Shown here piece by piece: positions 1 to 64,000 of a DNA stretch of 64,000 bases. Source of the stretch: Bacillota bacterium. GTDB taxonomy: Bacteria > Bacillota > Clostridia > Christensenellales > UBA1242. The first letter of the stretch is position 1; the number at the start of each line of letters is the position of its first letter. Both the position numbers and the translations under genes were made by a program. The stretch spans positions 1,868 to 65,867 of the forward strand of contig WRCD01000005.1 in the NCBI GenBank assembly GCA_009784185.1, read 5' to 3'. The notes below the pieces were generated by a model that saw only the letters and a program-made list of their open reading frames with translations, had not been told where the DNA came from and searched no databases.

Positions 1-2628
1 GGTTGCTACCTCTTTCACATCTTGCTCAACTATTTTTTCTTTGGCTTTCAAAACCAGTGTAACGGCATCGTCTTTAATTTTCCGTGCTTCCTGAAGCGTT
101 TGTTCTTTTTCTTTCTGAACTTCCGCAACTGCCGCATCAATTTCTTTCTGATAGAAGGCTGCCATTTCGGTTTTTACTCTGGTAACCTCTTTTGAAATAG
201 CCCGGCCTATTATTGCTTCCCTCTCCTCTTTGGCTTTAGCGGAAGCAATCTTCTCTTTCTGAACTTCCGCCGCCATTTCCTTCTGCTCCCTCTCCAGCCT
301 GATGATTTTTGCCATCAATTCACCCCGTTCATGAGCAAGCTGTGCAGTCTGGCTGTTGTCCTCGTCCACGCACGCATAAGCCAGGAAGCTCTGGCGTCTT
401 TTCTTTATATACAATATCAAAATTATCAGCGAGCCAACCAGCAGCAGACTGGTTATAATACCACCCACAGTCATAAGTGTTACAACAAGCTTGCGCCCTT
501 CCCAGTCAGCTTGTATTTTGTTGAATTCGGCCTTTGCATTAGCTACGGCAACACCCAATGTGTAAGTAAAGTTTCCCCAGCTTACAAAATCTGTTTCTTC
601 TAATACCTCTAAAGCCTCATTATAAACTGCTTCCAACTGTTCTCTTATTGCTTCGTCGGAAATCAGATTTAACTTAGCATTGTACGCAACAAGAAGTTCG
701 TTTATCTGCCCCTGCCTGAAATCCTCTATATCAACCATCTCCATAGCGGCTTCCCAAGCATAATAGATTTCATCAAATCCCCAGATTGCGGCATTAATTA
801 CGGCTTCAATCTCATCAAAAAAGTCTATATAACTTTTAATTTCATATTCATCGTGGCCAATATCAATAAGCATTGTAAGAGTTGCTAGGTTTAGTTCAAC
901 AGCAGCACCTTCTGTTACATTATTAATTATATCTCTTGCAAACTGGCTTAGAGAACCAAATGTCAGTGAACCGGTTTCGTCCATAATAAGGTCATAAATT
1001 TCCTGAATATAACTCTTATAAAGGTCTGTTACCGAGTTTTCACGGTCCATAAACTCAATGTTATCTTTATACGAAAAGTTTATCATGTCTGCAGCAAACG
1101 TCTTTAGACGCACTTCGTAATTCATTGCCTGGTCCAACTCAAACACATCTGCCCACTCATAATATATTGCATCAAAACCGTGGATTGAACTGCTTATGGC
1201 TTTTAAAATTTCACCCGTAAAGGCTTTAATGGTATAGTCGGTTAATCTTATAGTAAATAATAAAATCAGGTCTTCCAAATAAGCTTTGTCCAGAGCCAGA
1301 TAGTTTTCCACACATGCCCCTTCCATAAACGAGCGGTTGTCTTCGTATGAAAAAGCTATCATCTCCAAGGCAAATTCTTTAAGCATTTCTTCGTACTCTC
1401 TGTCATCGGAATCGTATTCAAAAAATTCGTAATACAATTCGTCATAGCTTTCAAGCATTGCGGTTATAATGCCGAATACCTCGTCAAAAAACCCTTCAAG
1501 GTCATCGTAGTATTCATGTATGTCAAGCTGGTCAAAATCAAACATTGCTTGTAAATATATACTCTCAAGGTCCGAAAGCTCGCCGGCGTCCGCACCGTTG
1601 CTTTCAAAAATTTCTAAAAGCCCTTCAAAGCCCTCAAGGTCGTCCGGGTCACCGTAATACGCATAATCGGCAAGGCCTATTGCAAAATCAAGAAGATAAG
1701 CAGTGTAGGCGTACCAGTCATCAAATATAGGTTCGGCTCCGATTGCGGGATAACCTTCATCATCCATTCCCCAGAACAACAATCCCTCATAATCGCCTCC
1801 GGCCAGAAGGTCCAGCACATTGCGGTTAAGCTGCCGCACAAATTCAAGCCGGCCTTCCGTCTCCCAATCTTCCCATCCGTCAATATCATCAAGGCTGATA
1901 CAGTTTTCAATCACCGAACCGGAATCGGCAAGTCCTGCAATATTACCAACATAGCCGGCTGTTCCTGTTAACACCGCCTTATTAAAGCAGTTTATAATAA
2001 CCGAGTTTTCTATCTGACTGGCAATTGCGCCAACATATTGGTTCGGCCATCCTGCAACTTCGCCTGTGACTGTCAGGTTGCGGATTACTGCGTTTGATAT
2101 AACGCCAAACAAACCTATTATGGGATTCTGGCTGATGTTTGTGTTGAAGTTGTTTAAAATAATTGTTTTTCCATTGCCGTCAAATGTGCCTGTAAAAGGA
2201 TTTGCGGCTGTTCCTATAGCCCGGAAGGAGCCTGAGTAGTCGGAATGGTCAATGTCTTCGGTCAGGTAGATGGTTATGCCGTCAAAATCGACACCATGGA
2301 CGGTTACCGCAATCGTAAAATAAGCCATGCCTATAAAATCGTTTATCTGATAAGCATCCTGAGCATCGCTGTCCAAAACAACCTGCCAGTCTGTTGCAGA
2401 CGGACCGAGTATGGCAGCATTAAAAAGCGTGTTAATATTGGTAAGCCCGGTATAATCAGGAGCGGCCGGCACGGCAGCTTGCGTTTTTGTAACAGCCGGC
2501 ATATCAGCCCGGGCTGTCAGATTAAAAATTAGCGTATGCAAAACGGGTGCAGCAGCTATTGCAATGCACAGTAATGGCGCCAAAACAACTTGTTTTAAAT
2601 TTTTAAACCAATATCTTATGTGTTTCAT
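1..2628 (-). CDS. Modular surface-anchored protein, 3' end off-window: signal peptide, GLUG-like repeat domain, three acidic ~95-aa repeats, one TM helix, cytoplasmic coiled coil
   Basis: Absent from the ORF track because no stop lies in the window. My translation from the ATG at 2628 stays open to position 1. It reads MKHIRYWFKNLKQVVLAPLLCIAIAAAP, then GTFDGNGKTI, IGLFGVISNAVIRNLTV and VGAIASQIENSVIINC repeats, three acidic modules (YDELYYEF, FDAIYYEW, FDEIYYAW), LVVTLMTVGGIITSLLLVGSLIILILYIKKRRQ, and a K/E-rich tail. Confidence 0.75.
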   Translation of the reverse strand, partial: MKHIRYWFKNLKQVVLAPLLCIAIAAAPVLHTLIFNLTARADMPAVTKTQAAVPAAPDYTGLTNINTLFNAAILGPSATDWQVVLDSDAQDAYQINDFIGMAYFTIAVTVHGVDFDGITIYLTEDIDHSDYSGSFRAIGTAANPFTGTFDGNGKTIILNNFNTNISQNPIIGLFGVISNAVIRNLTVTGEVAGWPNQYVGAIASQIENSVIINCFNKAVLTGTAGYVGNIAGLADSGSVIENCISLDDIDGWEDWETEGRLEFVRQLNRNVLDLLAGGDYEGLLFWGMDDEGYPAIGAEPIFDDWYAYTAYLLDFAIGLADYAYYGDPDDLEGFEGLLEIFESNGADAGELSDLESIYLQAMFDFDQLDIHEYYDDLEGFFDEVFGIITAMLESYDELYYEFFEYDSDDREYEEMLKEFALEMIAFSYEDNRSFMEGACVENYLALDKAYLEDLILLFTIRLTDYTIKAFTGEILKAISSSIHGFDAIYYEWADVFELDQAMNYEVRLKTFAADMINFSYKDNIEFMDRENSVTDLYKSYIQEIYDLIMDETGSLTFGSLSQFARDIINNVTEGAAVELNLATLTMLIDIGHDEYEIKSYIDFFDEIEAVINAAIWGFDEIYYAWEAAMEMVDIEDFRQGQINELLVAYNAKLNLISDEAIREQLEAVYNEALEVLEETDFVSWGNFTYTLGVAVANAKAEFNKIQADWEGRKLVVTLMTVGGIITSLLLVGSLIILILYIKKRRQSFLAYACVDEDNSQTAQLAHERGELMAKIIRLEREQKEMAAEVQKEKIASAKAKEEREAIIGRAISKEVTRVKTEMAAFYQKEIDAAVAEVQKEKEQTLQEARKIKDDAVTLVLKAKEKIVEQDVKEVAT

Positions 2629-2853
2629 GTATCCCCCAAACACCAAACAGTTCTTGACAGAACTTTTACTTTAGTGTGCGTATGTAATATGTATTATTAT
2701 ACATAATACGACTATATTTAGCAAATAAAACACATTAGTTGCGGAATAAAAACACCGGCTGCGGTGTTTCTGCCAACCTTATTAAACTGTAATTAATTTT
2801 CAAAATTTGTTGTATTTTACATTTTGGTATGATATACTTGCACTATCTTTCTC

Positions 2854-2929
2854 GGACCATTAGCTCAGTTGGTAGAGCGGCTGACTCTTAATCAGTAGGT
2901 CGTAGGTTCGATCCCTACATGGTCCACCA
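2854..2929 (+). tRNA. tRNA-Lys (anticodon CTT)
   Basis: Acceptor GGACCAT pairs with ATGGTCC. Anticodon loop is CTCTTAA, T-loop is GGTTCGATCC, and CCA is encoded. Confidence 0.9.
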
Positions 2930-2938
2930 AATAAAAAT

Positions 2939-2963
2939 CGCCGCTTGCTGCGGCGGTTTTTAT
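2939..2963 (+). terminator. Rho-independent terminator after tRNA-Lys
   Basis: Hairpin CGCCGC-ttgct-GCGGCG followed by a T-run. Confidence 0.8.
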
Positions 2964-2981
2964 TTTTACTGTTTTGCAAGA

Positions 2982-3440
2982 TTATTGTTTTTTGTCCGGC
3001 TTGGCGCCCTTCTTTAATGCGGATGTTTTTTTATTGGCATTTAGAATAAATGAACAACACACGATACATATGATTGCCGTAAGTATAGGTATAATAAACA
3101 GAATCAAATAACGAATCTCATCAAAACCCGCGGCACAACAATAAAGTGATGGAAATATTATAATCGAACATAACGTAAGCGAAGTAATGGTTAATGCTTT
3201 TCTGTCGTTTTTAAACAAACGAAATGCGTCAACTACAATAATTGCGGCACCAAGAATCATCGGCAGTATAAACAGTATCAGGGCTACCATCCCATCACCT
3301 TTTTCAAACATCTCTACAATATTCACATCTTGTACAGCCATAAACACAATCATTAAAAGCACTACAAATGCTCCCGTCACCATTCCAAGTATTGTAGATA
3401 CCTTTTTGTTTACAAGTATTTCTTTTAACTTCATACACAC
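2982..3440 (-). CDS. Small polytopic membrane protein, no recognised family
   Basis: 152-aa ORF with about four hydrophobic helices. It occupies the only long frame here; the overlapping track ORFs look like shadow frames. Confidence 0.6.
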   Translation of the reverse strand: MCMKLKEILVNKKVSTILGMVTGAFVVLLMIVFMAVQDVNIVEMFEKGDGMVALILFILPMILGAAIIVVDAFRLFKNDRKALTITSLTLCSIIIFPSLYCCAAGFDEIRYLILFIIPILTAIICIVCCSFILNANKKTSALKKGAKPDKKQ

Positions 3441-3516
3441 CCCTCCCTTTAGTTACAATTATATTATTAAAATAAAAATTGTCAAACAATTTCATTGTTG
3501 CGTTCCATTTTTACTA

Positions 3517-4356
3517 TCAAGTCTTAACAAAATCCACACATTTATCTGTTGTGGCAGTTTGCTTTTCCAGGTTTTCCCGTATGACCTTATTTCTTTCATA
3601 AAATAATCCCCAGCGGTAACTATCCAAACCCGGCAACGTACTTTTAACCGGAACGCTGCGGCGGGTACGCGGTTCAATGATTTCGGCAGAAACATCGCGC
3701 CGCTGGTGAGAAGATACACCAACTAGATTGCTGTATAGATTTTGATTAAGCGTAAGGTTCTGACACCCCAGCCTGCCTATGTAGCTTACTGCTTTTGTTG
3801 GTTCAAGCTTGCCGGGCAGCTCTTTCAGCTCAACATTGTATCCAAAAAGATACTGTACATTTGCGCGTTGCATTTCGGCATTAAAAGCGCTGACCCACGT
3901 TGCTTTCAAAAAGTTACACTCAAGTTTTCCGTAAACATCCAATTCGTATGCTATTCTTTTTCGCGCATACTCAAGCGGCTCAATTTGGTCCGCCTGCAAA
4001 CAAAATGCTTTAAGAATAAAACAATAGACCTCTGCGTTTGAGTTATCATATTCTTTTGGGGCAAAAACAATACTTCCTGCCTTAATACTTGAGTTGCAAA
4101 AATTACAATCATTGTTGGTAAAAACCGCTTTGTGTTCGCCAAAATCGTAAGTGTCCAGCATAATTTCATGTTTTGTAAATTTCGGAGCCCAGCCGGAATG
4201 GTTCTCAAACAATGCAACAGTATAGGGTTGCAATCCTTTATAAAACTTCTTACATTCCGTCCTTAATTGCGCTTCGCTGCCTGCGTGCACCAAAACTTCG
4301 GTTAACCCCTCTTTTGCCTGTGTTGTTTCCGACACGGTTTTTTCTCCTCTTTTCAC
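3517..4356 (-). CDS. Hypothetical protein (279 aa)
   Basis: Long ORF with normal composition. I recognised no motif. Confidence 0.6.
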   Translation of the reverse strand: MKRGEKTVSETTQAKEGLTEVLVHAGSEAQLRTECKKFYKGLQPYTVALFENHSGWAPKFTKHEIMLDTYDFGEHKAVFTNNDCNFCNSSIKAGSIVFAPKEYDNSNAEVYCFILKAFCLQADQIEPLEYARKRIAYELDVYGKLECNFLKATWVSAFNAEMQRANVQYLFGYNVELKELPGKLEPTKAVSYIGRLGCQNLTLNQNLYSNLVGVSSHQRRDVSAEIIEPRTRRSVPVKSTLPGLDSYRWGLFYERNKVIRENLEKQTATTDKCVDFVKT

Positions 4357-4473
4357 AATAACAATATATTGGCCGCTTAACTAATAACAGTTTATCATAG
4401 GCATTAAGGTTTTGCAATAGCTAAACCAAAAAAAAGGACGGAGAATCCGTCAGAAAAGCACTCAATGAACTGT

Positions 4474-5208
4474 TTACAGATTTTTAAAATTAATCAGCTC
4501 CGTTCCTTTAAATATTCCCGCTTTGTGTGCGGCGGCCAGTTCGCGTATTTCCTGTTCGCGTGCCTGATAGTTGGTCTGGGCTCTGGCGTGTGCGTCCATA
4601 TACCCCGGCATTGTTAAAATTTCAACACTGTCCACATTGCCGTTGTAATGCTCTACAATTCCTTTTAATGTATCGGCAGATACACCGTAGTCGTGAAAGT
4701 CGTAACTGAAAGCCTCCGTACACTTTACCCCGGCTTTTGTAAGTGCCGCCCTTGCACCCGGCGAAAAAGCCCTGGCCGGAAGCCCGTATTTTTTAGCCGT
4801 CTCCACATATGCCTTAAAAACCACCTGTTCCTGATGAAAATAATGATGGTAATCCAGGTGGGTCGGAGTAAGCCCAAACGATAAAAATTTTTCAATCTGT
4901 GCCGTAAGCTCTCTTACGCAATCCTCGTACTTAGCGTAAAACCCAAGCGAACAAACATAATGGAACCTGCCGCTGTAATCAACCAGGCTCTTAACATCGC
5001 TCAAAACCGGCTTGCCGTAAGTAAGATTTAAATGAATTCCAACAGGAGTGGTGCCGGTAGCCTTAATTTTGCTGACCGCATCCGCCGTAAAATCGGCATT
5101 AACAAAAAGGCTGGTGCTGGTAACCAGCCCGTGCTTAAGGCAATACATAATTCCATCGTTAATGCCGGAACTTAAACCAAGCCCGTCTGCGTTAATAATA
5201 ATTTTCAA
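4474..5208 (-). CDS. YdjC/ChbG-family carbohydrate deacetylase
   Basis: N-terminus MKIIINADGLGLSSGINDGI, followed by VTSTSLFVN and GIHLNLTYGKPVL, all typical of the YdjC family. Confidence 0.8.
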   Translation of the reverse strand: MKIIINADGLGLSSGINDGIMYCLKHGLVTSTSLFVNADFTADAVSKIKATGTTPVGIHLNLTYGKPVLSDVKSLVDYSGRFHYVCSLGFYAKYEDCVRELTAQIEKFLSFGLTPTHLDYHHYFHQEQVVFKAYVETAKKYGLPARAFSPGARAALTKAGVKCTEAFSYDFHDYGVSADTLKGIVEHYNGNVDSVEILTMPGYMDAHARAQTNYQAREQEIRELAAAHKAGIFKGTELINFKNL

Positions 5209-5225
5209 AATCTACCTCAAAAAAT

Positions 5226-5314
5226 AATTCCCCTTTAAGATAAAGGGTGCCCCGGACTAGGGGCGGGGTACATACCCCGTCAGCTTCGCTGCCACCCCTC
5301 TCTAGAGGGGAATT
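5226..5314. repeat. Family-A repeat, inverted pair forming a long palindrome
   Basis: AATTCCCCTTTAAGATAAAGGGTGCCCCGGACTAGGGGCGGGGTA faces TACCCCGTCAGCTTCGCTGCCACCCCTCTCTAGAGGGGAATT. It lies just downstream of the rpsT stop. Confidence 0.85.
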
Positions 5315-5335
5315 TTTATATTATATTTAAAACTT

Positions 5336-5608
5336 CTATTTGCCGCCTTTTGCCGTGCTCAGCTGCTTGCTTAGTGCTGCCACTTTCCGGCTGGCAGTAT
5401 TGCTGTGATATACATTGTCTAGCCTGGCTTTGTCTATCAAACTGATTACCTCTTTAAGCTGAACCTCTGCTTCCTTAACCTTGCCTGCAGCCAAAAACTC
5501 CCTAAACTTCTTGGTTTCGGTAGCTATTCTTGACTTTTTAGCTTTGTTAAGAAGTCTTGCCTTCTCGTTTGTAACAATCCTGTCTTTCTGCGATTTAATA
5601 TTAGCCAA
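5336..5608 (-). CDS. rpsT: 30S ribosomal protein S20
   Basis: MANIKSQKDRIVTNEKARLLNKAKKSRI, basic, 90 aa, which is the typical S20 length and N-terminus. Confidence 0.9.
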   Translation of the reverse strand: MANIKSQKDRIVTNEKARLLNKAKKSRIATETKKFREFLAAGKVKEAEVQLKEVISLIDKARLDNVYHSNTASRKVAALSKQLSTAKGGK

Positions 5609-5735
5609 CTGTTTTCTCCTTGTAAAATAAATATACTTGCGGAGTATATCACAAAAAATCGTTTATTGCAAGTGGTTAAGCAGAAGATTATTGTAAAAAT
5701 TCCCATTCCTTAAGGACGGTGCATACTCTACTATC

Positions 5736-6518
5736 ATGACAGACTTTACGCATCCAATAGTGTTTTTAGATTCCGGTATCGGCGGAATCAGCATAATGAA
5801 TGCCGCACGGCACTTTCTCCCGCACGAAAATTTTGTGTATCTGGCCGATACCAAAAACTCACCGTACGGCAACAAAAGCAAGAAGCAAATTGCCCGGCTG
5901 GTGTTAAGTTTGGTGCGCCTTGCTACAAACACTTTTAGCCCCAAGGCTGTAGTGCTGGCCTGCAACACAGCTACAGCCGCGGCAATAAACCAGGTGCGTA
6001 AAACTTACCCTGATTTGATTGTTGCAGGAGTTGAACCTGCCATAAAACCCTCAACCGGCAATCCGGACGGCAGCATTCTGGTATTAACTACCCATGCCAC
6101 CTTAAAGCATTGCAGGCTTTTAAAAAAATATAAACGGCTGAAGCTAAACCATATCACTTACATAGCACTTCCGCAGCTGGCCGGACTGATAGACAACAAT
6201 TTAAGCAATTTGCCGGCCATCCAGCCTGAAATTAATAAAATGCTGCTGAAATACAGGCACAAAGTTACCGCTGTAGTTATAGGCTGCACACATTTCAACT
6301 TTGTAACAGAACAAATTAATCAGGCACTTGGCGGCGGAATAGTGTTTTACGACAACTGCCGCGGCACAGCAAAACGGCTTAAGTTTTGTTTGACCAAAAA
6401 GAAACTGCTCTCCACAAAAAAGACATCAGGCAAAACCGTAATATATACAACAGATTACAAATTTAAAACCACCCTGGAGTACGCCAGGTTTTTAACAACC
6501 CCGCCCACGCCCTCATAA
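5736..6518 (+). CDS. murI: Glutamate racemase
   Basis: FLDSGIGGIS, plus the two catalytic-Cys motifs VLACNTATA and VIGCTHF. Confidence 0.9.
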   Translation: MTDFTHPIVFLDSGIGGISIMNAARHFLPHENFVYLADTKNSPYGNKSKKQIARLVLSLVRLATNTFSPKAVVLACNTATAAAINQVRKTYPDLIVAGVEPAIKPSTGNPDGSILVLTTHATLKHCRLLKKYKRLKLNHITYIALPQLAGLIDNNLSNLPAIQPEINKMLLKYRHKVTAVVIGCTHFNFVTEQINQALGGGIVFYDNCRGTAKRLKFCLTKKKLLSTKKTSGKTVIYTTDYKFKTTLEYARFLTTPPTPS

Positions 6519-6527
6519 TCTAATTAA

Positions 6528-6590
6528 AATTCCCCTTCTCCAAAGGGGGTTAACGCCGTCAGGCGGACGGGGTAGCCGCCGCAGACGCAG
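6528..6590 (+). repeat. Family-A repeat (long form with GACGGGGTAGCCGCCGC module)
   Basis: AATTCCCCTTCTCCAAAGGGGGTTAACGCCGTCAGGCGGACGGGGTAGCCGCCGCAGACGCAG. It runs into the glmS ribosome-binding region. Confidence 0.85.
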
Positions 6591-6598
6591 GAGGCAAT

Positions 6599-8392
6599 AT
6601 GTGCGGAATTGTAGGATATGTGGGCAGCAAACTTGCCCTGCCCGTGCTTATGCGGGGACTTGCCAGCCTTGAATACCGCGGTTATGACTCGGCAGGAGTG
6701 GTTTTCAGCGAGCAGTCGACCCTTACCGTGTTTAAGCGCACCGGCAGAATCAACAGTTTAAACAACTATTTAAAAAACAAGCTTATAGCCTCCGGCTGCG
6801 GCATTGGGCATACACGCTGGGCAACTCACGGAGGACCAAGCAACACAAACAGCCACCCGCATACCGACGAGTTTGGTTCGGTGGCCGTTGTACATAACGG
6901 AATTATTGAAAATTATGCCGAGCTGAAAGCGTGCCTGATTGCTGAAGGTGTGGTTTTTAAGTCGGAAACCGACACTGAAGTAATTGCACATTTATTATCT
7001 AAATTTTATAAAGGCAATCCGCTTGATGCATTAATTAAAACCTGCAAGCTGCTGCACGGTTCATATGCGCTTGCAGCGTTGTTTAAAGCTGACAATGAGC
7101 AGATAGTTGCTGCCAGAAACGGCAGCCCGCTGGTAATTGGCATAGGTCAAAACGAAAACTTTATAGCCAGTGACGCCTTAGCGCTGCTGCCGTATACAAA
7201 CAGCTTTATAGAACTTAACAACAATCAATTCTCGGTCATAACTCAAAACTCTGTTAAAGTTTATGACCCAAGCGGTAAAAAGATTGCCGCAAATCCTAAA
7301 ACCGTTCAGCTGGATATTCAGCAAGCCGTCATGGGCAATTATCCGCATTATATGCTAAAAGAAATTAACGAGGTGCCCCGGTCCGTTACCGATACTCTGG
7401 CACAGCTAGAAAACAACAGCAGCCTGAATCATATTCCCGATTCGGTTTTTGCTCAGGCCAAGGACTTTCATATTGTAGCGTGCGGCACGGCGCTCAATGC
7501 CGGTCTTGTTTTGAAAGACTTACTGGCACGCAAACTCCGGTTAAACGTAACAAGCGATTTTGCCAGCGAATTCAGATATAAAAGCCCAAAACTGAGCAGA
7601 AAAAGCCTGTGCATATTCATTAGCCAAAGCGGCGAAACCGCAGATACCTTAGCCTGCGTACAACTTGCTAAAGAACATGGCGCAATAACCATTGCCGTAA
7701 CCAATGTGGTGGGCAGTACAATCTGCAGCATGGCCGATTATATTATTCCAACGCGTGCAGGCCCCGAAATTGCGGTTGCCAGCACAAAGGCATATTCGGC
7801 TCAGCTTACGGCAGGCTATTATATTGCATTGCATATGGCAAAACTCTTAAGAAAAAAGGCTCTTTCATACACCATAGCCGACTTGTATGCCGCGGCAAAC
7901 GTGCTGGAAGCCTTTCTTCCGGAACTAAATTTAAGCGAAACCGTAAGCCTTGTAAAGTCCCGTCAAAGCATATATTACATCGGACGCGGACTGGACTATT
8001 GCGTTGCGCTTGAAGGCTCGCTTAAACTGAAAGAAATTTCGTATATTCATTGCGAAGCCTTTCCCTGCGGCGAGCTTAAACACGGTTCGCTTGCGCTGAT
8101 TGAACCAAATACATTTGTGCTTTGCATCATAACTCAGGCAGACCTTATAGAAAAAAGCGTTAATGCCATACATGAAATAAAAGCGCGTGGCGGCAAGGTC
8201 ATACTGTTAACCCAGTTCCCCAGCCTGGACCAATACGCCGACATTACTGTTACGCTGCCGCAAGCCGCAGATGAACTTATGCCGCTTATCTCGGTGCTGC
8301 CGCTTCAGCTGCTGGCATACAAAACCGCCGCAGCCAAAGGCTTTGACCCCGATAAACCCAGAAACCTGGCCAAATCGGTAACGGTAGAATGA
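6599..8392 (+). CDS. glmS: Glutamine--fructose-6-phosphate aminotransferase
   Basis: MCGIVGYVG N-terminal Cys nucleophile, two SIS-type halves, and the C-terminal KPRNLAKSVTVE. Confidence 0.95.
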   Translation: MCGIVGYVGSKLALPVLMRGLASLEYRGYDSAGVVFSEQSTLTVFKRTGRINSLNNYLKNKLIASGCGIGHTRWATHGGPSNTNSHPHTDEFGSVAVVHNGIIENYAELKACLIAEGVVFKSETDTEVIAHLLSKFYKGNPLDALIKTCKLLHGSYALAALFKADNEQIVAARNGSPLVIGIGQNENFIASDALALLPYTNSFIELNNNQFSVITQNSVKVYDPSGKKIAANPKTVQLDIQQAVMGNYPHYMLKEINEVPRSVTDTLAQLENNSSLNHIPDSVFAQAKDFHIVACGTALNAGLVLKDLLARKLRLNVTSDFASEFRYKSPKLSRKSLCIFISQSGETADTLACVQLAKEHGAITIAVTNVVGSTICSMADYIIPTRAGPEIAVASTKAYSAQLTAGYYIALHMAKLLRKKALSYTIADLYAAANVLEAFLPELNLSETVSLVKSRQSIYYIGRGLDYCVALEGSLKLKEISYIHCEAFPCGELKHGSLALIEPNTFVLCIITQADLIEKSVNAIHEIKARGGKVILLTQFPSLDQYADITVTLPQAADELMPLISVLPLQLLAYKTAAAKGFDPDKPRNLAKSVTVE

Positions 8393-8474
8393 TTTAACAA
8401 ATTTGTCTAAAACCTCTTTTAATTTTATTTTGGTTGTGCTATAATATCAATACTAAAAAGTAAAGAGGTGAACT

Positions 8475-9116
8475 ATGGCAAAAGAGTTTTTGGTTGAGTA
8501 CGGTTTACGCATTACGAAAAACGGACGGTACAGCCCGGCTCTCACAAAAGAATGGCGCAACCAACCCAACTACAAAAATGCTGCGTTGCGTGACAAGCTC
8601 TATCTGGAAGCGCTACAGGGCCAGCGCAAAACAAACGCTATAGGCAGTTCGCTTACGTTTACTGCTGCATTTGAAAAATTTGTACGCAAAGCAGGACTTC
8701 CTACTGCGCTTGCCGAAATTACAAATCTCACCGCAAAAACAAAAGAACACGCCTGCGCTTATTTCATGGATGGCTCGTGGAGAATTGCCGACCTTACGCA
8801 AAGCATTAAGGGAACCGCAAAAAAAGGTCGTGTAGTTAATGAGGCTCATTTGGCATTACCTGTAAGCGAATATGAGGCACGTGTTAAAGAAAATGGCAAC
8901 GTTATAAAATACGCTCCCATAAGCGACATATTAGACCAAAAAAACGCAAACAAAACTATAGCAGACCTGACCAGCATAGAAGCAGGAAAACTTGATTCTA
9001 GGTTAGCCACAACTATTTCAACCAAAATGCAAGAGCTATTCCCACCTACAGATAGATTTGCAGATTATAAGCCAATAACCAATGTCATGCCAGCAAAATT
9101 GATTAGAGCTAAATAA
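8475..9116 (+). CDS. Hypothetical protein (213 aa)
   Basis: AGAGGTG lies 7 nt upstream of the ATG. No motif recognised. Confidence 0.6.
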   Translation: MAKEFLVEYGLRITKNGRYSPALTKEWRNQPNYKNAALRDKLYLEALQGQRKTNAIGSSLTFTAAFEKFVRKAGLPTALAEITNLTAKTKEHACAYFMDGSWRIADLTQSIKGTAKKGRVVNEAHLALPVSEYEARVKENGNVIKYAPISDILDQKNANKTIADLTSIEAGKLDSRLATTISTKMQELFPPTDRFADYKPITNVMPAKLIRAK

Positions 9117-9131
9117 AGGAGAATAAAACAA

Positions 9132-9431
9132 ATGTCAGACATTTATCATGTAACCCCGGATCCAAAGGGCGGCTGGAGAGTTATGAAGCAAGGCGCACAG
9201 CGCGCAAGCAAACACACCAACACTAAAGCCGAGGCACTGGCTGCGGCTAAAGAACTGACTGAAAACCAAAACGCAAGGATGCGCGTTCATAATAAAGACG
9301 GCGCATTTGCCGCCAAGCCTGCAACACAAAAGCAAACCAACGAAAAAAAAGTTGCTAAGCGTGCGGCATGTAAAGCCAAGGGTGCCGTGCGGAACGACCG
9401 CAAGAAAAAAGCTGAAGTCAAACGTAAATAA
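9132..9431 (+). CDS. DUF2188-like small protein with Lys-rich tail
   Basis: YHVTPDPKGGWRVMKQGAQRASKHTNTKAEALAAAKELTENQNARMRVHNKDG matches the DUF2188 pattern as I remember it. AAGGAG precedes the start. Confidence 0.65.
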   Translation: MSDIYHVTPDPKGGWRVMKQGAQRASKHTNTKAEALAAAKELTENQNARMRVHNKDGAFAAKPATQKQTNEKKVAKRAACKAKGAVRNDRKKKAEVKRK

Positions 9432-9432
9432 A

Positions 9433-9455
9433 AAGCGCTATGCGCTTTTTTTATT
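9433..9455. terminator. Bidirectional terminator between convergent genes
   Basis: AAAAAGCGC-tat-GCGCTTTTTTT. Confidence 0.7.
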
Positions 9456-9990
9456 CTTCCATTATAGCTTTTTTGCTGGCCTCAAATTCTTCTTTGTTAA
9501 TCAGCCCCTTTGCGCGCATATCATTAAGGTTGTTCAACCTGTCTATCTTTGTATCTACCGTAATCTGAGCATCGGTTTTTGCACTAATCGGAGTAACCTT
9601 ACCTCCTTTTTTGAGCATAAACCCGAATATTACAATACCGCCCGCACCAAATCCTACACCAATTGCAAGGTCTCTGATTAATCCTATTAAAATGTCAGGC
9701 ACCGCTAAAGCTTCTGCAATGGTAAACTCGTACATACCGCAAAGTATAATCATAACTATCAGCTCGGCCAAAACCAGCAAAACAAGCGTAAGCGGAATAG
9801 CTACCCAAACCGGAAGCATATTTTTATCCTCCGGATTAATCTTCATGTAAACAATACCAAACAGCAGCGGTATTAAAAGCGCCGCCCAACCGGAAACAAC
9901 ATCCAGAAACGCACCAAGCACAATCCATAGCACAACACCTGTCAGCGAAGCAGCCCCGCCAAGCAGCATTCCCTTAACTCTTTTAGTCAT
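9451..9990 (-). CDS. Membrane protein with C-terminal SHOCT domain
   Basis: Four to five hydrophobic helices, then LNDMRAKGLINKEEFEASKKAIMEE, a SHOCT-like tail. Confidence 0.7.
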   Translation of the reverse strand: MTKRVKGMLLGGAASLTGVVLWIVLGAFLDVVSGWAALLIPLLFGIVYMKINPEDKNMLPVWVAIPLTLVLLVLAELIVMIILCGMYEFTIAEALAVPDILIGLIRDLAIGVGFGAGGIVIFGFMLKKGGKVTPISAKTDAQITVDTKIDRLNNLNDMRAKGLINKEEFEASKKAIMEE

Positions 9991-10080
9991 ATATTAAATC
10001 TCCTTTGTAAACTAATACAAATTTAAATTATTGTTAGCTAAAAGTCAACAAAAAACTCCTTTTGTAAAGGAGTTTTTATA

Positions 10081-10632
10081 TTATTTTTGCATCAGGCATT
10101 CGGTAAGCTTTACAAAAATTTCACTTTTTCTTGTAATCAGGCTTTTGCCTATACTGCCTTTCAGCGCTTTCATAAACTTACCGCGCCCGGCAGATTTACT
10201 TGGAGCCGACCAGAATATAACTCTTTTGTTATACAACGAAACAGTTTCTAAGTCTTTATTTAACGCACCAAGCTCATCTAAAACAGTCTGGCCGTTTGCC
10301 GGAGGAACTGCAAAAAACGCATTATGTTTTTTGTCGTCACCCACATTCCACCATTTCAATTTAGCAGCGTGTTCGTGCATAGCAACATACTCAAAATCAG
10401 AAAACACTACAACTTTTATATCAGTACCGAATGCTTTCCTCAACGCCTCTTCGCATATAATCCTTAGTTCAATTGTTGTCTTGTTTTTTGAATAAAAAAT
10501 CACGTTGCCGCCGGTAAGCACCACACGGACACCTGTGAAACCGCACTTTAAAAAGACCTCTTTAAGCTGTCCCACACTGATTTTACTGCCGTCTTTTAAT
10601 TCGGTCTTTTGCAACAATGCAATATGAATCAT
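10081..10632 (-). CDS. DUF1697-family protein
   Basis: The N-terminal pattern IALLQK..G.KISVGQLKEVFLKCGFTGVRVVLTGGNVIF resembles DUF1697. Confidence 0.6.
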   Translation of the reverse strand: MIHIALLQKTELKDGSKISVGQLKEVFLKCGFTGVRVVLTGGNVIFYSKNKTTIELRIICEEALRKAFGTDIKVVVFSDFEYVAMHEHAAKLKWWNVGDDKKHNAFFAVPPANGQTVLDELGALNKDLETVSLYNKRVIFWSAPSKSAGRGKFMKALKGSIGKSLITRKSEIFVKLTECLMQK

Positions 10633-10712
10633 TTTTTAATTACCTCTTTTTATAACTTTCAGCAACATTATATATTATTTTTTTAAAAAATGCAATTAAT
10701 TTGAAGTTCCTT

Positions 10713-11450
10713 CTAAGGGCTGTTTTTTTCAATCACTTTGTTTTTTGTGTCAATTCTGTAATCCCTAAGCTGCCCGCCTTTAAACATTCTGGTTAAGAGG
10801 CCTATCAGCCCCGCATCATTCTTAACACGGATACCCGACGAATAAACCTCGCTGAAAGCAACTTTTTCTTTCCCGTTCACAAAGCCTTCCAAAGCGTTCA
10901 TTTTCTTTTTCTGAAGCAGAGACCATACAAGCAATGCAGCCGTAGCAGCTAAACACAAGATAAAAAGCACTATATATATTATTAAGTTGTTACTAAGCCA
11001 TAAAACGTCAAAAGCACTAAACAATTCATTAAATTCTTCCACAGTAAACACGCCAGTATCTGTAAACCAAAATCTCTGGTACTGATATTCAGCAACCCAC
11101 ATAAGAATCATAACAATCATGGCAACAACTGATACTGCCCCGCCAATTATTACAGGCAGCCAATACTTCCACTTTGGAGCAAGCGGAAAGCTGTTGCCCT
11201 TAATAATCGGGTCCACCTTTTTCTCTGTTGCCGTTTTTGCAGCACCAACGGGAGCATTGTTATAAATATTTACCGTATTGCCGGTAGAGTTGTTCATATT
11301 CACGTTGTTGGCAAGACTGTTTACATGGCTTTCCACAGCCTTTTGCGTGATAAAAGCAGTATTGCAGTATTCACAAATACCCGCTTCCTTACTTGCGTCA
11401 ACCTTAATACTCGCTCCGCAGCTGGTACACTTTGCGCTTACTAAACTCAT
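10713..11450 (-). CDS. Zinc-ribbon membrane protein
   Basis: The N-terminus KCTSCGASIKVDASKEAGICEYCNTAF gives a CxxC..CxxC pattern, followed by two or three TM helices. Confidence 0.6.
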   Translation of the reverse strand: MSLVSAKCTSCGASIKVDASKEAGICEYCNTAFITQKAVESHVNSLANNVNMNNSTGNTVNIYNNAPVGAAKTATEKKVDPIIKGNSFPLAPKWKYWLPVIIGGAVSVVAMIVMILMWVAEYQYQRFWFTDTGVFTVEEFNELFSAFDVLWLSNNLIIYIVLFILCLAATAALLVWSLLQKKKMNALEGFVNGKEKVAFSEVYSSGIRVKNDAGLIGLLTRMFKGGQLRDYRIDTKNKVIEKNSP

Positions 11451-11503
11451 TTGTTTTTCCTCCGTAACACTTGTATGTTAACACAAACAACAAAAAATGG
11501 CAA

Positions 11504-12016
11504 CTAATTATTAAGGCTTGATTTTGCGGCGGCTTGCTCTTGTTTTTCCTGCCAGTTCCAGACGAGCACAAACAGTACATTAAGGCAGGCAAAGGAGGTT
11601 AATGTTAAAAAGTTCTGGATTAAAGACGAGTAATATGTAAGCACGGTAAAGTCAAGGACTGCACCCATATTCATAACAACCGAATTTGCAATAATGCTTG
11701 CAACAACCGCTGCTACCAAGGCTCCGACACAAACAAACAGCGCAATTTTACTTTTGTTGCTTCCGGTTATGTAATACCAGATTGCAACCGCCAGCACTAC
11801 AGTCATTAGTACAGCAATAATAATTGCAGTAAGCCCGAACAACAGCGTTACATTGCTGCCGACTGCCGCAAACGGATTATCTGCCACTCCCTGATTTGCA
11901 TGGCTAATCAGCAAAAACACCGCCTCCGAATACAATGGGGCCGTAAACGCTGCCATCATAACTATCAGCGGACACGCCAGCACCGTTATTGCAACCGAAC
12001 GCCTTGATTTTGTCAT
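11504..12016 (-). CDS. Polytopic membrane protein
   Basis: The track ORF extends to 12115, but AGGAGAG precedes the internal ATG (MTKSRRSVAIT) at 12016. Five hydrophobic segments. Confidence 0.6.
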   Translation of the reverse strand: MTKSRRSVAITVLACPLIVMMAAFTAPLYSEAVFLLISHANQGVADNPFAAVGSNVTLLFGLTAIIIAVLMTVVLAVAIWYYITGSNKSKIALFVCVGALVAAVVASIIANSVVMNMGAVLDFTVLTYYSSLIQNFLTLTSFACLNVLFVLVWNWQEKQEQAAAKSSLNN

Positions 12017-12108
12017 TGGTTTCTCTCCTGAATTTATTATTTTAATAATAAACTCTTTAATAATTAAAAGCAAGTAATAAAAGAAAAATAAAAAATTAAG
12101 AAAAACTC

Positions 12109-12137
12109 TTAACAAATTATCCTTTATATGCTATAAT
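12109..12137 (+). promoter_or_regulatory. Sigma-70-type promoter of tRNA-Leu(AAG)
   Basis: TTAACA, 17-nt spacer, TATAAT, ending 18 nt before the tRNA 5' end. Confidence 0.6.
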
Positions 12138-12155
12138 CCCATTATTGCCAACCGT

Positions 12156-12242
12156 GCGGCCGTGGCGGAACTGGCAGACGCACAGGACTAAGGATCCTGT
12201 GGTAGCAATACCGTGGAGGTTCAAGTCCTCTCGACCGCACCA
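12156..12242 (+). tRNA. tRNA-Leu with anticodon AAG (A34)
   Basis: Type-II tRNA. Acceptor is GCGGCCG/CGACCGC with one C-A mismatch. Anticodon stem is CAGGA/TCCTG, loop CTAAGGA. It has a long variable arm, T-arm GGAGGTTCAAGTCCTCT, and CCA. Confidence 0.8.
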
Positions 12243-12252
12243 AACTGTTCCG

Positions 12253-12284
12253 AGTTGAACCTTTGCGGGTTCAACTTTTCTTTT
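12253..12284 (+). terminator. Rho-independent terminator after tRNA-Leu
   Basis: AGTTGAACC-tttgc-GGGTTCAACT followed by TTTTCTTTT. Confidence 0.8.
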
Positions 12285-12303
12285 GCTTGTTCGTATTCGC
12301 TGA

Positions 12304-12771
12304 TTATTTGCTCAACTGCCTAAATTGTGGAAATTTATCTTCTTTTGTTGGCGGGATTACACTTAGTTTTGTATGGCGCACATACATAAAACTATCTTGA
12401 CAAGATTTATCGTTATTGTCAGACAGTTTGGAATAATTTACTAATTTCATGTAATCCGAATCATTTTCATTCCATATTACACCAAACTTTTTACATATAG
12501 AACACCATATTTTACTTGTTCTAGCGAACTTGTTTGCGTGCCACAAAATGTTTACAAACTCACCTTCAAGTTTATCGCTTTGCGTTATTTCGTTTTGCTC
12601 TGCAAAGTTCTCATATTCCGCAGGCAAGACGTGAATCTTTTTAAATAGTTTTTCTTCGCCGCCCTTTACTGGAATATAATAGTATTTCCCATCGTAAAAA
12701 GCACAAATCATAAGACCTTGCCCAAAATAGCACAAGGTAATTGCATCAATTTTAGTCACCACGCACACCAT
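12304..12771 (-). CDS. Hypothetical protein (155 aa), AT-rich cassette
   Basis: ORF in a visibly AT-rich patch. Its start overlaps the upstream 69-aa ORF by 20 nt. Confidence 0.55.
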   Translation of the reverse strand: MVCVVTKIDAITLCYFGQGLMICAFYDGKYYYIPVKGGEEKLFKKIHVLPAEYENFAEQNEITQSDKLEGEFVNILWHANKFARTSKIWCSICKKFGVIWNENDSDYMKLVNYSKLSDNNDKSCQDSFMYVRHTKLSVIPPTKEDKFPQFRQLSK

Positions 12772-12961
12772 ATTTTTTTACTATTTCAATTTGTTTTTTA
12801 AGGCTCTCAATCGCTTCATGTGGGTTGCTTTCAATATTTATCTCACGACCGCTGTCTAAAATAATTGTATTAACATACGGTCTTCCCTCCGCACAAAGCT
12901 TTTCCATTTTTTCAATCATCCTTTCGTATGTTTCAATACGAACTTTTTGCTTTCTATCCAT
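12752..12961 (-). CDS. Hypothetical small protein (69 aa), AT-rich cassette
   Basis: Charged helical sequence MDRKQKVRIETYERMIEKMEKLCAEG. It overlaps the downstream gene, which suggests translational coupling. Confidence 0.5.
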   Translation of the reverse strand: MDRKQKVRIETYERMIEKMEKLCAEGRPYVNTIILDSGREINIESNPHEAIESLKKQIEIVKKYGVRGD

Positions 12962-13087
12962 AATGATATTATATCATATTCTACTCTCGGCTCAAAGTAA
13001 CTTTATCAAATTCAACTTCATGCCAAAAGTAATTGCAAAACTCCAAAAGGCATTGACAATTGGGCGGGCATGACTTATAATTAGGAC

Positions 13088-13618
13088 ATGGAAATTGAAT
13101 TTACAAGCGGCAAATATACATATAATTATGATAAGGTGTCCGGTTCCAGCTCATGTTTCGGGCAAACAGATTTCTCATGTTTTTATTCCGAAGCCGGCCG
13201 CAGTTTTAAATTCTTGTTTTCTAAAAGCACCGAGTATTACACTTTTATGGTCTGGAATTCGGCAAACGCAACGGATACCGCAGTTTTTGATATGGACGCA
13301 TCATGTTTGTTTTTTGATGGCCTGACCCGGCTTTTGTGCGGCAAACCCAGTTTTGAACTGGTTAGTGATGTAAACTTGAATGCGGCGCTTGAAATTAAAA
13401 TGGAAGACAGCAAAATAAGCTGCGTAAGCAAGTGCAGCGGAAGCCATATGGAAGGCGTTCAGATTGGAACAGCCTTTAGCAGAAGCGAATTGGATAGCTC
13501 AGACAGCGGTCGGGCAAAAAAAGCGGCAATCCATCGGCTTTCGGAGGATTTAGAAAAGGCTTTTGCGCCGCATTTACCCGCTCCGTCAAATAATGCAGAC
13601 GGATTTGTTCCGAGATAA
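13088..13618 (+). CDS. Hypothetical protein (176 aa)
   Basis: ORF followed by the hairpin AAAGCC-gtat-GGCTTTTTTT. No motif recognised. Confidence 0.55.
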   Translation: MEIEFTSGKYTYNYDKVSGSSSCFGQTDFSCFYSEAGRSFKFLFSKSTEYYTFMVWNSANATDTAVFDMDASCLFFDGLTRLLCGKPSFELVSDVNLNAALEIKMEDSKISCVSKCSGSHMEGVQIGTAFSRSELDSSDSGRAKKAAIHRLSEDLEKAFAPHLPAPSNNADGFVPR

Positions 13619-13631
13619 AAACTAAAGCCGT

Positions 13632-14888
13632 ATGGCTTTTTTTATTTTAGGTGCATATACCACTCCTATGATACCCGCAAGCACAATCACAGTTAGTGCA
13701 GATGCCCTAACACACAACGCAGTTACAATAAAAAGCCGGCTGCCCGCAAAAACCAAGCTTTGCGCCGTTGTAAAAGCAAATGCCTACGGGCATGGAGTAA
13801 AATTTGCCGTAACCACGCTGGAGCCGTACGCAGACTTTTTTGCCGCTGCCACCAACCATGAAGCACTGGAGGTGCGTAAACTAACCCAAAGGCCTACGCT
13901 GGTAATGGATTCGCTGAAAACATCTGCACTTGCTAAATGTTTAAAACAAAACATTCATATCTCTGTTTGCTCGCTAAACGAACTGAAAATACTGTTATCG
14001 GCTGCCAAAAAGGCAGGCACAACGGCTCAGGTTCATATCAAGCTAAACACCGGCATGAACAGGTTTGGGATTTCCGGCACAGATGAATTTAGCTGCTGCA
14101 TAAAACTCATTAAAAACCAGCCAACCCTTACACTGGCCGGTGTATATACTCATTTCGGTGCCGGTGATAACCCAAGCCACCCTCGCACGCACGGCCAAGC
14201 CAAGCGGTTTAAACAGTTTCTGGCAATACTCCCGCCGGAACTAAAACCAATAATACACGCTGCCAACACCGACACTGCGCTAAACTTCCCCCAATACGCA
14301 TTTGATATGGTTAGAGTTGGTATAGGATTATATGGGTATGGGTCAAGCACGAACCAAAATTCCCCTCCCTGGAGGGGTGGCGCAGAGCGCCGGGGTGGTT
14401 TTACCCCCGTACTTACTCTCACCTCCTACATCGCAGCCATCCAAACTGTAGCTAAAGGCCAATATATCGGCTACGGCACCGGCACAAGAGCAAAACGCAA
14501 TATGACTGTTGGCATAATCCCGCTTGGATACGCAGACGGCATTTCAAGGAGCTTATCCAACAAAGGCAAAGTAATTATATCCGGCTTACCCGCCCCTATA
14601 ATCGGCAATATCTGCATGGACAGTTTTACCGTTGACCTAACCGAAAATTCCCCAACTCCTGCGGGGTGGATGTCAAGCGTAGCGCAGACAGACGGGGTAG
14701 CCGCCGCCGAAGGCGGCGTAAAAACTTTGGCGGTCGGAACCCCCGTCACCATAATCGGCCCGGACCAAACCGCAGCCGACATAGCCGAAACACAAGGCAC
14801 TATAGCCTATGAAGTACTGACCGGTATTAATCATTGCAGAATAAATTATCAAACAAAAAATCCAAACAAAAAATCCCCTCTAAGTTAG
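13632..14888 (+). CDS. alr: Alanine racemase carrying two in-frame family-A repeat insertions
   Basis: PLP-lysine motif AVVKANAYGHG, then GIGLYGYG, PLGYADG, ICMDSFTVDLT and GTIAYEVLTGI. The ATG at 13632 lies inside the upstream terminator, so the true start may be the ATG at 13668. Confidence 0.85.
   Translation: MAFFILGAYTTPMIPASTITVSADALTHNAVTIKSRLPAKTKLCAVVKANAYGHGVKFAVTTLEPYADFFAAATNHEALEVRKLTQRPTLVMDSLKTSALAKCLKQNIHISVCSLNELKILLSAAKKAGTTAQVHIKLNTGMNRFGISGTDEFSCCIKLIKNQPTLTLAGVYTHFGAGDNPSHPRTHGQAKRFKQFLAILPPELKPIIHAANTDTALNFPQYAFDMVRVGIGLYGYGSSTNQNSPPWRGGAERRGGFTPVLTLTSYIAAIQTVAKGQYIGYGTGTRAKRNMTVGIIPLGYADGISRSLSNKGKVIISGLPAPIIGNICMDSFTVDLTENSPTPAGWMSSVAQTDGVAAAEGGVKTLAVGTPVTIIGPDQTAADIAETQGTIAYEVLTGINHCRINYQTKNPNKKSPLS
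14358..14400 (+). repeat. Family-A repeat inside alr, in frame
   Basis: AATTCCCCTCCCTGGAGGGGTGGCGCAGAGCGCCGGGGTGG, translated as NSPPWRGGAERRGG. Confidence 0.85.
14646..14725 (+). repeat. Family-A repeat (long form) inside alr, in frame
   Basis: AATTCCCCAACTCCTGCGGGGTGG..GACGGGGTAGCCGCCGCCGAAGGCGGCGTAAAAAC, translated as NSPTPAGWMSSVAQTDGVAAAEGGVKT. Confidence 0.85.
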
Positions 14889-14913
14889 AGGGGTGCCCAA
14901 CGGGCGGAGTGTG
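14871..14913 (+). repeat. Family-A repeat across the alr stop
   Basis: AAATCCCCTCTAAGTTAGAGGGGTGCCCAACGGGCGGAGTGTG. Confidence 0.8.
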
Positions 14914-14920
14914 TGTTTAA

Positions 14921-15673
14921 TTATTTCTCAAAACTCATTGGCTGGCACTTAACTATGTTGTTAAGATTTTCCACAAACTCAGGCACGCCTTGCTGGTCTG
15001 TCTGGCTTTTAATTACAACCTCTCTTACAGTCTTTTTAGCCTTATTCCAGTATCTGTTGCCGTTGGAGTCTTCCTTGTGGAAAACCTCACGGTTATACCC
15101 CTTTGCCCACAAGTCCTCGGCAGCTTTTGCAAAAAGCTCTGCATCAGCCCCTGAGGTGGTTGGACTCCATGCTTCGCCTACAATCTTACCTTTTGCATCA
15201 TACACAATCTTTACAGGTGCAGTGCCTGCAAATTCAGAAGAGTATTCGGTATTGTATGTGCCGTCTGAGTTTAACACTTTAGTTATCTTAATCTGCAACT
15301 GAGCCTGTGCACCAAGACTAAAAGGCTTACCGTCCCTTATAGCACAAACCGTAAGTGACGCCGCTTTGGAATAGGGATAAATAACAGCCGGAATACTTGC
15401 CATTATCAACTCATAATCACTCTGCCTGCTTTTTGCGTCCCCGGGGAACATTCTTGTGCTGGCCTCAACTTTTGGACCAAAATGCTCATTTAAAACACGG
15501 GTCATGTCTCCGTCTTCAAATTCAGACTTACCCTCCGGCAAACCGATTGTCACCCAATTTTTGTTATCGGAATAATCTTTATAAAGCCGTCCGATGTGAA
15601 GAGCAATAATAGTACTGTTAGATGAGTTTTTTATCCTCATCAACAATTCATTGCGCCAATCAAAATCAACCAT
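14921..15673 (-). CDS. Hypothetical protein (250 aa)
   Basis: AAGGAG lies 11 nt upstream of the ATG, and a consensus promoter lies upstream. No motif recognised. Confidence 0.6.
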   Translation of the reverse strand: MVDFDWRNELLMRIKNSSNSTIIALHIGRLYKDYSDNKNWVTIGLPEGKSEFEDGDMTRVLNEHFGPKVEASTRMFPGDAKSRQSDYELIMASIPAVIYPYSKAASLTVCAIRDGKPFSLGAQAQLQIKITKVLNSDGTYNTEYSSEFAGTAPVKIVYDAKGKIVGEAWSPTTSGADAELFAKAAEDLWAKGYNREVFHKEDSNGNRYWNKAKKTVREVVIKSQTDQQGVPEFVENLNNIVKCQPMSFEK

Positions 15674-15708
15674 ATTTATGCTACACTCCTTAATTTTTAT
15701 ACAACTTA

Positions 15709-15737
15709 AGTATACACCAGGACACCCGTGTTGTCAA
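15709..15737 (-). promoter_or_regulatory. Sigma-70-type promoter
   Basis: On the minus strand: TTGACA, 17-nt spacer, TATACT. Confidence 0.6.
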
Positions 15738-15920
15738 TATGTAAATTAAAATGTAACACATCTCTGCACTTCCACATAGTATGATAATGTGCTGGCAGGC
15801 ACTTACAAAAGATAAGCGGGAACCCCCGCTTAAACGAAGCACGTAAGAAGAATTTTTAAAATTCAAAAGATGCCGGCACATTAATGTAGTTCCGGGCCAT
15901 TACCGGCCCGTTGATATACT

Positions 15921-15950
15921 AAAAAAGCTCTCCCAGTGGGGGAGCTTTGT
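15921..15950 (-). terminator. Terminator downstream of holA
   Basis: On the minus strand: AAAGCTCCCCC-actg-GGAGAGCTTTTTT. Confidence 0.75.
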
Positions 15951-15962
15951 CTTGCTGTCATT

Positions 15963-16934
15963 TTACATACTCAATATCTCAAACACAAAACTGTTTAGCG
16001 CAACTTCGTCGCTTATCTCACCCCGCCTGATTTTAAAGTCAAGTTCTCCGCCCAGTTCTAAAATCTGCTTCAGTTGCATTTTACTAAACTTCTGTCCCGA
16101 CTTTTTAGCCATTTTAATTGCGTAATCCTTTACCCCAAGCGCACGCGCAACATCCGCGTCACTTGCAGCCTGAGTACAGGCATAAAACATACGCCTGAAA
16201 GCAGCCAGCACAAGAACCAAAATGCTTTGCGCACTTTCTTTATCGGCCAGCATTGCGCCCACAATCTCCATTGCCCGAACCGCATTCTTGTTTGCAATTG
16301 TGTCCGCCAGCTCGTATGCCACATATTCTATATCTTTTGTTACGTTGTCTGTTACGGTTTGCAAGCCAACCTGTCCGCCGCTGCCGGCAAGTGCAGCAAG
16401 CTTAATTGCTTCAACCTCAATTCTGGCAAGGTTAAAACTGCAATACTGTATTAACAAATCAAGCGCTTGCGGTTCAATTGCTACTTTATCTTTTGCAAAA
16501 AAAGACTGTGTTACCTTTTTAAGCAGCGGCAAATCCAGCTTATTGCAGTCCACTACACATACGCCGGCCGCAGCAGTCTTGTAAAACCCGTCGTCCGGTT
16601 CCGCAACCAAAACAAGGCAAGCCGACGGAACCGGGCTTGTAATATAATCAGCCAGAAGCTTTTTGTTAGACTCCGTCTTTTTGGGCTCCCAGTCTTTTAC
16701 TATTACCAGCCTGAACTCGTCCATCATTGGCAGAGTTAAGCAAGCATTAACAACATCACTAAATTCCGCAGCCTCACTGGTAAACTTAACCATATTAAGG
16801 TCAGGCATATTGGGCACACAGCGCTCGGTAATAAGCCTTACCGCCGCCGCACGCAGATACAAGTCATCACCGGTAACTAAATACACGGGCTCTGCCTTAG
16901 TTTTTAAACTCTGCTTTAAATCCGCAAATTTCAT
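15963..16934 (-). CDS. holA: DNA polymerase III subunit delta
   Basis: MKFADLKQSLKTKAEPVYLVTGDDLYL. It lies next to comEC, and rpsT also lies in this window, as in the Firmicute comEC-holA-rpsT arrangement. The track start at 17054 adds 40 aa read from a family-A repeat, so I rejected it. Confidence 0.8.
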   Translation of the reverse strand: MKFADLKQSLKTKAEPVYLVTGDDLYLRAAAVRLITERCVPNMPDLNMVKFTSEAAEFSDVVNACLTLPMMDEFRLVIVKDWEPKKTESNKKLLADYITSPVPSACLVLVAEPDDGFYKTAAAGVCVVDCNKLDLPLLKKVTQSFFAKDKVAIEPQALDLLIQYCSFNLARIEVEAIKLAALAGSGGQVGLQTVTDNVTKDIEYVAYELADTIANKNAVRAMEIVGAMLADKESAQSILVLVLAAFRRMFYACTQAASDADVARALGVKDYAIKMAKKSGQKFSKMQLKQILELGGELDFKIRRGEISDEVALNSFVFEILSM

Positions 16935-16973
16935 AAAACTATAATACCATGTTTTGACAGCAAAAGCAATAAA

Positions 16974-17098
16974 AATTCCCCTTCTCCGAAGGGGTGGACG
17001 CGAAGCGGACGGGGTAGCCGCCGCCAAAGGCGGCGCAAAAACTCGGATTACCACAACCCCCGGCGCTCTGCGCCACCCCCTTAGCTTAAGGGGGAATT
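16974..17098. repeat. Family-A repeat, inverted pair (long form + short form)
   Basis: AATTCCCCTTCTCCGAAGGGGTGGACGCGAAGCGGACGGGGTAGCCGCCGCCAAAGGCGGCGCAAAAAC ... CGCCACCCCCTTAGCTTAAGGGGGAATT. Confidence 0.85.
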
Positions 17099-17111
17099 TT
17101 TACAAACCAAA

Positions 17112-18722
17112 TTACACAATAACCTGCATCAGCACAAACTCCACCGCACAAATCCCAAACAATACACCGGCACTTATCATTTTAATCTTTGGCAGCAGCA
17201 AGCAAAACCGGCTTGCCGCAAATATTCCCACATAATAACAGACTGTGCCTATAAACGGCTTCAGGTACAGCTCCGCCACCGCAAACGGCCACTTTGCTAT
17301 CCATGCGGTTATCCAGTCTAAAAGCAGGTAGCCGTAGCTCGGCAGTTTTAAAATGTACGGCATCCACGGCAGAAACCAGCTGGTGAGCAAACACACTATC
17401 AGCATAACCGCAGTAACACAATACACAATTCCAAACAGCGGAACAACCACAAGGTTGGTCAGCAATGTGTAAATAGGAAACGTTCCGAAAAACATAATAA
17501 TCAGCGGAGCGGTACCGATAGTTGCGGCCAGGGTTACAGCAATTGTGCTTGATAAAAACTTAGGCAAAAACCTGAACCAGGACATAAATATAGGCATCAG
17601 TAAAAAGATACAGAACACACTGGCAAACGATAACAAAAACCCAAGATTAAACGCATACAACGGTGCAAACAACAGAATTAATATGCCCGCCAGACTCACA
17701 CTGCTAAGCGGGTCATATTGTTCTCCAAAACAACGCCCGAGCAGAATGAATACCGCCATAAGGCTTGCCCGCAGCACGCTGGGCGACAGTCCGCAAATAA
17801 TGCAGTAAAAGAGCAAAAACGCCGCAACAATTACGGTCTGCCATTTTACGCTTAACTTGCATCTGACTAACAACCACATCAGCATAAGCACAATAAAACC
17901 AACGTGCAGGCCCGATATTGCAATTAAGTGCGCAACTCCCGTGTCCCTAAAGTTGTCACGCATTTCCATGTCTATACCGCTTCTGTCACCAAGCAGCACG
18001 GCTAAAGCAAATCCGCCGTATTTATTGCCCATGCCCTGCCTTAAGATATTGCCAACATAGCCGGTTATCTTTTCAGTAAAATTCTTTTCACCCGCCTCTA
18101 AAAACTTTACATCGGTAAAATGCGCGGTTGCCGCATAAAGCGTATTGTCAGCATACGAAAAGCCGTTTATGCTCCCGTCTTCCTCAAAAACAGGCGTGGA
18201 TTCAATTCGGGATGCAAACCAGATTTTATTGCCTGCCTGCAGTCCGAAAACAGCCGCCTCTTCGGTTGCATTATTTAAAAACACCGTCAGACGCAGTTTT
18301 TCTTTTATATGAGTCTGCTGGAAGTTGTATTCCGCAACAACATCACGCAGGCGGATATACATTACCTTTTCCCGCACAAGCGGAGTGCCGTCTATCACTC
18401 CGGTTATTTCATACATATGCCCTACAGGATATCCGCCCGGCGTAAAACCGGCTTCGGATGTGGCTTTAACTATAAAAAACATAGGCTGAGCAATCAATAT
18501 TACTGCCAGACCCAAAACCAGCACTTTTCCGGCTGCTTTCATCTGTGTTTTAAGCACTGCACTTTTCCATGGCACAAAACAAACAGCAAGTGCAGCCGCA
18601 CCAACTCCTATTACTATTAAAATCACCCACCAGCCTGCTATGCCGGCAAGCCCCGCCGTAAACAGCCCCGCAAGCAGTGCAACAAACACAACCAGCAGCG
18701 GACGGAAATGCGCAAATTTCAT
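17112..18722 (-). CDS. comEC: ComEC/Rec2-family DNA internalisation channel (no C-terminal metallo-beta-lactamase domain evident)
   Basis: LLGDRSGIDMEMRDNFRDTGVAHLIAISGLHVGFIV competence motif, with many TM helices. It is 536 aa, shorter than the full-length ComEC I remember. Confidence 0.8.
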   Translation of the reverse strand: MKFAHFRPLLVVFVALLAGLFTAGLAGIAGWWVILIVIGVGAAALAVCFVPWKSAVLKTQMKAAGKVLVLGLAVILIAQPMFFIVKATSEAGFTPGGYPVGHMYEITGVIDGTPLVREKVMYIRLRDVVAEYNFQQTHIKEKLRLTVFLNNATEEAAVFGLQAGNKIWFASRIESTPVFEEDGSINGFSYADNTLYAATAHFTDVKFLEAGEKNFTEKITGYVGNILRQGMGNKYGGFALAVLLGDRSGIDMEMRDNFRDTGVAHLIAISGLHVGFIVLMLMWLLVRCKLSVKWQTVIVAAFLLFYCIICGLSPSVLRASLMAVFILLGRCFGEQYDPLSSVSLAGILILLFAPLYAFNLGFLLSFASVFCIFLLMPIFMSWFRFLPKFLSSTIAVTLAATIGTAPLIIMFFGTFPIYTLLTNLVVVPLFGIVYCVTAVMLIVCLLTSWFLPWMPYILKLPSYGYLLLDWITAWIAKWPFAVAELYLKPFIGTVCYYVGIFAASRFCLLLPKIKMISAGVLFGICAVEFVLMQVIV

Positions 18723-18786
18723 ATCGAATTATAGCATATATTTGCCAAAAATAGAAAGTGAATAATAGATGATAACTTCGTTTACC

Positions 18787-18871
18787 GTCACTGCGAGACT
18801 GTCCTCGGAGCCAGCAGACGAAGGAGCGTTAGCGACCCACCGTTGTTCCCTGTTACTTGTTCATTGTTCAC
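18787..18871 (+). repeat. Composite repeat: family-C-like end + GGAGCGnnAGCGACC module + heptamer array D1
   Basis: GTCACTGCGAG.., then GGAGCGTTAGCGACC, then GTTGTTC CCTGTTA CTTGTTC ATTGTTC AC. Confidence 0.75.
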
Positions 18872-18906
18872 TTAAAAAGCAGTGATTGTATCACTGCTTT
18901 TTACAA

Positions 18907-19503
18907 TTACGCTTCAAATTTAATCGGTTCTACTACGTCCATGTCGGGCTTATCAGCCGCACGCTTAACTTCCTTAAGCGGACCTCTGCTCAGGCGCTCT
19001 TCCGCAAGCGCAAGCGCCTTGTCCGGAAAAGGAATGGTCTTTGCTTTTATACCGGCCTCGTTTGTTTTGTAATATTCTTTATAGTTTTTTATATAAAGCG
19101 AAGAGGTATCAGTCTTGTAAGGGTCTTCCCCTATAACAAGGTCGCCTCCCGCACTAATAATTTTGGTAAGAGACGTTTTACGCTCTCTCAAAATAAGTGT
19201 AAAACAATATTTTTCAAAAAACTCCTGGCGCTGTTCCATGTCAGATATGTCGTTAATGTCCTTCACGCCATAGTCTTTCAACAGCTCCATTATGCCGCCG
19301 GAAAAGTCAACCGACTCCTGCAGCTGCGGGTCATCTCTATACCTAATCATTGCCGTTATTCTGTTAATATCCTGCGTTAACGAAGCAACCGAACATTCAA
19401 ACTCTCCCCATCGCGCTCCCAACTCGTTGTGCACCACAAGGCTGAGCCCAAGTGATGAATCAACGTAGAACGTTTTTGGTTTTCCTGCTGCTGTTTTTGC
19501 CAT
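18907..19503 (-). CDS. Hypothetical protein (198 aa)
   Basis: ORF with AAGGAAG upstream. No motif recognised. Confidence 0.55.
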   Translation of the reverse strand: MAKTAAGKPKTFYVDSSLGLSLVVHNELGARWGEFECSVASLTQDINRITAMIRYRDDPQLQESVDFSGGIMELLKDYGVKDINDISDMEQRQEFFEKYCFTLILRERKTSLTKIISAGGDLVIGEDPYKTDTSSLYIKNYKEYYKTNEAGIKAKTIPFPDKALALAEERLSRGPLKEVKRAADKPDMDVVEPIKFEA

Positions 19504-19588
19504 TGTTTGTTTCTTCCTTTTTGCAATTAATATAACCCATTATATCCCACTAAGCCCAACAAGTCAATAGGCTTTGTAAAGATTTACG

Positions 19589-20098
19589 CTACCTGATAAA
19601 TGACCGGTTTTTGCGCTTCTGGTTGTGCACTGCATGGTCAAAGGCTACGCAAATTGCACAGGCAACCGGAGGCTCTAACCTGGTTTCATCAATAAACACC
19701 TCGTAGCTGTCGCCCCATGAAATGTATTTCTTTTTTACGTTTACAAGCGACTCGCCCTGCTCGTTAACCACATTAAACTCAAACCCGAACAGCGAACCCG
19801 CAATTTTCAGGTTCTGTTCTCCTACAGTAATTTTAAAGTTTTTGTTAAGCGAAAACTTACGCTTTATCGTTCCAATCTCGCTTCCGTTAGCAAGGTCAAC
19901 AATGCCGTAAGTTCTGAAAAACCTGAACAGCTTTTTCTTAACCTGAATAACATCGGCACCCGCCGCATCAGTTATATTAAGCCTTGGCGGAATCTTAAAC
20001 AGCGAGCCCTTAACCTTATAAACCACCTGCTGATTCTGGTCATAAAAAGTAAGCCTGTCTGCAATTGTAAAAACCTTCTGCTTTAAATACAAAAACAT
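19589..20098 (-). CDS. LURP-one-related / YxjI-family (tubby-like) protein
   Basis: MFLYLKQKVFTIADRLTFYDQNQQVVYKVKGSLF .. KKKYISWGDSYEV fits the YxjI/LOR pattern. I prefer the internal ATG at 20098 over the track start at 20131. Confidence 0.6.
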   Translation of the reverse strand: MFLYLKQKVFTIADRLTFYDQNQQVVYKVKGSLFKIPPRLNITDAAGADVIQVKKKLFRFFRTYGIVDLANGSEIGTIKRKFSLNKNFKITVGEQNLKIAGSLFGFEFNVVNEQGESLVNVKKKYISWGDSYEVFIDETRLEPPVACAICVAFDHAVHNQKRKNRSFIR

Positions 20099-20150
20099 AT
20101 CTCTTTTCTCCTTGTGTTTATTGTACCACATTTATTCGGTTTTACAAAAC

Positions 20151-20182
20151 AAAAAAGAAAGTGCCGAAACACTTTCTTGTGC
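20151..20182 (-). terminator. Terminator after cupin gene
   Basis: On the minus strand: AAGAAAGTG-tttcgg-CACTTTCTTTTTT. Confidence 0.75.
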
Positions 20183-20186
20183 AAGC

Positions 20187-20639
20187 TTAATCTCCGCTTG
20201 CTTCCGCAATTGCTTTTGTTTGATGAATCGTACCCCAAGGATGGTGCGGAGGTGCATAGATAGAATAAATTTTCATGGGCTCTCTTCCCGTGTTTGTTAC
20301 GTTATGCCAGGTTCCGGCAGGAACCAAGATTGCACAGTCATCATAAACGTTTTGCTGGAAAGATAAATTGTCACGGCTGCTGCCCATCTGAACAACGCCT
20401 ATGCCTTTTTCAATTCTAAGAAACTGGTCGGTGTCCGGGTGAACTTCCAGCCCGATATCTTCATTTGGATTAACACTCATAAGCGTGAGCTGTAAATGCT
20501 TGCCCGTCCAAAGAGCTGTGCGATATGTATCATTGGCAAGCGTTGCTTTGTTTATGTCAATGACAAACGGGTTTGGGCCATAATCTGTGCGGGGTTTGCT
20601 TTGCTGTATGTATACCCCGTAATGGTTGTTGTTGTACAT
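20187..20639 (-). CDS. Cupin-domain protein
   Basis: GLEVHPDTDQFLRIEKG ... VPAGTWHNVTNTG gives the two cupin motifs. Confidence 0.75.
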   Translation of the reverse strand: MYNNNHYGVYIQQSKPRTDYGPNPFVIDINKATLANDTYRTALWTGKHLQLTLMSVNPNEDIGLEVHPDTDQFLRIEKGIGVVQMGSSRDNLSFQQNVYDDCAILVPAGTWHNVTNTGREPMKIYSIYAPPHHPWGTIHQTKAIAEASGD

Positions 20640-20778
20640 AATTTCTCCTTTTACATACAGTCAGTTTATGTAAAAAAAATCTTTTTTGTTAAACAACGAG
20701 TTTAGAAATGCAAAAGAAAAAGAAGTGGCAAAAGCAACTTCTAATTTGGATAACGCAGGGTGTGCGTATACCGCTCGA

Positions 20779-20853
20779 TTGGTACCCCCAACGGGACTCG
20801 AACCCGTGTTACCGACGTGAGAGGCCAGCGTACTAACCACTATACTATGAGGG
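20779..20853 (-). tRNA. tRNA-Glu (anticodon CTC)
   Basis: On the minus strand: GCCCTCATAGTATAGTGGTTAGTAC.. with anticodon loop CTCTCAC, T-arm ACGGGTTCGAGTCCCGT, acceptor with two G-U pairs, and CCA. Confidence 0.85.
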
Positions 20854-20959
20854 CAAAGATTAAAATAACAAAGAAGAAATAAGAGTAATGGTAGTATAGC
20901 ATACTACCAGCTGGTTTTCAATCCTTTTTTTTGGAAAACTCAAAAAAACTTTTATGCGT

Positions 20960-21787
20960 TTATTCATCCCTGCAATCATCAAAACCAAAACTTACTTCGG
21001 GCAGCCATTTCATACATGGCTTGTCTAGCGCCCTTGCTTCATTGCTGCTTACGTTTAAAAACTTATTACCCGCTTTCCTTAGGTAAGTAACCTCTAAAAC
21101 ATTGCACATTGGCACATTGCCTATCATTGTGTACAACGCCTGATTTACTCCGTGCACATGAACCACCTGATGCGTTTTGTTAATCCTGTTAAATGCCTCA
21201 ATCATCTGCTCATAATATCCGCCGCGCTTTTTAAGACGCTGAATAACCCAATGCCACTCAACCACAACTTGAGAAAACTTACTTAGTATTTCTTCGGAAA
21301 GCGTGCTGAAAACCGGCCATTCCGCGCCTTCAATATCTATTTTAAGAATCATGTCATTGCGGTCAAAGTTGCCGTCCTTAACCAGCATCTCTTCAAGAGT
21401 AAGCATATTCTTGCCCTTGTTGTTTTCGCCGCAAATTCCAATTTTGAAAAACTTCTTCCGTCCGTCTACCTCGGGATAAGAAATGCTGTAGTCATACATA
21501 AAAACATCCATGTTACGCTTTTCTACATCCACATCCCACGAGGTGTCTTTCCAGATACCAATGCTATATGCCGCCGAATCCTTTTTAAAGTCATCCACCA
21601 TTACATAGCCGCCGTCATGGTCCCTGCCTATGCGCACAAAGCTCTTGCCCTCAGGCGTCTTTGGCACCAGCAGCTTATTAATAGCCTTAGCATGGTCAGC
21701 AAACTTCCACGTCCCCCTAGCTTTACTCCAGGCACTAAAATGCCGGATTCCATTCGTAAGCGTAAATATTCTCATATGTGTTTTCAT
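20960..21787 (-). CDS. FkbM/Methyltransf_21-like protein
   Basis: RIGRDHDGGYVMVDD, AYSIGIWKDTSWD and LKIDIEGAEWPV resemble the FkbM-family signature. GGAG precedes the ATG. Confidence 0.55.
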   Translation of the reverse strand: MKTHMRIFTLTNGIRHFSAWSKARGTWKFADHAKAINKLLVPKTPEGKSFVRIGRDHDGGYVMVDDFKKDSAAYSIGIWKDTSWDVDVEKRNMDVFMYDYSISYPEVDGRKKFFKIGICGENNKGKNMLTLEEMLVKDGNFDRNDMILKIDIEGAEWPVFSTLSEEILSKFSQVVVEWHWVIQRLKKRGGYYEQMIEAFNRINKTHQVVHVHGVNQALYTMIGNVPMCNVLEVTYLRKAGNKFLNVSSNEARALDKPCMKWLPEVSFGFDDCRDE

Positions 21788-21830
21788 ATCATTCTCCTGG
21801 TTGCTTTACGGGAAGTATAGCATTCTGCCC

Positions 21831-21866
21831 AAACAAAAACAAGGCATTACGCCTTGTTTTTGTTTT
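21831..21866. terminator. Bidirectional terminator after the ProRS-like gene
   Basis: AAACAAAAACAAGGC-atta-CGCCTTGTTTTTGTTTT. Confidence 0.75.
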
Positions 21867-23139
21867 ATCTAATTATCTCTCGCAAAATGCTCAGCACCTT
21901 TTCTTTGGACAACTGCTTCTTCTCACCAGTCAGCCTATCTTCATACTCAAGCTTGCCGGTTTCTAAAAAACTTTTTCCAACAATCAGCATTCGTCTTATT
22001 CCATATAACTCATTGTCTTTTATCTTTTCTCCAATCGTTAAGTCTCTATCATCTAAGCAAACCTCCAATCCCTGCGCAACCAGCTCGTTATAAATCTGTG
22101 TTGCCGCATCCAGAGTATCCGATTTAGCAATAATGTTTAATTTAAACGCAGCAACGTTATCTTCCCAAATCAGTTTGCCGTATTTGCGGAGCGAGTTGAC
22201 TACAAGCAAACATAGCATGCGCGACACTCCAAAACCATAACACCCGTTCCAGTAATAGTCTTGCTTGCCCTCCCGGTTTATAAATGTTCCTCCCATCATT
22301 TTGCTGTACACCTGGTCGTTCTGAAATATATGTCCTGCCTCGGTTGCTTTGCGCTTAACAAACTTTGACTTATCTATATCCTTATGTTCACGCAATATCA
22401 GTTCTTTAAGTCCCTCCTCTTCCAGCTCAAAAACCTCGCCGTTTACATATAGCCCCAATTCATCGTTGCAATAAATTGTATCCTGCCCATACTCCTCATC
22501 AAAAAACATAAACTCGCTGGCTATTCTGCCACCCATATCGTTAATTGACTTAATTGCTTTTATACTATCAAATCCCAGTTCTTTAAAAATTTCAAAATAC
22601 GCCACCTTAATTCTATCATAACTCTCAGTCATTTTCTCTCTGCTTTCATCAAAAGAGTAGGCGTCCATCATATTAAATTCTTTGCTTTTTAATAGTCCGC
22701 CTTGCGCCCTCAGTTCGTCTCTAAACTTTGTTCCGATTTGATAATGGCAGAATCCCAAATCCCTATAACTCTGTATATGCCCCTTTAAAAACTCGCAACT
22801 CATTTCCTCGGCAGTTGCGCATATCGAATAGTCGCTGTGCCTGCCCTTTGATACAAACATCGTTCCACTATCCGTGTATTTTTGCCATCTGCCGCTATCT
22901 TCCCAAAACTTCCTTGCCTGCAGAATGGAATATTGTACCTCGGCGCAGCCTGCGTTGTCTAAATGCTTACGAATTATATCCTCCAGTTTACGCTTAGTTT
23001 TAACAAGCAGCGTTCCAAAGCCGTAACAGCCGGCACTAAAGCGTTTTAACTGTCCGCTTTGCAGCAAAAACTCGGAAGCATATACTTCCTCCTTTCCTAT
23101 TGTCTTCCGGGTTTTTAACCCCATATTAGATAATTTCAT
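21865..23139 (-). CDS. proS: Class IIa aminoacyl-tRNA synthetase, bacterial ProRS-like, lacking the INS editing domain
   Basis: Motif 2 region YQIGTKFRDELRAQGGLLKSKEFNMMDAYSF, motif 3 region GCYGFGVSRML, and a C-terminal anticodon-binding fold. Only about 60 aa separate the region after motif 2 from EAGHIF. 424 aa. Confidence 0.7.
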   Translation of the reverse strand: MKLSNMGLKTRKTIGKEEVYASEFLLQSGQLKRFSAGCYGFGTLLVKTKRKLEDIIRKHLDNAGCAEVQYSILQARKFWEDSGRWQKYTDSGTMFVSKGRHSDYSICATAEEMSCEFLKGHIQSYRDLGFCHYQIGTKFRDELRAQGGLLKSKEFNMMDAYSFDESREKMTESYDRIKVAYFEIFKELGFDSIKAIKSINDMGGRIASEFMFFDEEYGQDTIYCNDELGLYVNGEVFELEEEGLKELILREHKDIDKSKFVKRKATEAGHIFQNDQVYSKMMGGTFINREGKQDYYWNGCYGFGVSRMLCLLVVNSLRKYGKLIWEDNVAAFKLNIIAKSDTLDAATQIYNELVAQGLEVCLDDRDLTIGEKIKDNELYGIRRMLIVGKSFLETGKLEYEDRLTGEKKQLSKEKVLSILREIIR

Positions 23140-23164
23140 TTTCTTAATTCTCCTTAATTATTTT

Positions 23165-23197
23165 AAATAAAAACGGCGGCCTGTTATGGCTACCGTT
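23165..23197 (-). terminator. Second leader terminator (segments 3:4)
   Basis: RNA ACGGUAGCC-auaaca-GGCCGCCGU followed by UUUUUAUUU. It lies 25 nt upstream of the AAGGAG of the ProRS-like gene. Confidence 0.55.
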
Positions 23198-23211
23198 AAA
23201 ACCCTTGCTTT

Positions 23212-23249
23212 AAAAACAAAAACGGCAGCCCGGTGTTCCGGGCTGCCGT
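23212..23249 (-). terminator. First leader terminator (segments 1:2)
   Basis: RNA ACGGCAGCCCGG-aaca-CCGGGCUGCCGU, a 12-bp perfect stem, followed by UUUUUGUUUUU. Confidence 0.75.
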
Positions 23250-23283
23250 TTAAAAACTAATTGACACGCACAAAACACACTAT

Positions 23284-23340
23284 CTATTCGGTAGTGGTTG
23301 TAGTGGGGATATTGAAGATGTTACGCACAATTTTTTGCAT
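23284..23340 (-). CDS. Candidate 18-aa leader peptide MQKIVRNIFNIPTTTTTE
   Basis: ATG is preceded by AAAGGAGATATATT (GGAG with 8-nt spacing). It has five consecutive Thr codons ACT ACA ACC ACT ACC, then GAA TAG. It is below the ORF-track size cut-off. Confidence 0.5.
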   Translation of the reverse strand: MQKIVRNIFNIPTTTTTE

Positions 23341-23363
23341 AATATATCTCCTTTAATACTTAT

Positions 23364-23391
23364 ATTATATACCGATTTATATTTTTGTCAA
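23364..23391 (-). promoter_or_regulatory. Near-consensus sigma-70 promoter driving leader + ProRS-like gene
   Basis: On the minus strand: TTGACA, 16-nt spacer, TATAAT. Confidence 0.65.
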
Positions 23392-23424
23392 CGGATTTTA
23401 GAGAAATTAAAACACTTTTTCATA

Positions 23425-23469
23425 TACCCCGTCGGCTCCGCCGCCACCCCTTTATCTTAAAGGGGAATT
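23425..23469 (-). repeat. Family-A repeat (reverse orientation)
   Basis: TACCCCGTCGGCTCCGCCGCCACCCCTTTATCTTAAAGGGGAATT. Confidence 0.85.
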
Positions 23470-23487
23470 TTGGGTGATTTTTTGAGC

Positions 23488-24282
23488 CTACCTAATAATC
23501 CCAACGTAGCTAACCGTTTTTAGCGGAACCGTGATTTTGCCGGCCACGCTATGGCGGATAAACAGGTCGCTTATGGCATTGTAGTATGTTTTATGTTCGC
23601 AGCTGTTAACCGGCGGAACAAACGATGCCGCCATAATCCAGCCCATAAACTGCTCACGCGTAAGCAAAATACTGTTATCAAACAACTTGTACTCAACCTC
23701 ACCGGGCATAAACATCTCGTTAAATTCATCCGGGTTTTTGTAGTCCACGCCTTCGGCAAAGCCCTTAAACTTGGCGCAAAACTGATGATTTATCTCGGCT
23801 ATTTCTTTAAACAGCGCAATATCTGTATCCTGCATATGCCATACAAGCGCCAGCTTGCCGTACGGCTTTAAAATACGCTCTGCTTCAGCCAGAAACGCCT
23901 CCCGGTTAACCAGATGAAACGCCTGCGCCGCCGTTACAATGTCAAACCTGTCTGCCGGCAGATTGGTAAACTCGGCAGCCCCGTCAATTATTTTAAAGCC
24001 CTTTTGCTCCGAAAGATACACGCTTGCCTCAAGCCGCATTGCCGCATTAGGTTCAATACACACCACTTTAAAACCATGATCCAGCAAGCCCTTGCTAAAC
24101 AGCCCGGTACCGGCACCAATGTCTGCCACAACCGTGTTGCCCGCATCGTTTACCTTAGTAAGCAGATATTTAAAAAACGCTGTAGCATACGGCGGTCGGT
24201 ATTTAGCAAACCCCACTGCTTTGTCTGTAAACTTTTCAATGTTTTCTTTGTTTGTACTCAAGCGGCCTCTCCTTAGTATCAT
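23488..24282 (-). CDS. Class I SAM-dependent methyltransferase
   Basis: VADIGAGTGLFSKGLLDHGFKVVCIEPNAAM is the glycine-rich SAM-binding motif I. The likely true start is the TTG at 24261 (MSTNKEN), preceded by AAGGAGAGG. Confidence 0.8.
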   Translation of the reverse strand: MILRRGRLSTNKENIEKFTDKAVGFAKYRPPYATAFFKYLLTKVNDAGNTVVADIGAGTGLFSKGLLDHGFKVVCIEPNAAMRLEASVYLSEQKGFKIIDGAAEFTNLPADRFDIVTAAQAFHLVNREAFLAEAERILKPYGKLALVWHMQDTDIALFKEIAEINHQFCAKFKGFAEGVDYKNPDEFNEMFMPGEVEYKLFDNSILLTREQFMGWIMAASFVPPVNSCEHKTYYNAISDLFIRHSVAGKITVPLKTVSYVGIIR

Positions 24283-24447
24283 TATATTCCCATTTAAAGA
24301 GGGATGTCACCTGGTGACGGGATACAGTGTGCTAATAGTTTCCTCTATTTCACAAGCAATATTACCACAAAACCACGCAAAAGTCAAACTTATACGGAAA
24401 AAACCCGCAAACAAATATCAGATATCAAATGTCAGATATCAGTTGAA

Positions 24448-24575
24448 GGTCGCTGACGCTCCAAAAAGATGTGGCAGCGAAGTGACGGGGGATGTGATTT
24501 GCGAAGGCACCTAACAGACCACGTCAGCTTTGCTAGCCACATCTTTAGTTATTAAGTATTAAGTGCTTTTGGTTT
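24448..24575 (+). repeat. Family-B long hairpin (copy B1) with flanking modules; left arm of ~125-bp inverted repeat
   Basis: GGTCGCTGACGCTCC, then stem AAAGATGTGGCAGCGAAGTGACG, loop GGGGATGTGATTTGCGAAGGCACCTAACAGACC, stem CGTCAGCTTTGCTAGCCACATCTTT, then (ATTAAGT)n. Confidence 0.85.
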
Positions 24576-25205
24576 TACAATTACCTTAATCAGCGCAAAC
24601 AGCAGTGCCGCAAAAACCCCTACAAAAAATGCGCCCAGCATATATGTAACAAAGTCCTGAAACACCGTACATACCGCTACCATAAATATGCCCGTTATCA
24701 GGTTGCCCGCAAGCAGTGCTAATAAAGACTTCCAGAATCCTAAGCCCAGTATCAGCGCAACCAGGCAGCCGGCGTATATCCCGCTAAACGGCAGCGGCAG
24801 CGCAACAAACAGCACCACACCTATTATCTTATAAAAATCTATCATTGCCGGATTATGCTTTTTGCCGGCACGTTCTGCTGCCTTGCCCTCAATCTTGGTT
24901 TTGCTCTTACGCAACTTCTTGTCAAACTCATCAACTGCTTTTCTAAACAGCCTGGTATTGCGCAGCCGGTTCATAATCGGCAATCCTATTAATAGTATCA
25001 CCGGCATAATTACGCATGAACCAAGATACCCCCAAAAAAACGCCGCAAACGGGCTCATGGCATTAGCTCCCCAAATTTCGGCCGACATCCCAAACGGGAT
25101 AGCGGTATGAAACTCCAGCATAGGAAGCGCAGATACAATCATAACCGCAAGCCAGTTAGCCTGCCCGAATACCGAAACCAGAAACTCCGTAACCCACTCA
25201 AACAT
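24552..25205 (-). CDS. Small multidrug export protein family (Sm_multidrug_ex-like) membrane protein
   Basis: LPMLEFHTAIPFGM .. a K-rich loop .. ALPLPFSGIYAGCLVALILG fits the COG2426-type two-half topology. The track start at 25226 is a GTG inside the flanking repeat, so I prefer the ATG at 25205. Confidence 0.65.
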   Translation of the reverse strand: MFEWVTEFLVSVFGQANWLAVMIVSALPMLEFHTAIPFGMSAEIWGANAMSPFAAFFWGYLGSCVIMPVILLIGLPIMNRLRNTRLFRKAVDEFDKKLRKSKTKIEGKAAERAGKKHNPAMIDFYKIIGVVLFVALPLPFSGIYAGCLVALILGLGFWKSLLALLAGNLITGIFMVAVCTVFQDFVTYMLGAFFVGVFAALLFALIKVIVKPKALNT

Positions 25206-25227
25206 GCTGTATTCTATGCGGAGCACT

Positions 25228-25375
25228 TAATACTTAATACTTAATAACTAAAGATGCGGCTAGCAAAGCTGACGCGGTCTGTTAGGTGCCTTCGCAAATC
25301 ACATTCCCCGTCACTTCGCTGCCACATCTTTTTGGAGCGCCAGCGACCTATACTTGTTCCCTGTTCCCTGTTCAC
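25228..25375 (-). repeat. Family-B long hairpin (copy B2, inverted) + GGAGCGCCAGCGACC + heptamer array D2
   Basis: The reverse complement matches 24448-24575 with a few substitutions and one extra ATTAAGT unit. It ends in CTTGTTC CCTGTTC CCTGTTC AC. Confidence 0.85.
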
Positions 25376-25404
25376 TAAAAAATCACCCCGCAGGGTGATT
25401 TTTT
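25376..25404 (-). terminator. Terminator after ndk
   Basis: ATCACCC-cgca-GGGTGAT flanked by A and T runs, so it is bidirectional in form. Confidence 0.75.
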
Positions 25405-25812
25405 TTACGCGTTCTTTCCAAAAAATCTTTTAATCTCAATCTCGGCGTTTTCAGCACTGTCCGAGCCATGTATCAGGTTCTCGCCGTCCATAAAGCTGTA
25501 GTCGCCGCGGATTGTACCGGGTGCTGCTTCTAAGTACTTGGTTGCGCCCATTAGTATTCTCATGCCCTCAATTACACGCTTGCCCTCAACAACCATACCC
25601 AGCACAGGCCCGCCCTGCATATATGCCACAATCTCCGGGTAAAAGCTTCTGCTCATAATATGCGAGTAATGCTCATTAAGCACTTCCTCTGTCATGTTAA
25701 ACATTTTAGCGTTTGTAATTTTGTAGCCATGATGTTCAATTCTGGTAATAATTTCTCCCATAAGCCCGCGCTTGATAGCATCCGGCTTTATCATAATGTA
25801 GGTTCTCTCCAT
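25405..25812 (-). CDS. ndk: Nucleoside diphosphate kinase
   Basis: MERTYIMIKPDAIKRGLMGEIITRIE .. NLIHGSDS. GGAG precedes the ATG at 25812. I rejected the track start at 25842. Confidence 0.9.
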   Translation of the reverse strand: MERTYIMIKPDAIKRGLMGEIITRIEHHGYKITNAKMFNMTEEVLNEHYSHIMSRSFYPEIVAYMQGGPVLGMVVEGKRVIEGMRILMGATKYLEAAPGTIRGDYSFMDGENLIHGSDSAENAEIEIKRFFGKNA

Positions 25813-25825
25813 AATTTTTCTCCTT

Positions 25826-25869
25826 AATATTCCCCTCTGCAAGAGGGGCGCCCGAAGGGCGGGGTGTGG
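25826..25869 (+). repeat. Family-A repeat
   Basis: AATATTCCCCTCTGCAAGAGGGGCGCCCGAAGGGCGGGGTGTGG. Confidence 0.85.
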
Positions 25870-25921
25870 TTAATGGGTTTATTGTAACAGATTTCTAGCC
25901 TGTTGGCAAGCAAAAGAATGT

Positions 25922-25962
25922 AATTCCCCTAGCCACGGAGGGGTGCCCGAAGGGCGGGGTGG
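25922..25962 (+). repeat. Family-A repeat
   Basis: AATTCCCCTAGCCACGGAGGGGTGCCCGAAGGGCGGGGTGG. Confidence 0.85.
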
Positions 25963-25973
25963 TTTAAAACAAA

Positions 25974-25999
25974 AAGCCCCCATTTAAGGGAGGCTTTTT
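25974..25999 (-). terminator. Terminator after the 1094-aa gene
   Basis: On the minus strand: AAAGCCTCCC-ttaaat-GGGGGCTTTTT. Confidence 0.7.
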
Positions 26000-26012
26000 A
26001 TTTGATTATTAC

Positions 26013-29000
26013 TTACGCAAGAGATGCAAGGTAGTTGTCAATTGCGCTTGACAAGCTGTCAATGTGAAGCAGGATATCAGCTTCGGTAGTTGTAAGTCCA
26101 TGACCGGTTGCATCAGTCGGGTCTAAAAGAAGTGTAACAGCTTCGCCAATAAGCGTTCCCATAACCACCACAAAGCCCGTAGGAGATTCATCACTGAGCA
26201 CCGCTTGAAGTGCAAACAACTGGGCAAGACTTAAGCCTGTTATTTCATTGATTAATGCGCCTTCAACGTCTGGTAACAGCCCTGTGCTGCTGTCAAACAA
26301 GTCTTCTTTTTCAAACGGAGCCACTGCAAGATATGTGAGCAAGCCGTCAAGTTCAATATTGAGCTGAGCAACAATACCGCCAAACAGTTCATCCATCATT
26401 GCAGGCAGCATTCCTGCAAAAACGCCCTGTGCTATATCACTAATCAGGTCAATTACCGCATAAGCAACTCCCGGAGTAACTATCTTGCCGTTGCTGTCTG
26501 CAATAGCATTCAGGTTGGTAAGCGCTTCCCCAATTTTTTGCATTATCACTTCAGTGTCAGTCTCGGTTGTCAGTGCAGGCAGCGTCATAGCCACACCAAA
26601 CAGGTCAAGCAGGTTAGCAAGCTCCATTCCGTAATTAACCTCGGTTGCGGTGCCGTAGTTTGTAAGCATTTCGGTAATTAAATCACCAAACTCAGACGGT
26701 GCACCTGTCATCATACCGGGTGCCATATCTAAAAACATTCCTATAATCAGTCTGTCAATAACTTCCACAACTTCGGCAGTAATCAACTGGCTTGGCGGTA
26801 CAACCGGGTCGGCACCGGCATCGCCGTTTACAATTCCGTTAAGCGCATCCAGAATGCCGGTAAGCGCTCCCATCGGGTCTTCTCCAAGGAAAGCTTCCGG
26901 GTCATCCATTAAGCCCATAATTGTTGCAAAGAAGCCTTGCAGGTTAACAAACTCTTGCTCATAGCAAATGTCATTGTCGGTAATGTTCTCGCCAAGAATA
27001 GTAAATATATCACTGATTGCAATGTTCATCGGGTCAAGCATATCAGGCTCGTCACCCAGGAATGTTTCTCCCGCAATGCTCAACAATGCTCCAAGAACAA
27101 AGTCCGGCACGCCTTTCAGCAGCTTGTTGGCATTAATAGCATCAAGCGCCGCACCAAGCTCTGCAAACAGCGGAGATTCAAGAATTTCCAGCGGGTCGGT
27201 AATGCCTGCGTCAAAAATGTCCATAAACACGCCAAACAAGCCCATAAGTTCTGGCAATGCATCGGCATATTTTTCACCCGACTCGTTAAACGCGGTTATG
27301 TTATCTGTAATCTGGCTAAGCAATCCGTCAAGCATCAGTTTCATCGGGTCATCGTCGTCAAGCTCACCCATTAAGGTGCCTGCCATGCCTATAAAGCCTG
27401 TTACAATGTTGCTAAACACTGGGTCGCCAAAAATGTGTGAGATTCGTATTGTATCCAGTATGTTACCAACCACAGCAAGGTCAAGGCTGGTAATATCAAA
27501 CTCGCCTTCACCGCTTAAAGAGTCAACAAGTGCTCCAATGTCATTCATAATGTCTGCGTACTTAGCAAATTCTTCCTCAAAAGATGGACAGCTTATAATG
27601 TTTCCAAGGCAGTCCCTGATTGCATTAACCAACTCATCGGGCAATTTAAATCCAAGGTCTCCGCCGTCAATAGCCTCAAACAGCATATCTTCAAGCATAC
27701 CCATTACTGCAGGCATAAGCTCACGCCATGCTACAGGCGAGAAGTCCTTCTTAAAGGTGTCAAGCAGCTTGCCAACCACCAGCATCACATTGCCGGCCTG
27801 TTCAAAGTAGTTGTCGTTGTTAAAGTCAATTCCGCCTACAATTTCAAGTCCGAAACCTAAAACCTTTTCAAATGTGGTCTTAAGCCCCTCAATATCTACC
27901 AGCTTTTCGGTTTCACCAACGTTTATTGTTGTATCAATTAAGTCTGCTACATAATGGAATGCAGTTTCAAGTGCAAGCACGGCAATTCCTTCAACCATGT
28001 GCATACCAAAAATTCCGTCCGAAATTGCCTTAATCAGCGTATCGTCTATCTTAGACAGGATAAACTCAAAGTTTACTGTTCCGCTTGCCGGCTTAAGAAG
28101 CTCCAGCAGAATTCCCGACTCACCAAGCGCATCCGCAATATCAAACAACTGGTTTACGTCGTGCTTAATGGTGTCCATTACAACTTTCTTAAACTCTGTT
28201 AAACTGCCTGTCAGCAGGTCCTCAAGCCTGTCGTTGCCCAGCTTAAGGTCAGACAGTTTAAACCATGCATCGTCGCTTTCATCAAGCAGCATGTTTATAA
28301 GCACAGGAATAAGCTCGTCCGCAACAATCTTAACAATGTTGGAGTCAAACACTCCGTTAACCACGTCTCTGGCCAGCCCCAGCATCTTCATCAGGTCGTC
28401 CTGTGTTATGGTTCCGTCTTGCAGCATGGCAAACATACTAAACAGTTCCTGACCATCGGCGGCCAGCATAGCAGCATTAACTATTTCTTCTTTCAGGTTA
28501 ACCGACTTTTTGCTGGCACCATCTCCAACGGTAACAGTAGATAACTTAGTGTAGAAAATGTTTCCTACCCATTCCATACCGGTGTATCGTAATATGTATC
28601 TTGCAGGGCTGTTTTCATATGCCATAACATAACTCATAGCCTCTGCGCCCGCAAGCTCGGTAACAAGCCCGTTTGCACTGGGACCGCGCTTTTCGGCAGT
28701 CTTACGGTCAACGGTAACAACAATGTCAAGTATTCCAAGCACAGGCATAAGTGTCATGCTGGCTACAAACAAACCTAGCACTACACCAACAGCCATACCC
28801 GCAAGTCTGAATTTCTTTCTTGGGGTTCCGTCCTTGCGCTTTTTCTTAAACGGCGGAACAGTTGCAGCAATAATTGCCCATATCGGCCAAAGCACAACTT
28901 TGGTAAGCCAGAACAGCAGCAGAAACACAAACGCGTTTATCAGCAAAAACGGCAGGTTCTGAATCAGCTCTATGGTAGCTCCCAGCTCCGAAACGTCAAA

Positions 29001-29297
29001 CGGCAAATAGCTTGCAAGCGCCCAGTCTATAAGGCTTTGTATGGTAAGCGTTGCCGGCAATGTAACGGTGTCCGGAAGCATTCCGGCCAGCATATCTCCC
29101 GCAAAACTTAAATTAACAGTGTAAATACTGGACGTAATAATTGGCGTCAGGAACAGCAAAATTACCGCCGTCAGCACAATCCATCCGGTTCTGAATCCGG
29201 ATTTTATAAGGCCCCTTATTGCACCCCACATTATGCCGAAAAGCAAAAATAGGGCTACAATGCCGGTTAAAATCCAGCCTACAAGTGAACTATCCAT
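26013..29297 (-). CDS. Giant membrane-anchored acidic protein (CvpA-like N-terminal TM bundle + ~850-aa D/E/L/G-rich helical region)
   Basis: The N-terminus MDSSLVGWILTGIVALFLLFGIMWGAIRGLIKSGFR resembles CvpA. About five TM helices are followed by a long acidic region with no family I recognise. The overlapping plus-strand ORFs are shadow frames. Confidence 0.7.
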   Translation of the reverse strand: MDSSLVGWILTGIVALFLLFGIMWGAIRGLIKSGFRTGWIVLTAVILLFLTPIITSSIYTVNLSFAGDMLAGMLPDTVTLPATLTIQSLIDWALASYLPFDVSELGATIELIQNLPFLLINAFVFLLLFWLTKVVLWPIWAIIAATVPPFKKKRKDGTPRKKFRLAGMAVGVVLGLFVASMTLMPVLGILDIVVTVDRKTAEKRGPSANGLVTELAGAEAMSYVMAYENSPARYILRYTGMEWVGNIFYTKLSTVTVGDGASKKSVNLKEEIVNAAMLAADGQELFSMFAMLQDGTITQDDLMKMLGLARDVVNGVFDSNIVKIVADELIPVLINMLLDESDDAWFKLSDLKLGNDRLEDLLTGSLTEFKKVVMDTIKHDVNQLFDIADALGESGILLELLKPASGTVNFEFILSKIDDTLIKAISDGIFGMHMVEGIAVLALETAFHYVADLIDTTINVGETEKLVDIEGLKTTFEKVLGFGLEIVGGIDFNNDNYFEQAGNVMLVVGKLLDTFKKDFSPVAWRELMPAVMGMLEDMLFEAIDGGDLGFKLPDELVNAIRDCLGNIISCPSFEEEFAKYADIMNDIGALVDSLSGEGEFDITSLDLAVVGNILDTIRISHIFGDPVFSNIVTGFIGMAGTLMGELDDDDPMKLMLDGLLSQITDNITAFNESGEKYADALPELMGLFGVFMDIFDAGITDPLEILESPLFAELGAALDAINANKLLKGVPDFVLGALLSIAGETFLGDEPDMLDPMNIAISDIFTILGENITDNDICYEQEFVNLQGFFATIMGLMDDPEAFLGEDPMGALTGILDALNGIVNGDAGADPVVPPSQLITAEVVEVIDRLIIGMFLDMAPGMMTGAPSEFGDLITEMLTNYGTATEVNYGMELANLLDLFGVAMTLPALTTETDTEVIMQKIGEALTNLNAIADSNGKIVTPGVAYAVIDLISDIAQGVFAGMLPAMMDELFGGIVAQLNIELDGLLTYLAVAPFEKEDLFDSSTGLLPDVEGALINEITGLSLAQLFALQAVLSDESPTGFVVVMGTLIGEAVTLLLDPTDATGHGLTTTEADILLHIDSLSSAIDNYLASLA

Positions 29298-29424
29298 TTT
29301 TCCTCCTGTGTCTGACCCCGTAAAAATGGCATAAGGGGGCAGGCAGTATTATGTAATAGTTAGATTATACATTTTTAAAATAAAAGATACAAACAATTTA
29401 ACAAACTATTTTAAAAAAGAGCCT

Positions 29425-30336
29425 TTACGGCTCTTTTTGCTCTATTTCTTTAGGCTTGACTTTCTTCTTAAACAATTTTTTTATATTTTTTCCGTATACT
29501 CCGCCAAGTATTACGCTGTACGCAACGGCAAAGACGACTAAAATAAACGCCCAGGTCGGAGCAATCCCTTCCGCTATAATATCTTTTATATACATTGCGT
29601 CACCCCAGTCGCCGCTTCTGAGGAAGTCTGTGTAATTCTGCCCAAGCGCAAAAACTGTGCATATAAGCATTCCTATTGCAAACTGCCAGATATGGTGGAG
29701 GCTGTGCTTAACCTCGCCTGTCTTCCACATGAGTACTGCAAAGATTATCATGAGTGCATGAACAGTTATCTGGTCCAGTATTCCATAATTTAATAAATCA
29801 ATTTTATAAATACCGAAATTAAAGAATATTGTAGATACTCCGCCAATAAATGCAGCCAAAGTTATAAACGGAAGAGTATATTGCCTTCCTTTTTTCATAA
29901 AGTATATCACCGGCAACAAATAAGCAACCTGGCGGCACAAGTGCGCCGGAAAACTTTTCGTAAGATGAACAAACTCAATAGCCCAAAACATCATTGTGGC
30001 TGCAAAAATTGTTATGGCTATTCCAAAAAATATTTTGCGCTGAAGCTCTTCGTCTTTAACAAGATAAACAATTAAGTAGGTAATCAGTGCTAACCCTAGG
30101 CAAATACCTACCATAAACAAAATCGGCTCGGTATGCCCTGTTAGCGTTGCCACATTGTTGTTTATCTGGGTGCCGCGCAGCAGATTTGTAAGCAGATTGG
30201 CACTAAACGCAAACACCAGCGATATTTTTATTGCCCTGGTTAATTTGTATGGCAGCTTTTTGCCAAAGATACAAATAAGTGTGCAAACGGCAATAATTAT
30301 TGCCCATACAACAACTTGCATAATAATCGGATTCAT
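29425..30336 (-). CDS. Polytopic membrane protein (303 aa)
   Basis: About eight hydrophobic helices. Family not recognised. Confidence 0.6.
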   Translation of the reverse strand: MNPIIMQVVVWAIIIAVCTLICIFGKKLPYKLTRAIKISLVFAFSANLLTNLLRGTQINNNVATLTGHTEPILFMVGICLGLALITYLIVYLVKDEELQRKIFFGIAITIFAATMMFWAIEFVHLTKSFPAHLCRQVAYLLPVIYFMKKGRQYTLPFITLAAFIGGVSTIFFNFGIYKIDLLNYGILDQITVHALMIIFAVLMWKTGEVKHSLHHIWQFAIGMLICTVFALGQNYTDFLRSGDWGDAMYIKDIIAEGIAPTWAFILVVFAVAYSVILGGVYGKNIKKLFKKKVKPKEIEQKEP

Positions 30337-30347
30337 ATTTTTTCTCC

Positions 30348-30749
30348 TTATCTCAATTTTTCCAACAATTCACTAAACCTGTCTTCCCACTCGGGGTGGG
30401 TTGCCCATTTCACGTTTTGGCCGTCGCCCAACGCTCTGGGCACAATATGATAATGTAAGTGCATTATCTCCTGCTGAGCTTCCGTACCGCTGCTGCATAG
30501 CACCTGCAGGTTTTTAAGCCCTAGCTTATCCTCGTATAGTTTAACAATCTTTTTAATTGCACGCATTATATGCGCCGACTCTTCCTCAGGGACATCAAAC
30601 ATATTTACAAAATGCGCCTTTGGAATCACCAGCGTATGATACTCGGCCGCCGGATAGATATCAAAAAACGCTAAAACAAACTCATCCTCATAAACCTTAT
30701 AGCACGGAATCTCCCCTGCAATAATTTTACAAAATATACAATTGTCCAT
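30348..30749 (-). CDS. HIT-family (histidine triad) nucleotide hydrolase
   Basis: CIFCKIIAGEIP and the histidine triad HLHYHIVP. Confidence 0.9.
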   Translation of the reverse strand: MDNCIFCKIIAGEIPCYKVYEDEFVLAFFDIYPAAEYHTLVIPKAHFVNMFDVPEEESAHIMRAIKKIVKLYEDKLGLKNLQVLCSSGTEAQQEIMHLHYHIVPRALGDGQNVKWATHPEWEDRFSELLEKLR

Positions 30750-30764
30750 AACGACCTCCGGTTT

Positions 30765-31940
30765 TTATTTTGCTAGTGTAATTATTCTCTCAATGTCATT
30801 AAACGATAGCTGTCCGTAGCCGCCAAGCGTAATGTCAACCGGAAATGTGTCGGCGGCAAGTTTTTTAACATCATCTGCATCAATGCCGACTTCACTCAAT
30901 GTCGTTGGCAGCTTTAATGTTTTGTAAAAACTTTCTAGCCTTGCTATCCCGTCAGAAATTATCGCTCCTTCGGTCTTTCCGCTTGCCTGCATAACTTCTT
31001 TAGCAAACTGCAACACCTTAGCCGGACGCATTTTGCCCACATGCTTCAGCCACGCCGGAAACATTATGGCCAGCCCCGCACCATGCGCAATGTTATGCGT
31101 TCCGGATAAGAAATTGTTTTCAATTACATGACATGCCCAGTCCTGAATTCCCCTGCCCATATCCAACATGCCATTGTGCGCAATCAGCCCAAGCAGGCAA
31201 AACTCCGACCACAAATCATAGTTTTTGCTGTCTTTATACAGCGTAGGAGCAATTTCCAGCACACTTTGCATTGCGGCTGCTAACAATTTATCGGTTACCC
31301 TTATGTTCTTCTGAGGCGAAAAGTATCGCTCCATTAAATGCGCCAAAATGTCCGACGCGCCATTTGCAATCTGCTGGCTGGGCAATGTGGTGCAATATGC
31401 AGGATTAATAAACGCAAACTTGGGCCTGAGACACTCTGCCATTATGGCGTACTTCTTGCCGGTTAACTCGTCTCTTATCACCGTACCGCTGGAGCCCTCG
31501 CTGCCGGCTGCCGGAATTGTAAGCACCGCACCAAGCGGCAATGCCGTTTCTAAACCTGCCGCATCTCCGCTTTGAAAAAGCGACCAAACATTAGCATTCA
31601 TTACTCCGGCCGCAATAAACTTTGCTGTATCAATAACGCTTCCTCCGCCAATGGCAAGTATAAAATCCGCCTTGCTTTCCCTCGCAGCCTCAACACCTTT
31701 CAGCGCATGTCCTCTCAACGGGTTGGCAATTATTCCGCCAAATTCGCTAAATTGCAGACTCTCACTTGTCAGTACAGCTTTAACCCTTTCAAGAATGCTG
31801 TTTAAATAGTGCCCTCCTCCTCCTCCATAGCAAATTAAAACTTTAGACGCACCAAACCGCTTTAAGGTCTTAGCCAAAACCAGTTCGTCATTACACCCAA
31901 AAATAATCTCACTTTTATTTTCAAAGTTAAACTTCAGCAT
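30765..31940 (-). CDS. Iron-containing (type III) alcohol dehydrogenase
   Basis: GGGSVIDTAKFIA nucleotide-binding motif, plus HxxxH-type metal ligands (ILAHLMERYF, HNIAHGAGL). Confidence 0.85.
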   Translation of the reverse strand: MLKFNFENKSEIIFGCNDELVLAKTLKRFGASKVLICYGGGGGHYLNSILERVKAVLTSESLQFSEFGGIIANPLRGHALKGVEAARESKADFILAIGGGSVIDTAKFIAAGVMNANVWSLFQSGDAAGLETALPLGAVLTIPAAGSEGSSGTVIRDELTGKKYAIMAECLRPKFAFINPAYCTTLPSQQIANGASDILAHLMERYFSPQKNIRVTDKLLAAAMQSVLEIAPTLYKDSKNYDLWSEFCLLGLIAHNGMLDMGRGIQDWACHVIENNFLSGTHNIAHGAGLAIMFPAWLKHVGKMRPAKVLQFAKEVMQASGKTEGAIISDGIARLESFYKTLKLPTTLSEVGIDADDVKKLAADTFPVDITLGGYGQLSFNDIERIITLAK

Positions 31941-32093
31941 TATGTTCTCCTTTTACTACCAAATTGCCGGCTATACAACTCCTCCGTCTCATGCCGCCAC
32001 GGCATACTGTTTAGCACTCCCATCCGGCTGGCGTTTATAGTTGCAGCACAAATCCCCATTCGCACACTCTCGGCTTTGCTCTTGCCCTCATTC

Positions 32094-33305
32094 CTAAACA
32101 CTCATCACAAAAAACTTGCGCTCAAACCCATTTTCAAGCGTGGCGGTTTTTACATAGCTAAACCCGGCTTTTTCCAAAACCTTCTGCTCGCTCTGCAGGC
32201 TTGGGTGCAGCATCATAATTACGGTTGACAGCTCCTTTGCCTTTGCGTTTAAAATCTGCTCTTTAATTAATTTAAGCATAACATGCCCGCGCTTGTTCAG
32301 CAGCAGGTTCAAATTCAGCGAAATCTGCGCAACCCGCTCCAATGGCATATCCATCAGCACCTTGTATTCTTCTAAAAACTTCTGGTTGGTACACAGTTCA
32401 GAAAACCCAATAATCCGCTCTTTATCAAACGCCCCAACCGCAATACCGTAGTTTTCGTTAAACAGATTCTGTTTTTCAAGTTCCGAGTACGGCACAAACA
32501 GTTCGGGATTACCCAGTTCACTGTTCATTTCGTCAATCAAACCAAACACCTTCTTTTTGTCAAAACCCGCCAGCCTGCGGTACGCAATGTCGTCTTCATA
32601 CACTACATTGCGGTTGACCTTAGCCCAGTTTACAATACCCATAATGTCGTTAACCTGGTTTATAACCGGGTTTAAGAAAATCGGCAGCAGAGCCAGGTTG
32701 CCGGCTAGTATCGGAATCAGCCATAGTACCCCGATAATAATGTCATTAATTATCTGCATTAAAAAGCCGTACCTGTTGCGGCGTGACAAGAGGTAAATTG
32801 CAAATGTGCCGGACACAACCGAAAGAGTACTTATTAAGAGCAGTGCCGTACCGAACGCTTCCAGCAAAAAGTAGATGCCCGCAAAAAACACACCCTGGCT
32901 TAGCGCAATAACCAGCCACTCAACTTCCGACAACTTGCGCTCAATTACAATTCCGGTTTTTTTGTTGCGGTGCTTTACCCATTCATAAATACCATATACA
33001 AACAGCGGGAAATATGCCACCGCATATATCAGCACCTCACCGTAAAACTGGTTGTTGTAAGATAATATACAATATGTAATACAAATAGCAATACCCAACA
33101 CTTTACCAAGCAGTTTGCCTTTAGCCAGATAAAACGCACAAAGTATACCAATAAAACTTGTAATACCTGCAAAAATGTCTCCGCCAAAAAATATCAGCGT
33201 AGTTCCTATTGATAACACAGAAAAAGCTATTATACAATAGTCAAATACAGTCCAGTCTGAAAAATGTTTTTTAATGCTAAATTTCATATTCCTCTTTCCA
33301 TTCAT
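32094..33305 (-). CDS. pnuC: PnuC-like nicotinamide riboside transporter fused to a C-terminal GNAT-like domain
   Basis: The N-terminal ~225 aa have seven TM helices with FYGEVLIYAVAYFPLFVYGIYEW, which is PnuC-like. The C-terminal ~170 aa are soluble, with NKRGHVMLKLIKEQ .. EKAGFSYV, which is GNAT-like. Confidence 0.65.
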   Translation of the reverse strand: MNGKRNMKFSIKKHFSDWTVFDYCIIAFSVLSIGTTLIFFGGDIFAGITSFIGILCAFYLAKGKLLGKVLGIAICITYCILSYNNQFYGEVLIYAVAYFPLFVYGIYEWVKHRNKKTGIVIERKLSEVEWLVIALSQGVFFAGIYFLLEAFGTALLLISTLSVVSGTFAIYLLSRRNRYGFLMQIINDIIIGVLWLIPILAGNLALLPIFLNPVINQVNDIMGIVNWAKVNRNVVYEDDIAYRRLAGFDKKKVFGLIDEMNSELGNPELFVPYSELEKQNLFNENYGIAVGAFDKERIIGFSELCTNQKFLEEYKVLMDMPLERVAQISLNLNLLLNKRGHVMLKLIKEQILNAKAKELSTVIMMLHPSLQSEQKVLEKAGFSYVKTATLENGFERKFFVMSV

Positions 33306-33357
33306 AGGCCACTTCCAAATATCTCGGCTTCATGTTTTCCATATATGCTCCTCGTAT

Positions 33358-33417
33358 AATTCTCCCTTCCCGCCAAGGGAGTACGCCCGGAGGGCGGGGT
33401 GGTTTAAAAGGGGAATT
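33358..33417. repeat. Family-A repeat
   Basis: AATTCTCCCTTCCCGCCAAGGGAGTACGCCCGGAGGGCGGGGTGGTTTAAAAGGGGAATT. Confidence 0.8.
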
Positions 33418-33418
33418 T

Positions 33419-33838
33419 TTAAACCTCAAAACTATCCGTTTTAAAGTTGTGGTAATACCGCCCGCTCTTGGCCGTAAACTTAAGCACGCAATAATCCGGG
33501 TCGGTTACGCCTTTGCGGTAATACAAAGTATCGCCGCGCTGCCAAATCATTTCTTTAGTGGCGGCGTCTTCTAAAACCTCCATTGTGCCAACCAGCATTG
33601 CGCCGTGATACAACAACTTCCGGTCGTAAAAATATATGCACGCGTTAGGATTTTGTTTGTATTGCCCCACCCGCATACTGCTGGTGTTGGTGGTAAACCA
33701 AAACTCTTTTATGCCGTTCCGCTTCCGGGGCTTAAGCATTGCCTTCATATTAGGAAAGCCCTCGCCGTCCACGGAGCCGACAAACGACACCTTGCAAACA
33801 TCTGCCATTTTGCCAATTTCTTTTTCGTAATTTTTCAT
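33419..33838 (-). CDS. Pyridoxamine 5'-phosphate oxidase-family FMN-binding protein
   Basis: MKNYEKEIGKMADVCKVSFVGSVDGEGFPNMKAM .. ACIYFYD fits a general-stress-26-like fold. GGAG precedes the ATG at 33838. The track N-terminus is read from a repeat. Confidence 0.7.
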   Translation of the reverse strand: MKNYEKEIGKMADVCKVSFVGSVDGEGFPNMKAMLKPRKRNGIKEFWFTTNTSSMRVGQYKQNPNACIYFYDRKLLYHGAMLVGTMEVLEDAATKEMIWQRGDTLYYRKGVTDPDYCVLKFTAKSGRYYHNFKTDSFEV

Positions 33839-33857
33839 GTCTGCTCCTTTCCGTATC

Positions 33858-33981
33858 AATTCCCCTTTATGAAGGGGTGGATGCGCCATAGGCGCAGACG
33901 GGGTAGCCGTCACCAAAGGTGGCGCAAAAGCTTTTTCACATACCCCGCCCTTCGGGCACCCCTTTATCTTAAAGGGGAATT
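33858..33981. repeat. Family-A repeat, inverted pair (long + short form)
   Basis: AATTCCCCTTTATGAAGGGGTGGATGCGCCATAGGCGCAGACGGGGTAGCCGTCACCAAAGGTGGCGCAAAAGC ... TACCCCGCCCTTCGGGCACCCCTTTATCTTAAAGGGGAATT. Confidence 0.85.
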
Positions 33982-33995
33982 ACAACGGGAATTTT

Positions 33996-35084
33996 CTACT
34001 TCTTATCAAATAGTTCTATCTTTCTCAGCGCAATTTTAATATTGTTTTTATCAAATATACGCTTTACTTCTCTGTTCATGTCCCGGATAACCTGATACCT
34101 GTCTTCTTCGTTGCATTTTGCAGTTATTCTTAGCACCACGCCGCGCTCGCTAAATTCCTGCACGCCCTTATACCATGGCCCGTCATTAACCGCCGGAATT
34201 GCATCTGCAATATTTAACAGGTTCGCGTTTATAACCTTTTCTACCCGCTCAATGTTCTCGCCGTATTCAATCGTTACATCACATATTGCCATACTTCGGT
34301 GCATACTCATGTTTACAAAGCTTTTCAGTTCGCTGTTGTTTATTACCTTAACATCCCCTAATGGGCTTTTTATCCGCGTTGTGCGGATACCAACATCAAC
34401 CACTTCTCCTCTATAATCTTCGAATGTAACATAATCACCCACTTTAATGCTGTCCTCAAATATCAAGAACAACCCACTAAGAAGGTCACCAATCAGCCCC
34501 TGGGCGCCAAAACCAAGCGCTATACCGAGGGCTGCAATAAGTGCCGCTATAATTGTTGGGTCAACATGCCAGGTGTTAAGCAGCATGATTACAACAATTA
34601 CATAACCAATATATTTAGCAAGGCTTACAAAAAGCGAAACAATAGTCTTTCTGCGCTTACTGCCCTTTATTGCAAACAGCTTTATAATAAACTGCAGCAA
34701 GGTAACCGCAATATAACCAAGCACCAGCACAATAATGCTGCTGATAATAGGATTGCCTTCGTTGCCTTCATTAAAGATATGTTTGTCTATAAAAGCGGTT
34801 ATGTCCGAACCCGCTCCAAAAACGGCTTTTGCGGATATTGCCAATATAAACACCACCAGTGCCACGGCACAAACCGAAATAAAGATAATAATACCTTTAA
34901 CCTTGCTTGCGCGCTTCTTGTTTTCGTACTCCTGCGCACTTTTGGTCATCGGCTCGGTCTTGCCCTGCTTTGGGCTGGATAAGTCAACTAATTTATTAAA
35001 AATCACCGGCTGCGGCTTTGGCTTTGGTTTTTTAGGAGCACTCTTTTTAGGAGCGGCCGCTTTTTTCTTCGGTTCGTTTGCCAT
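33996..35084 (-). CDS. MscS-family mechanosensitive channel
   Basis: GDLLSGLFLIFEDSIKVGDYVTFEDYRGEVVDVGIRTTRIKSPLGDVKVINNSEL is the MscS core. The N-terminal tail is K/P-rich. Confidence 0.85.
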   Translation of the reverse strand: MANEPKKKAAAPKKSAPKKPKPKPQPVIFNKLVDLSSPKQGKTEPMTKSAQEYENKKRASKVKGIIIFISVCAVALVVFILAISAKAVFGAGSDITAFIDKHIFNEGNEGNPIISSIIVLVLGYIAVTLLQFIIKLFAIKGSKRRKTIVSLFVSLAKYIGYVIVVIMLLNTWHVDPTIIAALIAALGIALGFGAQGLIGDLLSGLFLIFEDSIKVGDYVTFEDYRGEVVDVGIRTTRIKSPLGDVKVINNSELKSFVNMSMHRSMAICDVTIEYGENIERVEKVINANLLNIADAIPAVNDGPWYKGVQEFSERGVVLRITAKCNEEDRYQVIRDMNREVKRIFDKNNIKIALRKIELFDKK

Positions 35085-35213
35085 AGTTTAAATATTCCTC
35101 TAAATTTTGTAATGACTTATTATAGTATATTTATATCATTTTGTTAAGTAAAAAAACCTACTATGCCAGCAATTTATACAAAACCAAAAATTTGCGCAAA
35201 TTTAATTTTTCCC

Positions 35214-35242
35214 TTGACACGAGCCGGGAGTTATGCTAGACT
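35214..35242 (+). promoter_or_regulatory. Sigma-70-type promoter of the tRNA cluster
   Basis: TTGACA, 17-nt spacer, TAGACT, ending 24 nt before tRNA-Gly. Confidence 0.6.
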
Positions 35243-35266
35243 TGAGACTGTCTATTTTGTAGATGT

Positions 35267-35340
35267 GCGGGCGTAGCTTAATGGTAAAGTTCCAGCCTTC
35301 CAAGCTGGCTATGTGAGTTCGATTCTCATCGCCCGCTCCA
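35267..35340 (+). tRNA. tRNA-Gly (TCC)
   Basis: Acceptor GCGGGCG/CGCCCGC, anticodon loop CTTCCAA, CCA encoded. Confidence 0.9.
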
Positions 35341-35346
35341 AAATTT

Positions 35347-35421
35347 AGGGGTGTAGCCAAGCGGTAAGGCTCCAGACTCTGACTCTGGCATGCGGAGGTT
35401 CAAATCCTTCCACCCCTGCCA
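35347..35421 (+). tRNA. tRNA-Gln (CTG)
   Basis: AGGGGTGTAGCCAAGCGGTAAGGC.., anticodon loop CTCTGAC, CCA. Confidence 0.9.
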
Positions 35422-35430
35422 ACAATTTAT

Positions 35431-35507
35431 GGTGGATATAGCTTAGCAGGTAGAGCGCCAGGTTGTGGCCCTGGAGGTCGTGGGTTCGAATCCCACTATT
35501 CACCCCA
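35431..35507 (+). tRNA. tRNA-His (GTG) with encoded G-1
   Basis: Extra 5' G, anticodon loop TTGTGGC, T-arm GTGGGTTCGAATCCCAC, CCA. Confidence 0.9.
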
Positions 35508-35523
35508 CTATTCGCCCCGATGT

Positions 35524-35600
35524 GCGCCCGTAGCTCAGCAGGATAGAGCAACGCCCTTCTAAGGCGTAGGTCGGGGGTTCGACTCCCTCCGGGCGTGCCA
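35524..35600 (+). tRNA. tRNA-Arg (TCT)
   Basis: GCGCCCGTAGCTCAGCAGGATAGAGC.., anticodon loop CTTCTAA, CCA. Confidence 0.9.
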
Positions 35601-35603
35601 TAT

Positions 35604-35679
35604 GACCCATTAGCTCAGTCGGTAGAGCACTTGACTTTTAATCAAGTTGTCCCGCGTTCGAATCGCGGATGGGTCACCA
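35604..35679 (+). tRNA. tRNA-Lys (TTT)
   Basis: GACCCATTAGCTCAGTCGGTAGAGC.., anticodon loop CTTTTAA, CCA. Confidence 0.9.
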
Positions 35680-35689
35680 AGAAACTCTA

Positions 35690-35772
35690 GCGGATGTGGC
35701 GAAATTGGCAGACGCGCCAGACTTAGGATCTGGTGGGCAACCGTGGGGGTTCAAGTCCCTCCATCCGCACCA
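35690..35772 (+). tRNA. tRNA-Leu (TAG)
   Basis: Type-II tRNA GCGGATGTGGCGAAATTGGCAGACGC.., anticodon loop CTTAGGA, long variable arm, CCA. Confidence 0.9.
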
Positions 35773-35889
35773 ACATAGTCCTAAGGTTGGAGGACTTGAA
35801 CGGGCAAGGGCGCTGCCGGCGGCAGATGAAGCCCGCAGCCCAGGCGTGAAAGTGCCGAAGGCACGGAGCAAGTCCCTCCATCCGCACCA
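35773..35889 (+). other. Structured ~96-nt insert followed by an exact 21-nt duplicate of the tRNA-Leu 3' end
   Basis: CAAGTCCCTCCATCCGCACCA occurs at 35752-35772 and again at 35869-35889. An inverted partial copy GGAGGACTTGAAC at 35789-35801 can pair with the second copy. Internal hairpins are CTGCC-ggc-GGCAG and GTGCC-gaa-GGCAC. Confidence 0.7.
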
Positions 35890-36050
35890 ATGCAGTTATA
35901 AGGTGTATGACCGCAGGCGGTCATACAACCCGTCGGCGCTCGCAAACGAGCACTGCGTGCCCGCAATTTTTGAAAATCTGTTTTTGTCCGCAAGCGCCCA
36001 AAAGCAAATTTTCACAATTTGCGCGCTTCGCGTTGGATTTGCTCGCTTCT

Positions 36051-36125
36051 AGGGGTGTAGCCAAGCGGTAAGGCACAAGACTTTGACTCTTGCACGCGTT
36101 GGTTCAAATCCAGCCACCCCTGCCA
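36051..36125 (+). tRNA. tRNA-Gln (TTG)
   Basis: AGGGGTGTAGCCAAGCGGTAAGGC.., anticodon loop CTTTGAC, CCA. Confidence 0.9.
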
Positions 36126-36137
36126 AAGTTAATATAG

Positions 36138-36157
36138 AAGCCGCAAGGCTTTTTTGT
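36138..36157 (+). terminator. Terminator after tRNA cluster
   Basis: AAGCC-gcaa-GGCTT followed by TTTTGTTT. Confidence 0.7.
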
Positions 36158-36216
36158 TTGCAGTTTTAAAACTTTATGTTATAATCTAAAAACCAGTAAC
36201 AAAGGAGAATTATAAT

Positions 36217-36645
36217 ATGACGGTTTTAAAATGTGCCATGTGCGGTGCCAGTATAAGCCCGGAGCCGGGAGCAACACTGGCTAGATGTGAATTTTGCGGG
36301 TCAAGTACCGCATTTGAAAAGAGCCCCAGCGGCGGTGTTGGCGCAGTGCGAACCGTTTTTGCCAGATGGGCGCCCGACGGATTTTATTATCCGGCTACTA
36401 TAATTGAGGAGTTTGCAAACCATGTAAAGGTTCTTTTCCTGGACGGAGTGGACTCCATGATTTTAAAGGAGCATGTTGTGGAATTGCAGCAAGCTTATAA
36501 AACCATGCGGTTTGAAGGCAACTGGCAGAACCAGGGCTTTTTCTATACCGGAAAAATTGCCAGCCATGAGCCGCTGATATTCAACTACGATGACGGCGAT
36601 GTTGAGGAATTAATGCTTGTGCAATTACGCGGTACTAAATTATAA
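36217..36645 (+). CDS. Zinc-ribbon protein with two Tudor/agenet-like half-domains
   Basis: KCAMCGASISPEPGATLARCEFCGS gives the CxxC..CxxC pattern. ARWAPDGFYYPATIIEE and GNWQNQGFFYTGKIAS are Tudor-like by eye. AAGGAG precedes the ATG. Confidence 0.55.
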   Translation: MTVLKCAMCGASISPEPGATLARCEFCGSSTAFEKSPSGGVGAVRTVFARWAPDGFYYPATIIEEFANHVKVLFLDGVDSMILKEHVVELQQAYKTMRFEGNWQNQGFFYTGKIASHEPLIFNYDDGDVEELMLVQLRGTKL

Positions 36646-36708
36646 AACAACTTTTATAAAAGAGTTTTTCGGTTTCCTATTGAAAAATTTAAAAAACTGT
36701 TATATACT

Positions 36709-37941
36709 ATGTACATGAACAACACTAAAATTGCATCAGCCAGACCCAGATACACTAAAAGCACACTTGCACTGGGTGCAAGCGTTTTAGATTATTGCGG
36801 AGTAAAAACAAAACTGCCTAAGCTTGGCAGGGTTAGGTCTGCTCTGAAGAAAAACTACAAAAACGTTGTGTTTTTAATTTTGGACGGCCTCAATACATTA
36901 AGTCTGCAGGAGCTTCTGCCGGCCGATTCTCTTCTCAGAAAAAACCTGAAAGGCAGCCTGACATCGGTTTTCCCGTCTACAACCGCGTGCGGTTTAACCA
37001 CTTTGTTTACGGCAGGCTACCCTGCTGCGAATGGCTGGCTGGGGCAAAAGATGTACATAGAGCAACTAGATAAGGTTATTGACATATACAAAAACACCTG
37101 CGCATACACCGGAGTCAGCCTTAAAGACGATGACTATTACGAGAGCTATCTGCCGCCTGCTACCATATTTTCTCAAATTGAAGCCATGCAGAAACCACAA
37201 ATAAAAATACATACCCTTACCCCGCAAAAAACCCGTAACATTGCCGAAAACAACTATTACTACTCCGACATGGCCGAAATGTATACGGTGCTTAACAAAA
37301 TGACCCGGCAAAACGGCAGAAAAGCAATTATTGCGTATGCACCGCATTTGTCTAAAGCAATGAGCACCCATGGCACAGCTTCGGGCCAAGCCGAAGCAGT
37401 TCTGCAAGAACATGAACTGTATTTAGCCGAACTGATGGAAAAAGCCGGTGATACATTGTTTATTGTGTCGTCCGGCCACGGAATGATTAATATCCAAAAC
37501 AACATCCATTTAGAAGACTATCCGGAAATCTGTGCTACATTCAACAGACCTCCGTCCGTTTGCAGCCGCGCAATCAGCTTTGGAATAAACAAGTTAAGCC
37601 GCAAACAATTTGCGCGTCTGTTTAACCACCACTTCAGCACGGATTTTAAACTGTACACTGCAAAACAAATAGTTGCCGGCGGCTTGCTTGGTAAAGATGC
37701 TTGTCCGTGTCTGGATTTACTTATAGGCGATTTTATTGCAGTTGCAAAAGCCAACTCTGCAATGCATTACAAAACACCCAAAGGGGTTGAGCCGAAAATT
37801 ACAATAGCCTCCAGCGGCGGACTCTCCAAACAGGAAATGCTTTTACCGTTAATAATTTTTGGAAAGAAAAAGAAATCCAGTAAAAAGAAAGCGCCTCAAA
37901 ATTCCCCTTCCCTGCGAAGGGGTGGCAAGCCGAAGGCTTGA
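36709..37941 (+). CDS. Alkaline-phosphatase-superfamily phosphodiesterase / nucleotide pyrophosphatase-like protein
   Basis: VVFLILDGLNTLSL and SVFPSTTACGLTTLFTAGYPAANGW give the metal-binding Asp and nucleophile Thr region. The last ~15 aa (NSPSLRRGGKPKA) are read from a family-A repeat. Confidence 0.7.
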   Translation: MYMNNTKIASARPRYTKSTLALGASVLDYCGVKTKLPKLGRVRSALKKNYKNVVFLILDGLNTLSLQELLPADSLLRKNLKGSLTSVFPSTTACGLTTLFTAGYPAANGWLGQKMYIEQLDKVIDIYKNTCAYTGVSLKDDDYYESYLPPATIFSQIEAMQKPQIKIHTLTPQKTRNIAENNYYYSDMAEMYTVLNKMTRQNGRKAIIAYAPHLSKAMSTHGTASGQAEAVLQEHELYLAELMEKAGDTLFIVSSGHGMINIQNNIHLEDYPEICATFNRPPSVCSRAISFGINKLSRKQFARLFNHHFSTDFKLYTAKQIVAGGLLGKDACPCLDLLIGDFIAVAKANSAMHYKTPKGVEPKITIASSGGLSKQEMLLPLIIFGKKKKSSKKKAPQNSPSLRRGGKPKA

Positions 37942-37970
37942 CGGGGTAGCCGCCGCCAAACGCGGCGCAA
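37900..37970 (+). repeat. Family-A repeat (long form) overlapping the 3' end of the phosphodiesterase ORF
   Basis: AATTCCCCTTCCCTGCGAAGGGGTGGCAAGCCGAAGGCTTGACGGGGTAGCCGCCGCCAAACGCGGCGC. Confidence 0.85.
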
Positions 37971-38012
37971 AAAAAGCAGCCATAGCTGCTTTTTTTATTT
38001 TGCTCAAAATTA

Positions 38013-39238
38013 TCACCTTACCATCCGCGTGGCCGGCGCTCTGCCACCGGCATTCTGTTTTGTCCCTAGTGCGGCAGCGGCCTCCTGCGCAGCATTATGT
38101 TCTGCCGCAGCGTAGGGGGTTGGTATAACACCATCATCCTGAAGCTTTGCCAGCGGCTCCAGCCCCAAACGCACTGTCGGCGGGTTGTTTTTTAATACGT
38201 CCATAGGAGGAACAGCCTCCTGGCTCGTTTCGTGAGTGCGTTGCACCATGGTTTCCAAATCTATCTCTCTTGCTGCCTCACCACTAGGCACATCGGTTGA
38301 ATAAGCAGCAAATTTGCTAACAAGCGGCTTGCCCCCCCCAGTTCCATTTCCCGGCTTTCCTGCATTAATTGGCAGAACGTCCTATAGTAGTCATCTTGTA
38401 TGCCTAATACCAAATCGGCCCTAACCAATCTGCCGGCTGCACCATTGGTCTTTATATGCTCTTTCAAAAAACGTAAATAGCTGCGCTGTACACACTTTTC
38501 GATAGGCAAATCATTTAAAACCAACGAAACATCATAACCCGCCCGCGAAAACTCCTGCAAAATTTTACGCATTTTATCTACATTGCTGCCCAAGGCAGGG
38601 TAAATAATATTCATGCCCTCTTCCCTTGCCTGAGTCAAAATTTTCTTTGTTGCCTCACTGGACTCCTCATGCACTTGTGAAACGCCATAACCCTTGTCAT
38701 AGTCCTTGCGCAGCCCTTCATAATCACCTTCGCCGGTTTTAACTATGTCCGGGTCAATAATAATCCCGCCCATTTCGTTTTGTATTTCTTCAGCGCGTGT
38801 AGATTTACCGGCCGCAGGCGGGCCAAGAATAACCGTAATGGTTTTCTTATTTGTACTTGAATCCTTATTTGTACTTGAATCCCTATTCGGAACTTTTTTT
38901 AAATAATCTGTTACCAGTTTCTCCCGCAAATCTTCGCGTCCGGGCATAAGATGTGTAGAATCCTTTTCTCTGGCCACAATTTCATTTGTAAAATTCTTAA
39001 CAATTTCTGCCAACTCTTCCGGCGTCTTATTTAAAGCCTCCGACATTTGCTCGGGCGTTTTACCATATTTTGCTACATACTGTTGGACAGTACACGAGTT
39101 TTCTTGATCTATAAGTTGCTGGGGTGTACGCTTTAAATCTGCCGCAATGCCAACAAAAAGAGCCGGGTCAAACTCCTGAATCTGCTTGCTTACTGCATCT
39201 GAAAGCGGTTGTGCATCGTACCCCTGTATGGACTCCAT
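38013..39238 (-). pseudogene. Zeta-toxin-like P-loop kinase, reading frame broken at a C8/G8 tract
   Basis: Walker A ILGPPAAGKST, then IIIDPD. ORF 38261-39238 ends 24 codons after the tract at 38332-38339. One extra G would fuse it in frame to ORF 38013-38291, giving about 408 aa. Confidence 0.6.
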
Positions 39239-39250
39239 AAAGCTTTTCTC

Positions 39251-39562
39251 CTATCGCACCAGCATATCTTCAAGCTTTTCCGACATCTGGCTCAATTGCT
39301 CCCATGTTTTGCCTAAAACAGGCATACGAAGCCGTGCGCGCTCAGCACTCTTTTCTTCATCAGGCAAAGAAGCAAGGTGTTCTTTTTTCTCTTCAAAAAA
39401 ATCAACCGGCTTACTCATTAAGGTGTCCCGCAGTGGCTCGTCCCTGTTGCTGGTATAAACATAAAACTGATGCTTTGGAAACAAAAAGATATCAGAAACT
39501 ATATCCGTCCGTTGCTTTAACTCCGCTCGGCTTTCAAGTGTCTTATTCGGCAAATTACTCAT
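39251..39562 (-). CDS. Hypothetical small protein (103 aa) immediately upstream of the zeta-like kinase
   Basis: Its stop lies 12 nt before the kinase start. Charged, helical C-terminal half. No motif recognised. Confidence 0.5.
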   Translation of the reverse strand: MSNLPNKTLESRAELKQRTDIVSDIFLFPKHQFYVYTSNRDEPLRDTLMSKPVDFFEEKKEHLASLPDEEKSAERARLRMPVLGKTWEQLSQMSEKLEDMLVR

Positions 39563-39654
39563 AGTTTTTTCCTTTTAATTTTATTTGTATCTTTAGTATA
39601 CCACAAAAACTTTTTCAACACAATATGTTTTGTTTAAAATCTTTGCAAAATAGG

Positions 39655-39683
39655 TTGACAAGTAAACCTACTTTGCGTATAAT
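39655..39683 (+). promoter_or_regulatory. Consensus sigma-70 promoter placed for a leaderless marR-family mRNA
   Basis: TTGACA, 17-nt spacer, TATAAT. Only 7 nt (ATACATT) separate the -10 box from the ATG at 39691, and there is no Shine-Dalgarno sequence. Confidence 0.6.
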
Positions 39684-39690
39684 ATACATT

Positions 39691-40146
39691 ATGGATAAAG
39701 AAATAGAATCACTTCCGCCGGAAGAAGTTATAGTCAAGCTAAAAAAGCTGATTAAAATAATTGAGCATGCTCAGGCTGACCTTGGCAGCGAAATTACACA
39801 TGCCCAGGCACGCATTATCTTCCCCATCTGGCGCGACGGCAAAGGCTACACAATTGTTGAACTGGCTAAAGCAGGCAGTGTTACCAAAGGCCTGGTATCG
39901 CGCACCATTGCCGACCTTGAAGCCAAAGGCTATGTTGAGCGCCAAAAGGAGTCCGCCAATCAGGACAGAAACTATAAGATAGTTCTTACTCCCAAAGCTC
40001 ATGCGCTTGCCCGGAAGCACAAAGCAAAAATGCAAAAAGTTTCCGGCAAATGGAACGGCAAGTTGACAAAAGACGATTTTGAAACATTTATAAGAGTATT
40101 AAACATCATAACCGACATAGAATATGGAAAGGAGCAACCATGTTAG
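39691..40146 (+). CDS. MarR-family transcriptional regulator
   Basis: Winged-helix region YTIVELAKAGSVTKGLVSRTIADLEAKGYVERQKESANQDRNYKIVLT. I rejected the track start at 39625 because it lies upstream of the promoter. Confidence 0.75.
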   Translation: MDKEIESLPPEEVIVKLKKLIKIIEHAQADLGSEITHAQARIIFPIWRDGKGYTIVELAKAGSVTKGLVSRTIADLEAKGYVERQKESANQDRNYKIVLTPKAHALARKHKAKMQKVSGKWNGKLTKDDFETFIRVLNIITDIEYGKEQPC

Positions 40147-42584
40147 TATTAGAAAACATTGTAAAAGAATATGCGGCAGGCACCAGCAAGATAGAAGCGC
40201 TGGCGGGCGTCAGTCTCTCGTTCAGGAAAAACGAGTTTGTTTCAATTCTTGGCCCCAGCGGCTGCGGAAAGACCACCATGCTGAATATTGTTGGCGGCCT
40301 TGACCGCTACACCAGCGGCGACCTGATTATAAACGGCAAAAGCACAAAAGACTTTAAGGCATACGAGTGGGACGCATACAGGAACCGCTCCATCGGTTTT
40401 GTTTTCCAGAGCTATAATCTGATTCCGCACTTATCTGTGCTCGGCAATGTTGAAATGGCGCTTACCCTGTCCGGAATATCAAAGCACGAGCGTAAAGAGC
40501 GTGCAACCGCTGCCCTGGCTGATGTTGGCTTAACAGACCAACTGCACAAACGCCCCAACCAGCTGTCGGGCGGACAGATGCAGCGTGTGGCAATTGCACG
40601 TGCACTTGTAAACAATCCTGACATTATCTTAGCGGATGAGCCGACCGGCGCACTGGACAGCACCACCAGCGTACAGATAATGGAGCTGTTAAAAGTTGTA
40701 GCCGAAAAGCGGCTTGTAATAATGGTAACTCACAACGGTGACCTTGCCGAACAATACAGCACACGCATCATTAAGCTGCTTGACGGCAAACTGCAATCAG
40801 ACAGCAATCCGATTGTGGAAGAACCTGTCATTGCGAGCAATTCTATTCCGGATTCAAACGAAGCAATCCCAAAGATTGGTGCTTCTAACCGCGAGATTGC
40901 TTCGTCTGTTGGCGCTGCAGGCCCGTCTCGCAATGACAAGGCAAAACCCAAGCGCAACAAAACCAGTATGTCATACATAACTGCCCTTTCATTAAGCCTA
41001 AAAAACCTGCTTACCAAAAAGGGGCGTACCTTTATTACCGCCTTTGCGGGCAGCATTGGCATAATTGGCGTAGCATTGGTATTGGCGGTTAGCTTTGGGT
41101 TTAACGCCTACATAGCAAGCGCACAAACCGACACTCTGGCCGAGATGCCTATTCAGGTAAACCGTTCGGTAATGGACTTTAGAAGCTATATGAACCATGA
41201 AGAAACCACCCAGAATCCGAGCGACGCTATTTACCCGTATACTCCTCCGCCAAACAACACCCATCACAACGTTATAACCCAAGGCTATGTTGACCACGTA
41301 AACGACCTTGATTCGGCATTATATACAGATATTCGTATGCGATACGGCCTGGAAATGAACTTCGTTGCAGAAGCGGGCACAAACTATAACTCCTTCAGAA
41401 TGCGCGAACTATCAAGCAGAAACACCGAAAACGAGCGCATTTACGAAGTGCTTGCAGGCAACTGGCCTGCGGCAGCAAATGAGCTTGTGCTGGTATTGGA
41501 CAGCAACAATCTGATAATGTCCGACACCCTTAACCAATTAGGAATAGCCAACACCTCCGGAACCCCGTTTGCTTTCAGCGAAGTTCTTGGTAAAAACACT
41601 TACAGACTTATACCCAACGATGCATTCTATCAGACCTCGGGCGGCGGGTTTGCTCCCAAAACCGTTGATGGGGCATTATATGCGCATACTTCGGCTGTAC
41701 CGCTTACAATTGTCGGTGTGGTAAAAATAAAGAACGCCGACGCGGGCGGAATGCTGGACATGATGGATATGGTTTCCGGCTCGTTTAATTCATCAACCGG
41801 GCTTGCTTTCTCCCCTATGCTTACACAGGCCAGGCTGGCGGCAGAAGCAACTTCCAATATGGCAATTGCGGCTACTACAACTCACCTTAACAATTTTCTT
41901 TTAGAAAGAAGAATTTCGTTTGGCGAAAGCACCGTAACCTTTCCGGCGGGCTCTGTGATTATCCCTGCTCTTTCATATATGAAATTAGACCAACAGAGGC
42001 AATTCGGAGCCAACACCACTCCCGCAAGCATACGCATTTTTCCGAAAGACTTTGACAGCAAAACAATAATTAAAGAGCATCTAGCTGCGTGGAACGCGAG
42101 CAAAGCCGAAGCCGACCAGATACTCTTCTCCGATTTAGCCGAAACCATTACCAACATGATGGCTACGGTAGTAGACGCAATTTCATATGTATTAATTGCG
42201 TTTGCCGCAATAAGTTTGGTAGTATCCAGCATAATGATTGGCATAATTACTTATGTATCGGTAATTGAGCGGACCCGCGAAATTGGAGTGCTGCGAGCCC
42301 TTGGCGGAAGAAAGAAAGATATAAGGCGCGTGTTTAACGCCGAAACCCTGATAATCGGATTTACGGCGGGCGTAATTGGAGTTGCGGTTACACTTATACT
42401 TACGCTGCCGATTAACCTGATTATAAACTTCTATGTACCGGAGCTGCATAATGTGGCGCAAATGGCATGGTGGCATCCGATTGCCTTAATCGGCGGAAGC
42501 ATGGTGCTCACATTTATTGCGGGGCTGTTCCCGGCAAACGCAGCAGCAAAAAAAGACCCGGTTGTAGCATTACGAACCGAATAA
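40140..42584 (+). CDS. Fused ABC transporter ATPase + FtsX/MacB-type permease, with an in-frame family-C repeat in the linker
   Basis: [24 protein letters not shown] and [11 protein letters not shown], then the FtsX-like TM region [26 protein letters not shown] and the C-terminal [18 protein letters not shown]. The ATG overlaps the marR stop. Confidence 0.85.
40826..40937 (+). repeat. Family-C element (12-nt terminal inverted repeats TGTCATTGCGAG) inside the ABC transporter gene
   Basis: TGTCATTGCGAG...TCAAACGAAGCAATCCCAAAGATTGGTGCTTCT...GATTGCTTCG...CTCGCAATGACA. Translated as [37 protein letters not shown]. Confidence 0.85.
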
Positions 42585-42628
42585 ACAAAACCCTTGATTT
42601 TTAACTATTATTTATATATAATTTAAAT

Positions 42629-43558
42629 ATGAAAATTGGACTGCATAATCATTCGCCCTTTTCGGACGGGCGCCAAACTGTTGAACAAATTATTGAAAAA
42701 GCGGAAAGCGAAGGCGTGACTGACCTGGCCATTACAGACCATGAGTCTTTTGGCGCGGTTCCGTATATCCGTGAAAATAATTTGTATAAAAGACCAAGCA
42801 AGATAAAGATATATCCCGCTATCGAAATTGATTTCAGACATGATGGCATTGCAAATGATGTTTTAATTTATGGCGGGAACATAGAGGAGTTGTCAAAACT
42901 TATTCCAAGTTTGTGCCCGGAACATCTCCAAAAAATTAATATAGAAAAGATTGCTAATTTGCACTATGGATATACGCAATTAGGTTTTAGATTACCACCG
43001 GTAGAACAACTTATGGAAATACAAGCAAAGAGTTCTCAAAAACCTATTGTAGCCTTTCTTGTTGGACTGAATAAGTTTAAAGAGTATAATGACGGAATGT
43101 GGGCTAAACACAATGCAATTGAACGTTATCAGCAAGTAAATTTTCAAAAAGCTTTTGTAACCGGAAAAGGTGCTCCCTATTTTCGTGAAAGCAAATATAA
43201 AAAACCAAACCTTGACGAGTTAAGACAAGCAGCAACCAAGATAGACGGCAAATTATTTCTTGCACATCCAAACCGGATGAAGCCGCACGACATGAAGCAC
43301 ATTGTTAATTACGGGCTTGCAAACAATATTTTTGACGGTATAGAAGTTTACTATCCAAACATGACCGAGCAACAGTTTAGTGATACCCACAAACTTGCAA
43401 CAGACAATGGCTTACTTATAAGCGGCGGAACAGACAGCCATACATTATCAGAGCCCGTAGGAATTGCTACAACCGATAAAACACAAGCAGGGCAAAACAT
43501 ATATTACGTTGACGAATGTGAGTTTAACTGGCTAAAAGATATTGAACTAATTTGTTAA
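42629..43558 (+). CDS. PHP-domain metal-dependent phosphoesterase
   Basis: MKIGLHNHSPFSDGRQTVEQIIEKAESEGVTDLAITDHE .. GGTDSH are PHP motifs. Confidence 0.75.
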   Translation: MKIGLHNHSPFSDGRQTVEQIIEKAESEGVTDLAITDHESFGAVPYIRENNLYKRPSKIKIYPAIEIDFRHDGIANDVLIYGGNIEELSKLIPSLCPEHLQKINIEKIANLHYGYTQLGFRLPPVEQLMEIQAKSSQKPIVAFLVGLNKFKEYNDGMWAKHNAIERYQQVNFQKAFVTGKGAPYFRESKYKKPNLDELRQAATKIDGKLFLAHPNRMKPHDMKHIVNYGLANNIFDGIEVYYPNMTEQQFSDTHKLATDNGLLISGGTDSHTLSEPVGIATTDKTQAGQNIYYVDECEFNWLKDIELIC

Positions 43559-43568
43559 TGATGGCTTA

Positions 43569-43597
43569 AAAAAAACGGCTTACGCCGTTTTTTGTTT
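43569..43597. terminator. Bidirectional terminator
   Basis: AAAAAAAACGGC-ttac-GCCGTTTTTTGTTTT between convergent genes. Confidence 0.8.
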
Positions 43598-43604
43598 TGC
43601 TAAA

Positions 43605-45470
43605 TTACGCAAGTATTAAGCTGCTAAGCGCTATCTCAGTATTCCCGAGTATCCAGAAAGCATTAATTATTCCCGCATCGGGAGTGCTTGCAGTCAGCGT
43701 TTTGCCGTCAACCTCAATCACAAGTCCGCCGGCTGCTCCAAAGCTTATCAGCATATTTCCGAAACCGTTTATTACAACTGCCCCGTTGCCCGTATCACTA
43801 ATCTGACCCAGGTGCGAATCTAACGCCGTACCATTAATGTCATCTGCCCATTTAATACCGCCGTACATTACGTTCATGTAAAGAGTTCCGCCAACATTAG
43901 CAAATCCAAACGCTACCTGGTGGCTCCAGTAACCCGATATTTCAATTCCAAGTATAACTACAAAGTACTGGCCGTCCTGCAAAGTATTTACGGGGTTTAC
44001 ATTACATTCAAGCTCAGCAAGCTGCTCGTTAATTAGCACAAGCGCACCGTACGGCACATCCAAATACGGATTGTCGTTTGGTATAATAACTGTACCGTCA
44101 GGCAGTGCGTTCCACGAATTTCTGGCAGCACCGTTATACTCAAACAAATCAGCTAAGTTTTGCGGCTGTCCGTGCAAAAAGTTAAGCAGTTTCATAAACT
44201 TTGCTTTTGCCCTAGCCAGTATTTCGTCTACTTCGTTAAGAGTAGCTGCGGCATTAACTTCTACAACAAACCCGTCTGCAATACCGGAGAATCTTGCAAG
44301 ATTAGCATAATCATTGCTGTCCAGATACCCCTGAAGGTACGGCACACAAAACGCATCAAACTCCGCAATTGCCTCAGCTATCTTTTCAGCCAGACACTCT
44401 GCACAGCCGGGCTTGTATCCGGCATATGCCTCAGTAAAGTTACGCTTCTGGGTTTCTTTGCAATGTTTGTTTACACAGCCGTATAATGTGTAGCCTTGCT
44501 GTGCTCCGTGCTTACCATGCTTGCAGGTTGGCTCAACAACCTTTATCAGCTTTTTAAACTTATGTCCCAATGCATCAACATAACTGTCTATCACAACCTC
44601 TCCGCAGGCCTGGCAAACATAGGTGGTAAACCCTTGCTCGGTACACGTCGGCTTTGTTACAACACCTGTACCGTAAAAATGCAAGGTTTGGTTTTTGTTT
44701 AAAGCCTCCGCCTCAAACACTTTGTGGTTTGCATTTATCTGCACTGTTACCTTTGTAAATGTGCATACATCGCCTTCCCACGCCAACTGGTTCCAGTACG
44801 CATCACTGCCCAGACCTACCGGGCAAGTCAGTTTGCCCGCTGCCCTTATTGATTCATAGTCAGCTCCGCCCAGAGCAAGCGCCAGTGCAAGTTTCATTCC
44901 GGTTGTACTCATTTTGCCTATTATATCGTCACCGTTATAAACCGTAACCACAATTAAATCTACGTGTTCAAACTCGCTCCAGTTAAAGTTAAATCCAACC
45001 GTAATATAATGCCCTGCGCTCATCCATTGTACATCTTCAAATTCAATCACGGCTTCCGTTCCAAGCAATACACCCAACGCAGACTGAATCAGGTCATTAA
45101 CTTGTGCGGCATCAAGCAATCCGCTTACAGCAGCAGCAATTAATGCACTCACCTGACTCTCGTTAAGCAATCCCGTTATAGAAGCATTAATCAAAGCAGT
45201 TACCTGTGCTTCGTTAAGCAGTCCGCTTACTGCCCCGCTGATTAATGTGTTTATCTGCAATTCGTTTAACTTGCCGGCAGTTGCGGCATTAATCAGCGTT
45301 GCTGCCTGTTCTTCTGTAATGTAGCCCCCGTTTTGCACCGCTGCAATTTCGTTTTGGAGCGTATCCAGTCTGCTGCCTTGATTATTTATTTTCACAAGGT
45401 TAAACACACCAACACCGGCCAGCACTAAAACTGCCATGCACACAGCAACAACATATATATACTTTTTCAT
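43605..45470 (-). CDS. Secreted/anchored protein with ~18-aa tandem repeats and a Cys-rich module
   Basis: The N-terminal anchor is MKKYIYVVAVCMAVLVLAGVGVF. Four to five repeats of the (A/V)SGLLNEAQV(T/S)ALI type follow, then the Cys cluster CTEQGFTTYVCQACG .. CKHGKHG .. CVNKHC .. CAEC. Confidence 0.65.
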   Translation of the reverse strand: MKKYIYVVAVCMAVLVLAGVGVFNLVKINNQGSRLDTLQNEIAAVQNGGYITEEQAATLINAATAGKLNELQINTLISGAVSGLLNEAQVTALINASITGLLNESQVSALIAAAVSGLLDAAQVNDLIQSALGVLLGTEAVIEFEDVQWMSAGHYITVGFNFNWSEFEHVDLIVVTVYNGDDIIGKMSTTGMKLALALALGGADYESIRAAGKLTCPVGLGSDAYWNQLAWEGDVCTFTKVTVQINANHKVFEAEALNKNQTLHFYGTGVVTKPTCTEQGFTTYVCQACGEVVIDSYVDALGHKFKKLIKVVEPTCKHGKHGAQQGYTLYGCVNKHCKETQKRNFTEAYAGYKPGCAECLAEKIAEAIAEFDAFCVPYLQGYLDSNDYANLARFSGIADGFVVEVNAAATLNEVDEILARAKAKFMKLLNFLHGQPQNLADLFEYNGAARNSWNALPDGTVIIPNDNPYLDVPYGALVLINEQLAELECNVNPVNTLQDGQYFVVILGIEISGYWSHQVAFGFANVGGTLYMNVMYGGIKWADDINGTALDSHLGQISDTGNGAVVINGFGNMLISFGAAGGLVIEVDGKTLTASTPDAGIINAFWILGNTEIALSSLILA

Positions 45471-45527
45471 TTATTCTCCTTTTATTAAATGAATTAAAAT
45501 ATATATATGTGTGTGCAGTAAAAAAGA

Positions 45528-45563
45528 TTACCTGTTCTCTGTTCCCTGTTCCCTGTTCCTTGT
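45528..45563 (+). repeat. Heptamer array D3 (overlaps the last codons of the TVP38-family gene)
   Basis: TTA CCTGTTC TCTGTTC CCTGTTC CCTGTTC CTTGT. Read on the minus strand it gives ..TRNREQGTENR*. Confidence 0.8.
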
Positions 45564-46304
45564 AAAAAGTCCGTAAACCCACGCCTCCAGTTTGTCTCCG
45601 TACAAAAGCGACAGAATCATAGCGGCAATTGCAACCTGAGTTATTACAATGTAATACCAGACCGGCAAACCCGCAAAGGCAATGCTTCCGAGTAATACAT
45701 ACAGCAATGTCCGCCATGGCCGCCCCAAAAAGCATATAATCAGATATTTCCACCATTTGATTTTAGTTAAGCCCAATATATAGCTCAGCACGTCCGCCGG
45801 CATGGTAGGAATCAGCATAAACACAGTAGTAAGCGTAAGGTTTTCACCGTTAATATATTTTTCGTATCTTGTAAGGTTGCGCTTGCTAACCATCCGCTCA
45901 ACAAACTTCCTGCCTAAAATCCTGCTTAAGAAAAATGTTGTCATGTTGCCCGCTATACACATAACAAACGCCGCAAAAAATCCGACTAACGGGCCAAACA
46001 GCATACCTCCGCAAAACGATATGGCTCCTGCGGGAATAAACACCACAAACATACTGACATACTGCAGCAGCATAAACATAAATACCGGAGCCGCACCCGA
46101 ACCTTCTATCCAGCCGCGCACCTTATCCACTCCGCTCATTAAGTTATCGGCCATAATCTGCTCAAGATTAATTGCATATGCAATTAAGAATATTCCAACA
46201 TTAAGCCCTATTAACGCAAGCCCGCAAACCACCCACAAAATTATTTTTGTGCGTTTGCTGAATTTTCTTTTGGGTGTTGTTGATTTTTGATGCTGTTCTT
46301 CCAT
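45528..46304 (-). CDS. TVP38/TMEM64 (DedA-related) family membrane protein
   Basis: FIPAGAISFCGGMLFGPLVGFFAAFVMCIAGNMTTFFLSRILGRKFVE is the family core motif. Confidence 0.8.
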   Translation of the reverse strand: MEEQHQKSTTPKRKFSKRTKIILWVVCGLALIGLNVGIFLIAYAINLEQIMADNLMSGVDKVRGWIEGSGAAPVFMFMLLQYVSMFVVFIPAGAISFCGGMLFGPLVGFFAAFVMCIAGNMTTFFLSRILGRKFVERMVSKRNLTRYEKYINGENLTLTTVFMLIPTMPADVLSYILGLTKIKWWKYLIICFLGRPWRTLLYVLLGSIAFAGLPVWYYIVITQVAIAAMILSLLYGDKLEAWVYGLFTRNREQGTENR

Positions 46305-46336
46305 ATGTATTTATAATATCCTAATTTTGCTTCTAT

Positions 46337-46468
46337 AATTCCCCTCTATAAGAGGGGTGGATACGACCGAGTAAAACGAGAGAGTAGACGGGGTGTGGCA
46401 GTAAAGCAATCAGTTTGAGCAACCACACCCCGTCGGCTGCGCCGCCACCCCTCTTATAGAGGGGAATT
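46337..46468. repeat. Family-A repeat, inverted pair with ~50-nt centre
   Basis: AATTCCCCTCTATAAGAGGGGTGGATACGACCGAG..GACGGGGTGTGGCAG...CCACACCCCGTCGGCTGCGCCGCCACCCCTCTTATAGAGGGGAATT. Confidence 0.85.
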
Positions 46469-46484
46469 TTCGTTTCATATCTGC

Positions 46485-47039
46485 TCATCCCTTGTTAAGC
46501 AAGTTAATCTTCGTCTCAAAGTTAACCCTTGCGCAATTGCCGCATTGCATCCAAATAATCTTGCCGCTCGTTGGTATTCCGTAAAAATATGCCGCCATTG
46601 CGTACAAGTTTGCACTATGCCCTACTATCAAGATATTTTCGTCCTTGTCGTCATGCCTGGCTTTAATTTCATCTATTGCCTTAAAAATGCGGTCAAAATA
46701 CTTTTTACAGGTTTCCAGCTTGCTGTTTTTGTAGTTGTAGTTAAGGTAATTCTTCCACCATTCTTTTTCTTCCGGGCTGTTGGGGGTATATTGCAGTTTA
46801 AACCGCTCGGTCAGTTCCGGCATAACCACAACCGGCGCCTTAAGCTTTTTACTTAAAATTACGGCAGACTGATATGCCCGCTTTAACGGTGAGCTGTATA
46901 TAACCTTAATATTGTTTTTCTTATAATATGCAGCTGCCCGCGCAACTTCGCGCCGGCCGGCAAAGGTTAAGCCCAGGTCATCAAACTTTCTGGCACCATG
47001 CGCCTTGTCATCACCATGCCTGATAAAACATATTTTCAT
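46485..47039 (-). CDS. Histidine phosphatase (phosphoglycerate-mutase-like) family protein
   Basis: MKICFIRHGDD contains the RHG motif, followed by SSPLKRAYQSA and VGHSANL. GGAG precedes the ATG at 47039. The track start at 47210 reads through a repeat. Confidence 0.8.
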   Translation of the reverse strand: MKICFIRHGDDKAHGARKFDDLGLTFAGRREVARAAAYYKKNNIKVIYSSPLKRAYQSAVILSKKLKAPVVVMPELTERFKLQYTPNSPEEKEWWKNYLNYNYKNSKLETCKKYFDRIFKAIDEIKARHDDKDENILIVGHSANLYAMAAYFYGIPTSGKIIWMQCGNCARVNFETKINLLNKG

Positions 47040-47100
47040 GTGTTGTGTTCTCCTAGGCCTTATATTATCAAAGTACCACAAAAAACACAAGCAGATTAAA

Positions 47101-47139
47101 CCACCCCGCCCTTTGGGCACCCCTCCAAGGAGGGGAATT
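47101..47139 (-). repeat. Family-A repeat (reverse orientation)
   Basis: CCACCCCGCCCTTTGGGCACCCCTCCAAGGAGGGGAATT. Confidence 0.85.
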
Positions 47140-47194
47140 TTTGTACTGAAAAGCCACCAGCAACGCTGATGGCTTTTCACCGTACTGCCCAGAA

Positions 47195-48673
47195 TCACAG
47201 CAAAATACAAATAATTCCGCCGCGGCCTTCGTTTACAATCTTAGTCAGGGTCTTGCGCATTTTCTTTTGCGCTTCCAATGGCATACTGTTAAGCTTGCCC
47301 GCAAGACCCTCTCCCATAAGCTGAGCTATGCTTTTACCAAACATATTGGTTTCCCACAGTCTCTTGGGGTCAATAGCCTGCTCACCCCTTAAGTATTCTG
47401 CCAGGTCATGGCTTTGCTGCTCAGTACCTACTATCGGATTAATTTCAGTATTAAGGTCCACCCGCATAATATGCAAGCTTCTGGCGGTTGCTGCTAAGCG
47501 GACTCCAAATCTGCTGCCGTTTCTTACAATCTCGGGCTCACCAAGCACAATATCGCCTTCGGCCGGCAGCACAATTCCGTAACCGGTTTCGTTTACGTCC
47601 AGCAGTGCCTGCTTCATTTTATTGTATTCTCTGCGGGCCACAGACAGCTCGTTCATAAGCGCTACCAACTCAAAATCGTTTTTAATTTCGGTACCGCACT
47701 GAACACTGAGCACCTCATAAAACAAATCTTCCTTGGGCATAATGTCATAAATTATTTTTCCGGCTCCAAGGTCAATGCTCGATATTGTCATCGGGTCAAA
47801 CCGCATACTGGACTCAAACAATACCGTGCTTTTGTTAAAATCGCCAATTTTGGCGGCTCCCACAACCGCTTTTTTTATTTCAACTACAATTTCCTGAATA
47901 ATAGGGTTGTTAAACTCCAGTGCCTGTAGATACGCCGGCAGGTTCACTTCAACCCCAACAAGCGGAAATTCGCTGAGCACATTTGCAAAAACATTGTCAA
48001 TATCGGCCGTCTCAAGCTCAAGCACATTAACTGCCATTACCTTTACGCCGTATAGTTCGGCCAGGTTGTTTGCCAAACTCTTGCTCTCAGGCGCGTTTGG
48101 AGCAACCGTATTCAGCACAATTACAAACGGCTTGTTGTGTTCCTTTAGTTCCTTCACCAGCCTTACCTCAGCCTCCTGATAACTTGCGCGGTTTATGCCG
48201 GTAAAGCTTCCGTCTGCTGTAAGCAGCACCGCAACAGTGCTGTGCTCACTTACTACTTTCTTAGTGCCAAACTCCGCCGCATCTTCAAACGGCATTGCCT
48301 TAGTCTGCCACGGCGTTTTTACCATTCTCGGCTTATTGTCTTCTGTGTGTCCGCCGGCTCCGGTTACCATATAACCAACACAATCTACCATACGCACGTT
48401 AAATGTTGCCTTTTCCGCAATAGTCACCCGCACCGCTTCGTTTGGCACAAACTTTGGCTGAGTGGTCATAATGGTTGTTCCGTCAGCCGCTTGCGGCAAT
48501 TCATCCACGGCACGCTGCCGTACCTGCGGATTTTGAATATTAGGAATTACAAACTTCTCCATAAACTTGGTTATAAATGTAGACTTGCCAACCCTAACCG
48601 GACCAACCACGCCAACATATATATCTCCGCCTGTGCGAAGCGCAATATCCTTATAAACATTAGTTAGCTCCAT
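47195..48673 (-). CDS. spoIVA: Stage IV sporulation protein A (spore coat morphogenetic ATPase)
   Basis: MELTNVYKDIALRTGGDIYVGVVGPVRVGKSTFITKFME, 492 aa, collinear with SpoIVA as I remember it. Confidence 0.9.
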   Translation of the reverse strand: MELTNVYKDIALRTGGDIYVGVVGPVRVGKSTFITKFMEKFVIPNIQNPQVRQRAVDELPQAADGTTIMTTQPKFVPNEAVRVTIAEKATFNVRMVDCVGYMVTGAGGHTEDNKPRMVKTPWQTKAMPFEDAAEFGTKKVVSEHSTVAVLLTADGSFTGINRASYQEAEVRLVKELKEHNKPFVIVLNTVAPNAPESKSLANNLAELYGVKVMAVNVLELETADIDNVFANVLSEFPLVGVEVNLPAYLQALEFNNPIIQEIVVEIKKAVVGAAKIGDFNKSTVLFESSMRFDPMTISSIDLGAGKIIYDIMPKEDLFYEVLSVQCGTEIKNDFELVALMNELSVARREYNKMKQALLDVNETGYGIVLPAEGDIVLGEPEIVRNGSRFGVRLAATARSLHIMRVDLNTEINPIVGTEQQSHDLAEYLRGEQAIDPKRLWETNMFGKSIAQLMGEGLAGKLNSMPLEAQKKMRKTLTKIVNEGRGGIICILL

Positions 48674-48750
48674 TACTAAAAGTCCTCCCCGTATTTTGGA
48701 ATGCTAATGTATATGCTGGCCGAATCTGATTAATGATAACAAAAACAGGA

Positions 48751-49539
48751 CTATCCGTCCTGTTTTTTTGCTTCTTTCTTCTCCGCCTTCTCTTCTTTCT
48801 TCTGCTCTTTCTCTTCCCGTTTTTCGGCTTTAGCGGCTTCCGCTTCCATGCGCTTGGCTTTACGCTCGCGGTCCTTAGCCAAAGCCTTGCCCAAGTCGGT
48901 TACATTTTCTTTACCGACTAAAAACCTTACTATATTACTTCTGAAAGCCCACCATATAACCACAAAATACGCAAACAGCAAGAGACTTACTACCAGGTTA
49001 AACGGCATAAGCACGCTTTGGGCCACTACCAGCACCGCAACGCTGAACATTGAAAACGGCGAGATATACTTAGTCGGCAGAATTGCACTAAGTCCCACAG
49101 CCGCCCAGATTACAAACACAAGCGGTTGCGCCACCGCAAAAACTCCGAGCATGGTAGCGGCACCTTTTCCGCCCTTAAACTTATACAGCACCGGATAAAT
49201 ATGCCCCAGTATTGCCGCCAGACCGCACGCATACATTGCTATCATGGCCTCGGTTAACGAACCATCAACTCCAAACGGAAAGCTTCCGCTGTATGCACCG
49301 CCAAAAACAAACAAACCAATTAATGCCGGGATTGCACCTTTAAGCATATCAAGCACAAGAGTTAGGGCACCCATCTTGGCACCAACGGTACGCAGCATAT
49401 TGGTTGTACCCGGGTTGCCGCTTCCGGTTTTTAAACTGTCCTCGGTTTTAGACAGACGTGTTAAAATCTTAGCAAAATTAATGTTGCCTAAAAAGTAAAA
49501 CGCAACACACAAAATTGCTAACAGCCACCACAGTTCCAT
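48751..49539 (-). CDS. plsY: Glycerol-3-phosphate acyltransferase PlsY with a K/E-rich C-terminal tail
   Basis: GSGNPGTTNMLRT and HIYPVLYKFKGGKGAAT are PlsY motifs. About 55 extra residues follow: ERKAKRMEAEAAKAEKREEKEQKKEEKAEKKEAKKQDG. Confidence 0.85.
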   Translation of the reverse strand: MELWWLLAILCVAFYFLGNINFAKILTRLSKTEDSLKTGSGNPGTTNMLRTVGAKMGALTLVLDMLKGAIPALIGLFVFGGAYSGSFPFGVDGSLTEAMIAMYACGLAAILGHIYPVLYKFKGGKGAATMLGVFAVAQPLVFVIWAAVGLSAILPTKYISPFSMFSVAVLVVAQSVLMPFNLVVSLLLFAYFVVIWWAFRSNIVRFLVGKENVTDLGKALAKDRERKAKRMEAEAAKAEKREEKEQKKEEKAEKKEAKKQDG

Positions 49540-49555
49540 AAGTTACCTCCATATA

Positions 49556-49673
49556 AATTCCCCTCTACAAGAGGGGTGCCACGGAGTGGCGGGGTGTGGT
49601 TGGTTGAAAAGTCTTTGCGCAGCCACACCCCGTCAAACCTGACGGTTTGCCACCCCTCTTATAGAGGGGAATT
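49556..49673. repeat. Family-A repeat, inverted pair
   Basis: AATTCCCCTCTACAAGAGGGGTGCCACGGAGTGGCGGGGTGTGG ... CCACACCCCGTCAAACCTGACGGTTTGCCACCCCTCTTATAGAGGGGAATT. Confidence 0.85.
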
Positions 49674-49680
49674 ATTTACA

Positions 49681-51006
49681 TCAGTTCTTATCTTTTGTCT
49701 TGCTCCTTACATATAGCCTTATAGGCGTGCCGTTAAAATCCACCGCACGCCTTATGGTGTTTTCCAGATACCGCTTATAACTAAAATGCATTAATTCAGG
49801 CGTGTTTACAAACACCGCAAACGCAGGCGGTATGGTTGCAACCTGCGAAACATAATTAATCTTTAAACGCTTGCCGTTTTTGCTTGGCGGTTCGGTAGTA
49901 GCAATTGCATCCTGAATAATTTCGTTTAACAGCCCGGTTGTTATACGTTTTTGAGTGTTTGCCCAAACATACTCAACCTGCTCCATAATCTTACCGAATC
50001 TCTGACCGGTTAACGCACTTATATAAATTGCCACAAAATAATCCATAAACGCTAAATCGGTTTTCAGTTTGTTCTGATATTGGTTTACGGTGTTTTGGTC
50101 TTTCTCCACCAAATCCCACTTGTTGTATACAATCACGCTCGGCTTGCCCTGCTCGTGCACATAGCCGATAATCCGTACATCCTGCTCGGATATTTCTTCA
50201 TGCGCGTCCAGCACACAAACAACCACATCCGCCCGGCGAATTGCCTGAAGCGCACGCATAACGCTGTACCCTTCCACCGACTGGTAATCAATAGCTTTCT
50301 GCCTCCTGATACCTGCAGTATCAATTATTAAGTAATCCTTGCCGTTATATTTAAAAGGCGTATCAATAGCATCACGCGTGGTTCCTGCCACCGGCGAAAC
50401 CACTACCCGCTCGGTTCCGAGTATGCGGTTTGTTATGCTGCTCTTGCCCGCATTAGGCCTGCCTACCACCGCAATCTTAATTCTTGGGTCGTCGTTTAAT
50501 GGCGAAACCTTGGTTTTAAACTGCAGAACACAGGCGTCTAATAAGTCCCCTATCCCCAGGCCGTGCTCACTGCTTATTCCGTATACTTCACCTAAGCCCA
50601 GTGCGTAAAATTCGGTTATAATATGCGGGCTGACCGCATCGGTTTTGTTAACTCCAAGCACAACCGGCCGCTTGCTTTTACGCAGGAGTGCAGCCACTTC
50701 TTTATCGCTCTCCGTCATACCGCTTTTCCCGTCACACATAAACAGAACCACGTCCGCCAGGTCAATTGCAATCTGAGCCTGAGTAATTATATGCTTGTTT
50801 ATCTCGTCGTGACTACCCAGGTCAATTCCGCCGGTGTCTACCATGGTAAACGCGTATCCAGCCCATTCGGCATCTGCATAAATTCTATCGCGCGTAATAC
50901 CCGGAGCATCCTCAACAATGCTTATCCGCCTGCCTGCCAAACGGTTAAAGAATGTAGATTTCCCTACATTCGGCTTTCCAACAATAGCTAGCATTGGTTT
51001 AGACAA
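49681..51006 (-). CDS. der: Ribosome-associated GTPase Der (EngA), tandem G domains
   Basis: GKPNVGKSTFFN and GRPNAGKSSITN are two Walker A motifs, with DTGG and DTAG, and a KH-like C-terminus. Confidence 0.95.
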   Translation of the reverse strand: MSKPMLAIVGKPNVGKSTFFNRLAGRRISIVEDAPGITRDRIYADAEWAGYAFTMVDTGGIDLGSHDEINKHIITQAQIAIDLADVVLFMCDGKSGMTESDKEVAALLRKSKRPVVLGVNKTDAVSPHIITEFYALGLGEVYGISSEHGLGIGDLLDACVLQFKTKVSPLNDDPRIKIAVVGRPNAGKSSITNRILGTERVVVSPVAGTTRDAIDTPFKYNGKDYLIIDTAGIRRQKAIDYQSVEGYSVMRALQAIRRADVVVCVLDAHEEISEQDVRIIGYVHEQGKPSVIVYNKWDLVEKDQNTVNQYQNKLKTDLAFMDYFVAIYISALTGQRFGKIMEQVEYVWANTQKRITTGLLNEIIQDAIATTEPPSKNGKRLKINYVSQVATIPPAFAVFVNTPELMHFSYKRYLENTIRRAVDFNGTPIRLYVRSKTKDKN

Positions 51007-51027
51007 AGATGTACTCCTTAATCAAAT

Positions 51028-51088
51028 AATTCCCCTTTTATGAAGGGGTGGCAGCCGCAGGCTGACGGGGTAGCCGCCCGAAGGGCGC
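51028..51088 (+). repeat. Family-A repeat (long form)
   Basis: AATTCCCCTTTTATGAAGGGGTGGCAGCCGCAGGCTGACGGGGTAGCCGCCCGAAGGGCGC. Confidence 0.85.
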
Positions 51089-51178
51089 ATAACCTTATGA
51101 AATCATACCAAATTAAACTACAAAACACAATTAAAACATCTTATAAAATATTCCATTCCACCGAAGTTCCGTTATCAT

Positions 51179-51222
51179 ATACCCCGCCGCTTCGTGGCAC
51201 CCCTTTATCTTAAAGGGGAATT
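51179..51222 (-). repeat. Family-A repeat (reverse), overlapping the 3' end of the feoB-like ORF
   Basis: ATACCCCGCCGCTTCGTGGCACCCCTTTATCTTAAAGGGGAATT. Confidence 0.85.
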
Positions 51223-52593
51223 TTTGCACTTTCCACAGTTCGTACATTTATGCCGAGTTATCAGCATAAACACCGCAACCGTCACCAACAGAATTATAAA
51301 CGCCGCAAACAGCAGCCCGGCAAAATCCCCGTTAAAAGCCGCACACGCAATTTTATATGACAGGAACGAAAACAAATACGCCGCAGCAAACTGTATGCCC
51401 ATCGCCACCCATGCAAGCTGCTTCCCAACCTGACGCCGGAGACTTACAATAGCCGCAATGCAAGGGATACTAAGCAATACAAAAACCAAAAACGACACTA
51501 CAGCTTCAGGCGTAAAACTTACGCTCAACACGCCCAGACAAGACACAATGGCCTCCTTAGCAACCAAGCCGCAAAGCATTGCGGATACCGCTCCCCAGTT
51601 TCCCCACCCGAGCGGAACAAAAACAGGTGCCAGAATCATGCCTATTTGCTGCAGCATACTTATTTCCAAATCCGGGTCGGAGATGTAAACAAACCCGAAA
51701 GTAAAGTTTTGCAACACCCAAACAAGAACCGTAAGACTTAACACAACTGTTCCGACCCTTTCCGTAAAGTGACGGGCAGCATCGGCAGCCGATTTTGCCA
51801 CAGCTTTTATACTGGGCAACTTGTATGGCGGCACGCTGTCATTGCGAGTCCGCCCAACAGAGACGGGCAAGCGAAGCAATCCTTCGGACAGAAGCACCAA
51901 TCTTTGGGATTGCTTCGTTTGAAGGAGTATCAGGTCCGTCTCGCAATGACAGTTCGCCACACTTCTTAAGAGAAGCTTGTCCATTATCCACGCCAACAAC
52001 ATGGCAACCGCAACTCCCAGCAGATACAATCCAAAAACCAGCACCCAATTGCCCGCCCCAAAAAACGCACCGCCCAGCACCACATAAACCGGCAGTTTTG
52101 CACTGCAGGACATATATGGTGTAAGTATTGCGGTTTTGATTCTTACACTTTTATTTTCAATATTCTTTACTGTAGGAATTGCCGTTGTAGTACAGCCAAA
52201 CCCCATAAGTAAGGTAAACGCACTTTGCCCGCTTAATCCAACTTTAGAAAAAAACTTATCAAAAACGCGGGCAACCCGTGCCAGATACCCTGTCTGCTCC
52301 AAAACGCCAAGACAAACAAACAACAGCACAATCTGCGGCAGAAATGCAATAACCATTCCCGCCCCTCCAACCACCGCATCACGAACCAGCGCAATTATCC
52401 AGATTGGAGCGTTTATTGCAATAACCAGGTCAACCAGATACCCGCCAACAATCCTAACCACCACAAATTCAAAGCAGTACGACAAAAACGCCCCAAACGG
52501 CCCGAATGTAATAAAAAATATAATAAGCATTACCAACAAGAATATGGGCAACGCTAAATACTTGTTTAGGAATATCTTGTCGGGATTAATCAC
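51205..52593 (-). CDS. feoB: FeoB-type transporter, membrane (Gate/nucleoside-recognition) portion only, with an in-frame family-C repeat
   Basis: LEQTGYLARVARVFDKFFSKVGLSGQSAFTLLMGFGCTTTAIP .. LTPYMSCSAKLPVYV is the FeoB core. The ORF has no G-domain, and the 78-nt gap to nrdR leaves no room for one upstream. Confidence 0.7.
   Translation of the reverse strand: MINPDKIFLNKYLALPIFLLVMLIIFFITFGPFGAFLSYCFEFVVVRIVGGYLVDLVIAINAPIWIIALVRDAVVGGAGMVIAFLPQIVLLFVCLGVLEQTGYLARVARVFDKFFSKVGLSGQSAFTLLMGFGCTTTAIPTVKNIENKSVRIKTAILTPYMSCSAKLPVYVVLGGAFFGAGNWVLVFGLYLLGVAVAMLLAWIMDKLLLRSVANCHCETDLILLQTKQSQRLVLLSEGLLRLPVSVGRTRNDSVPPYKLPSIKAVAKSAADAARHFTERVGTVVLSLTVLVWVLQNFTFGFVYISDPDLEISMLQQIGMILAPVFVPLGWGNWGAVSAMLCGLVAKEAIVSCLGVLSVSFTPEAVVSFLVFVLLSIPCIAAIVSLRRQVGKQLAWVAMGIQFAAAYLFSFLSYKIACAAFNGDFAGLLFAAFIILLVTVAVFMLITRHKCTNCGKCKNSPLR
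51837..51951 (-). repeat. Family-C element inside the feoB-like gene (core inverted relative to the copy at 40826)
   Basis: TGTCATTGCGAG ... CTCGCAATGACA. The reverse complement shares the identical 33-nt core TCAAACGAAGCAATCCCAAAGATTGGTGCTTCT. Translated as [38 protein letters not shown]. Confidence 0.85.
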
Positions 52594-52622
52594 CCATTAG
52601 TGTATTTGAGGCTCCACAATAA

Positions 52623-52664
52623 AATTCCCCTCTATAAGAGGGGTGCCCGAAGGGCGGGGTGTGG
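52623..52664 (+). repeat. Family-A repeat
   Basis: AATTCCCCTCTATAAGAGGGGTGCCCGAAGGGCGGGGTGTGG. Confidence 0.85.
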
Positions 52665-52671
52665 ATAAAAG

Positions 52672-53160
52672 TCACTGTTCTTTGTTACCTGTTCCTTGTT
52701 CACTGAATATCATATTCTCAAACTCATTAAGGAAACTTACAAAGTTGTTTATATCCTTAAACTTCCTGTATACACTGGCAAACCGCACGTAAGCAACTTC
52801 ATCCAGTTTTTTCAGCGCATCCATAACCGCCTCGCCAATTATGCTGGACTTTACCTCCTGCTCCAAGCCGTTGTGTATCTGCTTTTCAATGTCGTTTACA
52901 ATTTTATCAATCTGCCCCATTGTAATCGGACGCTTTTCGCAAGCCTTAATAATACCATGCTTAATCTTGTCACGCTCAAACGGCTGACGCGAACCATCGG
53001 ATTTAATAACCAAAATCGGTACCGTCTCCACAGTCTCATATGTGGTAAACCGCTTCCCGCAAGTTAAGCACTCGCGCCTCCGCCTTATTGAGTTCTGTTC
53101 ATCGGTTGCGCGTGAATCAATAACCTTACTGTCATCATGCCCGCAATAAATACATTTCAT
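52672..53160 (-). CDS. nrdR: Transcriptional repressor NrdR (zinc ribbon + ATP-cone)
   Basis: [42 protein letters not shown]. The last ~10 aa (EQGTGNKEQ) are read from heptamer array D4. Confidence 0.9.
52673..52703 (+). repeat. Heptamer array D4
   Basis: CACTGTTC TTTGTTA CCTGTTC CTTGTTC AC. Confidence 0.8.
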
Positions 53161-53225
53161 GTTTGTGCTTTCTCCTGTTGATTTATGAATTAAGTATAGC
53201 CTATAGAGGAGAAAATGTAAAGCAA

Positions 53226-53344
53226 AATTCCCCTTACTTTACTTTCGCCACACCCCGCCACTAAAAGGGGCAGTCCGGAGTGTCGGGGGATGTGATTTGC
53301 GAAGGCACCTAACAGACCCTGACAGCTCCGGACTGCCCCTTTTG
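53226..53344 (+). repeat. Degenerate family-A unit followed by family-B long hairpin (copy B3)
   Basis: AATTCCCCTTACTTT..CACCCCGCC, then stem AAAAGGGGCAGTCCGGAGTGTCG, loop GGGGATGTGATTTGCGAAGGCACCTAACAGACC, stem CTGACAGCTCCGGACTGCCCCTTTT. Confidence 0.85.
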
Positions 53345-53345
53345 T

Positions 53346-53690
53346 TTACTCCGCATAAATTGTATCTTTCCTATCCTTGCCGTGTTCGCGCTTTTCCGGC
53401 AGTCCGCAAATATGCACACCGCGCCCTGCGGGCCCATGACACGGCGCACCCGCAATCGGATTAAGCTCAACCAAAATCATATCCGCACCAATTTTGCATA
53501 CCTGATGGTACGGTATAAAAATATCTTCGCGAACTCTGAAAAAACTGCCGCGCTTCAACCCAGGCACAACAATACCCAGTACCTTGCCGCAGCATTGCTC
53601 AAATACAAGGTCAATAACATGACCCAAACAGCGCCCGTCCACCAGATTAACCACTTCCTTGCAGCGCAAATCACAAAAGGATAACTCCAT
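53346..53690 (-). CDS. ylmC: YlmC/YmxH-family (PRC-barrel) sporulation protein
   Basis: MELSFCDLRCKEVVNLVDGRCLGHVIDLVF .. GIVVPG fits the family. I prefer the ATG at 53690 over the track start at 53711. Confidence 0.75.
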   Translation of the reverse strand: MELSFCDLRCKEVVNLVDGRCLGHVIDLVFEQCCGKVLGIVVPGLKRGSFFRVREDIFIPYHQVCKIGADMILVELNPIAGAPCHGPAGRGVHICGLPEKREHGKDRKDTIYAE

Positions 53691-53748
53691 GCAAGTATTA
53701 TATGAGCACAAACTGAAAAATTCCCCTTTGAAACTTTTGGCGAAACCC

Positions 53749-53775
53749 TTGACTTTTTTCTGGGGGGGGTATAAT
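53749..53775 (+). promoter_or_regulatory. Promoter with a G8 tract in the -35/-10 spacer
   Basis: TTGACT, 15-nt spacer TTTTTCTGGGGGGGG, TATAAT. AAGGAG and the ATG of the 107-aa ORF follow about 30 nt downstream. Confidence 0.5.
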
Positions 53776-53804
53776 GGAGGTAGAAAAATTTAAGGAGAAT
53801 TAAG

Positions 53805-54128
53805 ATGAGTAGTTTAGAAGAAATAGCTGCCATATATGGTAATGAGATGAAACGCTGCGGAATGAGTGTTTACAACGGAAGAATGAACGACCCGGACACT
53901 ACCGAAAAACTAAGAAAATCTGAATCCTTTCAATCCCTTTCATCTGCCGAACAAGAAGCTATATTGCAGCATGGCCACAACATGAGAAGATACGGTATGG
54001 GTATGTACCAAGAGCGTGGCGCAGCACAAATGTATTATGACCAACTTAAGGGCGCACCGCCTGAGTTTGTTTTTAAAAGACCGGAAGCGTCCAATGCTTC
54101 CATAAAACAGAAACCCATGCTTCCATAG
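53805..54128 (+). CDS. Hypothetical small protein (107 aa) with an internal duplication
   Basis: AAGGAG lies 8 nt upstream. It carries the repeated motif MKRCGMSVYNGR / MRRYGMGMYQER. Confidence 0.55.
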   Translation: MSSLEEIAAIYGNEMKRCGMSVYNGRMNDPDTTEKLRKSESFQSLSSAEQEAILQHGHNMRRYGMGMYQERGAAQMYYDQLKGAPPEFVFKRPEASNASIKQKPMLP

Positions 54129-54142
54129 TGTGATTGTAATGC

Positions 54143-54167
54143 AAAAAGAGCCGCCGGCTCTTTTTTT
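54143..54167. terminator. Bidirectional terminator
   Basis: AAAAAGAGCC-gc-cGGCTCTTTTTTT between convergent genes. Confidence 0.8.
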
Positions 54168-54963
54168 ACACCAAATACTTTCTTACTACTTCCAGCGCAT
54201 TCTTCTCTAATCTGCTCACCTGCGCCTGGCTGATGCCAACTTCATCGGATACCTCAATCTGGGTTTTCCCTAAAAAGTATCTCAGCTGAATAATGCGCCG
54301 CTCGCGCTCATCAAGGTTTATCATAGCATCCTTTATAGATACACTTTCAATCCATTTGTCGTCCACTTCGCGGTCATCCGCAATATGGTCCATCAACCGC
54401 ACCGAGTCAGACTCGTCACTGTAAACCGCCTCATTCAGGCTGACCGGCTCGCTGATTGCATCCAGCGCACAAGCCACTTCCCTGTAAGGCAGTTCCAGGT
54501 CCAGTGCAATCTCTTCCAGTGTAGGCTCACGGCTTAAGCTAGCCTCCAGTTTTTCATGTGACTGCAGTGCACGGTAGGCTATGTCCCGCAGACTCCTGCT
54601 GACACGCACCGCATTATTATCACGTAAAAAGCGCCTGATTTCGCCTATTATCATTGGCACGGCATATGTGGAAAACCGCACTCCTATGGTAATATCAAAG
54701 TTGTCTATGGCCTTAATTAAGCCCACGCAACCAACCTGAAAAATGTCATCGCAGTTTTCTTTACGCCACATAAACCGCTGAACCACACTTAGCACCAGCC
54801 GCATATTGCCGTATATAAACCGAGACTTGGCACCCAAATCACCCTGCTTTATTTTAAGCATAAGCTCAACCATTTCATCACGCTTAAGGTACGGCAGCTC
54901 AGCCGTATTAACCCCGCAAATTACAACTTTGTTTGACATATCAAATAGGTTGTCCAAACTCAA
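54166..54963 (-). CDS. sigG: Sporulation sigma factor SigG
   Basis: NKVVICGVNTAELPYLKRDEM .. GNMRLVLSVVQRF .. DDIFQVGCVGLIKAIDNFD .. FSTYAVPMIIGEIRRFLRDNNAVRVSRSLRDIAY closely tracks SigG. The start may be the ATG at 54939 (MSNKVVICGV). Confidence 0.85.
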   Translation of the reverse strand: MSLDNLFDMSNKVVICGVNTAELPYLKRDEMVELMLKIKQGDLGAKSRFIYGNMRLVLSVVQRFMWRKENCDDIFQVGCVGLIKAIDNFDITIGVRFSTYAVPMIIGEIRRFLRDNNAVRVSRSLRDIAYRALQSHEKLEASLSREPTLEEIALDLELPYREVACALDAISEPVSLNEAVYSDESDSVRLMDHIADDREVDDKWIESVSIKDAMINLDERERRIIQLRYFLGKTQIEVSDEVGISQAQVSRLEKNALEVVRKYLV

Positions 54964-54982
54964 CAGGAATTATACAACAAAA

Positions 54983-55094
54983 AATTCCCCCTTGAGCCAA
55001 GGGGGTGGCACGAAGTGCCGGGGGTTGTGGTAAATTAACATAACACAACCCTCCCCGCTAGGCTAGCGGTACTCCCTTAGCTTAAGGGAGAATT
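54983..55094. repeat. Family-A repeat, inverted pair
   Basis: AATTCCCCCTTGAGCCAAGGGGGTGGCACGAAGTGCCGGGGGTTGTGG ... CCTCCCCGCTAGGCTAGCGGTACTCCCTTAGCTTAAGGGAGAATT. Confidence 0.85.
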
Positions 55095-55151
55095 TTAGCG
55101 TGTGCTATAATCGTTTTGCGACTTCCCTCTTTTATGCTATATTAAATTAAA

Positions 55152-55913
55152 ATGGATTATTCGTTAGACCAAAACAAAAAAGGCAGCTGGTTCACCTCAG
55201 CCGACAGCCTTAAAATAGTTGCAATTACCGCAATGCTTATAGACCACATTGCGTGGTCGTTTGTTACGCTTGAATCCGCAGGCGGATTTATTATGCACTT
55301 TATCGGCCGCATGACAATTCCGATAATGTGCTTCTTTATAGCCCAAGGATATTTGCGCACAAGCAACCTAAAAAAATACGCGCTCCGGTTGTTGATATTT
55401 GCTCTAATTGCCCACATACCGTTTGTTATGTGGCAGACCGGCGGATTTCCGTTAACCATTGTCGGATTCCTGCAAAGCTTTTTTAATACAAGTGTAATGT
55501 GGCCGCTGTTTCTGGGGTTAATTGCCCTGCATATTATAAACAAGCGCCATTGGAACTATTTTCTCCGCCTGTTTTTCATAGTTGTTTTTCTTGTACTTTC
55601 GTTTGCGGGAGACTGGACCATATGGGCGGTGCTGTGGATTATAGTTTTTGGAACCCTGCACAAACACAAGGTATGGCAGTTTGTATGCTTTGCCGGAATT
55701 GCGCTTGTTTATATTTTGTTGCATATAGTCTCCCCCGCTGTTGCGGGCGAAACGTGGGCATGGCATTTGTATACTCTGGGGCTGTTTGCGCCAATACTTC
55801 TGCTATGGTTCTACAACGGCAGCCGCAAACCGAGCAAACATCTGAAGTACGCGTTCTACATCTTCTACCCCGCCCACCTGCTGATAATAGCGGTGATAGC
55901 GTTATTAGTTTAG
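55152..55913 (+). CDS. traX: TraX-family membrane protein
   Basis: SADSLKIVAITAMLIDHIAWSF plus about seven TM helices fits the TraX signature. It lies on the opposite strand between sigE and sigG. Confidence 0.75.
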   Translation: MDYSLDQNKKGSWFTSADSLKIVAITAMLIDHIAWSFVTLESAGGFIMHFIGRMTIPIMCFFIAQGYLRTSNLKKYALRLLIFALIAHIPFVMWQTGGFPLTIVGFLQSFFNTSVMWPLFLGLIALHIINKRHWNYFLRLFFIVVFLVLSFAGDWTIWAVLWIIVFGTLHKHKVWQFVCFAGIALVYILLHIVSPAVAGETWAWHLYTLGLFAPILLLWFYNGSRKPSKHLKYAFYIFYPAHLLIIAVIALLV

Positions 55914-55916
55914 CCA

Positions 55917-56043
55917 AAGGGGTATGCGGAGTTACGGGGGATGTGTTTTGCGAAGGCACGTAACAGACCCTGTAAGCTCCGCGTACCCCTTTAGGAGCAA
56001 AGCGACCCTTAGTTGTTACTTGTTACCTGTTCCTTGTTCCCTG
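55917..56043 (+). repeat. Family-B long hairpin (copy B4) + GGAGCAAAGCGACC + heptamer array D5
   Basis: Stem AAAGGGGTATGCGGAGTTACG, loop GGGGATGTGTTTTGCGAAGGCACGTAACAGACC, stem CTGTAAGCTCCGCGTACCCCTTT, then GTTGTTA CTTGTTA CCTGTTC CTTGTTC CCTG. Confidence 0.85.
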
Positions 56044-56046
56044 ATT

Positions 56047-56766
56047 TTACATCAACTTTGCTATATCCTTTTTCATTCTGGCAAGAATCTTTTTCTCTAT
56101 TCTTGAGATATAGCTTTGAGATATGTTCAGCACATCCGCAACCTCTTTCTGCGTCATTTCATCCTTGCCGCCTAAACCAAACCGAAGTGTTACAATCTCC
56201 CGTTCGCGGGCATTCAGTCTGTTTACGGTTGCGGTTAAAATTGAGTGCTCTACCGAGGTTTCAATGTTTTTAAACACTTCCTCGGCATCCACTCCAATAA
56301 TATCGCCCAGCAGCAGCTCATTACCGTCGGAATCAAAACTAAGCGGCTTATCAAGCGAAATTTCCTTTTTCTGCTTCTGACTCTTTCGCAAATACATTAA
56401 TATCTCGTTTTCAATACACCTGCTGGCATAAGTTGCCAGCTTTATGTTTTTATCCACATCAAAAGTGTTTACCGCCTTAATAAGCCCGATACTGCCAACC
56501 GAAATTAAATCCTCCTGCTCTAAGCCGGTGTTTTCAAATTTTTTAGCAATATAAACCACCAGCCGCAGATTATGCTCAATCAGCACAACCTTGGCAGACT
56601 CATCTCCTGCTTTTAGCTTTAATAGATACTCCCGCTCCGCTTCCGTCTCCAGCGGATTTGGCAGTGCTTCGTTCCCGCACAGATAGTTAATAAGGTCCGT
56701 ATCCAAACTCTCCAGCTGAAAACGCGTTAACTTATTAATAAAACTAAGAACTAAACTTTTTAGCAT
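56047..56766 (-). CDS. sigE: Sporulation sigma factor SigE (pro-sigma-E)
   Basis: YLCGNEALPNPLETEAEREYLLKL .. IEHNLRLVVYIAKKFENTG .. EDLISVGSIGLIKAVNTF .. KLATYASRCIENEILMYLR. Confidence 0.9.
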   Translation of the reverse strand: MLKSLVLSFINKLTRFQLESLDTDLINYLCGNEALPNPLETEAEREYLLKLKAGDESAKVVLIEHNLRLVVYIAKKFENTGLEQEDLISVGSIGLIKAVNTFDVDKNIKLATYASRCIENEILMYLRKSQKQKKEISLDKPLSFDSDGNELLLGDIIGVDAEEVFKNIETSVEHSILTATVNRLNAREREIVTLRFGLGGKDEMTQKEVADVLNISQSYISRIEKKILARMKKDIAKLM

Positions 56767-56779
56767 AACGCCCCCTTTT

Positions 56780-56909
56780 CAGGTAACAAGTAACAGGTAA
56801 CAGGGAACAACTATTGGTCGCTACGCTCCGATATTAATTGGAACGAAGTGACCCACCGTTGTTACCTGTTCCCTGTTACCTGCTCCCTGTTCCCTGCTCC
56901 CTGTTCCCC
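56780..56909. repeat. Inverted heptamer arrays D6/D7 with central GGTCGCTACGCTCC module
   Basis: CAGGTAACAAGTAACAGGTAACAGGGAACAAC .. GGTCGCTACGCTCC .. GTGACCCACC GTTGTTA CCTGTTC CCTGTTA CCTGCTC CCTGTTC CCTGCTC CCTGTTC CCC. Confidence 0.85.
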
Positions 56910-56916
56910 GCCGCCT

Positions 56917-57741
56917 CTACAAGCTAAGCAGCGGGTTCAGCAGCACCTTTGCCCCAAATACCTTTTCCAGCTTTTTTGTACTGACACCCAGCAGCACCCT
57001 GTCTTGCGGCTTGCCGTCAACCTCAACCTTGTCTGCGCTGAAAACAACCATTCTGCCATTACCGCTCACCGAGCGGATGCTCATCATATGCGCGCCATAT
57101 GCTTTGCCCGACAGCAGCTTAATACTTTCCTCAGCATTAAACCACTTGCTTAAAACATCAGCCTCCACCACTACAACCGGAGCGTTAGTAACCGGGTCGG
57201 TTAACCTGTTGCCGCTATCTAAAAAGCCTTGCATCTGCACAGTTTTACCGTTGACAGTAACAGACACCTTGTGCAAAAAACACGCACCTGCACGCCTTAC
57301 ATAAACCGAATTAATCCCCGCCTTAATCAGCCATGCCAGAATTACTATTGCAAGCAACACGGCACCTACAGGAATCTCGGTGTTATAATTAAAGCTCAAT
57401 GCCTGCTCTGCCGTAACTTCTAAGTACCAAAATAAACCCATAAGCGCCCCGCCAAAGCAAAACGTGTATAATAAAAACACAACATACTTTAGCGCCAGCT
57501 TACGCGCATTCATCTCCAGCAGCGTTACCATAATAAGCCCAACCGGCAGCTTAACGAGTATTGCTGTTATACCTGTTAGCGGCAGCAGCGGACTAGCCAG
57601 CGCAAAAGCCGTGCCCACACCGGCAGACAGCAAAACCAGCCTCCACTTAGGCGTCAGGCGCAAGGTAATTGCAGTAAGATACAACAACAAACTGTTAATT
57701 ACCATATTGTCGAGTATCACATATTCCACCACAACCGTCAT
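56917..57741 (-). CDS. spoIIGA: Sigma-E processing peptidase SpoIIGA
   Basis: Five N-terminal TM helices, the C-terminal GFLDSGNRLTDPVTNAPVVVVE aspartic-protease motif, and a position directly upstream of sigE. Confidence 0.85.
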   Translation of the reverse strand: MTVVVEYVILDNMVINSLLLYLTAITLRLTPKWRLVLLSAGVGTAFALASPLLPLTGITAILVKLPVGLIMVTLLEMNARKLALKYVVFLLYTFCFGGALMGLFWYLEVTAEQALSFNYNTEIPVGAVLLAIVILAWLIKAGINSVYVRRAGACFLHKVSVTVNGKTVQMQGFLDSGNRLTDPVTNAPVVVVEADVLSKWFNAEESIKLLSGKAYGAHMMSIRSVSGNGRMVVFSADKVEVDGKPQDRVLLGVSTKKLEKVFGAKVLLNPLLSL

Positions 57742-57838
57742 GCTTAAATTATAAATTATTTAACACAGTTTTGATTGTGCAAAAAAACCACTATCCCCAC
57801 TATTTTTGTATAATCGGAGCGCAAGCGACCCCACAAAA

Positions 57839-57935
57839 AATTCCCCTCTCAGCCCCGCGTCTCTGCTGGCGTGAATGGGCTGGGCGCTACGGCTAAGTTG
57901 TTAGGGGTGGCAAGCCATAAGGCTTGACGGGGGTG
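57839..57935 (+). repeat. Family-A repeat (expanded first hairpin), preceded by GGAGCGCAAGCGACC at 57816-57830
   Basis: AATTCCCCTCTCAGCCCCGCG..GGGCTGGGCG..TTAGGGGTGGCAAGCCATAAGGCTTGACGGGGGTG. Confidence 0.75.
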
Positions 57936-57939
57936 TATG

Positions 57940-60717
57940 TTAAACCAAATCGGTGGCAAAAACCTTCAGTTCCGGGTAATAACTTTCGGTTGCAGTATTG
58001 AGGCGTTTAATCCATGCGCTGCTCGGTCCACTGCCCAAGCCGGTCATGTACATATCCAGCGTGCCGGTTATCAGCATCTGACTCGTTGTAAGTGCACCGG
58101 TGGTTCCGGTCACATTGCCTATTTGCGGCCCGCTGAAAACCGTGGAATTGTAATAAGTGTTTGAAATAGTAATACTGCCGTCTCTTCTGCCAACAATTCC
58201 GCCGCGATTGCTGCCGGTAGCCGTTAAGACGCCCCTGTTATAACAACTTGTTATTACGGCATTTGTAGCCGCAACACCCGCAATACCGCCAACCTGACTA
58301 ACGCCCGTTACGGCACCTGCATTATAACTGTCTATTATTGTGCCCGAAACATTGTATCCTACAATACCACCTGTGTGACCGGGTGCACCTGCACCTGTGG
58401 TTTGAATATGCCCCGTGTTGTAACAGTTTGTAATTGTCATAACACCGTCTATGCCGCCCACAATTCCGCCGCTGCCGCCGCCGTTTAGGCCGCCTTGAGA
58501 TACATTGCCTGTGTTATAACTGTTCATTATTTTTGCATTTGCAGAAAACGGAGCAGCACGAAGCCCGGCAATACCTCCGGCATTGTCTGCGGTAGCTGTA
58601 ACTATGCCTGTATTATAACTGCTTGAAATTACAGCCGAGCCAAGCAAATGCCCTACTATACCACCCGCACCGTTGATTGATACAATTGTGGCAGAGTTGG
58701 ATGTGTTGGTTATAGTGCTTGTGCCCAGAGCACCACCTGCTATTCCGCCAGCCCCGTACATTGGGTTTCTGATATAACCGTCTTTTACATTAACGTTTGA
58801 AACTGCGGCATTTTCTATTGCTCCAAACAACCCGGCCCCGCTGGATTCGTTAACATAAAGGCCAAACACCGAATTGTTCCTGCCGTCAAACCTTGCCTTA
58901 AACGTCGTGGTTGAGTTTCCTATCGGCGCCCATTGCTCAAGCCCGGTGGTTGTTGGCCCCCAGCTCTGCCAGCCGGAAGTATTGTTTAGGGTAATACTTG
59001 CAGTTAGTGCGTAATACTTGGTGCTGGAGTTGAAATTACCGCCGTTTACAGTGTCCGGAAGATTATTGTTAATTACAAAACTAAACCACTCTAACTGAGC
59101 CTTATTAGATATTAAGTACGGACTTTGTTGCGTACCTGTACCACCCGCAAAAACACCTGCTATTGTTATTGAAAAGGCTCTTTCTGCAAATCTGGTAGTT
59201 GTAGCGTTAGTTACTCTTATTGTAAAGTTAAAAGTGCCGGCTGTATTAGGTGTTCCGCTAATTACTCCCGTTGCCGCAGCAATTGATAAGCCGCCCGGCA
59301 AACTGCCGCTGACCACTGTTCGGTTTAAGGTGCCGGCTTCTGCGCAAGTGGCAGCAATTGTTTGGTTATAGGTCGCATTAACCGTGCCGCCCGGCAAAGG
59401 TGAGGTGGTTGTAATAACTACAGGTGCAGCCTGGTAAACAAATCTTGGATAAACCGTTGTAATCCAACTCTCATAAGTTACTCCCGATGGAGGACTTACA
59501 GTTGGGTTGTTTTTCCACGCATTAAGGGCTGTAAGAAGGGTTTGACCGTTGTATCCGTTATTATTCTGAGTTATCGTTCCTGATGTGTTAAATTGGTCAA
59601 TAGTACCGCTTCCGCCACCGGAGAGATTATGAACCGAATCCGTAAGAAAATAACATGCCGTAACGTTTGCTGCGGTTGCATTTCCCGCAATGCCGCGGGT
59701 TGAACCAAAATAACCGGTCATGGTTCCGGTATTGTAACTGTTTCTTATCGAACCGGATGTTCTGCCCGCAATGCCGCCGGTAGTAGAAGAAGGGTTACTT
59801 GAGCTTCCTGAGCCTTGCACTGCACCTGAGTTGTAGCAGTTTAGTATACGGCAGTTAGTACTGCTTATGGTTCCCGCAATGCCGCCGGTATTATGTGTTT
59901 GAATACTATTGTCATTGTAGGCCACATTACCGGCATTATAACAGTTTATTATGGTAACAACCTGGTTGCTGGAGGCTGCCACCGAACCTACAATGCCGCC
60001 TATCTGACTAACCGCGCCTCCTTCTATGCGTCGCCCAGAAACCAATATGTTATAGCAGCTATCAATTACAGTGTTGGTTGCATTTACTATAGTGCCTACT
60101 ATACCGCCAACATCGCCTGTACTAAGCAATGTTAGGCCATTATGACTGTTTTTTATTGTACAAGCACCTGTTGCATAACCTACTATGCCTCCCGTTGCGT
60201 TGCCTGCTCTAATATAACCCCTTGTAACTCCAACGTTGGAAATTGTAGCGCCGTTTATATAGCCGAATAAGCCTTGAAAGGTAGCTGTTGTACTGATATA
60301 AACTCCGTAAACACTGTAATGTTTGCCGTCAAAATTTGCTCTAAAGTTGTTGGTGTTGTTCCCAATCGGCGTCCATGAATTTAGTCCGGTTGTTGACGGA
60401 CCCCAGCTTGTCCAGTTGGCGGTATTGTTTAGTGTAATATTTTGAGTGAGTTCATAGTAATGACTCGAGGTATTACCTATGTTGGCATTTATTTCTTGTC
60501 TCATACGCGCTAACTGTTCGGCTGTTGTAATCTTCCACGGGTTGGCTTGTGTGCCTGCACCACTGGCAAATGAGCCCGCAATGGTGCCGTTCCATACTGG
60601 GGAATCGTTAGCCAGTGTTGTGCTAACAAAAAACACCATAAGCGGTGTCATAACCAATGCGAACAAAAAAGCAAGCAATCCGGCAATACTTATCGGCCTG
60701 TTTACATATTGCGGCAT
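57940..60717 (-). CDS. Large GLUG-repeat surface protein with a central Ig-like (He_PIG-type) domain; internally duplicated
   Basis: N-terminal anchor helix. Dozens of GGI(V/A)G-type repeats spaced about 22 aa apart. The central segment LPGGTVNATYNQTIAA..GSLPGGLSIAAATGVISGTPNTAGTFNFTIRVTN is Ig-like. Two halves begin with GAGTQANPWKITTAEQL and GGTGTQQSPYLISNKAQL. Confidence 0.8.
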   Translation of the reverse strand: MPQYVNRPISIAGLLAFLFALVMTPLMVFFVSTTLANDSPVWNGTIAGSFASGAGTQANPWKITTAEQLARMRQEINANIGNTSSHYYELTQNITLNNTANWTSWGPSTTGLNSWTPIGNNTNNFRANFDGKHYSVYGVYISTTATFQGLFGYINGATISNVGVTRGYIRAGNATGGIVGYATGACTIKNSHNGLTLLSTGDVGGIVGTIVNATNTVIDSCYNILVSGRRIEGGAVSQIGGIVGSVAASSNQVVTIINCYNAGNVAYNDNSIQTHNTGGIAGTISSTNCRILNCYNSGAVQGSGSSSNPSSTTGGIAGRTSGSIRNSYNTGTMTGYFGSTRGIAGNATAANVTACYFLTDSVHNLSGGGSGTIDQFNTSGTITQNNNGYNGQTLLTALNAWKNNPTVSPPSGVTYESWITTVYPRFVYQAAPVVITTTSPLPGGTVNATYNQTIAATCAEAGTLNRTVVSGSLPGGLSIAAATGVISGTPNTAGTFNFTIRVTNATTTRFAERAFSITIAGVFAGGTGTQQSPYLISNKAQLEWFSFVINNNLPDTVNGGNFNSSTKYYALTASITLNNTSGWQSWGPTTTGLEQWAPIGNSTTTFKARFDGRNNSVFGLYVNESSGAGLFGAIENAAVSNVNVKDGYIRNPMYGAGGIAGGALGTSTITNTSNSATIVSINGAGGIVGHLLGSAVISSSYNTGIVTATADNAGGIAGLRAAPFSANAKIMNSYNTGNVSQGGLNGGGSGGIVGGIDGVMTITNCYNTGHIQTTGAGAPGHTGGIVGYNVSGTIIDSYNAGAVTGVSQVGGIAGVAATNAVITSCYNRGVLTATGSNRGGIVGRRDGSITISNTYYNSTVFSGPQIGNVTGTTGALTTSQMLITGTLDMYMTGLGSGPSSAWIKRLNTATESYYPELKVFATDLV

Positions 60718-60744
60718 ACGCTTCCCCCTGGTATACTTTGTTCC

Positions 60745-60774
60745 ATTTTAGCATTTTTATGGGTTTAGTGTCAA
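60745..60774 (-). promoter_or_regulatory. Candidate promoter of the GLUG gene
   Basis: On the minus strand: TTGACA, 18-nt spacer, TAAAAT. Confidence 0.4.
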
Positions 60775-60775
60775 A

Positions 60776-60797
60776 TAAAAAACGCCCTAAGGCGTTT
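60776..60797 (-). terminator. Terminator after ftsZ
   Basis: On the minus strand: AAACGCC-ttag-GGCGTTTTTT. Confidence 0.75.
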
Positions 60798-60798
60798 C

Positions 60799-62039
60799 TT
60801 ATCTTCCCTTTTTCTCTTTCTTCAGTTTTCTGAGAAACGGCGGGATGTCCGCATCATCCACTTTATATCTTGATGAGCCCGCATCCTTGCCGCCGGTCTG
60901 CCGGTCTGCAGCTTCTTCGGCCATTTCAACTTCACGCTCATCATAACTGGATTGATTTGTTTTGCCGCTGCCGATTCTGCCGGCTAAAAATTCGGCGTAC
61001 TTCTTCTGCGAATACTCTTTAGCACTCTCCTCAACCGGGTTAGCTTTTTCATCCTTCTTTTCTAATAGTCCCGGTCCGGCAAAGCCGGTTGCAATAACGG
61101 TAATCTCAACCGTATCTTCAAGAGTGTCGTCTACACTTGCCCCAAAAATAATGTTACAGCTTGGGTCAACAAGGTCACGCATAAGGTCGGCTGCCTCATA
61201 TACCTGGTCAAGCGGAAGGTCCATGCCGCCCTTAACGTTAAATATAATGCCGGTTGCGCCTTCAATACTCGTCTCAAGCAGCGGACTGTTAACCGCCTGG
61301 CTCAGCGCCTCAAAAATCTTTCTGTCGCCTTTAGCCCGGCCAATACCCATATGCGCATGACCGCGGTTTTTCATAATGGTGCGCACGTCGGCAAGTCCAG
61401 ATTGATAAGTGAATTCTGGATAATCAGGTTGCTTATGCCTTGCACGCCTTGCCTCAGCACATCGTCGGCGTATCTAAACGTATCTACAATGCTTGTACCT
61501 TTCGGCACCAGCTTAAACAACTTCTCGTTTGGAATTATTACAAGGCTGTCTACCACCTTGCGCAATGCATCAATGCCGTTTTCGGCATTTTCCATTCTCC
61601 TGCGCCCTTCAAAATTAAACGGCTTGGTTACAACCGCAATTGTAAGAATCTCTTTTTCACGGCTTAAGTTTGCTATCAGCGGAGCCGCACCCGTGCCTGT
61701 TCCGCCGCCCATGCCTGCGGTAATAAACACCAAATCGGCATCGTTAAGCGCCTGGTCAAGCTCTGCCTGATTTTCCTCGGCTGCTTTTAATCCAACAATC
61801 GGGTCGGCGCCCGCACCCCAGCCGCGTGTAAGTTTTATGCCAATCTGAATACGATAATCGGCCTTGCTGACCTGCAATGCCTGTTTGTCGGTATTAACCG
61901 CAATAAACTCCACGCCTGAAACTCCTGCATTAACCATCCGGTCAATTGCATTACCTCCGCCTCCGCCTACGCCAATAACCTTAATCTTAATTACCGGAGT
62001 AACCGAGTTTCCTCCTGAATACGAGCTGTAACCGTTCAT
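60799..62039 (-). pseudogene. ftsZ: Cell division protein FtsZ, split by a 1-nt frameshift (or sequencing error)
   Basis: ORF 61371-62039 carries [21 protein letters not shown] and [10 protein letters not shown] and ends in [15 protein letters not shown] 60799-61386 continues as (AD)[27 protein letters not shown]. Changing GACTTGCC to GACTTTGCC near 61392 restores LINLDFADVRTIM. Confidence 0.85.
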
Positions 62040-62057
62040 TTTTTATCTCCTAGTATT

Positions 62058-63296
62058 TTATTTTTTATTAAATAACTTAACTATACTCAACTTGACCTTT
62101 ATCGGCTGGTTAAGAGCCAGATTCAACAAGCCCAGCGGCGCGCTTAAGTGCGGCTTATTCAGCAGCGGCAGATTTGGAGCAGCTATGCTCACCTGCCTGC
62201 CTGTCTTTTGGGATAAATAGTCTTTAGCTCCCGGAATATAACTGATTCCGCCGCCGGCAAGTAACAACGCCGTATTTTCCGGATAGTCAATACCGCTGTT
62301 TAATATACATTCGTTTATTATATCACATATTTGTTCAATCCGCGCTATTACAACATCATTTGCCTGCTTGGCCTCAATCTTTTTTATTTCTCCGCTGTCA
62401 TTCAGTTCGTAACAGTCATCTTTATCGGGCAAAGTGTTTAGCACAACTTTGCGCTTTAAGCTTTCGCTTGCATTAAACGGCAGTTCCATACATTTATACA
62501 AGTCAGCCGCTATATGTCCGCCGCCAAGGCTGAACGAATACAAGCCCGCAAGACCATCTCCCATAACAACACTTACACTTGTGGTTATATAGCCGCAGTC
62601 AACTAAAATAGCGCTTTCATCTCTATCCTCGGCTTCAACCACAAACATACTTGAGGCCAGCGGCTCGGATATAAACTCAATATTGGCAATCGACATTGGC
62701 GCAAGCAATTTGGTTAACATTTTTACAAACTCACGCTCGGCCAGCACAAAACTTAATGTTGCGTTTATGCTGCCCGTTACCCAGCCCGTTGGGTCAACCA
62801 CCTTACTTTTATCATCAAGCTCAAAAAATATCGGGCAGCGGTTTACAACAACATGAGTGGTATGTGATTTAAAAGTGTCAACCGAATCAAACAAGTCGTC
62901 AATATCAAATTCGGTTAGCTTTTTACGCTTTTTATATGTAACACCGGCCGACCTTACTTCAACCATGCTGAACTCCGCAGGTACGCCCACATACATATGG
63001 GTTATGTACCTCTGAGCTTCGGTTTCGGCGGCGGTTACTGCTTGGCTGACAACATCTTTAAGGGCATCGGGCTCTAAAAATTCGCCTTCCATGAAGCCGG
63101 CATACGGCACCTGGCTGTAACCAAGGATATCCAACGTGCTGTTAACCCCGCGGGAGCCTATGACACAACTTACTTTGCTGCTGCCTATTTCTAAAATTGC
63201 GACTGTTTTTTTTGCCAATTCCCTGATTTTCTCCTTGTTTCCAGCAAAATGTAAAAAGCCTATTAAATTATAGGCTTTTTTAATTATGGAAGTCAA
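62058..63296 (-). CDS. ftsA: Cell division protein FtsA (actin-like ATPase)
   Basis: VAILEIGSSKVSCVIG .. ILVDCGYITTSVSV .. LLAGGGISYIPGA, directly upstream of ftsZ. Confidence 0.8.
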   Translation of the reverse strand: MTSIIKKAYNLIGFLHFAGNKEKIRELAKKTVAILEIGSSKVSCVIGSRGVNSTLDILGYSQVPYAGFMEGEFLEPDALKDVVSQAVTAAETEAQRYITHMYVGVPAEFSMVEVRSAGVTYKKRKKLTEFDIDDLFDSVDTFKSHTTHVVVNRCPIFFELDDKSKVVDPTGWVTGSINATLSFVLAEREFVKMLTKLLAPMSIANIEFISEPLASSMFVVEAEDRDESAILVDCGYITTSVSVVMGDGLAGLYSFSLGGGHIAADLYKCMELPFNASESLKRKVVLNTLPDKDDCYELNDSGEIKKIEAKQANDVVIARIEQICDIINECILNSGIDYPENTALLLAGGGISYIPGAKDYLSQKTGRQVSIAAPNLPLLNKPHLSAPLGLLNLALNQPIKVKLSIVKLFNKK

Positions 63297-63342
63297 TTAA
63301 ATTCCTTATAAAGCAAAAAGTTGTAATTTGGTAATTGCTGCC

Positions 63343-64000
63343 TTATCGTATATCGCAGTTCCCCCAGTAATTGCCGCCCCATTGCCACCAAGGCGTTGCA
63401 CCAAAGTTATCCAACTGACTCCCTATAAGTGAGCCGGATATGAGCTGCACATTTGCAGCACCAACATACCATAGTATAGACTCGTTAAGCCCGCCAACTA
63501 TCATTCCCATTGGCGGCGCAAATTGGTGGGCAGCAAACTGCCCTATATTTGATATGGTGCTATTGTATATATTGCATGCCACTATGCTGGCATAATGACT
63601 ATACCCCACTATGCCGCCCACCGAGCGGTTTATGTAAATCAGATAGTGTTCAATATCTATATTGTTTACATAACCGTATGCAACAATGCCGCCAACTTCA
63701 TTCAAACCGACTATTCCGCCTATGTTGCCATTCCCCTGTAAAAAAGTTCGATTACCATTAGCAAACCCTACAAGCTGAGAATCTAATATCACGCCAAAGT
63801 TTGTGCCAGCTATTCCACCTAGATTGGAATTGCATCTGAGCATTTGAAGCCACCCGCCTGTTACTTTTACATTATCAATAGTTCCTTCAGCTGCGTTTAC
63901 GCCGCACACTGCCCCAAAGTTAGAATATGTACTACCATGGTCAGGTGCAAAATATGTAGCTACCCATGTCATATTAGTGTTTCTTATTAACCCATAGTTT
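63343..64000 (-). CDS. GLUG-repeat protein, 5' end probably off-window
   Basis: Repeats GGIAGTNFG, GGIVGLNEVGGIVAYG and GGIVGYSHY. The frame stays open upstream of the ATG at 63972 to the window edge (..NYGLIRNTN-M). Confidence 0.7.
   Translation of the reverse strand, partial: NYGLIRNTNMTWVATYFAPDHGSTYSNFGAVCGVNAAEGTIDNVKVTGGWLQMLRCNSNLGGIAGTNFGVILDSQLVGFANGNRTFLQGNGNIGGIVGLNEVGGIVAYGYVNNIDIEHYLIYINRSVGGIVGYSHYASIVACNIYNSTISNIGQFAAHQFAPPMGMIVGGLNESILWYVGAANVQLISGSLIGSQLDNFGATPWWQWGGNYWGNCDIR

What the first reader, a model, noticed from the sequence alone, without database searches (positions are those of the whole stretch)
5226..5314. Family A: a modular two-hairpin repeat at 21 loci in 64 kb, with compensatory changes in the second stem
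The unit is AATTCCCCT-loop-AGGGGTG (hairpin 1), then GGGGTG-[variable stem-loop]-CGGGGT(G/A), sometimes extended by AGCCGCCGCC-aaa-GGCGGCG. Loci: 5226, 6528, 14358, 14646, 14871, 16974, 23425, 25826, 25922, 33358, 33858, 37900, 46337, 47101, 49556, 51028, 51179, 52623, 53226, 54983, 57839. It occurs in both orientations and often as head-to-head pairs forming 90-130-nt palindromes. The middle stem differs between copies but stays complementary: CCCGAAGGG, CCACGGAGTGG, GCACGAAGTGC, CAAGCCGAAGGCTTG, CAGCCGCAGGCTG, GCGCAGAGCGC, CCCCGGACTAGGGG. This means the structure is conserved rather than the sequence. Most copies sit just after stop codons or between convergent and divergent genes. Some lie inside ORFs. 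I cannot name the family.
Basis: seen in the sequence. Interest (0 to 1): 0.6.

Follow-up and report, generated by a model that had tools for sequence, protein, structure and literature searches.

The report
Hairpin repeats of a nuclease-encoding selfish element
The 45-base two-hairpin repeat that litters this Clostridia contig is the gene-less form of a small selfish DNA element found in more than twenty bacterial phyla; its complete form carries one gene, a Vsr-like (DUF559) endonuclease, and I found no description of it in the literature searched.

Summary
A covariance model finds 25 full-length units in 64 kb, and AATTCCCCT occurs 23 times against 0.66 expected. Hairpin 2 covaries strongly.

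The repeat is not specific to this genome. The same unit, AATTCCCCTCC-loop-GGAGGGGTG-[variable hairpin]-CGGGGTGGT, occurs in more than 20 phyla. It forms both terminal inverted repeats of a compact element of about 440-550 bp. That element's only ORF is a DUF559/Vsr-like PD-(D/E)XK endonuclease.

I tested the link in reverse. Of 80 metagenome loci fetched by DUF559 protein similarity alone, 69 carry the left repeat, 71 the right and 62 both. A cultured Francisella philomiragia carries a complete copy.

The window has no DUF559 gene. Its copies are therefore non-autonomous: 7 inverted pairs and 12 solos. The closest relative has none in 21.5 kb of syntenic DNA.

Four features point to DNA hairpins rather than a functional RNA:
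- G·T pairs are almost absent.
- Loops are mostly C-GNA-G.
- Units occur in both orientations.
- Some are inserted in frame inside genes.

That the nuclease mobilises the repeats is an inference. No target-site duplication or empty site was found. Rfam and the literature searched hold nothing matching.

The parts
5226..5272 (+). Unit (hairpin 1 + hairpin 2), left half of the inverted pair 5226-5314. Degenerate: AGGGT replaces AGGGGT.
   Evidence: CM R1 14.9 bits, E 0.019; sequence read.
5271..5314 (-). Unit, right half of the pair 5226-5314. Hairpin 2 is GGCAGCGAAGCTGAC.
   Evidence: CM 41.4 bits, E 7.8e-12.
6528..6576 (+). Solo unit with a partial third module. It ends 23 nt upstream of the glmS start codon.
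   Evidence: CM 31.3 bits.
14358..14399 (+). Solo unit inside the alanine racemase ORF, read in frame as NSPPWRGGAERRGG. It lies in a loop that is 7 aa longer than in solved homologues.
   Evidence: CM 44.3 bits; alignment to PDB Alr 8zpe/5irp; Pfam.
14646..14701 (+). Solo unit with the third module, inside the alanine racemase ORF near its C terminus, read in frame.
   Evidence: CM 33.0 bits.
14871..14913 (+). Degenerate solo unit overlapping the alanine racemase stop codon.
   Evidence: CM 17.0 bits, E 0.003.
16974..17018 (+). Unit, left half of the pair 16974-17098.
   Evidence: CM 53.6 bits.
17016..17035 (+). Example of the third module (AGCCGCCGCCAAAGGCGGCG). This lineage-specific internal hairpin follows the units at 6528, 14646, 16974, 33858, 37900 and 51028. 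All six are on the + strand.
   Evidence: Sequence; all 7 AGCC tails come from the window.
17053..17098 (-). Unit, right half of the pair 16974-17098.
   Evidence: CM 25.8 bits.
23423..23469 (-). Solo unit between two - strand genes.
   Evidence: CM 36.9 bits.
25828..25870 (+). Solo unit (TATTCCCC variant), in direct orientation with the next unit.
   Evidence: CM 32.4 bits.
25922..25963 (+). Solo unit. Hairpin 2 is GCCCGAAGGGC.
   Evidence: CM 33.3 bits.
33358..33417 (+). Degenerate unit (33358-33403) followed by the last 11 nt of an inverted partner (AAAGGGGAATT). This looks like a pair with an internal deletion.
   Evidence: CM 21.6 bits; sequence.
33858..33907 (+). Unit, left half of the pair 33858-33981, followed by a third-module variant.
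   Evidence: CM 41.4 bits.
33939..33981 (-). Unit, right half of the pair 33858-33981.
   Evidence: CM 26.0 bits.
37900..37950 (+). Solo unit with the third module. The upstream ORF 36709-37941 ends inside it. An ordinary terminator-like hairpin follows.
   Evidence: CM 50.1 bits.
46337..46397 (+). Unit, left half of the pair 46337-46468. Hairpin 2 region is 31 nt.
   Evidence: CM 39.3 bits.
46424..46468 (-). Unit, right half of the pair 46337-46468. Hairpin 1 is identical to its partner; hairpin 2 is different.
   Evidence: CM 49.0 bits.
47100..47139 (-). Solo unit just downstream of spoIVA.
   Evidence: CM 43.0 bits.
49556..49600 (+). Unit, left half of the pair 49556-49673, between der and plsY.
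   Evidence: CM 35.6 bits.
49624..49673 (-). Unit, right half of the pair 49556-49673.
   Evidence: CM 47.0 bits.
51028..51074 (+). Unit, left end of the 195-bp pair 51028-51222.
   Evidence: CM 65.1 bits. This unit was one of the 24 seed sequences.
51178..51222 (-). Unit, right end of the pair 51028-51222.
   Evidence: CM 24.0 bits.
52623..52663 (+). Solo unit.
   Evidence: CM 36.8 bits.
54983..55028 (+). Unit (CCCCC variant), left half of the pair 54983-55094.
   Evidence: CM 28.1 bits.
55045..55094 (-). Degenerate unit, right half of the pair 54983-55094.
   Evidence: CM 13.6 bits, E 0.052; sequence.
57839..57945 (+). Unit with about 55 nt inserted in the hairpin-1 loop. Hairpin 2 is GGCAAGCCATAAGGCTTGAC.
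   Evidence: Sequence; partial CM match 57895-57936, 11 bits, E 0.42.
53226..53262 (+). Probable decayed fragment: AATTCCCCT followed by CCACACCCCG. It abuts a different repeat family.
   Evidence: Sequence only; not found by the CM.

Best explanation
The window repeats are non-autonomous copies of the terminal repeat of a widespread selfish DNA element. They occur as solo units and as inverted pairs. The complete element is about 440-550 bp and has three parts: a left repeat, one ORF encoding a 120-140 aa DUF559/Vsr-like PD-(D/E)XK endonuclease, and a right repeat that also encodes the last ~14 codons of that ORF.

Shown:
- The unit in the window is the same as the repeats flanking DUF559 genes in many phyla.
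- The association is reciprocal and tight.
- The window itself has no DUF559 gene.
- The closest relative lacks the repeats.
- Presence differs between Francisella species at one locus.
- The hairpins are constrained as Watson-Crick palindromes on both strands.

Inferred:
- The nuclease recognises the folded repeat in DNA. The features it reads would be the conserved hairpin 1, the two GGGGT blocks, and any hairpin 2 with a G-C / G·A base.
- It cuts there or at a target.
- Host repair then copies units, pairs or whole elements into new sites.
- Gene-less copies are mobilised in trans, as REPINs are by RAYTs and MITEs by their parent insertion sequences.
- Cross-phylum spread is by horizontal transfer; some copies lie on predicted viral contigs.

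In this genome the copies probably have secondary effects on transcripts, because the outward-facing hairpin 1 followed by AATTTT looks like a terminator. I do not think that is why they exist.
For: 1. The family is real. The CM gives 25 units in the window and 192 in 100 foreign loci.

2. Cross-phylum distribution. I estimated about 19 chance hits by hand. Many loci hold several copies. Hits include isolates of Chryseobacterium spp., Pedobacter, Flavobacterium, Bacteroides rodentium, Serratia microhaemolytica and Daejeonia.

3. The only recurrent neighbouring gene is DUF559. All-against-all clustering of 731 flanking ORFs shows this. tblastn finds it in 8 of 120 pattern loci and not in the window. 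Pfam PF04480 matches at E 1.7e-29.

4. Clean element architecture is visible in L114, L077 and L080.

5. Reciprocal test. Of 80 loci fetched by protein patterns alone, 69 have the left repeat, 71 the right and 62 both. The left repeat typically ends 1-10 nt before the ORF. The right repeat overlaps its 3' end.

6. Element sizes are bimodal: 105-195 bp without an ORF and 435-550 bp with one.

7. There are at least 3005 DUF559 cluster representatives at E <= 1e-20. Core residues are invariant. The model folds as a Vsr-like nuclease. Best matches are 3hrl, the homing endonuclease I-Bth0305I, AbaSI/PvuRts1I and Vsr.

8. Cultured example. F. philomiragia has CM hits at 1447-1496(+) and 1851-1900(-) around the gene at 1501-1887. 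The orthologous site in Francisella sp. LA112445 holds only a 28-bp hairpin-1 palindrome with the same loop. There is nothing at this site in Pseudofrancisella aestuarii or F. frigiditurris.

9. The nearest relative of the window organism (SpoIVA 72% identical) has 0 units in 21.5 kb of synteny.

10. The signature is of DNA, not RNA. G·T pairs are 1.7% of stem cells. C-GNA-G triloops dominate. Units occur in hosts of 33-67% GC.

11. Strand bias in the window. 13 of 15 orientable insertions have the G-rich strand on the + strand. These are 10 of 12 solos and all 3 asymmetric pairs. GC skew is uniformly negative. The counts come, and the two-sided binomial p of about 0.007 is my hand calculation. 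Orientation relative to transcription is only 7:5. This hints at a mechanism coupled to single-stranded DNA or to replication.
Against: - No nuclease activity or specificity is known for any member of this DUF559 clade.
- A PD-(D/E)XK nuclease alone cannot carry out strand transfer. The copying step is therefore hypothetical.
- No target-site duplication was found beyond the palindromic AATT at the ends.
- No clean empty site was recovered.
- About 70% of units in foreign loci, and 12 of 26 in the window, are solo. A simple two-ended transposon model does not explain this.
- Hairpin 2 differs completely between units that share an identical hairpin 1, loop included. No known transposition mechanism predicts that.
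- I could not establish whether this genome encodes a DUF559 gene at all. Only 64 kb of it was seen, and attempts to walk along the contig failed.
- The clade was not found on plasmids in PLSDB or in GenBank phages. The transfer vehicle is therefore unclear.
Confidence: 0.65

Rival explanations
1. The DUF559 gene is a passenger. On this view it is a homing-type endonuclease gene that invades pre-existing palindromic repeat pairs, cutting between the two halves and being copied in using the halves as homology arms. The repeats themselves spread by some other, unknown route.
For: - The gene always sits exactly between two inverted units.
- Gene-less pairs have only 20-40 nt between the halves.
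- The nearest characterised structural relative is a homing endonuclease, I-Bth0305I.
- Eleven copies sit at one recurrent position in HsdR genes.
- Gene-less units far outnumber genes.
Against: - No other candidate enzyme recurs next to units in 200 loci.
- The right repeat is fused to the ORF's C terminus, and the left repeat supplies the sequence immediately upstream of the start codon. This suggests long co-evolution, not opportunistic invasion.
- The same unit sequence accompanies the gene across phyla although the proteins are only 50-80% identical.
- This rival still makes the window repeats part of the same selfish system.
Confidence: 0.2
2. The units are functional RNA elements, selected for their RNA structure: transcription terminators, attenuators, or sites of mRNA stabilisation or processing.
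For: - Both helices covary strongly.
- Most window copies lie just after stop codons, inside operon spacers.
- Hairpin 1 read outwards is followed by AATTTT, and these sites top the terminator-like list. In 44-58 kb there are 31 sites against 15.9 +/- 3.6 expected, about 9 of them hairpin 1.
Against: - No Rfam family matches.
- G·U pairs are almost absent where all four Watson-Crick pairs occur freely.
- GNA triloops closed by C-G are, from my own knowledge, the hallmark of stable DNA mini-hairpins and not of RNA.
- Orientation relative to transcription is 7:5.
- About 14% of units sit in frame inside ORFs.
- The same unit flanks a nuclease gene in organisms with very different transcription signals.
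- The T-run comes from the host flank and is not conserved in other genomes.
- The closest relative manages without any copies in the syntenic region.
Confidence: 0.08
3. This is a classical REP/REPIN family mobilised by a RAYT (an IS200/IS605-type Y1 HUH transposase) encoded elsewhere in the genome. On this view DUF559 is coincidental.
For: - The populations are similar: solo units, inverted doublets, high density in intergenic spacers.
- The lineage-specific third module is a GTAG-tagged palindrome, GGGGTAG-CCGCCGCC-AAA-GGCGGCG. That resembles the GTAG-tagged REPs of PMC3733652.
- The strand bias is reminiscent of single-strand transposition.
Against: - No Y1 transposase appears among recurrent neighbours in 200 loci.
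- The gene flanked by inverted units is DUF559 in 62-71 of 80 independent loci.
- According to PMC3116915 and bioRxiv 10.1101/2021.07.10.451892, REP sequences are lineage-specific and vertically inherited. This unit is conserved across phyla.
- The general consensus has no GTAG or CGTC tag.
Confidence: 0.04

Closest known systems
REP / REPIN sequences with their RAYT transposases (PMC3116915, PMC3479197, PMC3733652)
   Same: - Short GC-rich hairpin units at high copy in intergenic spacers.
- Solo units plus inverted doublets.
- The associated enzyme gene is itself flanked by inverted units.
- The hairpin is recognised as structure.
- Gene-less copies are presumably mobilised in trans.
   Different: - The flanked gene is a PD-(D/E)XK Vsr-like nuclease (DUF559), not a Y1 HUH transposase.
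- The unit has two hairpins with long invariant blocks and no GTAG or CGTC tag.
- The same unit sequence is shared across more than 20 phyla, whereas REPs are lineage-specific.
- Many copies, including the nuclease gene itself, are inserted in frame in proteins.
Rickettsia palindromic elements (RPE), as summarised in PMC10969869
   Same: Palindromic repeats that insert in frame into unrelated protein-coding genes and are translated as extra peptide segments. No transposase of a known type is associated.
   Different: RPEs are about 100-150 bp, confined to Rickettsia, and have no associated enzyme gene. Here the unit is 45 nt, pan-bacterial, and has an autonomous nuclease-encoding form. I did not test sequence similarity to RPEs, because no RPE sequences were available.
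MITEs derived from insertion sequences, for example Correia/NEMIS (PMC10969869, PMC3184786)
   Same: Two terminal inverted repeats with little between them. They share ends with a longer ORF-bearing element, lie in intergenic spacers, and can act as terminators.
   Different: The parent carries no DDE, serine or tyrosine transposase. No target-site duplication is detectable. Single ends are the commonest form.
Vsr-like homing endonucleases (I-Bth0305I, PMC3239194) and the solved DUF559 protein 3hrl
   Same: They share the nuclease fold: Foldseek gives 3hrl E 2e-6 and 3r3p E 5e-4. The genes are selfish and free-standing. There is recurrent insertion at one position of a conserved gene, HsdR.
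   Different: This element does not sit in an intron or intein. It is bounded by structured inverted repeats and is accompanied by a large population of gene-less repeats at unrelated sites.
Integron attC sites (from my own knowledge)
   Same: Recombination sites whose stems vary freely in sequence but stay paired, with short conserved blocks and unpaired bases. They are recognised as folded single-stranded DNA.
   Different: The sequence is unrelated, the partner enzyme is a tyrosine recombinase, and attC sites are not dispersed repeats.

Membership tests
REP/REPIN-RAYT | Short palindromic units at high copy, mainly extragenic, as singlets and inverted doublets | tested here: met
   25-26 units in 64 kb, 7 inverted pairs, mostly in gene spacers.
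REP/REPIN-RAYT | Associated Y1 HUH transposase (RAYT) gene flanked by the units | tested here: not met
   The flanked gene is DUF559 (PF04480) in 62-71 of 80 loci. No other recurrent neighbour appears among 731 flanking ORFs. The window's ORFs were not all scanned against Pfam, and the rest of the genome was not available.
REP/REPIN-RAYT | GTAG or CGTC tetranucleotide tag at one end of the palindrome (PMC3733652) | tested here: not met
   The consensus ends are AATTCCCC and CGGGGTGGT. Only the lineage-specific third module reads GTAG + palindrome.
IS-derived MITE | Terminal inverted repeats shared with an autonomous element | tested here: met
   The same ~45-nt ends bound gene-less elements of 105-195 bp and ORF-bearing elements of 435-550 bp.
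IS-derived MITE | Target-site duplication flanking each copy | tested here: inconclusive
   No direct repeat is visible beyond the palindromic AATT. The outermost base varies at the right end. Three full elements have long imperfect host duplications of 38-88 nt. No clean empty site was obtained.
IS-derived MITE | Parent encodes a recognised transposase (DDE, HUH, serine or tyrosine) | tested here: not met
   The only ORF is a Vsr-like PD-(D/E)XK nuclease.
Rickettsia palindromic elements | In-frame insertion into protein-coding genes with read-through translation | tested here: met
   Window alr at 14358 and 14646. 26 of 187 foreign units lie inside long open frames. 27-29 of 85 DUF559 copies are embedded in host ORFs.
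Rickettsia palindromic elements | Sequence homology to RPE families | not tested
One pattern hit was in a Rickettsiales MAG (L056).
Homing endonuclease gene (Vsr-like/EDxHD type) | Nuclease gene housed in a self-splicing intron or intein at a single conserved target | tested here: not met
   No intron or intein family was detected in 5 of the foreign loci (Rfam). Insertions lie at many unrelated intergenic and genic sites.
Structured non-coding RNA family (Rfam) | Match to a curated covariance model | tested here: not met
   The window gives only tRNAs at gathering score. Only noise appears at E <= 10. Nothing is found at units in 5 foreign loci.
Intrinsic terminator | GC-rich hairpin followed directly by a U-tract on the transcribed strand | tested here: inconclusive
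   Hairpin 1 read outwards is followed by AATTTT in many window copies and is picked up by the scan. However, two A's intervene, the T-run lies in the host flank, and it is not conserved elsewhere. No transcript data were available.

The most novel reading that the evidence does not exclude
This is a previously unrecognised class of prokaryotic mobile element. Its only protein is a small Vsr-like PD-(D/E)XK nuclease that recognises a DNA-hairpin terminal repeat. It propagates by nuclease-induced breaks and host repair, not by transposase-catalysed strand transfer. It crosses phylum boundaries, and perhaps domain boundaries. It is built as an in-frame cassette, so it can live inside host proteins, restriction-modification enzymes among them. 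Its second hairpin is rebuilt, not copied, when units multiply, which would explain why that hairpin is hypervariable.
Probability: 0.35. Interest if true: 0.9.

Novelty: new variant of a known kind. Interest (0 to 1): 0.8.

Why it matters
If the DUF559 link is functional, three things follow.

First, a large 'domain of unknown function' family gets a role. There are at least 3005 cluster representatives in this clade alone, annotated only as 'endonuclease domain-containing protein' or 'very-short-patch-repair endonuclease'.

Second, a second, enzymatically unrelated solution to the REP/RAYT lifestyle is identified.

Third, a mobile DNA is revealed whose ~45-nt recognition module is conserved from Firmicutes to Bacteroidota, Proteobacteria, CPR bacteria and possibly archaea.

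There are practical consequences too:
- The units create spurious ORFs and peptide insertions (NSPPLEGW..., ...HPAL.GTPP.EGN) in annotated proteins.
- They break metagenome assemblies.
- They probably explain why DUF559 proteins were flagged as targets of 'programmed inversions' (PMC9881135).
- They sit inside restriction-modification genes, where they could alter defence.

Several cultured hosts make the hypothesis directly testable: Francisella philomiragia, Serratia microhaemolytica, Chryseobacterium spp. and Daejeonia.

Tried and rejected
- **Rfam.** Gathering and permissive E-value searches of the window and of foreign loci gave only tRNAs, Flavo-1 elsewhere, and miRNA noise.
- **Cyanobacterial HIP1 (GCGATCGC).** Zero copies.
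- **Literature search by sequence strings.** Only eukaryotic or HIV hits.
- **Literature search by name.** Searches for DUF559, COG2852, ycjD, Vsr-like and mobile terms found nothing describing this element.
- **Short target-site duplication.** None beyond AATT. Long flank duplications occur in only a few copies and may be repeat-mediated tandem duplications.
- **Nested copies.** These show junctions inside hairpin 2 (L131, L201) but no clean insertion boundaries.
- **Empty site from the closest relative.** The spacers are too diverged to align.
- **Empty site in Francisella.** The left flank is not orthologous. One species holds only a hairpin-1 palindrome, and two have unrelated or minimal spacers.
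- **Hairpin-1-only palindromes as a common footprint.** Only 2 in 1.58 Mb.
- **Walking along the 112.9-kb source contig to look for a DUF559 gene.** Three look-ups returned 'not on record'.
- **Plasmids and phages as carriers.** Only distant DUF559 homologues (36-45% identity) on 7 plasmids, none in GenBank phages. IMG/VR does hold 37 stretches with units, one with a full element.
- **Chance.** Excluded by shuffles and CM E-values.
- **A G-quadruplex or mirror-repeat reading of the two GGGGT blocks.** Considered, but not testable here.
Full report
**1. The observation**

The window is 41-47% GC with uniformly negative GC skew. It comes from a sporulating Clostridia-type organism: SpoIVA, ComEC, GlmS, Der and Alr are present, along with sigE/sigG and plsY. 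The source is a 112.9-kb metagenome contig, ENA ERZ27257304.

At 5226-5314 the sequence reads as the finding says. AATTCCCCT occurs 23 times, against 0.66 expected and a shuffle maximum of 3. All 21 listed loci show the modular pattern.

I built a covariance model from 24 units, 23 of them from other organisms. It finds 25 full-length units in the window, 16 on the + strand and 9 on the - strand. One more unit, at 57839, has a long insertion in the hairpin-1 loop. Seven inverted pairs of 89-195 bp exist. The remaining 12 units are solo. Two bare 9-mer matches, at 31146 and 53719, are not units.

**2. Anatomy**

A unit is about 40-60 nt and has these parts:
- AATT.
- Hairpin 1: CCCCT(C/T)(C/T)-loop-(G/A)(G/A)AGGGG.
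- TG.
- Hairpin 2.
- (A)CGGGGT(G/A)GT.

Hairpin 2 comes in a short class (GCCC-GAA-GGGC) and a long class. The long class has a G-C base, then a conserved G·A mismatch, then a free stem of 4-10 bp or more.

Across 380 distinct units from all sources there are 242 different hairpin-2 sequences of 9-46 nt. Variation increases towards the loop. All four Watson-Crick pairs are common at the inner positions.

On the CM alignment of 144 distinct foreign units:
- 98.2% of cells pair.
- 242 cells carry changes on both sides, against 61 +/- 6 in shuffles (0 of 500 reach this).
- The covariation score is 0.313, against <= 0.072 when partners are slid.

That alignment is fitted to the model. The alignment-free outer-in count is independent of it and gives 84% against 38%.

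G·T pairs are only 25 of 1443 stem cells. 148 of 216 parsable loops are triloops, 110 of them GNA. 86% of the hairpins are closed by C-G. From my own knowledge, C-GNA-G is the signature of unusually stable DNA mini-hairpins, whereas RNA helices that vary this freely normally show many G·U pairs.

**3. The repeat is not specific to this genome**

I scanned one genome per species for AATTCCCCT-N4-14-AGGGGTG-N6-30-CGGGGT. My hand estimate for chance is about 19.

The hits span many groups:
- Bacteroidota, including about 15 Chryseobacterium isolates, Pedobacter albus, Flavobacterium omnivorum and Bacteroides rodentium.
- Pseudomonadota, including Serratia microhaemolytica.
- Bacillota, Verrucomicrobiota, Planctomycetota, Chlamydiota and Cyanobacteria.
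- Patescibacteria, Acidobacteriota, Nitrospirota, Nitrospinota and Chloroflexota.
- Ignavibacteriota, Thermotogota, Deferribacterota, Desulfobacterota and Actinomycetota.
- Cloacimonadota, Spirochaetota and others.

Many loci carry several copies. Many hits are termite-gut or rumen MAGs from different phyla. Host GC ranges from 33% to 67%, while the unit stays at about 65% GC.

**4. What it belongs to**

I clustered the 731 ORFs that lie next to units in these loci. Apart from artefactual ORFs translated from the repeat itself, only one family recurs. It is a 120-160 aa protein with LPYNPKLK...DFDRQKIIGNYIVDFYC...VIEIDGSSH. This is Pfam DUF559 (PF04480, E 1.7e-29). NCBIfam calls it 'DUF559 domain-containing protein'. 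The only solved sequence relative is 3hrl.

In L114 (Serratia), L077 (Daejeonia) and L080 the architecture is unambiguous. A left unit is followed by a few to about 80 nt, then the ORF. An inverted right unit overlaps the ORF's last codons and encodes ...HPAL.GTPP.EGN.

The reciprocal test used two peptide patterns from the protein alone to fetch 80 metagenome loci. 69 have a left unit, usually ending 1-10 nt before the ORF. 71 have a right unit overlapping its end. 62 have both. Several of the failures lie at contig ends.

Bounded elements fall into two size classes: 105-195 bp without an ORF and 435-550 bp with one. The start codon typically lies 5-6 nt after CGGGGTGGT. The conserved G-run may therefore double as a ribosome-binding site; this is an inference.

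The clade has at least 3005 cluster representatives at E <= 1e-20, from Francisella, Parcubacteria, Desulfuromonadales, Oscillospiraceae and an Aenigmarchaeota MAG. Presumed catalytic residues are invariant.

An AlphaFold model (pLDDT 83) matches 3hrl, the homing endonuclease I-Bth0305I, the nuclease domains of AbaSI/PvuRts1I, and Vsr.

A cultured isolate, F. philomiragia, has a perfect copy with CM hits on both sides of the gene. So does one IMG/VR contig.

The window itself contains no DUF559 gene (tblastn).

**5. Evidence that the family moves**

The closest relative of the window organism has 72% SpoIVA identity; the next is 70% and the rest are <= 61%. It keeps the sigG-nrdR-der-plsY-spoIVA synteny, yet has no unit in 21.5 kb. 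The corresponding part of the window holds about ten.

Upstream of galM in Francisellaceae the picture varies by species:
- F. philomiragia has the full element.
- Francisella sp. LA112445 has only AATT-CCCCTTC-ATAAAT-GAAGGGG-AATT, with the same loop as the right-end hairpin 1 of the full element.
- Pseudofrancisella aestuarii and F. frigiditurris have nothing.

This shows gain and decay. It does not give a clean empty site, because the left flanks are not orthologous.

No short target duplication is visible beyond the palindromic AATT. Three full elements carry 38-88-nt imperfect duplications of host sequence at their flanks.

**6. In-frame life style**

In the window's alanine racemase, unit 14358 is translated as NSPPWRGGAERRGG in a surface loop. 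Unit 14646 adds about 30 residues near the C terminus.

Elsewhere, 26 of 187 units lie in frames that stay open for at least 60 codons on both sides. 27-29 of 85 DUF559 copies are embedded, in frame, in large host proteins:
- One recurrent position in HsdR, seen in 11 loci.
- Eco57I-like enzymes.
- HsdS.
- DNA methylases.
- A fumarase-like protein.
- A QueA-like protein.

This may underlie the statistical enrichment of 'DUF559 domain-containing protein', together with restriction-modification methylases, among predicted targets of programmed inversions (PMC9881135).

**7. How it probably works**

Established: the window copies are gene-less members of a family whose complete form is a nuclease gene between two structured inverted repeats. 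The hairpins are constrained as Watson-Crick palindromes.

The rest is inference. The nuclease recognises the folded repeat in DNA, using the conserved hairpin 1, the GGGGT blocks, and any hairpin 2 with the right base. It makes a break, and host repair copies units or whole elements.

A weak hint points to a single-strand or replication-coupled step. 13 of 15 orientable insertions in this single-replichore window have the same strand orientation. Orientation relative to transcription is only 7:5. The counts are, and the binomial p of about 0.007 is my own calculation.

Nested or duplicated copies have their junctions inside hairpin 2. Units that share an identical hairpin 1, loop included, can have entirely different hairpin 2 sequences. 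This suggests that hairpin 2 is a break-and-rebuild site. That is speculation.

**8. Rivals**

*DUF559 as a homing gene.* The nuclease gene could be invading pre-existing palindromes. This cannot be excluded, and it still places the window repeats in the same system.

*An RNA function.* This is disfavoured by the pair statistics, the loop types, the lack of orientation bias with respect to transcription, the in-frame copies and the absence of units in the nearest relative. Even so, hairpin 1 read outwards plus AATTTT is terminator-like: 31 sites against 15.9 expected in 44-58 kb, about 9 of them hairpin 1. Secondary effects on transcripts are therefore plausible.

*A RAYT-driven REP family.* This is disfavoured because no Y1 transposase recurs near units. 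The third module does happen to be a GTAG-tagged palindrome.

**9. Prior knowledge**

Rfam 15 has nothing. The 25 papers that mention DUF559 do not describe such an element. The large PD-(D/E)XK survey lists Vsr/DUF559 with 'No HGT observed' (PMC3424549). A 2024 review of prokaryotic MITEs does not mention it (PMC10969869).

The closest concepts are REP/REPIN-RAYT (PMC3116915, PMC3479197), RPEs and IS-derived MITEs. I cannot exclude a description in literature outside the searchable library.

**10. Verdict**

The finding is real and correctly described. The structure is best read as a DNA hairpin belonging to a widespread nuclease-associated selfish element that appears to be undescribed. The mechanism is unproven.

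Noticed in passing
window 53265-53341 and 55917-55991 (+): A second repeat family of about 77 nt. It has a conserved 45-nt core (CGGGGGATGTGnTTTGCGAAGGCACnTAACAGACCCTG) enclosed by AAAGGGG-[variable stem]-CGGAG ... CTCCG-[stem']-CCCCTTT. The outer stem differs between the two copies but stays complementary. There is no Rfam match and no exact core match in IMG/VR.
   Followed up: partly
window 56780-56905 and 52665-52700: Arrays of GTAACAG/GGAACAG-like heptamers in inverted orientation, with 30-nt arms 87% complementary. A shorter similar run lies directly after unit 52623.
   Followed up: no
window 35267-36125: A cluster of seven tRNA genes (Gly, Gln, His, Arg, Lys, Leu, Gln) on the + strand.
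   Followed up: no
window 6528-6598: The spacer upstream of glmS (which starts at 6599) is almost entirely filled by a unit. Rfam calls no glmS ribozyme anywhere in the window.
   Followed up: no
window, all solo units and the asymmetric pairs: Strand bias. 10 of 12 solo units, and all six units that carry the third module, are on the + strand of a window with uniformly negative GC skew. Orientation relative to the flanking genes is only 7:5.
   Followed up: partly
L142, L147, L154, L157, L161, L163, L185, L187, L194, L195, L097: The whole DUF559 element sits in frame at one recurrent position of type I restriction enzyme HsdR genes, just upstream of the GSGKS helicase motif. The resulting ORFs are 1230-1310 aa. 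This could be a homing-like target or an old domesticated insertion.
   Followed up: partly
L160 and L199: Complete DUF559 elements are inserted in frame in housekeeping-type genes: a class II fumarase/aspartase-like gene and a queA-like gene. Each adds about 150-200 residues. Whether these host proteins still work is unknown.
   Followed up: no
L242 2996-3640 (Aenigmarchaeota MAG, GCA_021161725.1): A DUF559 element lies at the 5' end of an N6/N4 methyltransferase gene. It is flanked by an 88-nt imperfect direct duplication of the host gene's start region, so the nuclease ORF borrows the host start codon. Similar 65- and 38-nt flank duplications occur in L132 and L176.
   Followed up: partly
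L243 2175-2202 (Francisella sp. LA112445, CP041030.1): A 28-bp palindrome, AATTCCCCTTCATAAATGAAGGGGAATT, lies at the site where F. philomiragia has the full element. It has the same loop as that element's right-end hairpin 1. It may be a deletion or excision footprint. Such hairpin-1-only forms are rare: 2 in 1.58 Mb of fetched loci.
   Followed up: yes
L049 1860-2770 and 4720-5230: In one restriction-modification gene the units are interleaved with a shorter inverted variant that lacks hairpin 2 (translated TTPAPPKEGN) and with STEKIQNA repeats. A host segment of about 95 aa is duplicated between units. This suggests repeat-mediated tandem duplication inside the gene.
   Followed up: no
units from all sources: The hairpin-1 variant and the 3' tail co-vary. 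CCCCTCC...GGAGGGG goes with ...GGGGTGGT, and CCCCTTC...GAAGGGG goes with ...GGGGTAGT. This is a mirror-like relation, not a base-pairing one. It may reflect two subfamilies or a symmetric protein contact.
   Followed up: no

Follow-up and report, generated by a model that had tools for sequence, protein, structure and literature searches.

The alanine racemase gene (alr) in the 64-kb stretch of DNA from an uncultured Firmicute analyzed here (the window) carries two copies of a hairpin-forming repeat, family A, in frame inside its coding sequence and ends within a third. We give a probability of about 0.7 to the whole explanation, namely, that a small selfish hairpin repeat has colonized alr three times, that the racemase likely works, and that a mini-element with a single gene, coding for a DUF559 (Vsr-like, PD-(D/E)XK) endonuclease, has these repeats as its end modules. 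In alr, insertions would have survived only if they preserved the frame and fell in loops that tolerate a change of length; the resulting enzyme, most likely still working, would have two surface loops that are disordered and a C-terminal tail encoded by the repeat. The solo copies and tail-to-tail pairs in the window would be gene-less derivatives of the DUF559 mini-element. That the endonuclease drives the spread of the repeat is an inference, and the mechanism by which the repeat moves is likewise inferred and has not been demonstrated.

The alanine racemase and its repeat copies

The product of 13632-14888 is an alanine racemase. It matches the Pfam domains Ala_racemase_N (8e-57) and Ala_racemase_C (1.8e-34), scores 290.6 bits against TIGR00492 (NCBIfam), for which the equivalog cut-off is 168, and matches 49 racemases of solved structure, with E values down to 2e-47. 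Every residue that is invariant among 76 Alr homologs is retained, including the PLP lysine K48, R144, H174, R228, Y281, and M329, and D330, which is invariant in a 13-sequence alignment, is also present. AlphaFold predicts a confident Alr fold (pLDDT 89.9, pTM 0.88), with low confidence only at the N terminus, at residues ~241 to 259 and ~341 to 367, and in the C-terminal tail. Of the top 50 Foldseek matches of this model, 46 are chains of alanine racemase and 4 are chains of the serine racemase VanT, and on solved racemases it reaches target-normalized TM scores of 0.83 to 0.92, satisfying the criterion for the two-domain fold. The true start of the gene may be the ATG at 13668 rather than the called one, as codons 1 to 12 overlap a terminator-like hairpin and have low model confidence.

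The repeat copies were detected with a covariance model (R1) built from 32 copies, 28 from other genomes or viral contigs and 4 from elsewhere in the window, with the alr copies excluded. The alr copies are far beyond chance, as this model gives them E values of 1e-17 to 1e-7 (Table 1). Copy 1 reads AATTCCCCTCC-CTG-GAGGGGTG (hairpin 1), GCGC-AGA-GCGC (hairpin 2), and CGGGGTGGTTTT (tail). In copy 2, hairpins 1 and 2 are degenerate and are followed by a third hairpin, GCCGCCGCC-GAAG-GCGGCG. Its final 8 nt (GTAAAAAC, coding for V-K-T) align with the native I-K-N of one ortholog, so this end may be original alr sequence. Copy 3 provides the last codons of alr (..KKSPLS) and its stop, and on the minus strand its hairpin 1 and T-run resemble a terminator (14893-14875) for the convergent gene 14921-15673. 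All three copies share one reading frame, in which AAT TCC CCT gives N-S-P.

An earlier note, made from the letters alone, had claimed that the alr frame stays open across two repeat copies that add two peptides to the protein and that a third copy spans the stop codon. The frame does run open through all three copies, R1 matches the plus strand at both internal positions (14354-14402 and 14642-14704), the peptides had been quoted correctly and correspond to N243-F257 and N339-T365, and the TAG (14886-14888) lies inside copy 3. The first insert had been placed directly behind GIGLYGYG, which is wrong, as it begins five residues later.

Table 1. Positions of alr and of the repeat copies in the window
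Feature	Position	Strand	Remark	Evidence
alr, alanine racemase gene	13632..14888	+	418 aa as called	profile, structure, and cut-off evidence
Repeat copy 1 in alr	14354..14402	+	short form, near consensus	R1, 56.2 bits, E 1.4e-17; alignments; folding
Repeat copy 2 in alr	14642..14725	+	long form	R1, 29.5 bits, E 9.6e-8 over 14642-14704; direct-repeat family D4, 14691-14726
Repeat copy 3 at end of alr	14867..14916	+		R1, 34.1 bits, E 1.9e-9
Tail-to-tail pair	5222..5318	.	+ then -, intergenic	R1
Solo long-form copy	6524..6590	+	directly 5' of glmS; degenerate third hairpin overlaps AGGAGG ribosome-binding site	
Tail-to-tail pair	16970..17102	.	long form + then short form -, holA/comEC spacer	
Solo copy	23420..23473	-		R1
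Two direct copies	25824..25966	+	25824-25871 and 25918-25966	R1
Degenerate solo copy	33354..33406	+		R1
Tail-to-tail pair	33854..33985	.		R1
Solo long-form copy	37896..37975	+	contains stop codon of gene ending at 37941	
Tail-to-tail pair	46333..46472	.		R1
Solo copy	47097..47143	-		R1
Tail-to-tail pair	49552..49677	.		R1
Tail-to-tail pair	51024..51226	.	spacer ~100 nt; minus copy has stop of gene 51205-52596(-)	
Solo copy	52619..52666	+		R1
Tail-to-tail pair	54979..55098	.	variant copies	R1

Relative to the two nearest syntenic orthologs (P0002 and P0003, gene order alr-holA-comEC), the inserts add 13 and 24 codons net (39 and 72 nt). Both inserts are absent from these orthologs, which have no repeat copy in 9.1 kb. 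Their boundaries are good to only a few codons, because the nearest alr orthologs are just ~50% identical. Finding the same loops in repeat-free orthologs would have refuted the earlier note; in the alignment, the closest orthologs lack them. Native convergent loops at the alr sites were ruled out by the covariance-model E values together with the orthologs. We infer that the direction was insertion in this alr and not loss in its relatives; no filled and empty site pair was found among close relatives.

Both sites are of the kind that the note had named, a junction and an inter-strand region. Insert 1 is located where the barrel meets the beta domain, in a loop that measures 22 aa with the insert (natural range, 6 to 25), and insert 2 lies between two strands, at a turn in the C-terminal domain where two unrelated Alr homologs carry inserts of 68 and 100 aa. 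Loop length at both sites varies naturally among Alr proteins. Between the two options left by the note, loops tolerated by a working enzyme or an inactive copy, tolerated insertion is the better reading, because the sites are length variable and model confidence is low only at the inserts and chain ends. The racemase with its inserts is most likely still a functional enzyme, an activity that is inferred from the conserved residues, the predicted fold, and the length-variable sites, without expression or assay data.

If alr were instead inactive or decaying, D-alanine would come from a second racemase or a D-amino-acid transaminase outside the window, and the open frame would be due to chance. 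An open frame across a single copy is not improbable by itself: 75% of repeat copies have no stop in the alr-type frame and the prior for a net length that is a multiple of 3 is 1/3, and the probability of ~0.06 that without selection both inserts are open and in frame is not negligible. Insert 2 also follows soon after the active-site Met-Asp motif ICMD, ftsZ is frameshifted in the same window, and the genome is seen only in part. We nevertheless consider a dead gene unlikely, since the ORF and all the invariant residues are intact, the score is well above the alr equivalog cut-off, the fold is of high confidence outside the inserts, and long inserts are tolerated at both sites in other Alr proteins; no second alr or dadX is found within the 64-kb window, the rest of the genome being outside the analysis.

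Architecture and distribution of the repeat

The repeat unit has four parts, hairpin 1 (CCCCTCC/GGAGGGG), a TG dinucleotide, hairpin 2, and a tail, (A)CGGGGTGG, and a long form with a third hairpin is also present in this lineage. Hairpin 2 is free to vary in sequence while its pairing is conserved, with up to four pair types at each position; most of its stems are GC-rich, with 4 to 7 bp and a 3-nt loop. In a covariation test of the hairpins, 92% of the cells were paired, and 60 cells had changed on both sides versus 18.5 in shuffles, none of which reached 60 (0/500). Hairpin 1 and the 3' tail show mirror symmetry, in which a G of the purine arm is matched by a G in the tail and an A by an A or a T. 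At the two variable positions this rule holds for 97% and 92% of copies, and at least five arm types obey it. The 5' arm and the tail run parallel rather than antiparallel, which excludes Watson-Crick pairing between them; the mirror fits a triplex. A single unit has no terminal inverted repeats, and its flanks are A/T-rich without clear target duplication. Depending on the frame, 56 to 92% of copies are stop-free; as most copies lack a stop in any given frame, an insertion with a net length divisible by three merely adds a Pro/Gly-rich peptide.

The repeat family itself appears to be undescribed. Rfam at the gathering threshold gave only tRNAs over the entire window, a permissive Rfam search over 14300-17150 gave only chance-level matches, and six 11-mers of the repeat retrieved only primer coincidences from the literature library that was searched.

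Judged from 64 kb, the repeat is unusually abundant in the source genome, with 25 full copies found by R1 in the window, about one per 2.6 kb. Within the window, internal copies occur only in alr, and three genes end inside a copy. All seven pairs are oriented arrow to arrow, like the copies around DUF559 genes described below. The pair in the holA/comEC spacer is stop-free, so the called HolA is longer by 40 aa, and the variant pair has the arms CCCCCTT and CTCCCTT, with GGGGGTT and GAGGGTT as the corresponding tails. As a separate observation, a frameshift splits ftsZ within the window, and the assembly is therefore not without errors.

Outside the window, the repeat matched 37 viral-contig stretches and at least 120 genome stretches. 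Its constant conserved sequence and covarying second stem are shared by isolates, MAGs, and viral contigs that together represent well over ten phyla, with Chryseobacterium, Pedobacter, and Daejeonia among the cultured carriers. Two features that the search pattern did not demand set the listed matches apart from chance, a hairpin 2 stem of at least 4 bp (85% versus 23% in shuffles) and a hairpin 1 longer by two pairs (74% versus ~6% expected). A metagenome scan for the lineage-specific long form found nothing. Copies also lie in frame in other Pfam-supported ORFs, coding for phage DNA polymerase A, portal-MuF fusions, a ClpP-like protease, and a YgiQ radical SAM protein. When viral contigs were compared for empty and filled sites at the phage portal-MuF gene, its relatives there proved either identical or very distant.

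This recurrence in independent assemblies and isolates bears on whether the alr inserts could be artifacts, repeat copies mis-joined into the gene by a short-read metagenome assembly. The contig does belong to a short-read MAG (k141 name), near-identical repeats are very numerous in it, and at least one frameshift is a probable error. However, the flanks of the inserts are colinear and in frame with orthologous alr on both sides, the three alr copies are distinct from one another and from the rest, and a mis-join would yield rearranged flanks rather than additions of such clean length. We regard an artifact as very improbable.

Association with a DUF559 endonuclease gene

Among the 157 repeat-found loci listed, 11 have a DUF559 gene flanked by copies, which are inverted in 7. 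The partner protein, found in other genomes and not in the window, matches PF04480 (5.6e-28), and its nearest solved structure is 3HRL. Its best 120 homologs are 59 to 97% identical to the query, those with a named source come from several phyla, and 115 of them end in ..NHPALTGTPPxEGN, which is the repeat read on the reverse strand. At loci reached via the DUF559 protein, copies abut the start codon and overlap the 3' end. The complete repeat-DUF559-repeat unit is also found in frame within HsdR and type ISP restriction enzymes (Pfam-supported ORFs). The 64-kb window contains no DUF559 gene, PADLOC gave no meaningful defense-system match for the DUF559 protein, and in the literature on DUF559 or on a repeat with an endonuclease we found no account of a repeat-DUF559 element. 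The physical association of the repeat with DUF559 is observed directly, and mobilization is inferred from it; alternatively, the nuclease could home into repeat pairs that already exist.

We also considered whether the Neisseria DUF559 gene (PDB 3HRL family) lies between dRS3 (CGTC-1) repeats. It does not; the gene occupies the carA-carB spacer, where the direct repeats on either side of it terminate in another CGTC-tagged hairpin.

The repeats could also be host regulatory elements such as terminators or mRNA stabilizers, or the alr copies could have been recruited, with the DUF559 link being incidental. Antisense hairpin 1 with its A/T run matches the pattern of an intrinsic terminator, copies are located at gene 3' ends and between convergent genes, their structure is kept by covariation, and REPs have often been proposed as RNA elements (PMC3733652). 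A host element, however, would not hold one sequence over well over ten phyla and viral contigs while being absent from close relatives, nor would it flank a single kind of small nuclease gene and supply the 3' end of that gene. No regulatory logic is obvious for copies inside ORFs, and mirror-repeat covariation is not a feature of RNA terminators. A host function is thus quite improbable, and we retain the reading of the repeats as ends of a selfish mini-element.

Comparison with known repeats and significance

In-frame palindromic repeats within genes are already known, both as Rickettsia palindromic elements (RPE-1 to RPE-10; Ogata et al. 2000, summarized in PMC10969869) and as intragenic REPs. 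Like the RPEs, family A consists of interspersed palindromic repeats in frame in unrelated, often essential, protein genes, where the ORF stays open and gains a peptide at sites that are judged to suit the fold. Unlike them, it occurs in a Firmicute MAG and in many phyla and phages rather than in one genus, and it has a shorter unit (~45 to 80 nt), the design of two hairpins and a tail, and the tie to a DUF559 gene.

CGTC- and GTAG-tagged REPs, including intragenic REPs that code for 20 to 30 aa, have been described by Di Nocera et al. 2013 (PMC3733652), and no dedicated transposase was found for the CGTC type. Like family A, they are short palindromes, many of them arranged as inverted dimers, that are located near gene 3' ends and sometimes give stop codons; they bear unpaired tags, to which family A may have counterparts. 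On the reverse strand, family A hairpin 2 reads ..CGT(C)-stem-loop-stem-CCA..; of 229 copies, 61% have GACG (the reverse complement of CGTC) ahead of the tail, its C usually being the first stem base, GTGG (the reverse complement of CCAC) is present in 65%, and GTAG occurs only in GGGGTAG subtypes. Family A, however, is a composite in which the REP-like hairpin is combined with hairpin 1 and the mirrored tail, dimers are tail to tail whereas those of CGTC REPs are mostly head to head, and there is a consistent gene partner, DUF559. In the GTAG REP/RAYT system, the repeats flank a tyrosine transposase gene; the gene found between family A copies is DUF559. CGTC-REP stems have 8 to 9 bp, start with two A-T pairs, and have a 4- to 5-nt loop, and the mostly short GC-rich stems of family A fall outside these limits; only a Chryseobacterium variant obeys the CGTC rule.

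MITEs (Correia/NEMIS, ERIC, and BOX) are, as family A would be, small non-coding derivatives that outnumber any autonomous parent, can form hairpins, and give occasional in-frame fusions. The criteria for MITEs are not met, as we recognized neither terminal inverted repeats per unit nor target-site duplication, and the parent candidate codes for a Vsr-like nuclease whereas the parent IS of a MITE codes for a transposase. The DUF559 partner itself resembles the Vsr-like (EDxHD) homing endonucleases, such as I-Bth0305I (PMC3239194 and PMC2677866), in being a nuclease of the Vsr/DUF559 clade, which belongs to the PD-(D/E)XK nucleases (PMC3424549), in its horizontally spread, selfish-gene behavior, and in its possible location inside host genes. 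It differs in being bracketed by hairpin repeats, apparently in place of a group I intron or intein, and, in some restriction genes, in being read through in frame.

More tentatively, family A could represent the non-autonomous version of a selfish element that is pan-bacterial, also phage-borne, and so far undescribed, with a DUF559/Vsr-like endonuclease of ~130 aa as its sole gene product and a two-hairpin module as its ends, and with a possible role for an ssDNA triplex and for mobilization; we hold this wider reading to be possible rather than probable. As ssDNA, the repeat module may fold as a hairpin clamped by an intramolecular purine-motif triple helix, for which hairpin 2 would serve as the fold-back linker. 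The mirror-repeat covariation predicts an unusual DNA triplex. Since it is largely free of stops, such an element could live within alr, the genes of restriction enzymes, phage polymerase and portal genes, and similar coding sequences. If the nuclease acts on the folded repeat, it could be the long-missing mobilizing enzyme for CGTC-type REPs and some RPEs.

The repeat contaminates protein databases, as NSPPLEGW.. and ..TPPxEGN peptides and as false N-terminal extensions. Its physical link to DUF559, a very widespread domain whose function is unknown, gives a testable candidate for the function of DUF559 and for the spread of tag-bearing, transposase-less REPs. The alr gene offers a clean case outside Rickettsia of an essential cell wall enzyme absorbing selfish repeats as surface loops, and its inserts mark two permissive insertion sites in a drug target.

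In-frame copies in the alanine racemase gene

The protein encoded by alr has both alanine racemase Pfam domains, scores 290.6 bits against a cut-off of 168 for the NCBIfam alr equivalog (TIGR00492) and matches 49 solved racemases (best E, 2e-47); an identical protein is already on record, annotated as alanine racemase. The next closest relatives, P0002 and P0003 (49% and 48% identity), are true orthologues, as their contigs share the alr-holA-comEC order with the window. All the residues invariant across 76 homologues are kept, including the PLP lysine K48 and Y281, R144, H174, R228, and M329.

Alignment with both orthologues and ten further homologues delimited two extra blocks in the window's Alr, insert 1 (13 residues after GYGSSTNQ; NSPPWRGGAERRG(G) at the codon level) and insert 2 (24 residues after VDLTE; NSPTPAGWMSSVAQTDGVAAAEGG), and the C-terminus is also longer than in these 12 proteins. 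The codon-level alignment and the covariance-model matches support the claim of the earlier note that two repeat copies lie in frame within the open ORF, and a third copy does contain the stop codon. The extent proposed for the second copy stands as regards the 24-residue insert, but its last 8 nt may be native alr, as the V-K-T that follows aligns with I-K-N of one orthologue.

An AlphaFold model made with the 76-sequence alignment was confident (mean pLDDT, 89.9; pTM, 0.88; target-normalised TM of 0.83 to 0.92 against solved alanine racemases) except at the inserts and chain ends (residues 1 to 9, ~241 to 259, ~341 to 367, and the last residues). The earlier note had placed the sites at junction or inter-strand regions, and the model agrees: insert 1 follows the last helix of the barrel and precedes the first strand of the C-terminal domain, in a loop of 22 aa (family median, 12; range, 6 to 25), and insert 2 lies between two strands, in a loop of 31 aa versus a median of 7. 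Two unrelated Alr homologues (P0064 and P0076) carry low-complexity, unrelated inserts of 68 and 100 residues exactly at the insert 2 position, which marks this turn as generally permissive to insertion among alanine racemases. Tolerated loop insertions are more likely than an inactive gene backed up by another racemase, with activity only inferred in the absence of activity or expression data; no second alr was found in the 64-kb window, the rest of the genome being outside the search.

Depending on the frame, 56 to 92% of repeat copies are free of stops (75% in the N-S-P frame, as in alr). Taking the chance of a net insert length divisible by three as 1/3, both inserts would be open by chance in ~6% of cases, and the natural explanation is that only in-frame insertions survive in an essential gene. 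In alr's sense orientation, hairpin 1 has a strong terminator-like face on the antisense strand. A separate, perfect terminator-like hairpin (AAAGCCGTATGGCTTT, then a T-run) encloses the annotated start codon, and the true start, judging from the sequence, may be M13.

Features in the window and in fetched loci (window coordinates unless a locus is named)
Feature	Position	Strand	Remark
alr ORF	13632-14888	+	418 aa
Hairpin at annotated alr start	13624-13639		
Possible alr start (ATG)	13668		M13
Long-form repeat copy, 5' of glmS	6524-6601		
holA as called	15963-17054	-	363 aa
118-nt inverted repeats	24447-24564; 25232-25349		97% complementary
Small-multidrug-export-like ORF	24552-25226		224 aa
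Segments related to 118-nt repeats	53265-53330; 55916-55981		50-66 nt
Third repeat family	18831; 25342; 45528; 52663; 56001; 56847		~40 nt each
Inverted third-family copies	55994-56044; 56779-56829		
Sigma-factor-like gene	56047-56766		
tRNA gene cluster	35267-36122		seven genes
Similar tRNA genes	35347-35418; 36051-36122		88% identical over 77-nt repeat
ftsZ	60799-62039	-	overlapping ORFs 61371-62039 and 60799-61386
Type I HsdR	L133:983-4918		in-frame repeat-DUF559-repeat unit
Type ISP restriction-modification gene	L087:684-3539		in-frame repeat-DUF559-repeat unit
Type ISP restriction-modification gene	L053:2508-4175		in-frame repeat-DUF559-repeat unit
Neisseria DUF559 gene, carA-carB spacer	L177:2840-3560; L178:2840-3560		variable spacer

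Architecture of the repeat

Repeat finding and pattern scans of the window revealed a modular family with the layout AATTCCCCT(CC)-loop-(GG)AGGGGTG, a second hairpin of variable sequence, and (A)CGGGGT(G/A)(G/T); a long form in this genome also carries GTAGCCGCCGCC-AAAG-GCGGCGC. The covariance model rests on 32 copies, of which 4 come from the window (those of alr excluded) and 28 from other genomes or viral contigs. The window contains 25 full copies that it matches with E below 1e-3, among them all three in alr; 14 form seven tail-to-tail pairs and 11 are solo. Only alr, among the window genes, has copies with coding sequence on both flanks; in three genes, alr included, a copy contains the stop codon. 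No copies were found in 9.1 kb of the orthologous contigs (L002 and L003). Hairpin pairing holds in 92% of the cells of the 32-copy alignment, where 60 cells are changed on both sides versus 18.5 in shuffles (0/500 reach 60) and hairpin 2 positions show up to four pair types. No Rfam family matches the repeat.

The seven bases 3' of hairpin 2 repeat, in reverse order, the purine arm of hairpin 1, each G being matched by a G and each A by an A or a T (arm and tail being CCCCTCC-GGGGTGG, CCCCTTC-GGGGTAG, CCCCTCT-GGGGTGT, CCCCTTT-GGGGTAT, CCCCCTT-GGGGGTT, or CTCCCTT-GAGGGTT). This tail rule is followed at its two variable positions by 223 and 210 of 229 copies, where base frequencies would predict 63% and 68%; the matching tail is present in 238 of 272 hairpins, and 30 of 272 fit under another arm type's pattern. 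Watson-Crick pairing was excluded as a reading of this relation. We hypothesize that the tail obeys the mirror-repeat rule for a triple helix of the purine motif (G.G-C, A.A-T, T.A-T), in which hairpin 2 would be the fold-back linker, and that its regularity points to a DNA-level structure. The triplex remains a hypothesis because inheritance within subfamilies inflates the match counts.

Among other features of the window, the copy immediately 5' of glmS has a degenerate third hairpin that shares bases with the AGGAGG ribosome-binding site; the whole window yielded no glmS ribozyme. The 118-nt inverted repeats, a second repeat family, flank the export-like ORF and possibly form an invertible or mobile cassette. 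In a third family, AGCGACCCACCGTTG precedes runs of GTTCCCT/GTTACCT with heptamer periodicity, and inverted copies flank the sigma-factor-like gene. Two genes of the tRNA cluster lie within a repeat that spans them. The frameshift splitting the essential ftsZ gene bears on trust in the contig: it is either a genuine disruption or an error of assembly or sequencing.

Distribution and the DUF559 partner gene

The exact pattern AATTCCCCT-N(4-12)-AGGGGTG-N(8-32)-CGGGGT matched 37 stretches in viral contigs and, at the least, more than 120 in genomes. Hosts among the matches listed include Bacteroidota (with cultured Chryseobacterium, Pedobacter, and Daejeonia), Bacillota, Chlamydiota, Planctomycetota, Verrucomicrobiota, Cyanobacteria, Patescibacteria, Acidobacteriota, Nitrospirota, Thermotogota, Ignavibacteriota, and several Proteobacteria. 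Without being required by the pattern, a hairpin 2 stem of at least 4 bp occurs in 85% of the matches listed (23% of shuffles) and a hairpin 1 two pairs longer in 74% (~6% expected); the tail core is followed by GG, AG, or GT in 95% of them. The repeat sequence was not found in the literature searched.

Of the 157 loci reached via the repeat, 11 hold a small gene that adjoins repeat copies, and inverted copies bracket it in 7 of the 11. It codes for a Vsr-like DUF559 protein (PF04480, 5.6e-28), with 3HRL as the nearest solved structure. The 120 nearest homologues are 59 to 97% identical to the query, and those with a named source come from several phyla; 115 have the C-terminus ..NHPALTGTPPxEGN, a translation of the repeat's reverse strand, often as tandem arrays. 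In two loci fetched via DUF559 proteins, one copy abuts the start codon and another overlaps the 3' end, and both genes sit within type I restriction-modification operons; in L161 and L162, the gene lies between hsdM and hsdS. All 7 window pairs share the arrow-to-arrow orientation of the copies around DUF559, as would be expected of gene-less deletion derivatives; no DUF559 gene was found in the 64-kb window. How the element moves is inferred solely from this association.

The 213 copies in the fetched loci gave 35 overlaps in which the copy lies well within an ORF that is 200 codons or longer, many of these ORFs having Pfam support as real genes. The reading frame of the HsdR gene (type I) runs through a complete repeat-DUF559-repeat unit, as do those of both type ISP genes; together with the hsdM-hsdS position, these insertions suggest that the element prefers restriction-modification loci. 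Other in-frame copies were found in phage DNA polymerase A, portal-MuF fusions, a ClpP-like protease, a YgiQ radical SAM protein, and a 2275-aa helicase. Forward copies in these ORFs read NSPP.EGW.., the alr frame, with one exception noticed and no formal test of bias.

Relation to known palindromic elements

The CGTC-tagged REPs described by Di Nocera et al. consist of a tag, a palindrome, and a CCA tail; hairpin 2 bears a resemblance to them when read on the reverse strand, but most family-A copies fail their stem rule. According to that paper (PMC3733652), these REPs are without a dedicated transposase, and the DUF559 link gains interest from this. In Neisseria, the DUF559 gene (PDB 3HRL family) is flanked by direct repeats ending in another CGTC-tagged hairpin, CGTC-CTCTCTCCC-CGT-GGGAGAGAG. 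As a flank of this gene, dRS3 was ruled out, with copies nearby in L178 and none at the gene.

In-frame palindromic repeats are already known, both as the RPEs of Rickettsia (PMC10969869) and as intragenic REPs of several species, which encode 20 to 30 aa in frame (PMC3733652), so alr is a further example of a known phenomenon. The called HolA is longer than both orthologues (323 aa), and the 40 aa added at its N-terminus (..APPLAAATPSASRPPLRRRGIF..) are the read-through of a stop-free repeat pair, an example of how this family generates false protein extensions in public databases.

Follow-up and report, generated by a model that had tools for sequence, protein, structure and literature searches.

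The window, i.e., the whole 64-kb stretch of DNA that was analyzed, contains seven tandem arrays of the heptamer YYTGTTM (unit CCTGTTC on one strand, GAACAGG on the other), and the neighboring genes include those identified by Pfam as NDK, VTT/TVP38, NrdR, SigE, and SpoIIGA. The arrays had been described in a first-pass annotation, and direct reading together with a regular-expression census confirmed their positions and their size of three to seven head-to-tail units. Three consecutive YYTGTTM units with at most two mismatches were matched 19 times (overlapping matches), every time within one of these seven loci, against 0.02 matches expected from dinucleotide-preserving shuffles. The arrays are also reported by TRF, and period 7 is the commonest period in the TRF list. 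They are located as follows.

18842-18871 (18842-18869), plus strand: heptamer array of four units, GTTGTTC CCTGTTA CTTGTTC ATTGTTC; 36 nt from the stop codon of a gene for a 198-aa hypothetical protein, past that gene's terminator
25353-25375 (25353-25373), plus strand: heptamer array of three units; 30 nt from the ndk stop codon, past the ndk terminator
45528-45563 (45531-45558), plus strand: heptamer array of four units and a degenerate unit, with no module adjacent
52673-52703 (52674-52701), plus strand: heptamer array of four units, encoding the last codons of nrdR
56013-56043 (56012-56039), plus strand: heptamer array of four units and a partial unit, beginning 4 nt past the sigE stop codon
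56858-56909 (56858-56906), plus strand: heptamer array of seven units, 8 nt past the spoIIGA stop codon
56780-56811 (56784-56811), minus strand: inverted heptamer array of four units, 14 nt upstream of the sigE start codon

All seven arrays lie within about 50 bp of an ORF, at 36, 30, 0, 0, 4, 8, and 14 nt in the order given above. As annotated, the six plus-strand arrays are near or across the stop codons of minus-strand genes, two of them overlapping the gene. The tails that these two arrays were said to encode are correct: EQGTGNKEQ in NrdR and NREQGTENR in the VTT/TVP38 protein, where the array at 45528 supplies the stop codon as well as the last codons. An independent ENA contig (112.9 kb, 99.98% identical) has the same sequence at the arrays at 52674, 56012, 56784, and 56858, and a Logan assembly contig is identical over those at 56012 and 56784; therefore, the arrays are not an assembly artefact. 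No difference in the number of units was seen across the three assemblies, which possibly come from related samples and may not represent independent strains.

Five of the seven arrays adjoin a short module of the type GGAGCGnnAGCGACC, the adjacency of which had already been noticed. The module is real, with five matches at two or fewer mismatches compared to 0.61 expected, and exact copies are present at 18823, 25334, and 57816 on the plus strand and at 24448 on the minus strand. The copies and variants are listed here.

18823-18837, plus strand: module GGAGCGTTAGCGACC, 5-6 nt ahead of the array
25334-25348, plus strand: module GGAGCGCCAGCGACC, the outer boundary of a conserved 118-nt core
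24448-24462, minus strand: module GGAGCGTCAGCGACC, an inverted copy followed by a different heptamer array, (CTGATAT)4
55994-56007, plus strand: module variant GGAGCAAAGCGACC, one base shorter
56816-56829, minus strand: module variant GGAGCGTAGCGACC, one base shorter
56840-56853, plus strand: degenerate module GGAACGAAGTGACC, with the junction CACCGTTGTT in common with the copy at 18823
57816-57830, plus strand: module GGAGCGCAAGCGACC, without an array after it

Alignment of the seven arrays resolves a discrete element. It opens with GGAGCGnnAGCGACC; after 5-6 nt comes a first unit (G/C)TTGTTM, more units follow, and the end motif is CTGA (or CTTA, CTAA), beyond which the sequence is A/T-rich. 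In five arrays, the adjacent 14-15-nt module, the first unit, the order of the unit variants, and the end motif are the same. In addition, positions 52682-52706 and 56020-56044 are 96% identical, and the module and array at 56785-56829 share 85% identity with 18823-18868. The common junctions, unit order, and end motifs demonstrate that the arrays are copies of one another. By contrast, each array might have been born in place as an independent microsatellite by polymerase slippage, a process to which 7-nt units are prone, without any dispersal. In many bacteria, no class of long SSRs is more over-represented than heptamers, as far as Mrazek (2007) is quoted in later work (PMC4679880; PMC4692102), and the arrays at 25353 and 45531 do hold runs of identical units. 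However, the occurrence of one heptamer family seven times in 64 kb and the features common to five of the arrays argue against separate births, as does the heterogeneity of the units, which do not appear freshly amplified. We regard independent slippage as the least probable of the explanations considered here.

Within the intergenic space, the arrays form one part of a mosaic of short repeats. The ORF at 24552-25226 is flanked on both sides by a 118-nt core, the two copies being inverted relative to each other and 96.6% identical, and each core combines (ACTTAAT)n with an 84-nt hairpin and the module. Past the module, one copy of the core has (YYTGTTC)3 and the other has (CTGATAT)4; therefore, the conserved core is bounded by the module, and outside it the heptamers can differ. 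The hairpins and the other heptamer arrays of the mosaic are as follows.

25250-25333, minus strand: long hairpin with conserved apical loop, adjoining the module
24463-24546, plus strand: long hairpin, the inverted twin of the hairpin at 25250
55916-55992, plus strand: long hairpin whose stem differs but whose loop is the same, adjoining the module and array at the sigE 3' end
53263-53343, plus strand: long hairpin with the same loop, without module or array, with terminator-like A-run and T-run flanks
24415-24442, plus strand: heptamer array (ATATCAG)4, which forms the inverted element's outer end
25225-25246, plus strand: heptamer array (ACTTAAT)3, which forms the element's inner end and has a counterpart at 24550-24564

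The four hairpins, with stems of 20-25 bp flanked by an A-run and a T-run, carry a common 35-nt apical loop, GGGGGATGTGATTTGCGAAGGCACCTAACAGACC, on differing stems, so the family looks like a conserved insert in terminator-like hairpins. No Rfam match was obtained for the long hairpins or their loop. Because the 150-nt elements end in unrelated heptamers, (ATATCAG)4 and (ACTTAAT)2-3, a 7-base periodicity is general to the mosaic and not limited to TGTT-containing units. The element also differs from a MITE: its two ends are unrelated heptamers (ACTTAAT versus YYTGTTM or CTGATAT), no terminal inverted repeat was found, and comparison with relatives revealed no target-site duplication at the junctions. 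No transposase was found among the ORFs scanned against Pfam, which are a minority of the ORFs in the window. The ORF at 24552-25226 was considered as a transposase and rejected, as Pfam assigns it to the Sm_multidrug_ex membrane proteins.

Another dispersed family, AAAATTCCCCTCTATAAGAGGGG(TGCCCGAAGGGCGGGGTGTGG) with a terminator-like hairpin, is present at 25825-25873, 46337-46360, 46427-46470, and 47096-47141, with further copies at 49555-49601, 49649-49675, and 52620-52668. One copy of the AAAATTCCCCTCTATAAGAGGGG family directly adjoins the nrdR array, and another comes after the module at 57816. Between this neighboring family and the nrdR array lies a perfect DnaA-box 9-mer, TGTGGATAA (52660-52668), probably by chance.

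The syntenic DNA of five relatives (L123, L126, L128, L167, and L168; about 80 kb), whose NrdR proteins are 77-89% identical to the one encoded here, contained no period-7 array, module, or loop. NrdR in the closest of them (87-89% identity) is 153 aa long, compared to 162 aa here, and ends where the array begins, and the 9-residue array-encoded tail is missing from all five. Likewise, the gap between spoIIGA and sigE measures 150 nt here, and in the relatives it is 9-16 nt or the genes overlap. The arrays and modules are therefore lineage-specific insertions. The expansion of the family postdates the divergence of this lineage. An ancestral regulatory role for it in the neighboring genes is excluded.

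The syntenic region of all five relatives also lacks two genes that are present here. A traX-like gene (55152-55913, plus strand) separates sigE from sigG and is opposite to them in strand, and a gene for a 925-aa Glug/He_PIG protein (57940-60717, minus strand) is located between ftsZ and spoIIGA. The conserved sporulation/division cluster has thus taken up insertions in this lineage. The ftsZ gene itself (60799-62039, minus strand) is interrupted: relative to the ENA contig, in which it is intact and encodes 413 aa, it has a 1-nt deletion and reads as two ORFs (60799-61386 and 61371-62039). The split is probably a sequencing or assembly error, or else ftsZ is a pseudogene. Over the 10 kb rightward through FtsA, no arrays were found in the dcw cluster.

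Scans of JGI metagenomes, IMG/VR, plasmids, and phages returned no other copy of the module-array unit or of the hairpin loop. The loop had no match in either the JGI metagenomes or IMG/VR, and a query of AGCGACC with three units produced four unrelated matches in the former. The 36 matches of the module with TGTT in IMG/VR, about the number expected by chance and mostly in coding sequence, were judged coincidental. BLAST of the 150-nt element against plasmids and phages and a protein search with spurious ORFs that read across the element were likewise negative, and an Rfam covariance-model search over the array regions had no match at the gathering score or at E<=1. Some phage replication-organizer-like genes in IMG/VR contain GGAGCGnCAGCGACC, followed by a T-rich, 7-nt-periodic stretch that encodes a linker and then by origin-like iterons (L136, L141, L153, L165, L147, L151, L132, L134, L160, and L148); this likeness was also judged coincidental.

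Three terminator or terminator-like hairpins lie near the arrays.

18873-18903, minus strand: intrinsic-terminator hairpin between the stop codon of the hypothetical gene and the array at 18842
25377-25404, minus strand: intrinsic-terminator hairpin of ndk, between its stop codon and the array at 25353
52617-52643, minus strand: terminator-like hairpin CCCCTCTTATAGAGGGG with a U-run, downstream of the nrdR array and belonging to another repeat family

The annotation had concluded that the transcripts of the adjacent genes end in GAACAGG repeats. This holds only in part: four of the six plus-strand arrays are within the expected transcript, whereas at 18842 and 25353 a hairpin and U-run separate the stop codon from the array, so that those mRNAs should mostly end ahead of it. 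In nrdR, the array is coding and the terminator follows about 30 nt later. After the VTT gene, the array is followed by the ribosome-binding site of the next gene, with no terminator. Single arrays were predicted to be unpaired. In the spoIIGA-sigE spacer, the G-rich array, two inverted modules, and the C-rich array are predicted to fold with -71.9 kcal/mol (z = -7.1) into a hairpin spanning a 125-nt palindrome, in which the array at 56780 pairs with that at 56858 and which stops just before the Shine-Dalgarno sequence of sigE. All arrays are 3'-terminal or intergenic, rather than in promoters or 5' coding sequence as phase-variable contingency SSRs are.

The pattern of variation among the units bears on a possible role in RNA. 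Compared to CCTGTTC, 21 of 24 substitutions fall at positions 1, 2, and 7, and the TGTT core, which occupies four of the seven positions, is nearly invariant with the remaining three (P=8e-6). This conservation looks like constraint; it would also fit a binding site, and it counts against reading the arrays as passive repeats. A cis-acting RNA function could be envisaged, in which single-stranded (GAACAGG)n in 3' UTRs or between cistrons binds a CsrA-, Hfq-, Csp-, or S1-type protein or stabilizes mRNA 3' ends. It would agree with the invariant AACA/UGUU core between variable flanking positions, with the predicted lack of pairing in single arrays, and with the location of four of six arrays beside a stop codon within the expected transcript. 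The CsrA core is ACARGGA, and the arrays resemble CsrA/RsmA site arrays in having repeated GGA-containing RNA motifs. Among the unit forms on the G-rich strand (GGGAACA, GGTAACA, AGGAACA, and AGTAACA), GGGAACA units, and only these, contain ACAGGGA, which resembles that core. Binding of CsrA, Csp, or S1 was also proposed, speculatively, for TAACTGA heptamers (PMC4679880).

Several observations speak against such a function. The arrays are missing from the same housekeeping and sporulation genes in five of five relatives, two are located past intrinsic terminators, and one has the reverse sense. GGA is missing from many units (GGTAACA, AGTAACA), and the arrays are not at Shine-Dalgarno sites: CsrA sites overlap the Shine-Dalgarno sequence of 5' leaders, where they often sit in hairpin loops, or else belong to dedicated sRNAs, whereas the arrays are at or past 3' ends, predicted to be unpaired rather than in loops, and in one case antisense. 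No csrA gene is present within the 64-kb window or on the same contig (L129) to 9.3 kb past the right end of the window. Furthermore, array polarity goes with the nearest ORF boundary whichever way the gene points, both here and in other phyla, as described below. We therefore consider an RNA function unlikely.

In all seven arrays of the window, reading the G-rich strand 5'->3' leads away from the nearest ORF, irrespective of the direction of that ORF. The first-pass annotation had related orientation to the sense of the adjacent minus-strand gene, in which six arrays indeed read GAACAGG, and had set the inverted array apart. That array is no exception, as it lies 14 nt from the sigE start with its G-rich strand pointing away from sigE and thus obeys the same ORF-boundary rule. 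Overall, the interpretation offered in that annotation is partly supported. Because GC skew is negative across the whole window, the direction of replication cannot be told apart from that of transcription, and the sigE-proximal array is the only one to separate the hypotheses; the sample is seven arrays within 64 kb, all on one replichore of a single genome.

The same rule was published for GGGAATC repeats in Xanthomonas and GGGGAYT repeats in Anabaena/Nostoc (Rehm et al., 2015; PMC4692102). It was also examined here in a cross-phylum sample of at least 120 loci from a genome scan for (TGTTMYC)3, which among the matches listed included cyanobacteria, Acidobacteriota, Gemmatimonadota, Bacteroidota, rumen Clostridia, and others, and none from the source lineage; ORFs at these foreign loci were called with a crude heuristic. 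Among the matches listed (120 foreign loci), the rule was obeyed by 78 of 103 skewed period-7 arrays (p=1.6e-7), i.e., by 37 of 49 TGTTC-type arrays and 41 of 54 arrays of other heptamers, and by 44 of 58 when one array was counted per locus (p=1e-4). For arrays among these matches at 50 nt or less from an ORF, the count was 47 of 52 (28/30 at 3' ends and 19/22 at 5' ends). Polarity thus tracks the nearest ORF boundary and not the sense of the mRNA, which sits poorly with an RNA function confined to 3' UTRs. The rule was recovered in many phyla, and a tractable host with such repeats could make its cause testable.

In many intergenic regions of the foreign loci (L003-L122), a G-rich heptamer array is separated by a short spacer from a C-rich array whose heptamer differs; among the matches listed, every array of such regions follows the away-from-ORF polarity. 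A metagenomic sequence (L172, ABDH01031461.1), at about 1160-1345, combines G-rich arrays with the inverted repeat GGTCGCT…AGCGACC, after which comes (CCTGTTC)3. This layout is as in cyanobacterial loci and recalls the spoIIGA-sigE palindrome, in a single case that was picked by the search pattern. Insertion beside T-runs, true of four of the seven arrays in the window, is not general in the foreign loci and was dropped as a rule.

Polarity is also relevant to action at the DNA level, either through a G-quadruplex or i-motif or as a replication-oriented motif array of the Chi/KOPS type on the leading strand. In six of seven arrays, the G-rich strand is on the leading strand as marked by GC skew; however, the remaining array is oppositely oriented within the same replichore. 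Chi and KOPS are single oligomers that occur inside genes too, unlike intergenic arrays. A canonical G4 motif is present only in the array at 56858 (56885-56909, minus strand), so that just one of the seven has four G3 tracts, whereas the G4 subtype of Rehm et al. has at least four per array. The related heptamers GGGAATC and GGGGAYT form G4 in vitro, but the Xanthomonas heptamers have no leading/lagging preference (PMC4692102). Taken together, these points render a DNA-level role very improbable. The LexA/Cheo box, the Spo0A box, the SpoIIID site, the integron core site GTTRRRY, Chi, and KOPS were considered as well and rejected, as their consensus sequences differ from the unit.

We also considered that arrays with an invariant AACA/TGTT core might be the footprint or recognition platform of an activity that marks the boundaries of gene units, for which a single-strand nucleic-acid-binding protein or an enzyme adding repeats to 3' ends could be candidates. 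The G-rich strand of a telomere leaves the chromosome as the G-rich strand of an array leaves the ORF. If true, the polarity common to Clostridia, cyanobacteria, Acidobacteriota, Bacteroidota, and Xanthomonas would reflect one mechanism rather than parallel selection. We rate such a boundary-marking activity as highly unlikely.

Instead, we favor, at a probability of roughly 55%, the explanation that the arrays are dispersed repeats, selfish or neutral, which are copied and kept where tolerated and whose effects are by-products. The repeat is about 45-65 nt long, with GGAGCGnnAGCGACC, 5-6 nt, and three to seven YYTGTTM units ending in CTGA or a close variant. It belongs to a mosaic, along with the long terminator-like hairpin with its conserved loop and the CCCCTCTATAAGAGGGG family, that colonized the intergenic space of a spore-forming Clostridia lineage after the split from its nearest sampled relatives. 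New copies may arise from existing ones by transposition or recombination, through an enzyme acting in trans, with slippage adding or removing units. Given the negative results for a transposase, target-site duplications, and terminal inverted repeats, we infer mobility from the copy pattern.

Survival of the copies may be limited to sites directly beyond functional gene units or within the last few codons, and to the tolerated polarity, with the purine-rich strand leaving the adjacent ORF and the pyrimidine-rich strand entering it. Stop trinucleotides in the seven arrays number 14 on the G-rich strands and none on the C-rich strands; therefore, an insertion in the last codons self-terminates in the orientation seen here but not in the opposite one. 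Whichever of its three frames is read, the G-rich strand yields a short tail, and the nrdR array, when inverted in silico, adds a 25-residue hydrophobic tail. This putative selective filter covers arrays that overlap stop codons, not those past terminators or the polarity on the 5' side, and the perfect GGGAACA arrays of other phyla, having no stop codons, are outside it. A dedicated function is probably absent. The short hydrophilic C-terminal tails of NrdR and the VTT protein and the palindrome between spoIIGA and sigE would be by-products of insertion.

The boundaries and effects of insertion are visible here because the arrays are short, module-linked, copied, and missing in close relatives: NrdR gains nine residues, and a palindrome comes to sit between spoIIGA and the ribosome-binding site of sigE. 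For annotation, this means that the unusual C-terminal tails and long intergenic hairpins described here result from repeat insertions and are not conserved features.

The arrays belong to a known class of oriented heptameric intergenic repeats, in a module-linked and degenerate form. The repeats of Rehm et al. (2015) are tandem 7-nt units, typically in about four copies, dispersed and almost all intergenic, with some overlapping stop codons; at 0-50 bp from the nearest ORF, the G-rich sequence occupies the coding strand if the repeat is downstream of the ORF and the non-coding strand if it is upstream, and no leading/lagging bias was seen (PMC4692102). The Xanthomonas and Nostoc SSRs are like the arrays here in their identical polarity and dispersed loci, and some also form inverted pairs (PMC4692102). 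However, the Xanthomonas repeats are largely conserved at the same loci between species (PMC4692102), whereas the arrays here are missing in all sampled relatives. They differ further in their degenerate units (GGGAACA, GGTAACA, or AGGAACA), mostly without G3 tracts, in the 14-15-nt module joined to five of the seven, and in their low-GC, spore-forming Clostridia host.

In cyanobacteria, the STRR sequences of Mazel et al. (1990) are reportedly families of tandem heptanucleotides scattered through intergenic regions. Among the matches listed, (CCTGTTC)n is present in many phyla and abundant in genomes of Nostocales and Oscillatoriales, and the cyanobacterial arrays, unlike those here, are mostly perfect and can be long (up to 59 perfect units in Trichormus, L018), with several heptamer families side by side at a locus. 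The GGAGCG…AGCGACC module was found at none of the 120 loci among these matches.

The modular organization of the mosaic has parallels in BOX, REP/BIME, and the small dispersed repeats of cyanobacteria, which combine short modules in variable ways, with a tandem middle or end module, and are intergenic, non-coding, and lineage-specific with strong hairpins. The cyanobacterial repeats of this kind are said to have been described by Elhai in 2008. Pneumococcal BOX and enterobacterial REP/BIME have no sequence similarity to the arrays, in which the repeated sub-unit is 7 nt, and REP/BIME differ further in having a RAYT/transposase partner, none of which was found here among the ORFs scanned against Pfam.

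The TAACTGA repeats of marine Beggiatoaceae are likewise oriented sets of two to six heptamers beside ORF boundaries with a patchy phylogenetic distribution (MacGregor, 2015; PMC4679880). Unlike the arrays here, they are located directly upstream of start codons in the sense orientation, overlapping the ribosome-binding site, and their unit has no G/C skew and no attached module or hairpin mosaic (PMC4679880). With the arrays described here, the class of oriented heptameric repeats known from cyanobacteria, Xanthomonas, and Beggiatoaceae extends to a low-GC, spore-forming lineage of Clostridia.
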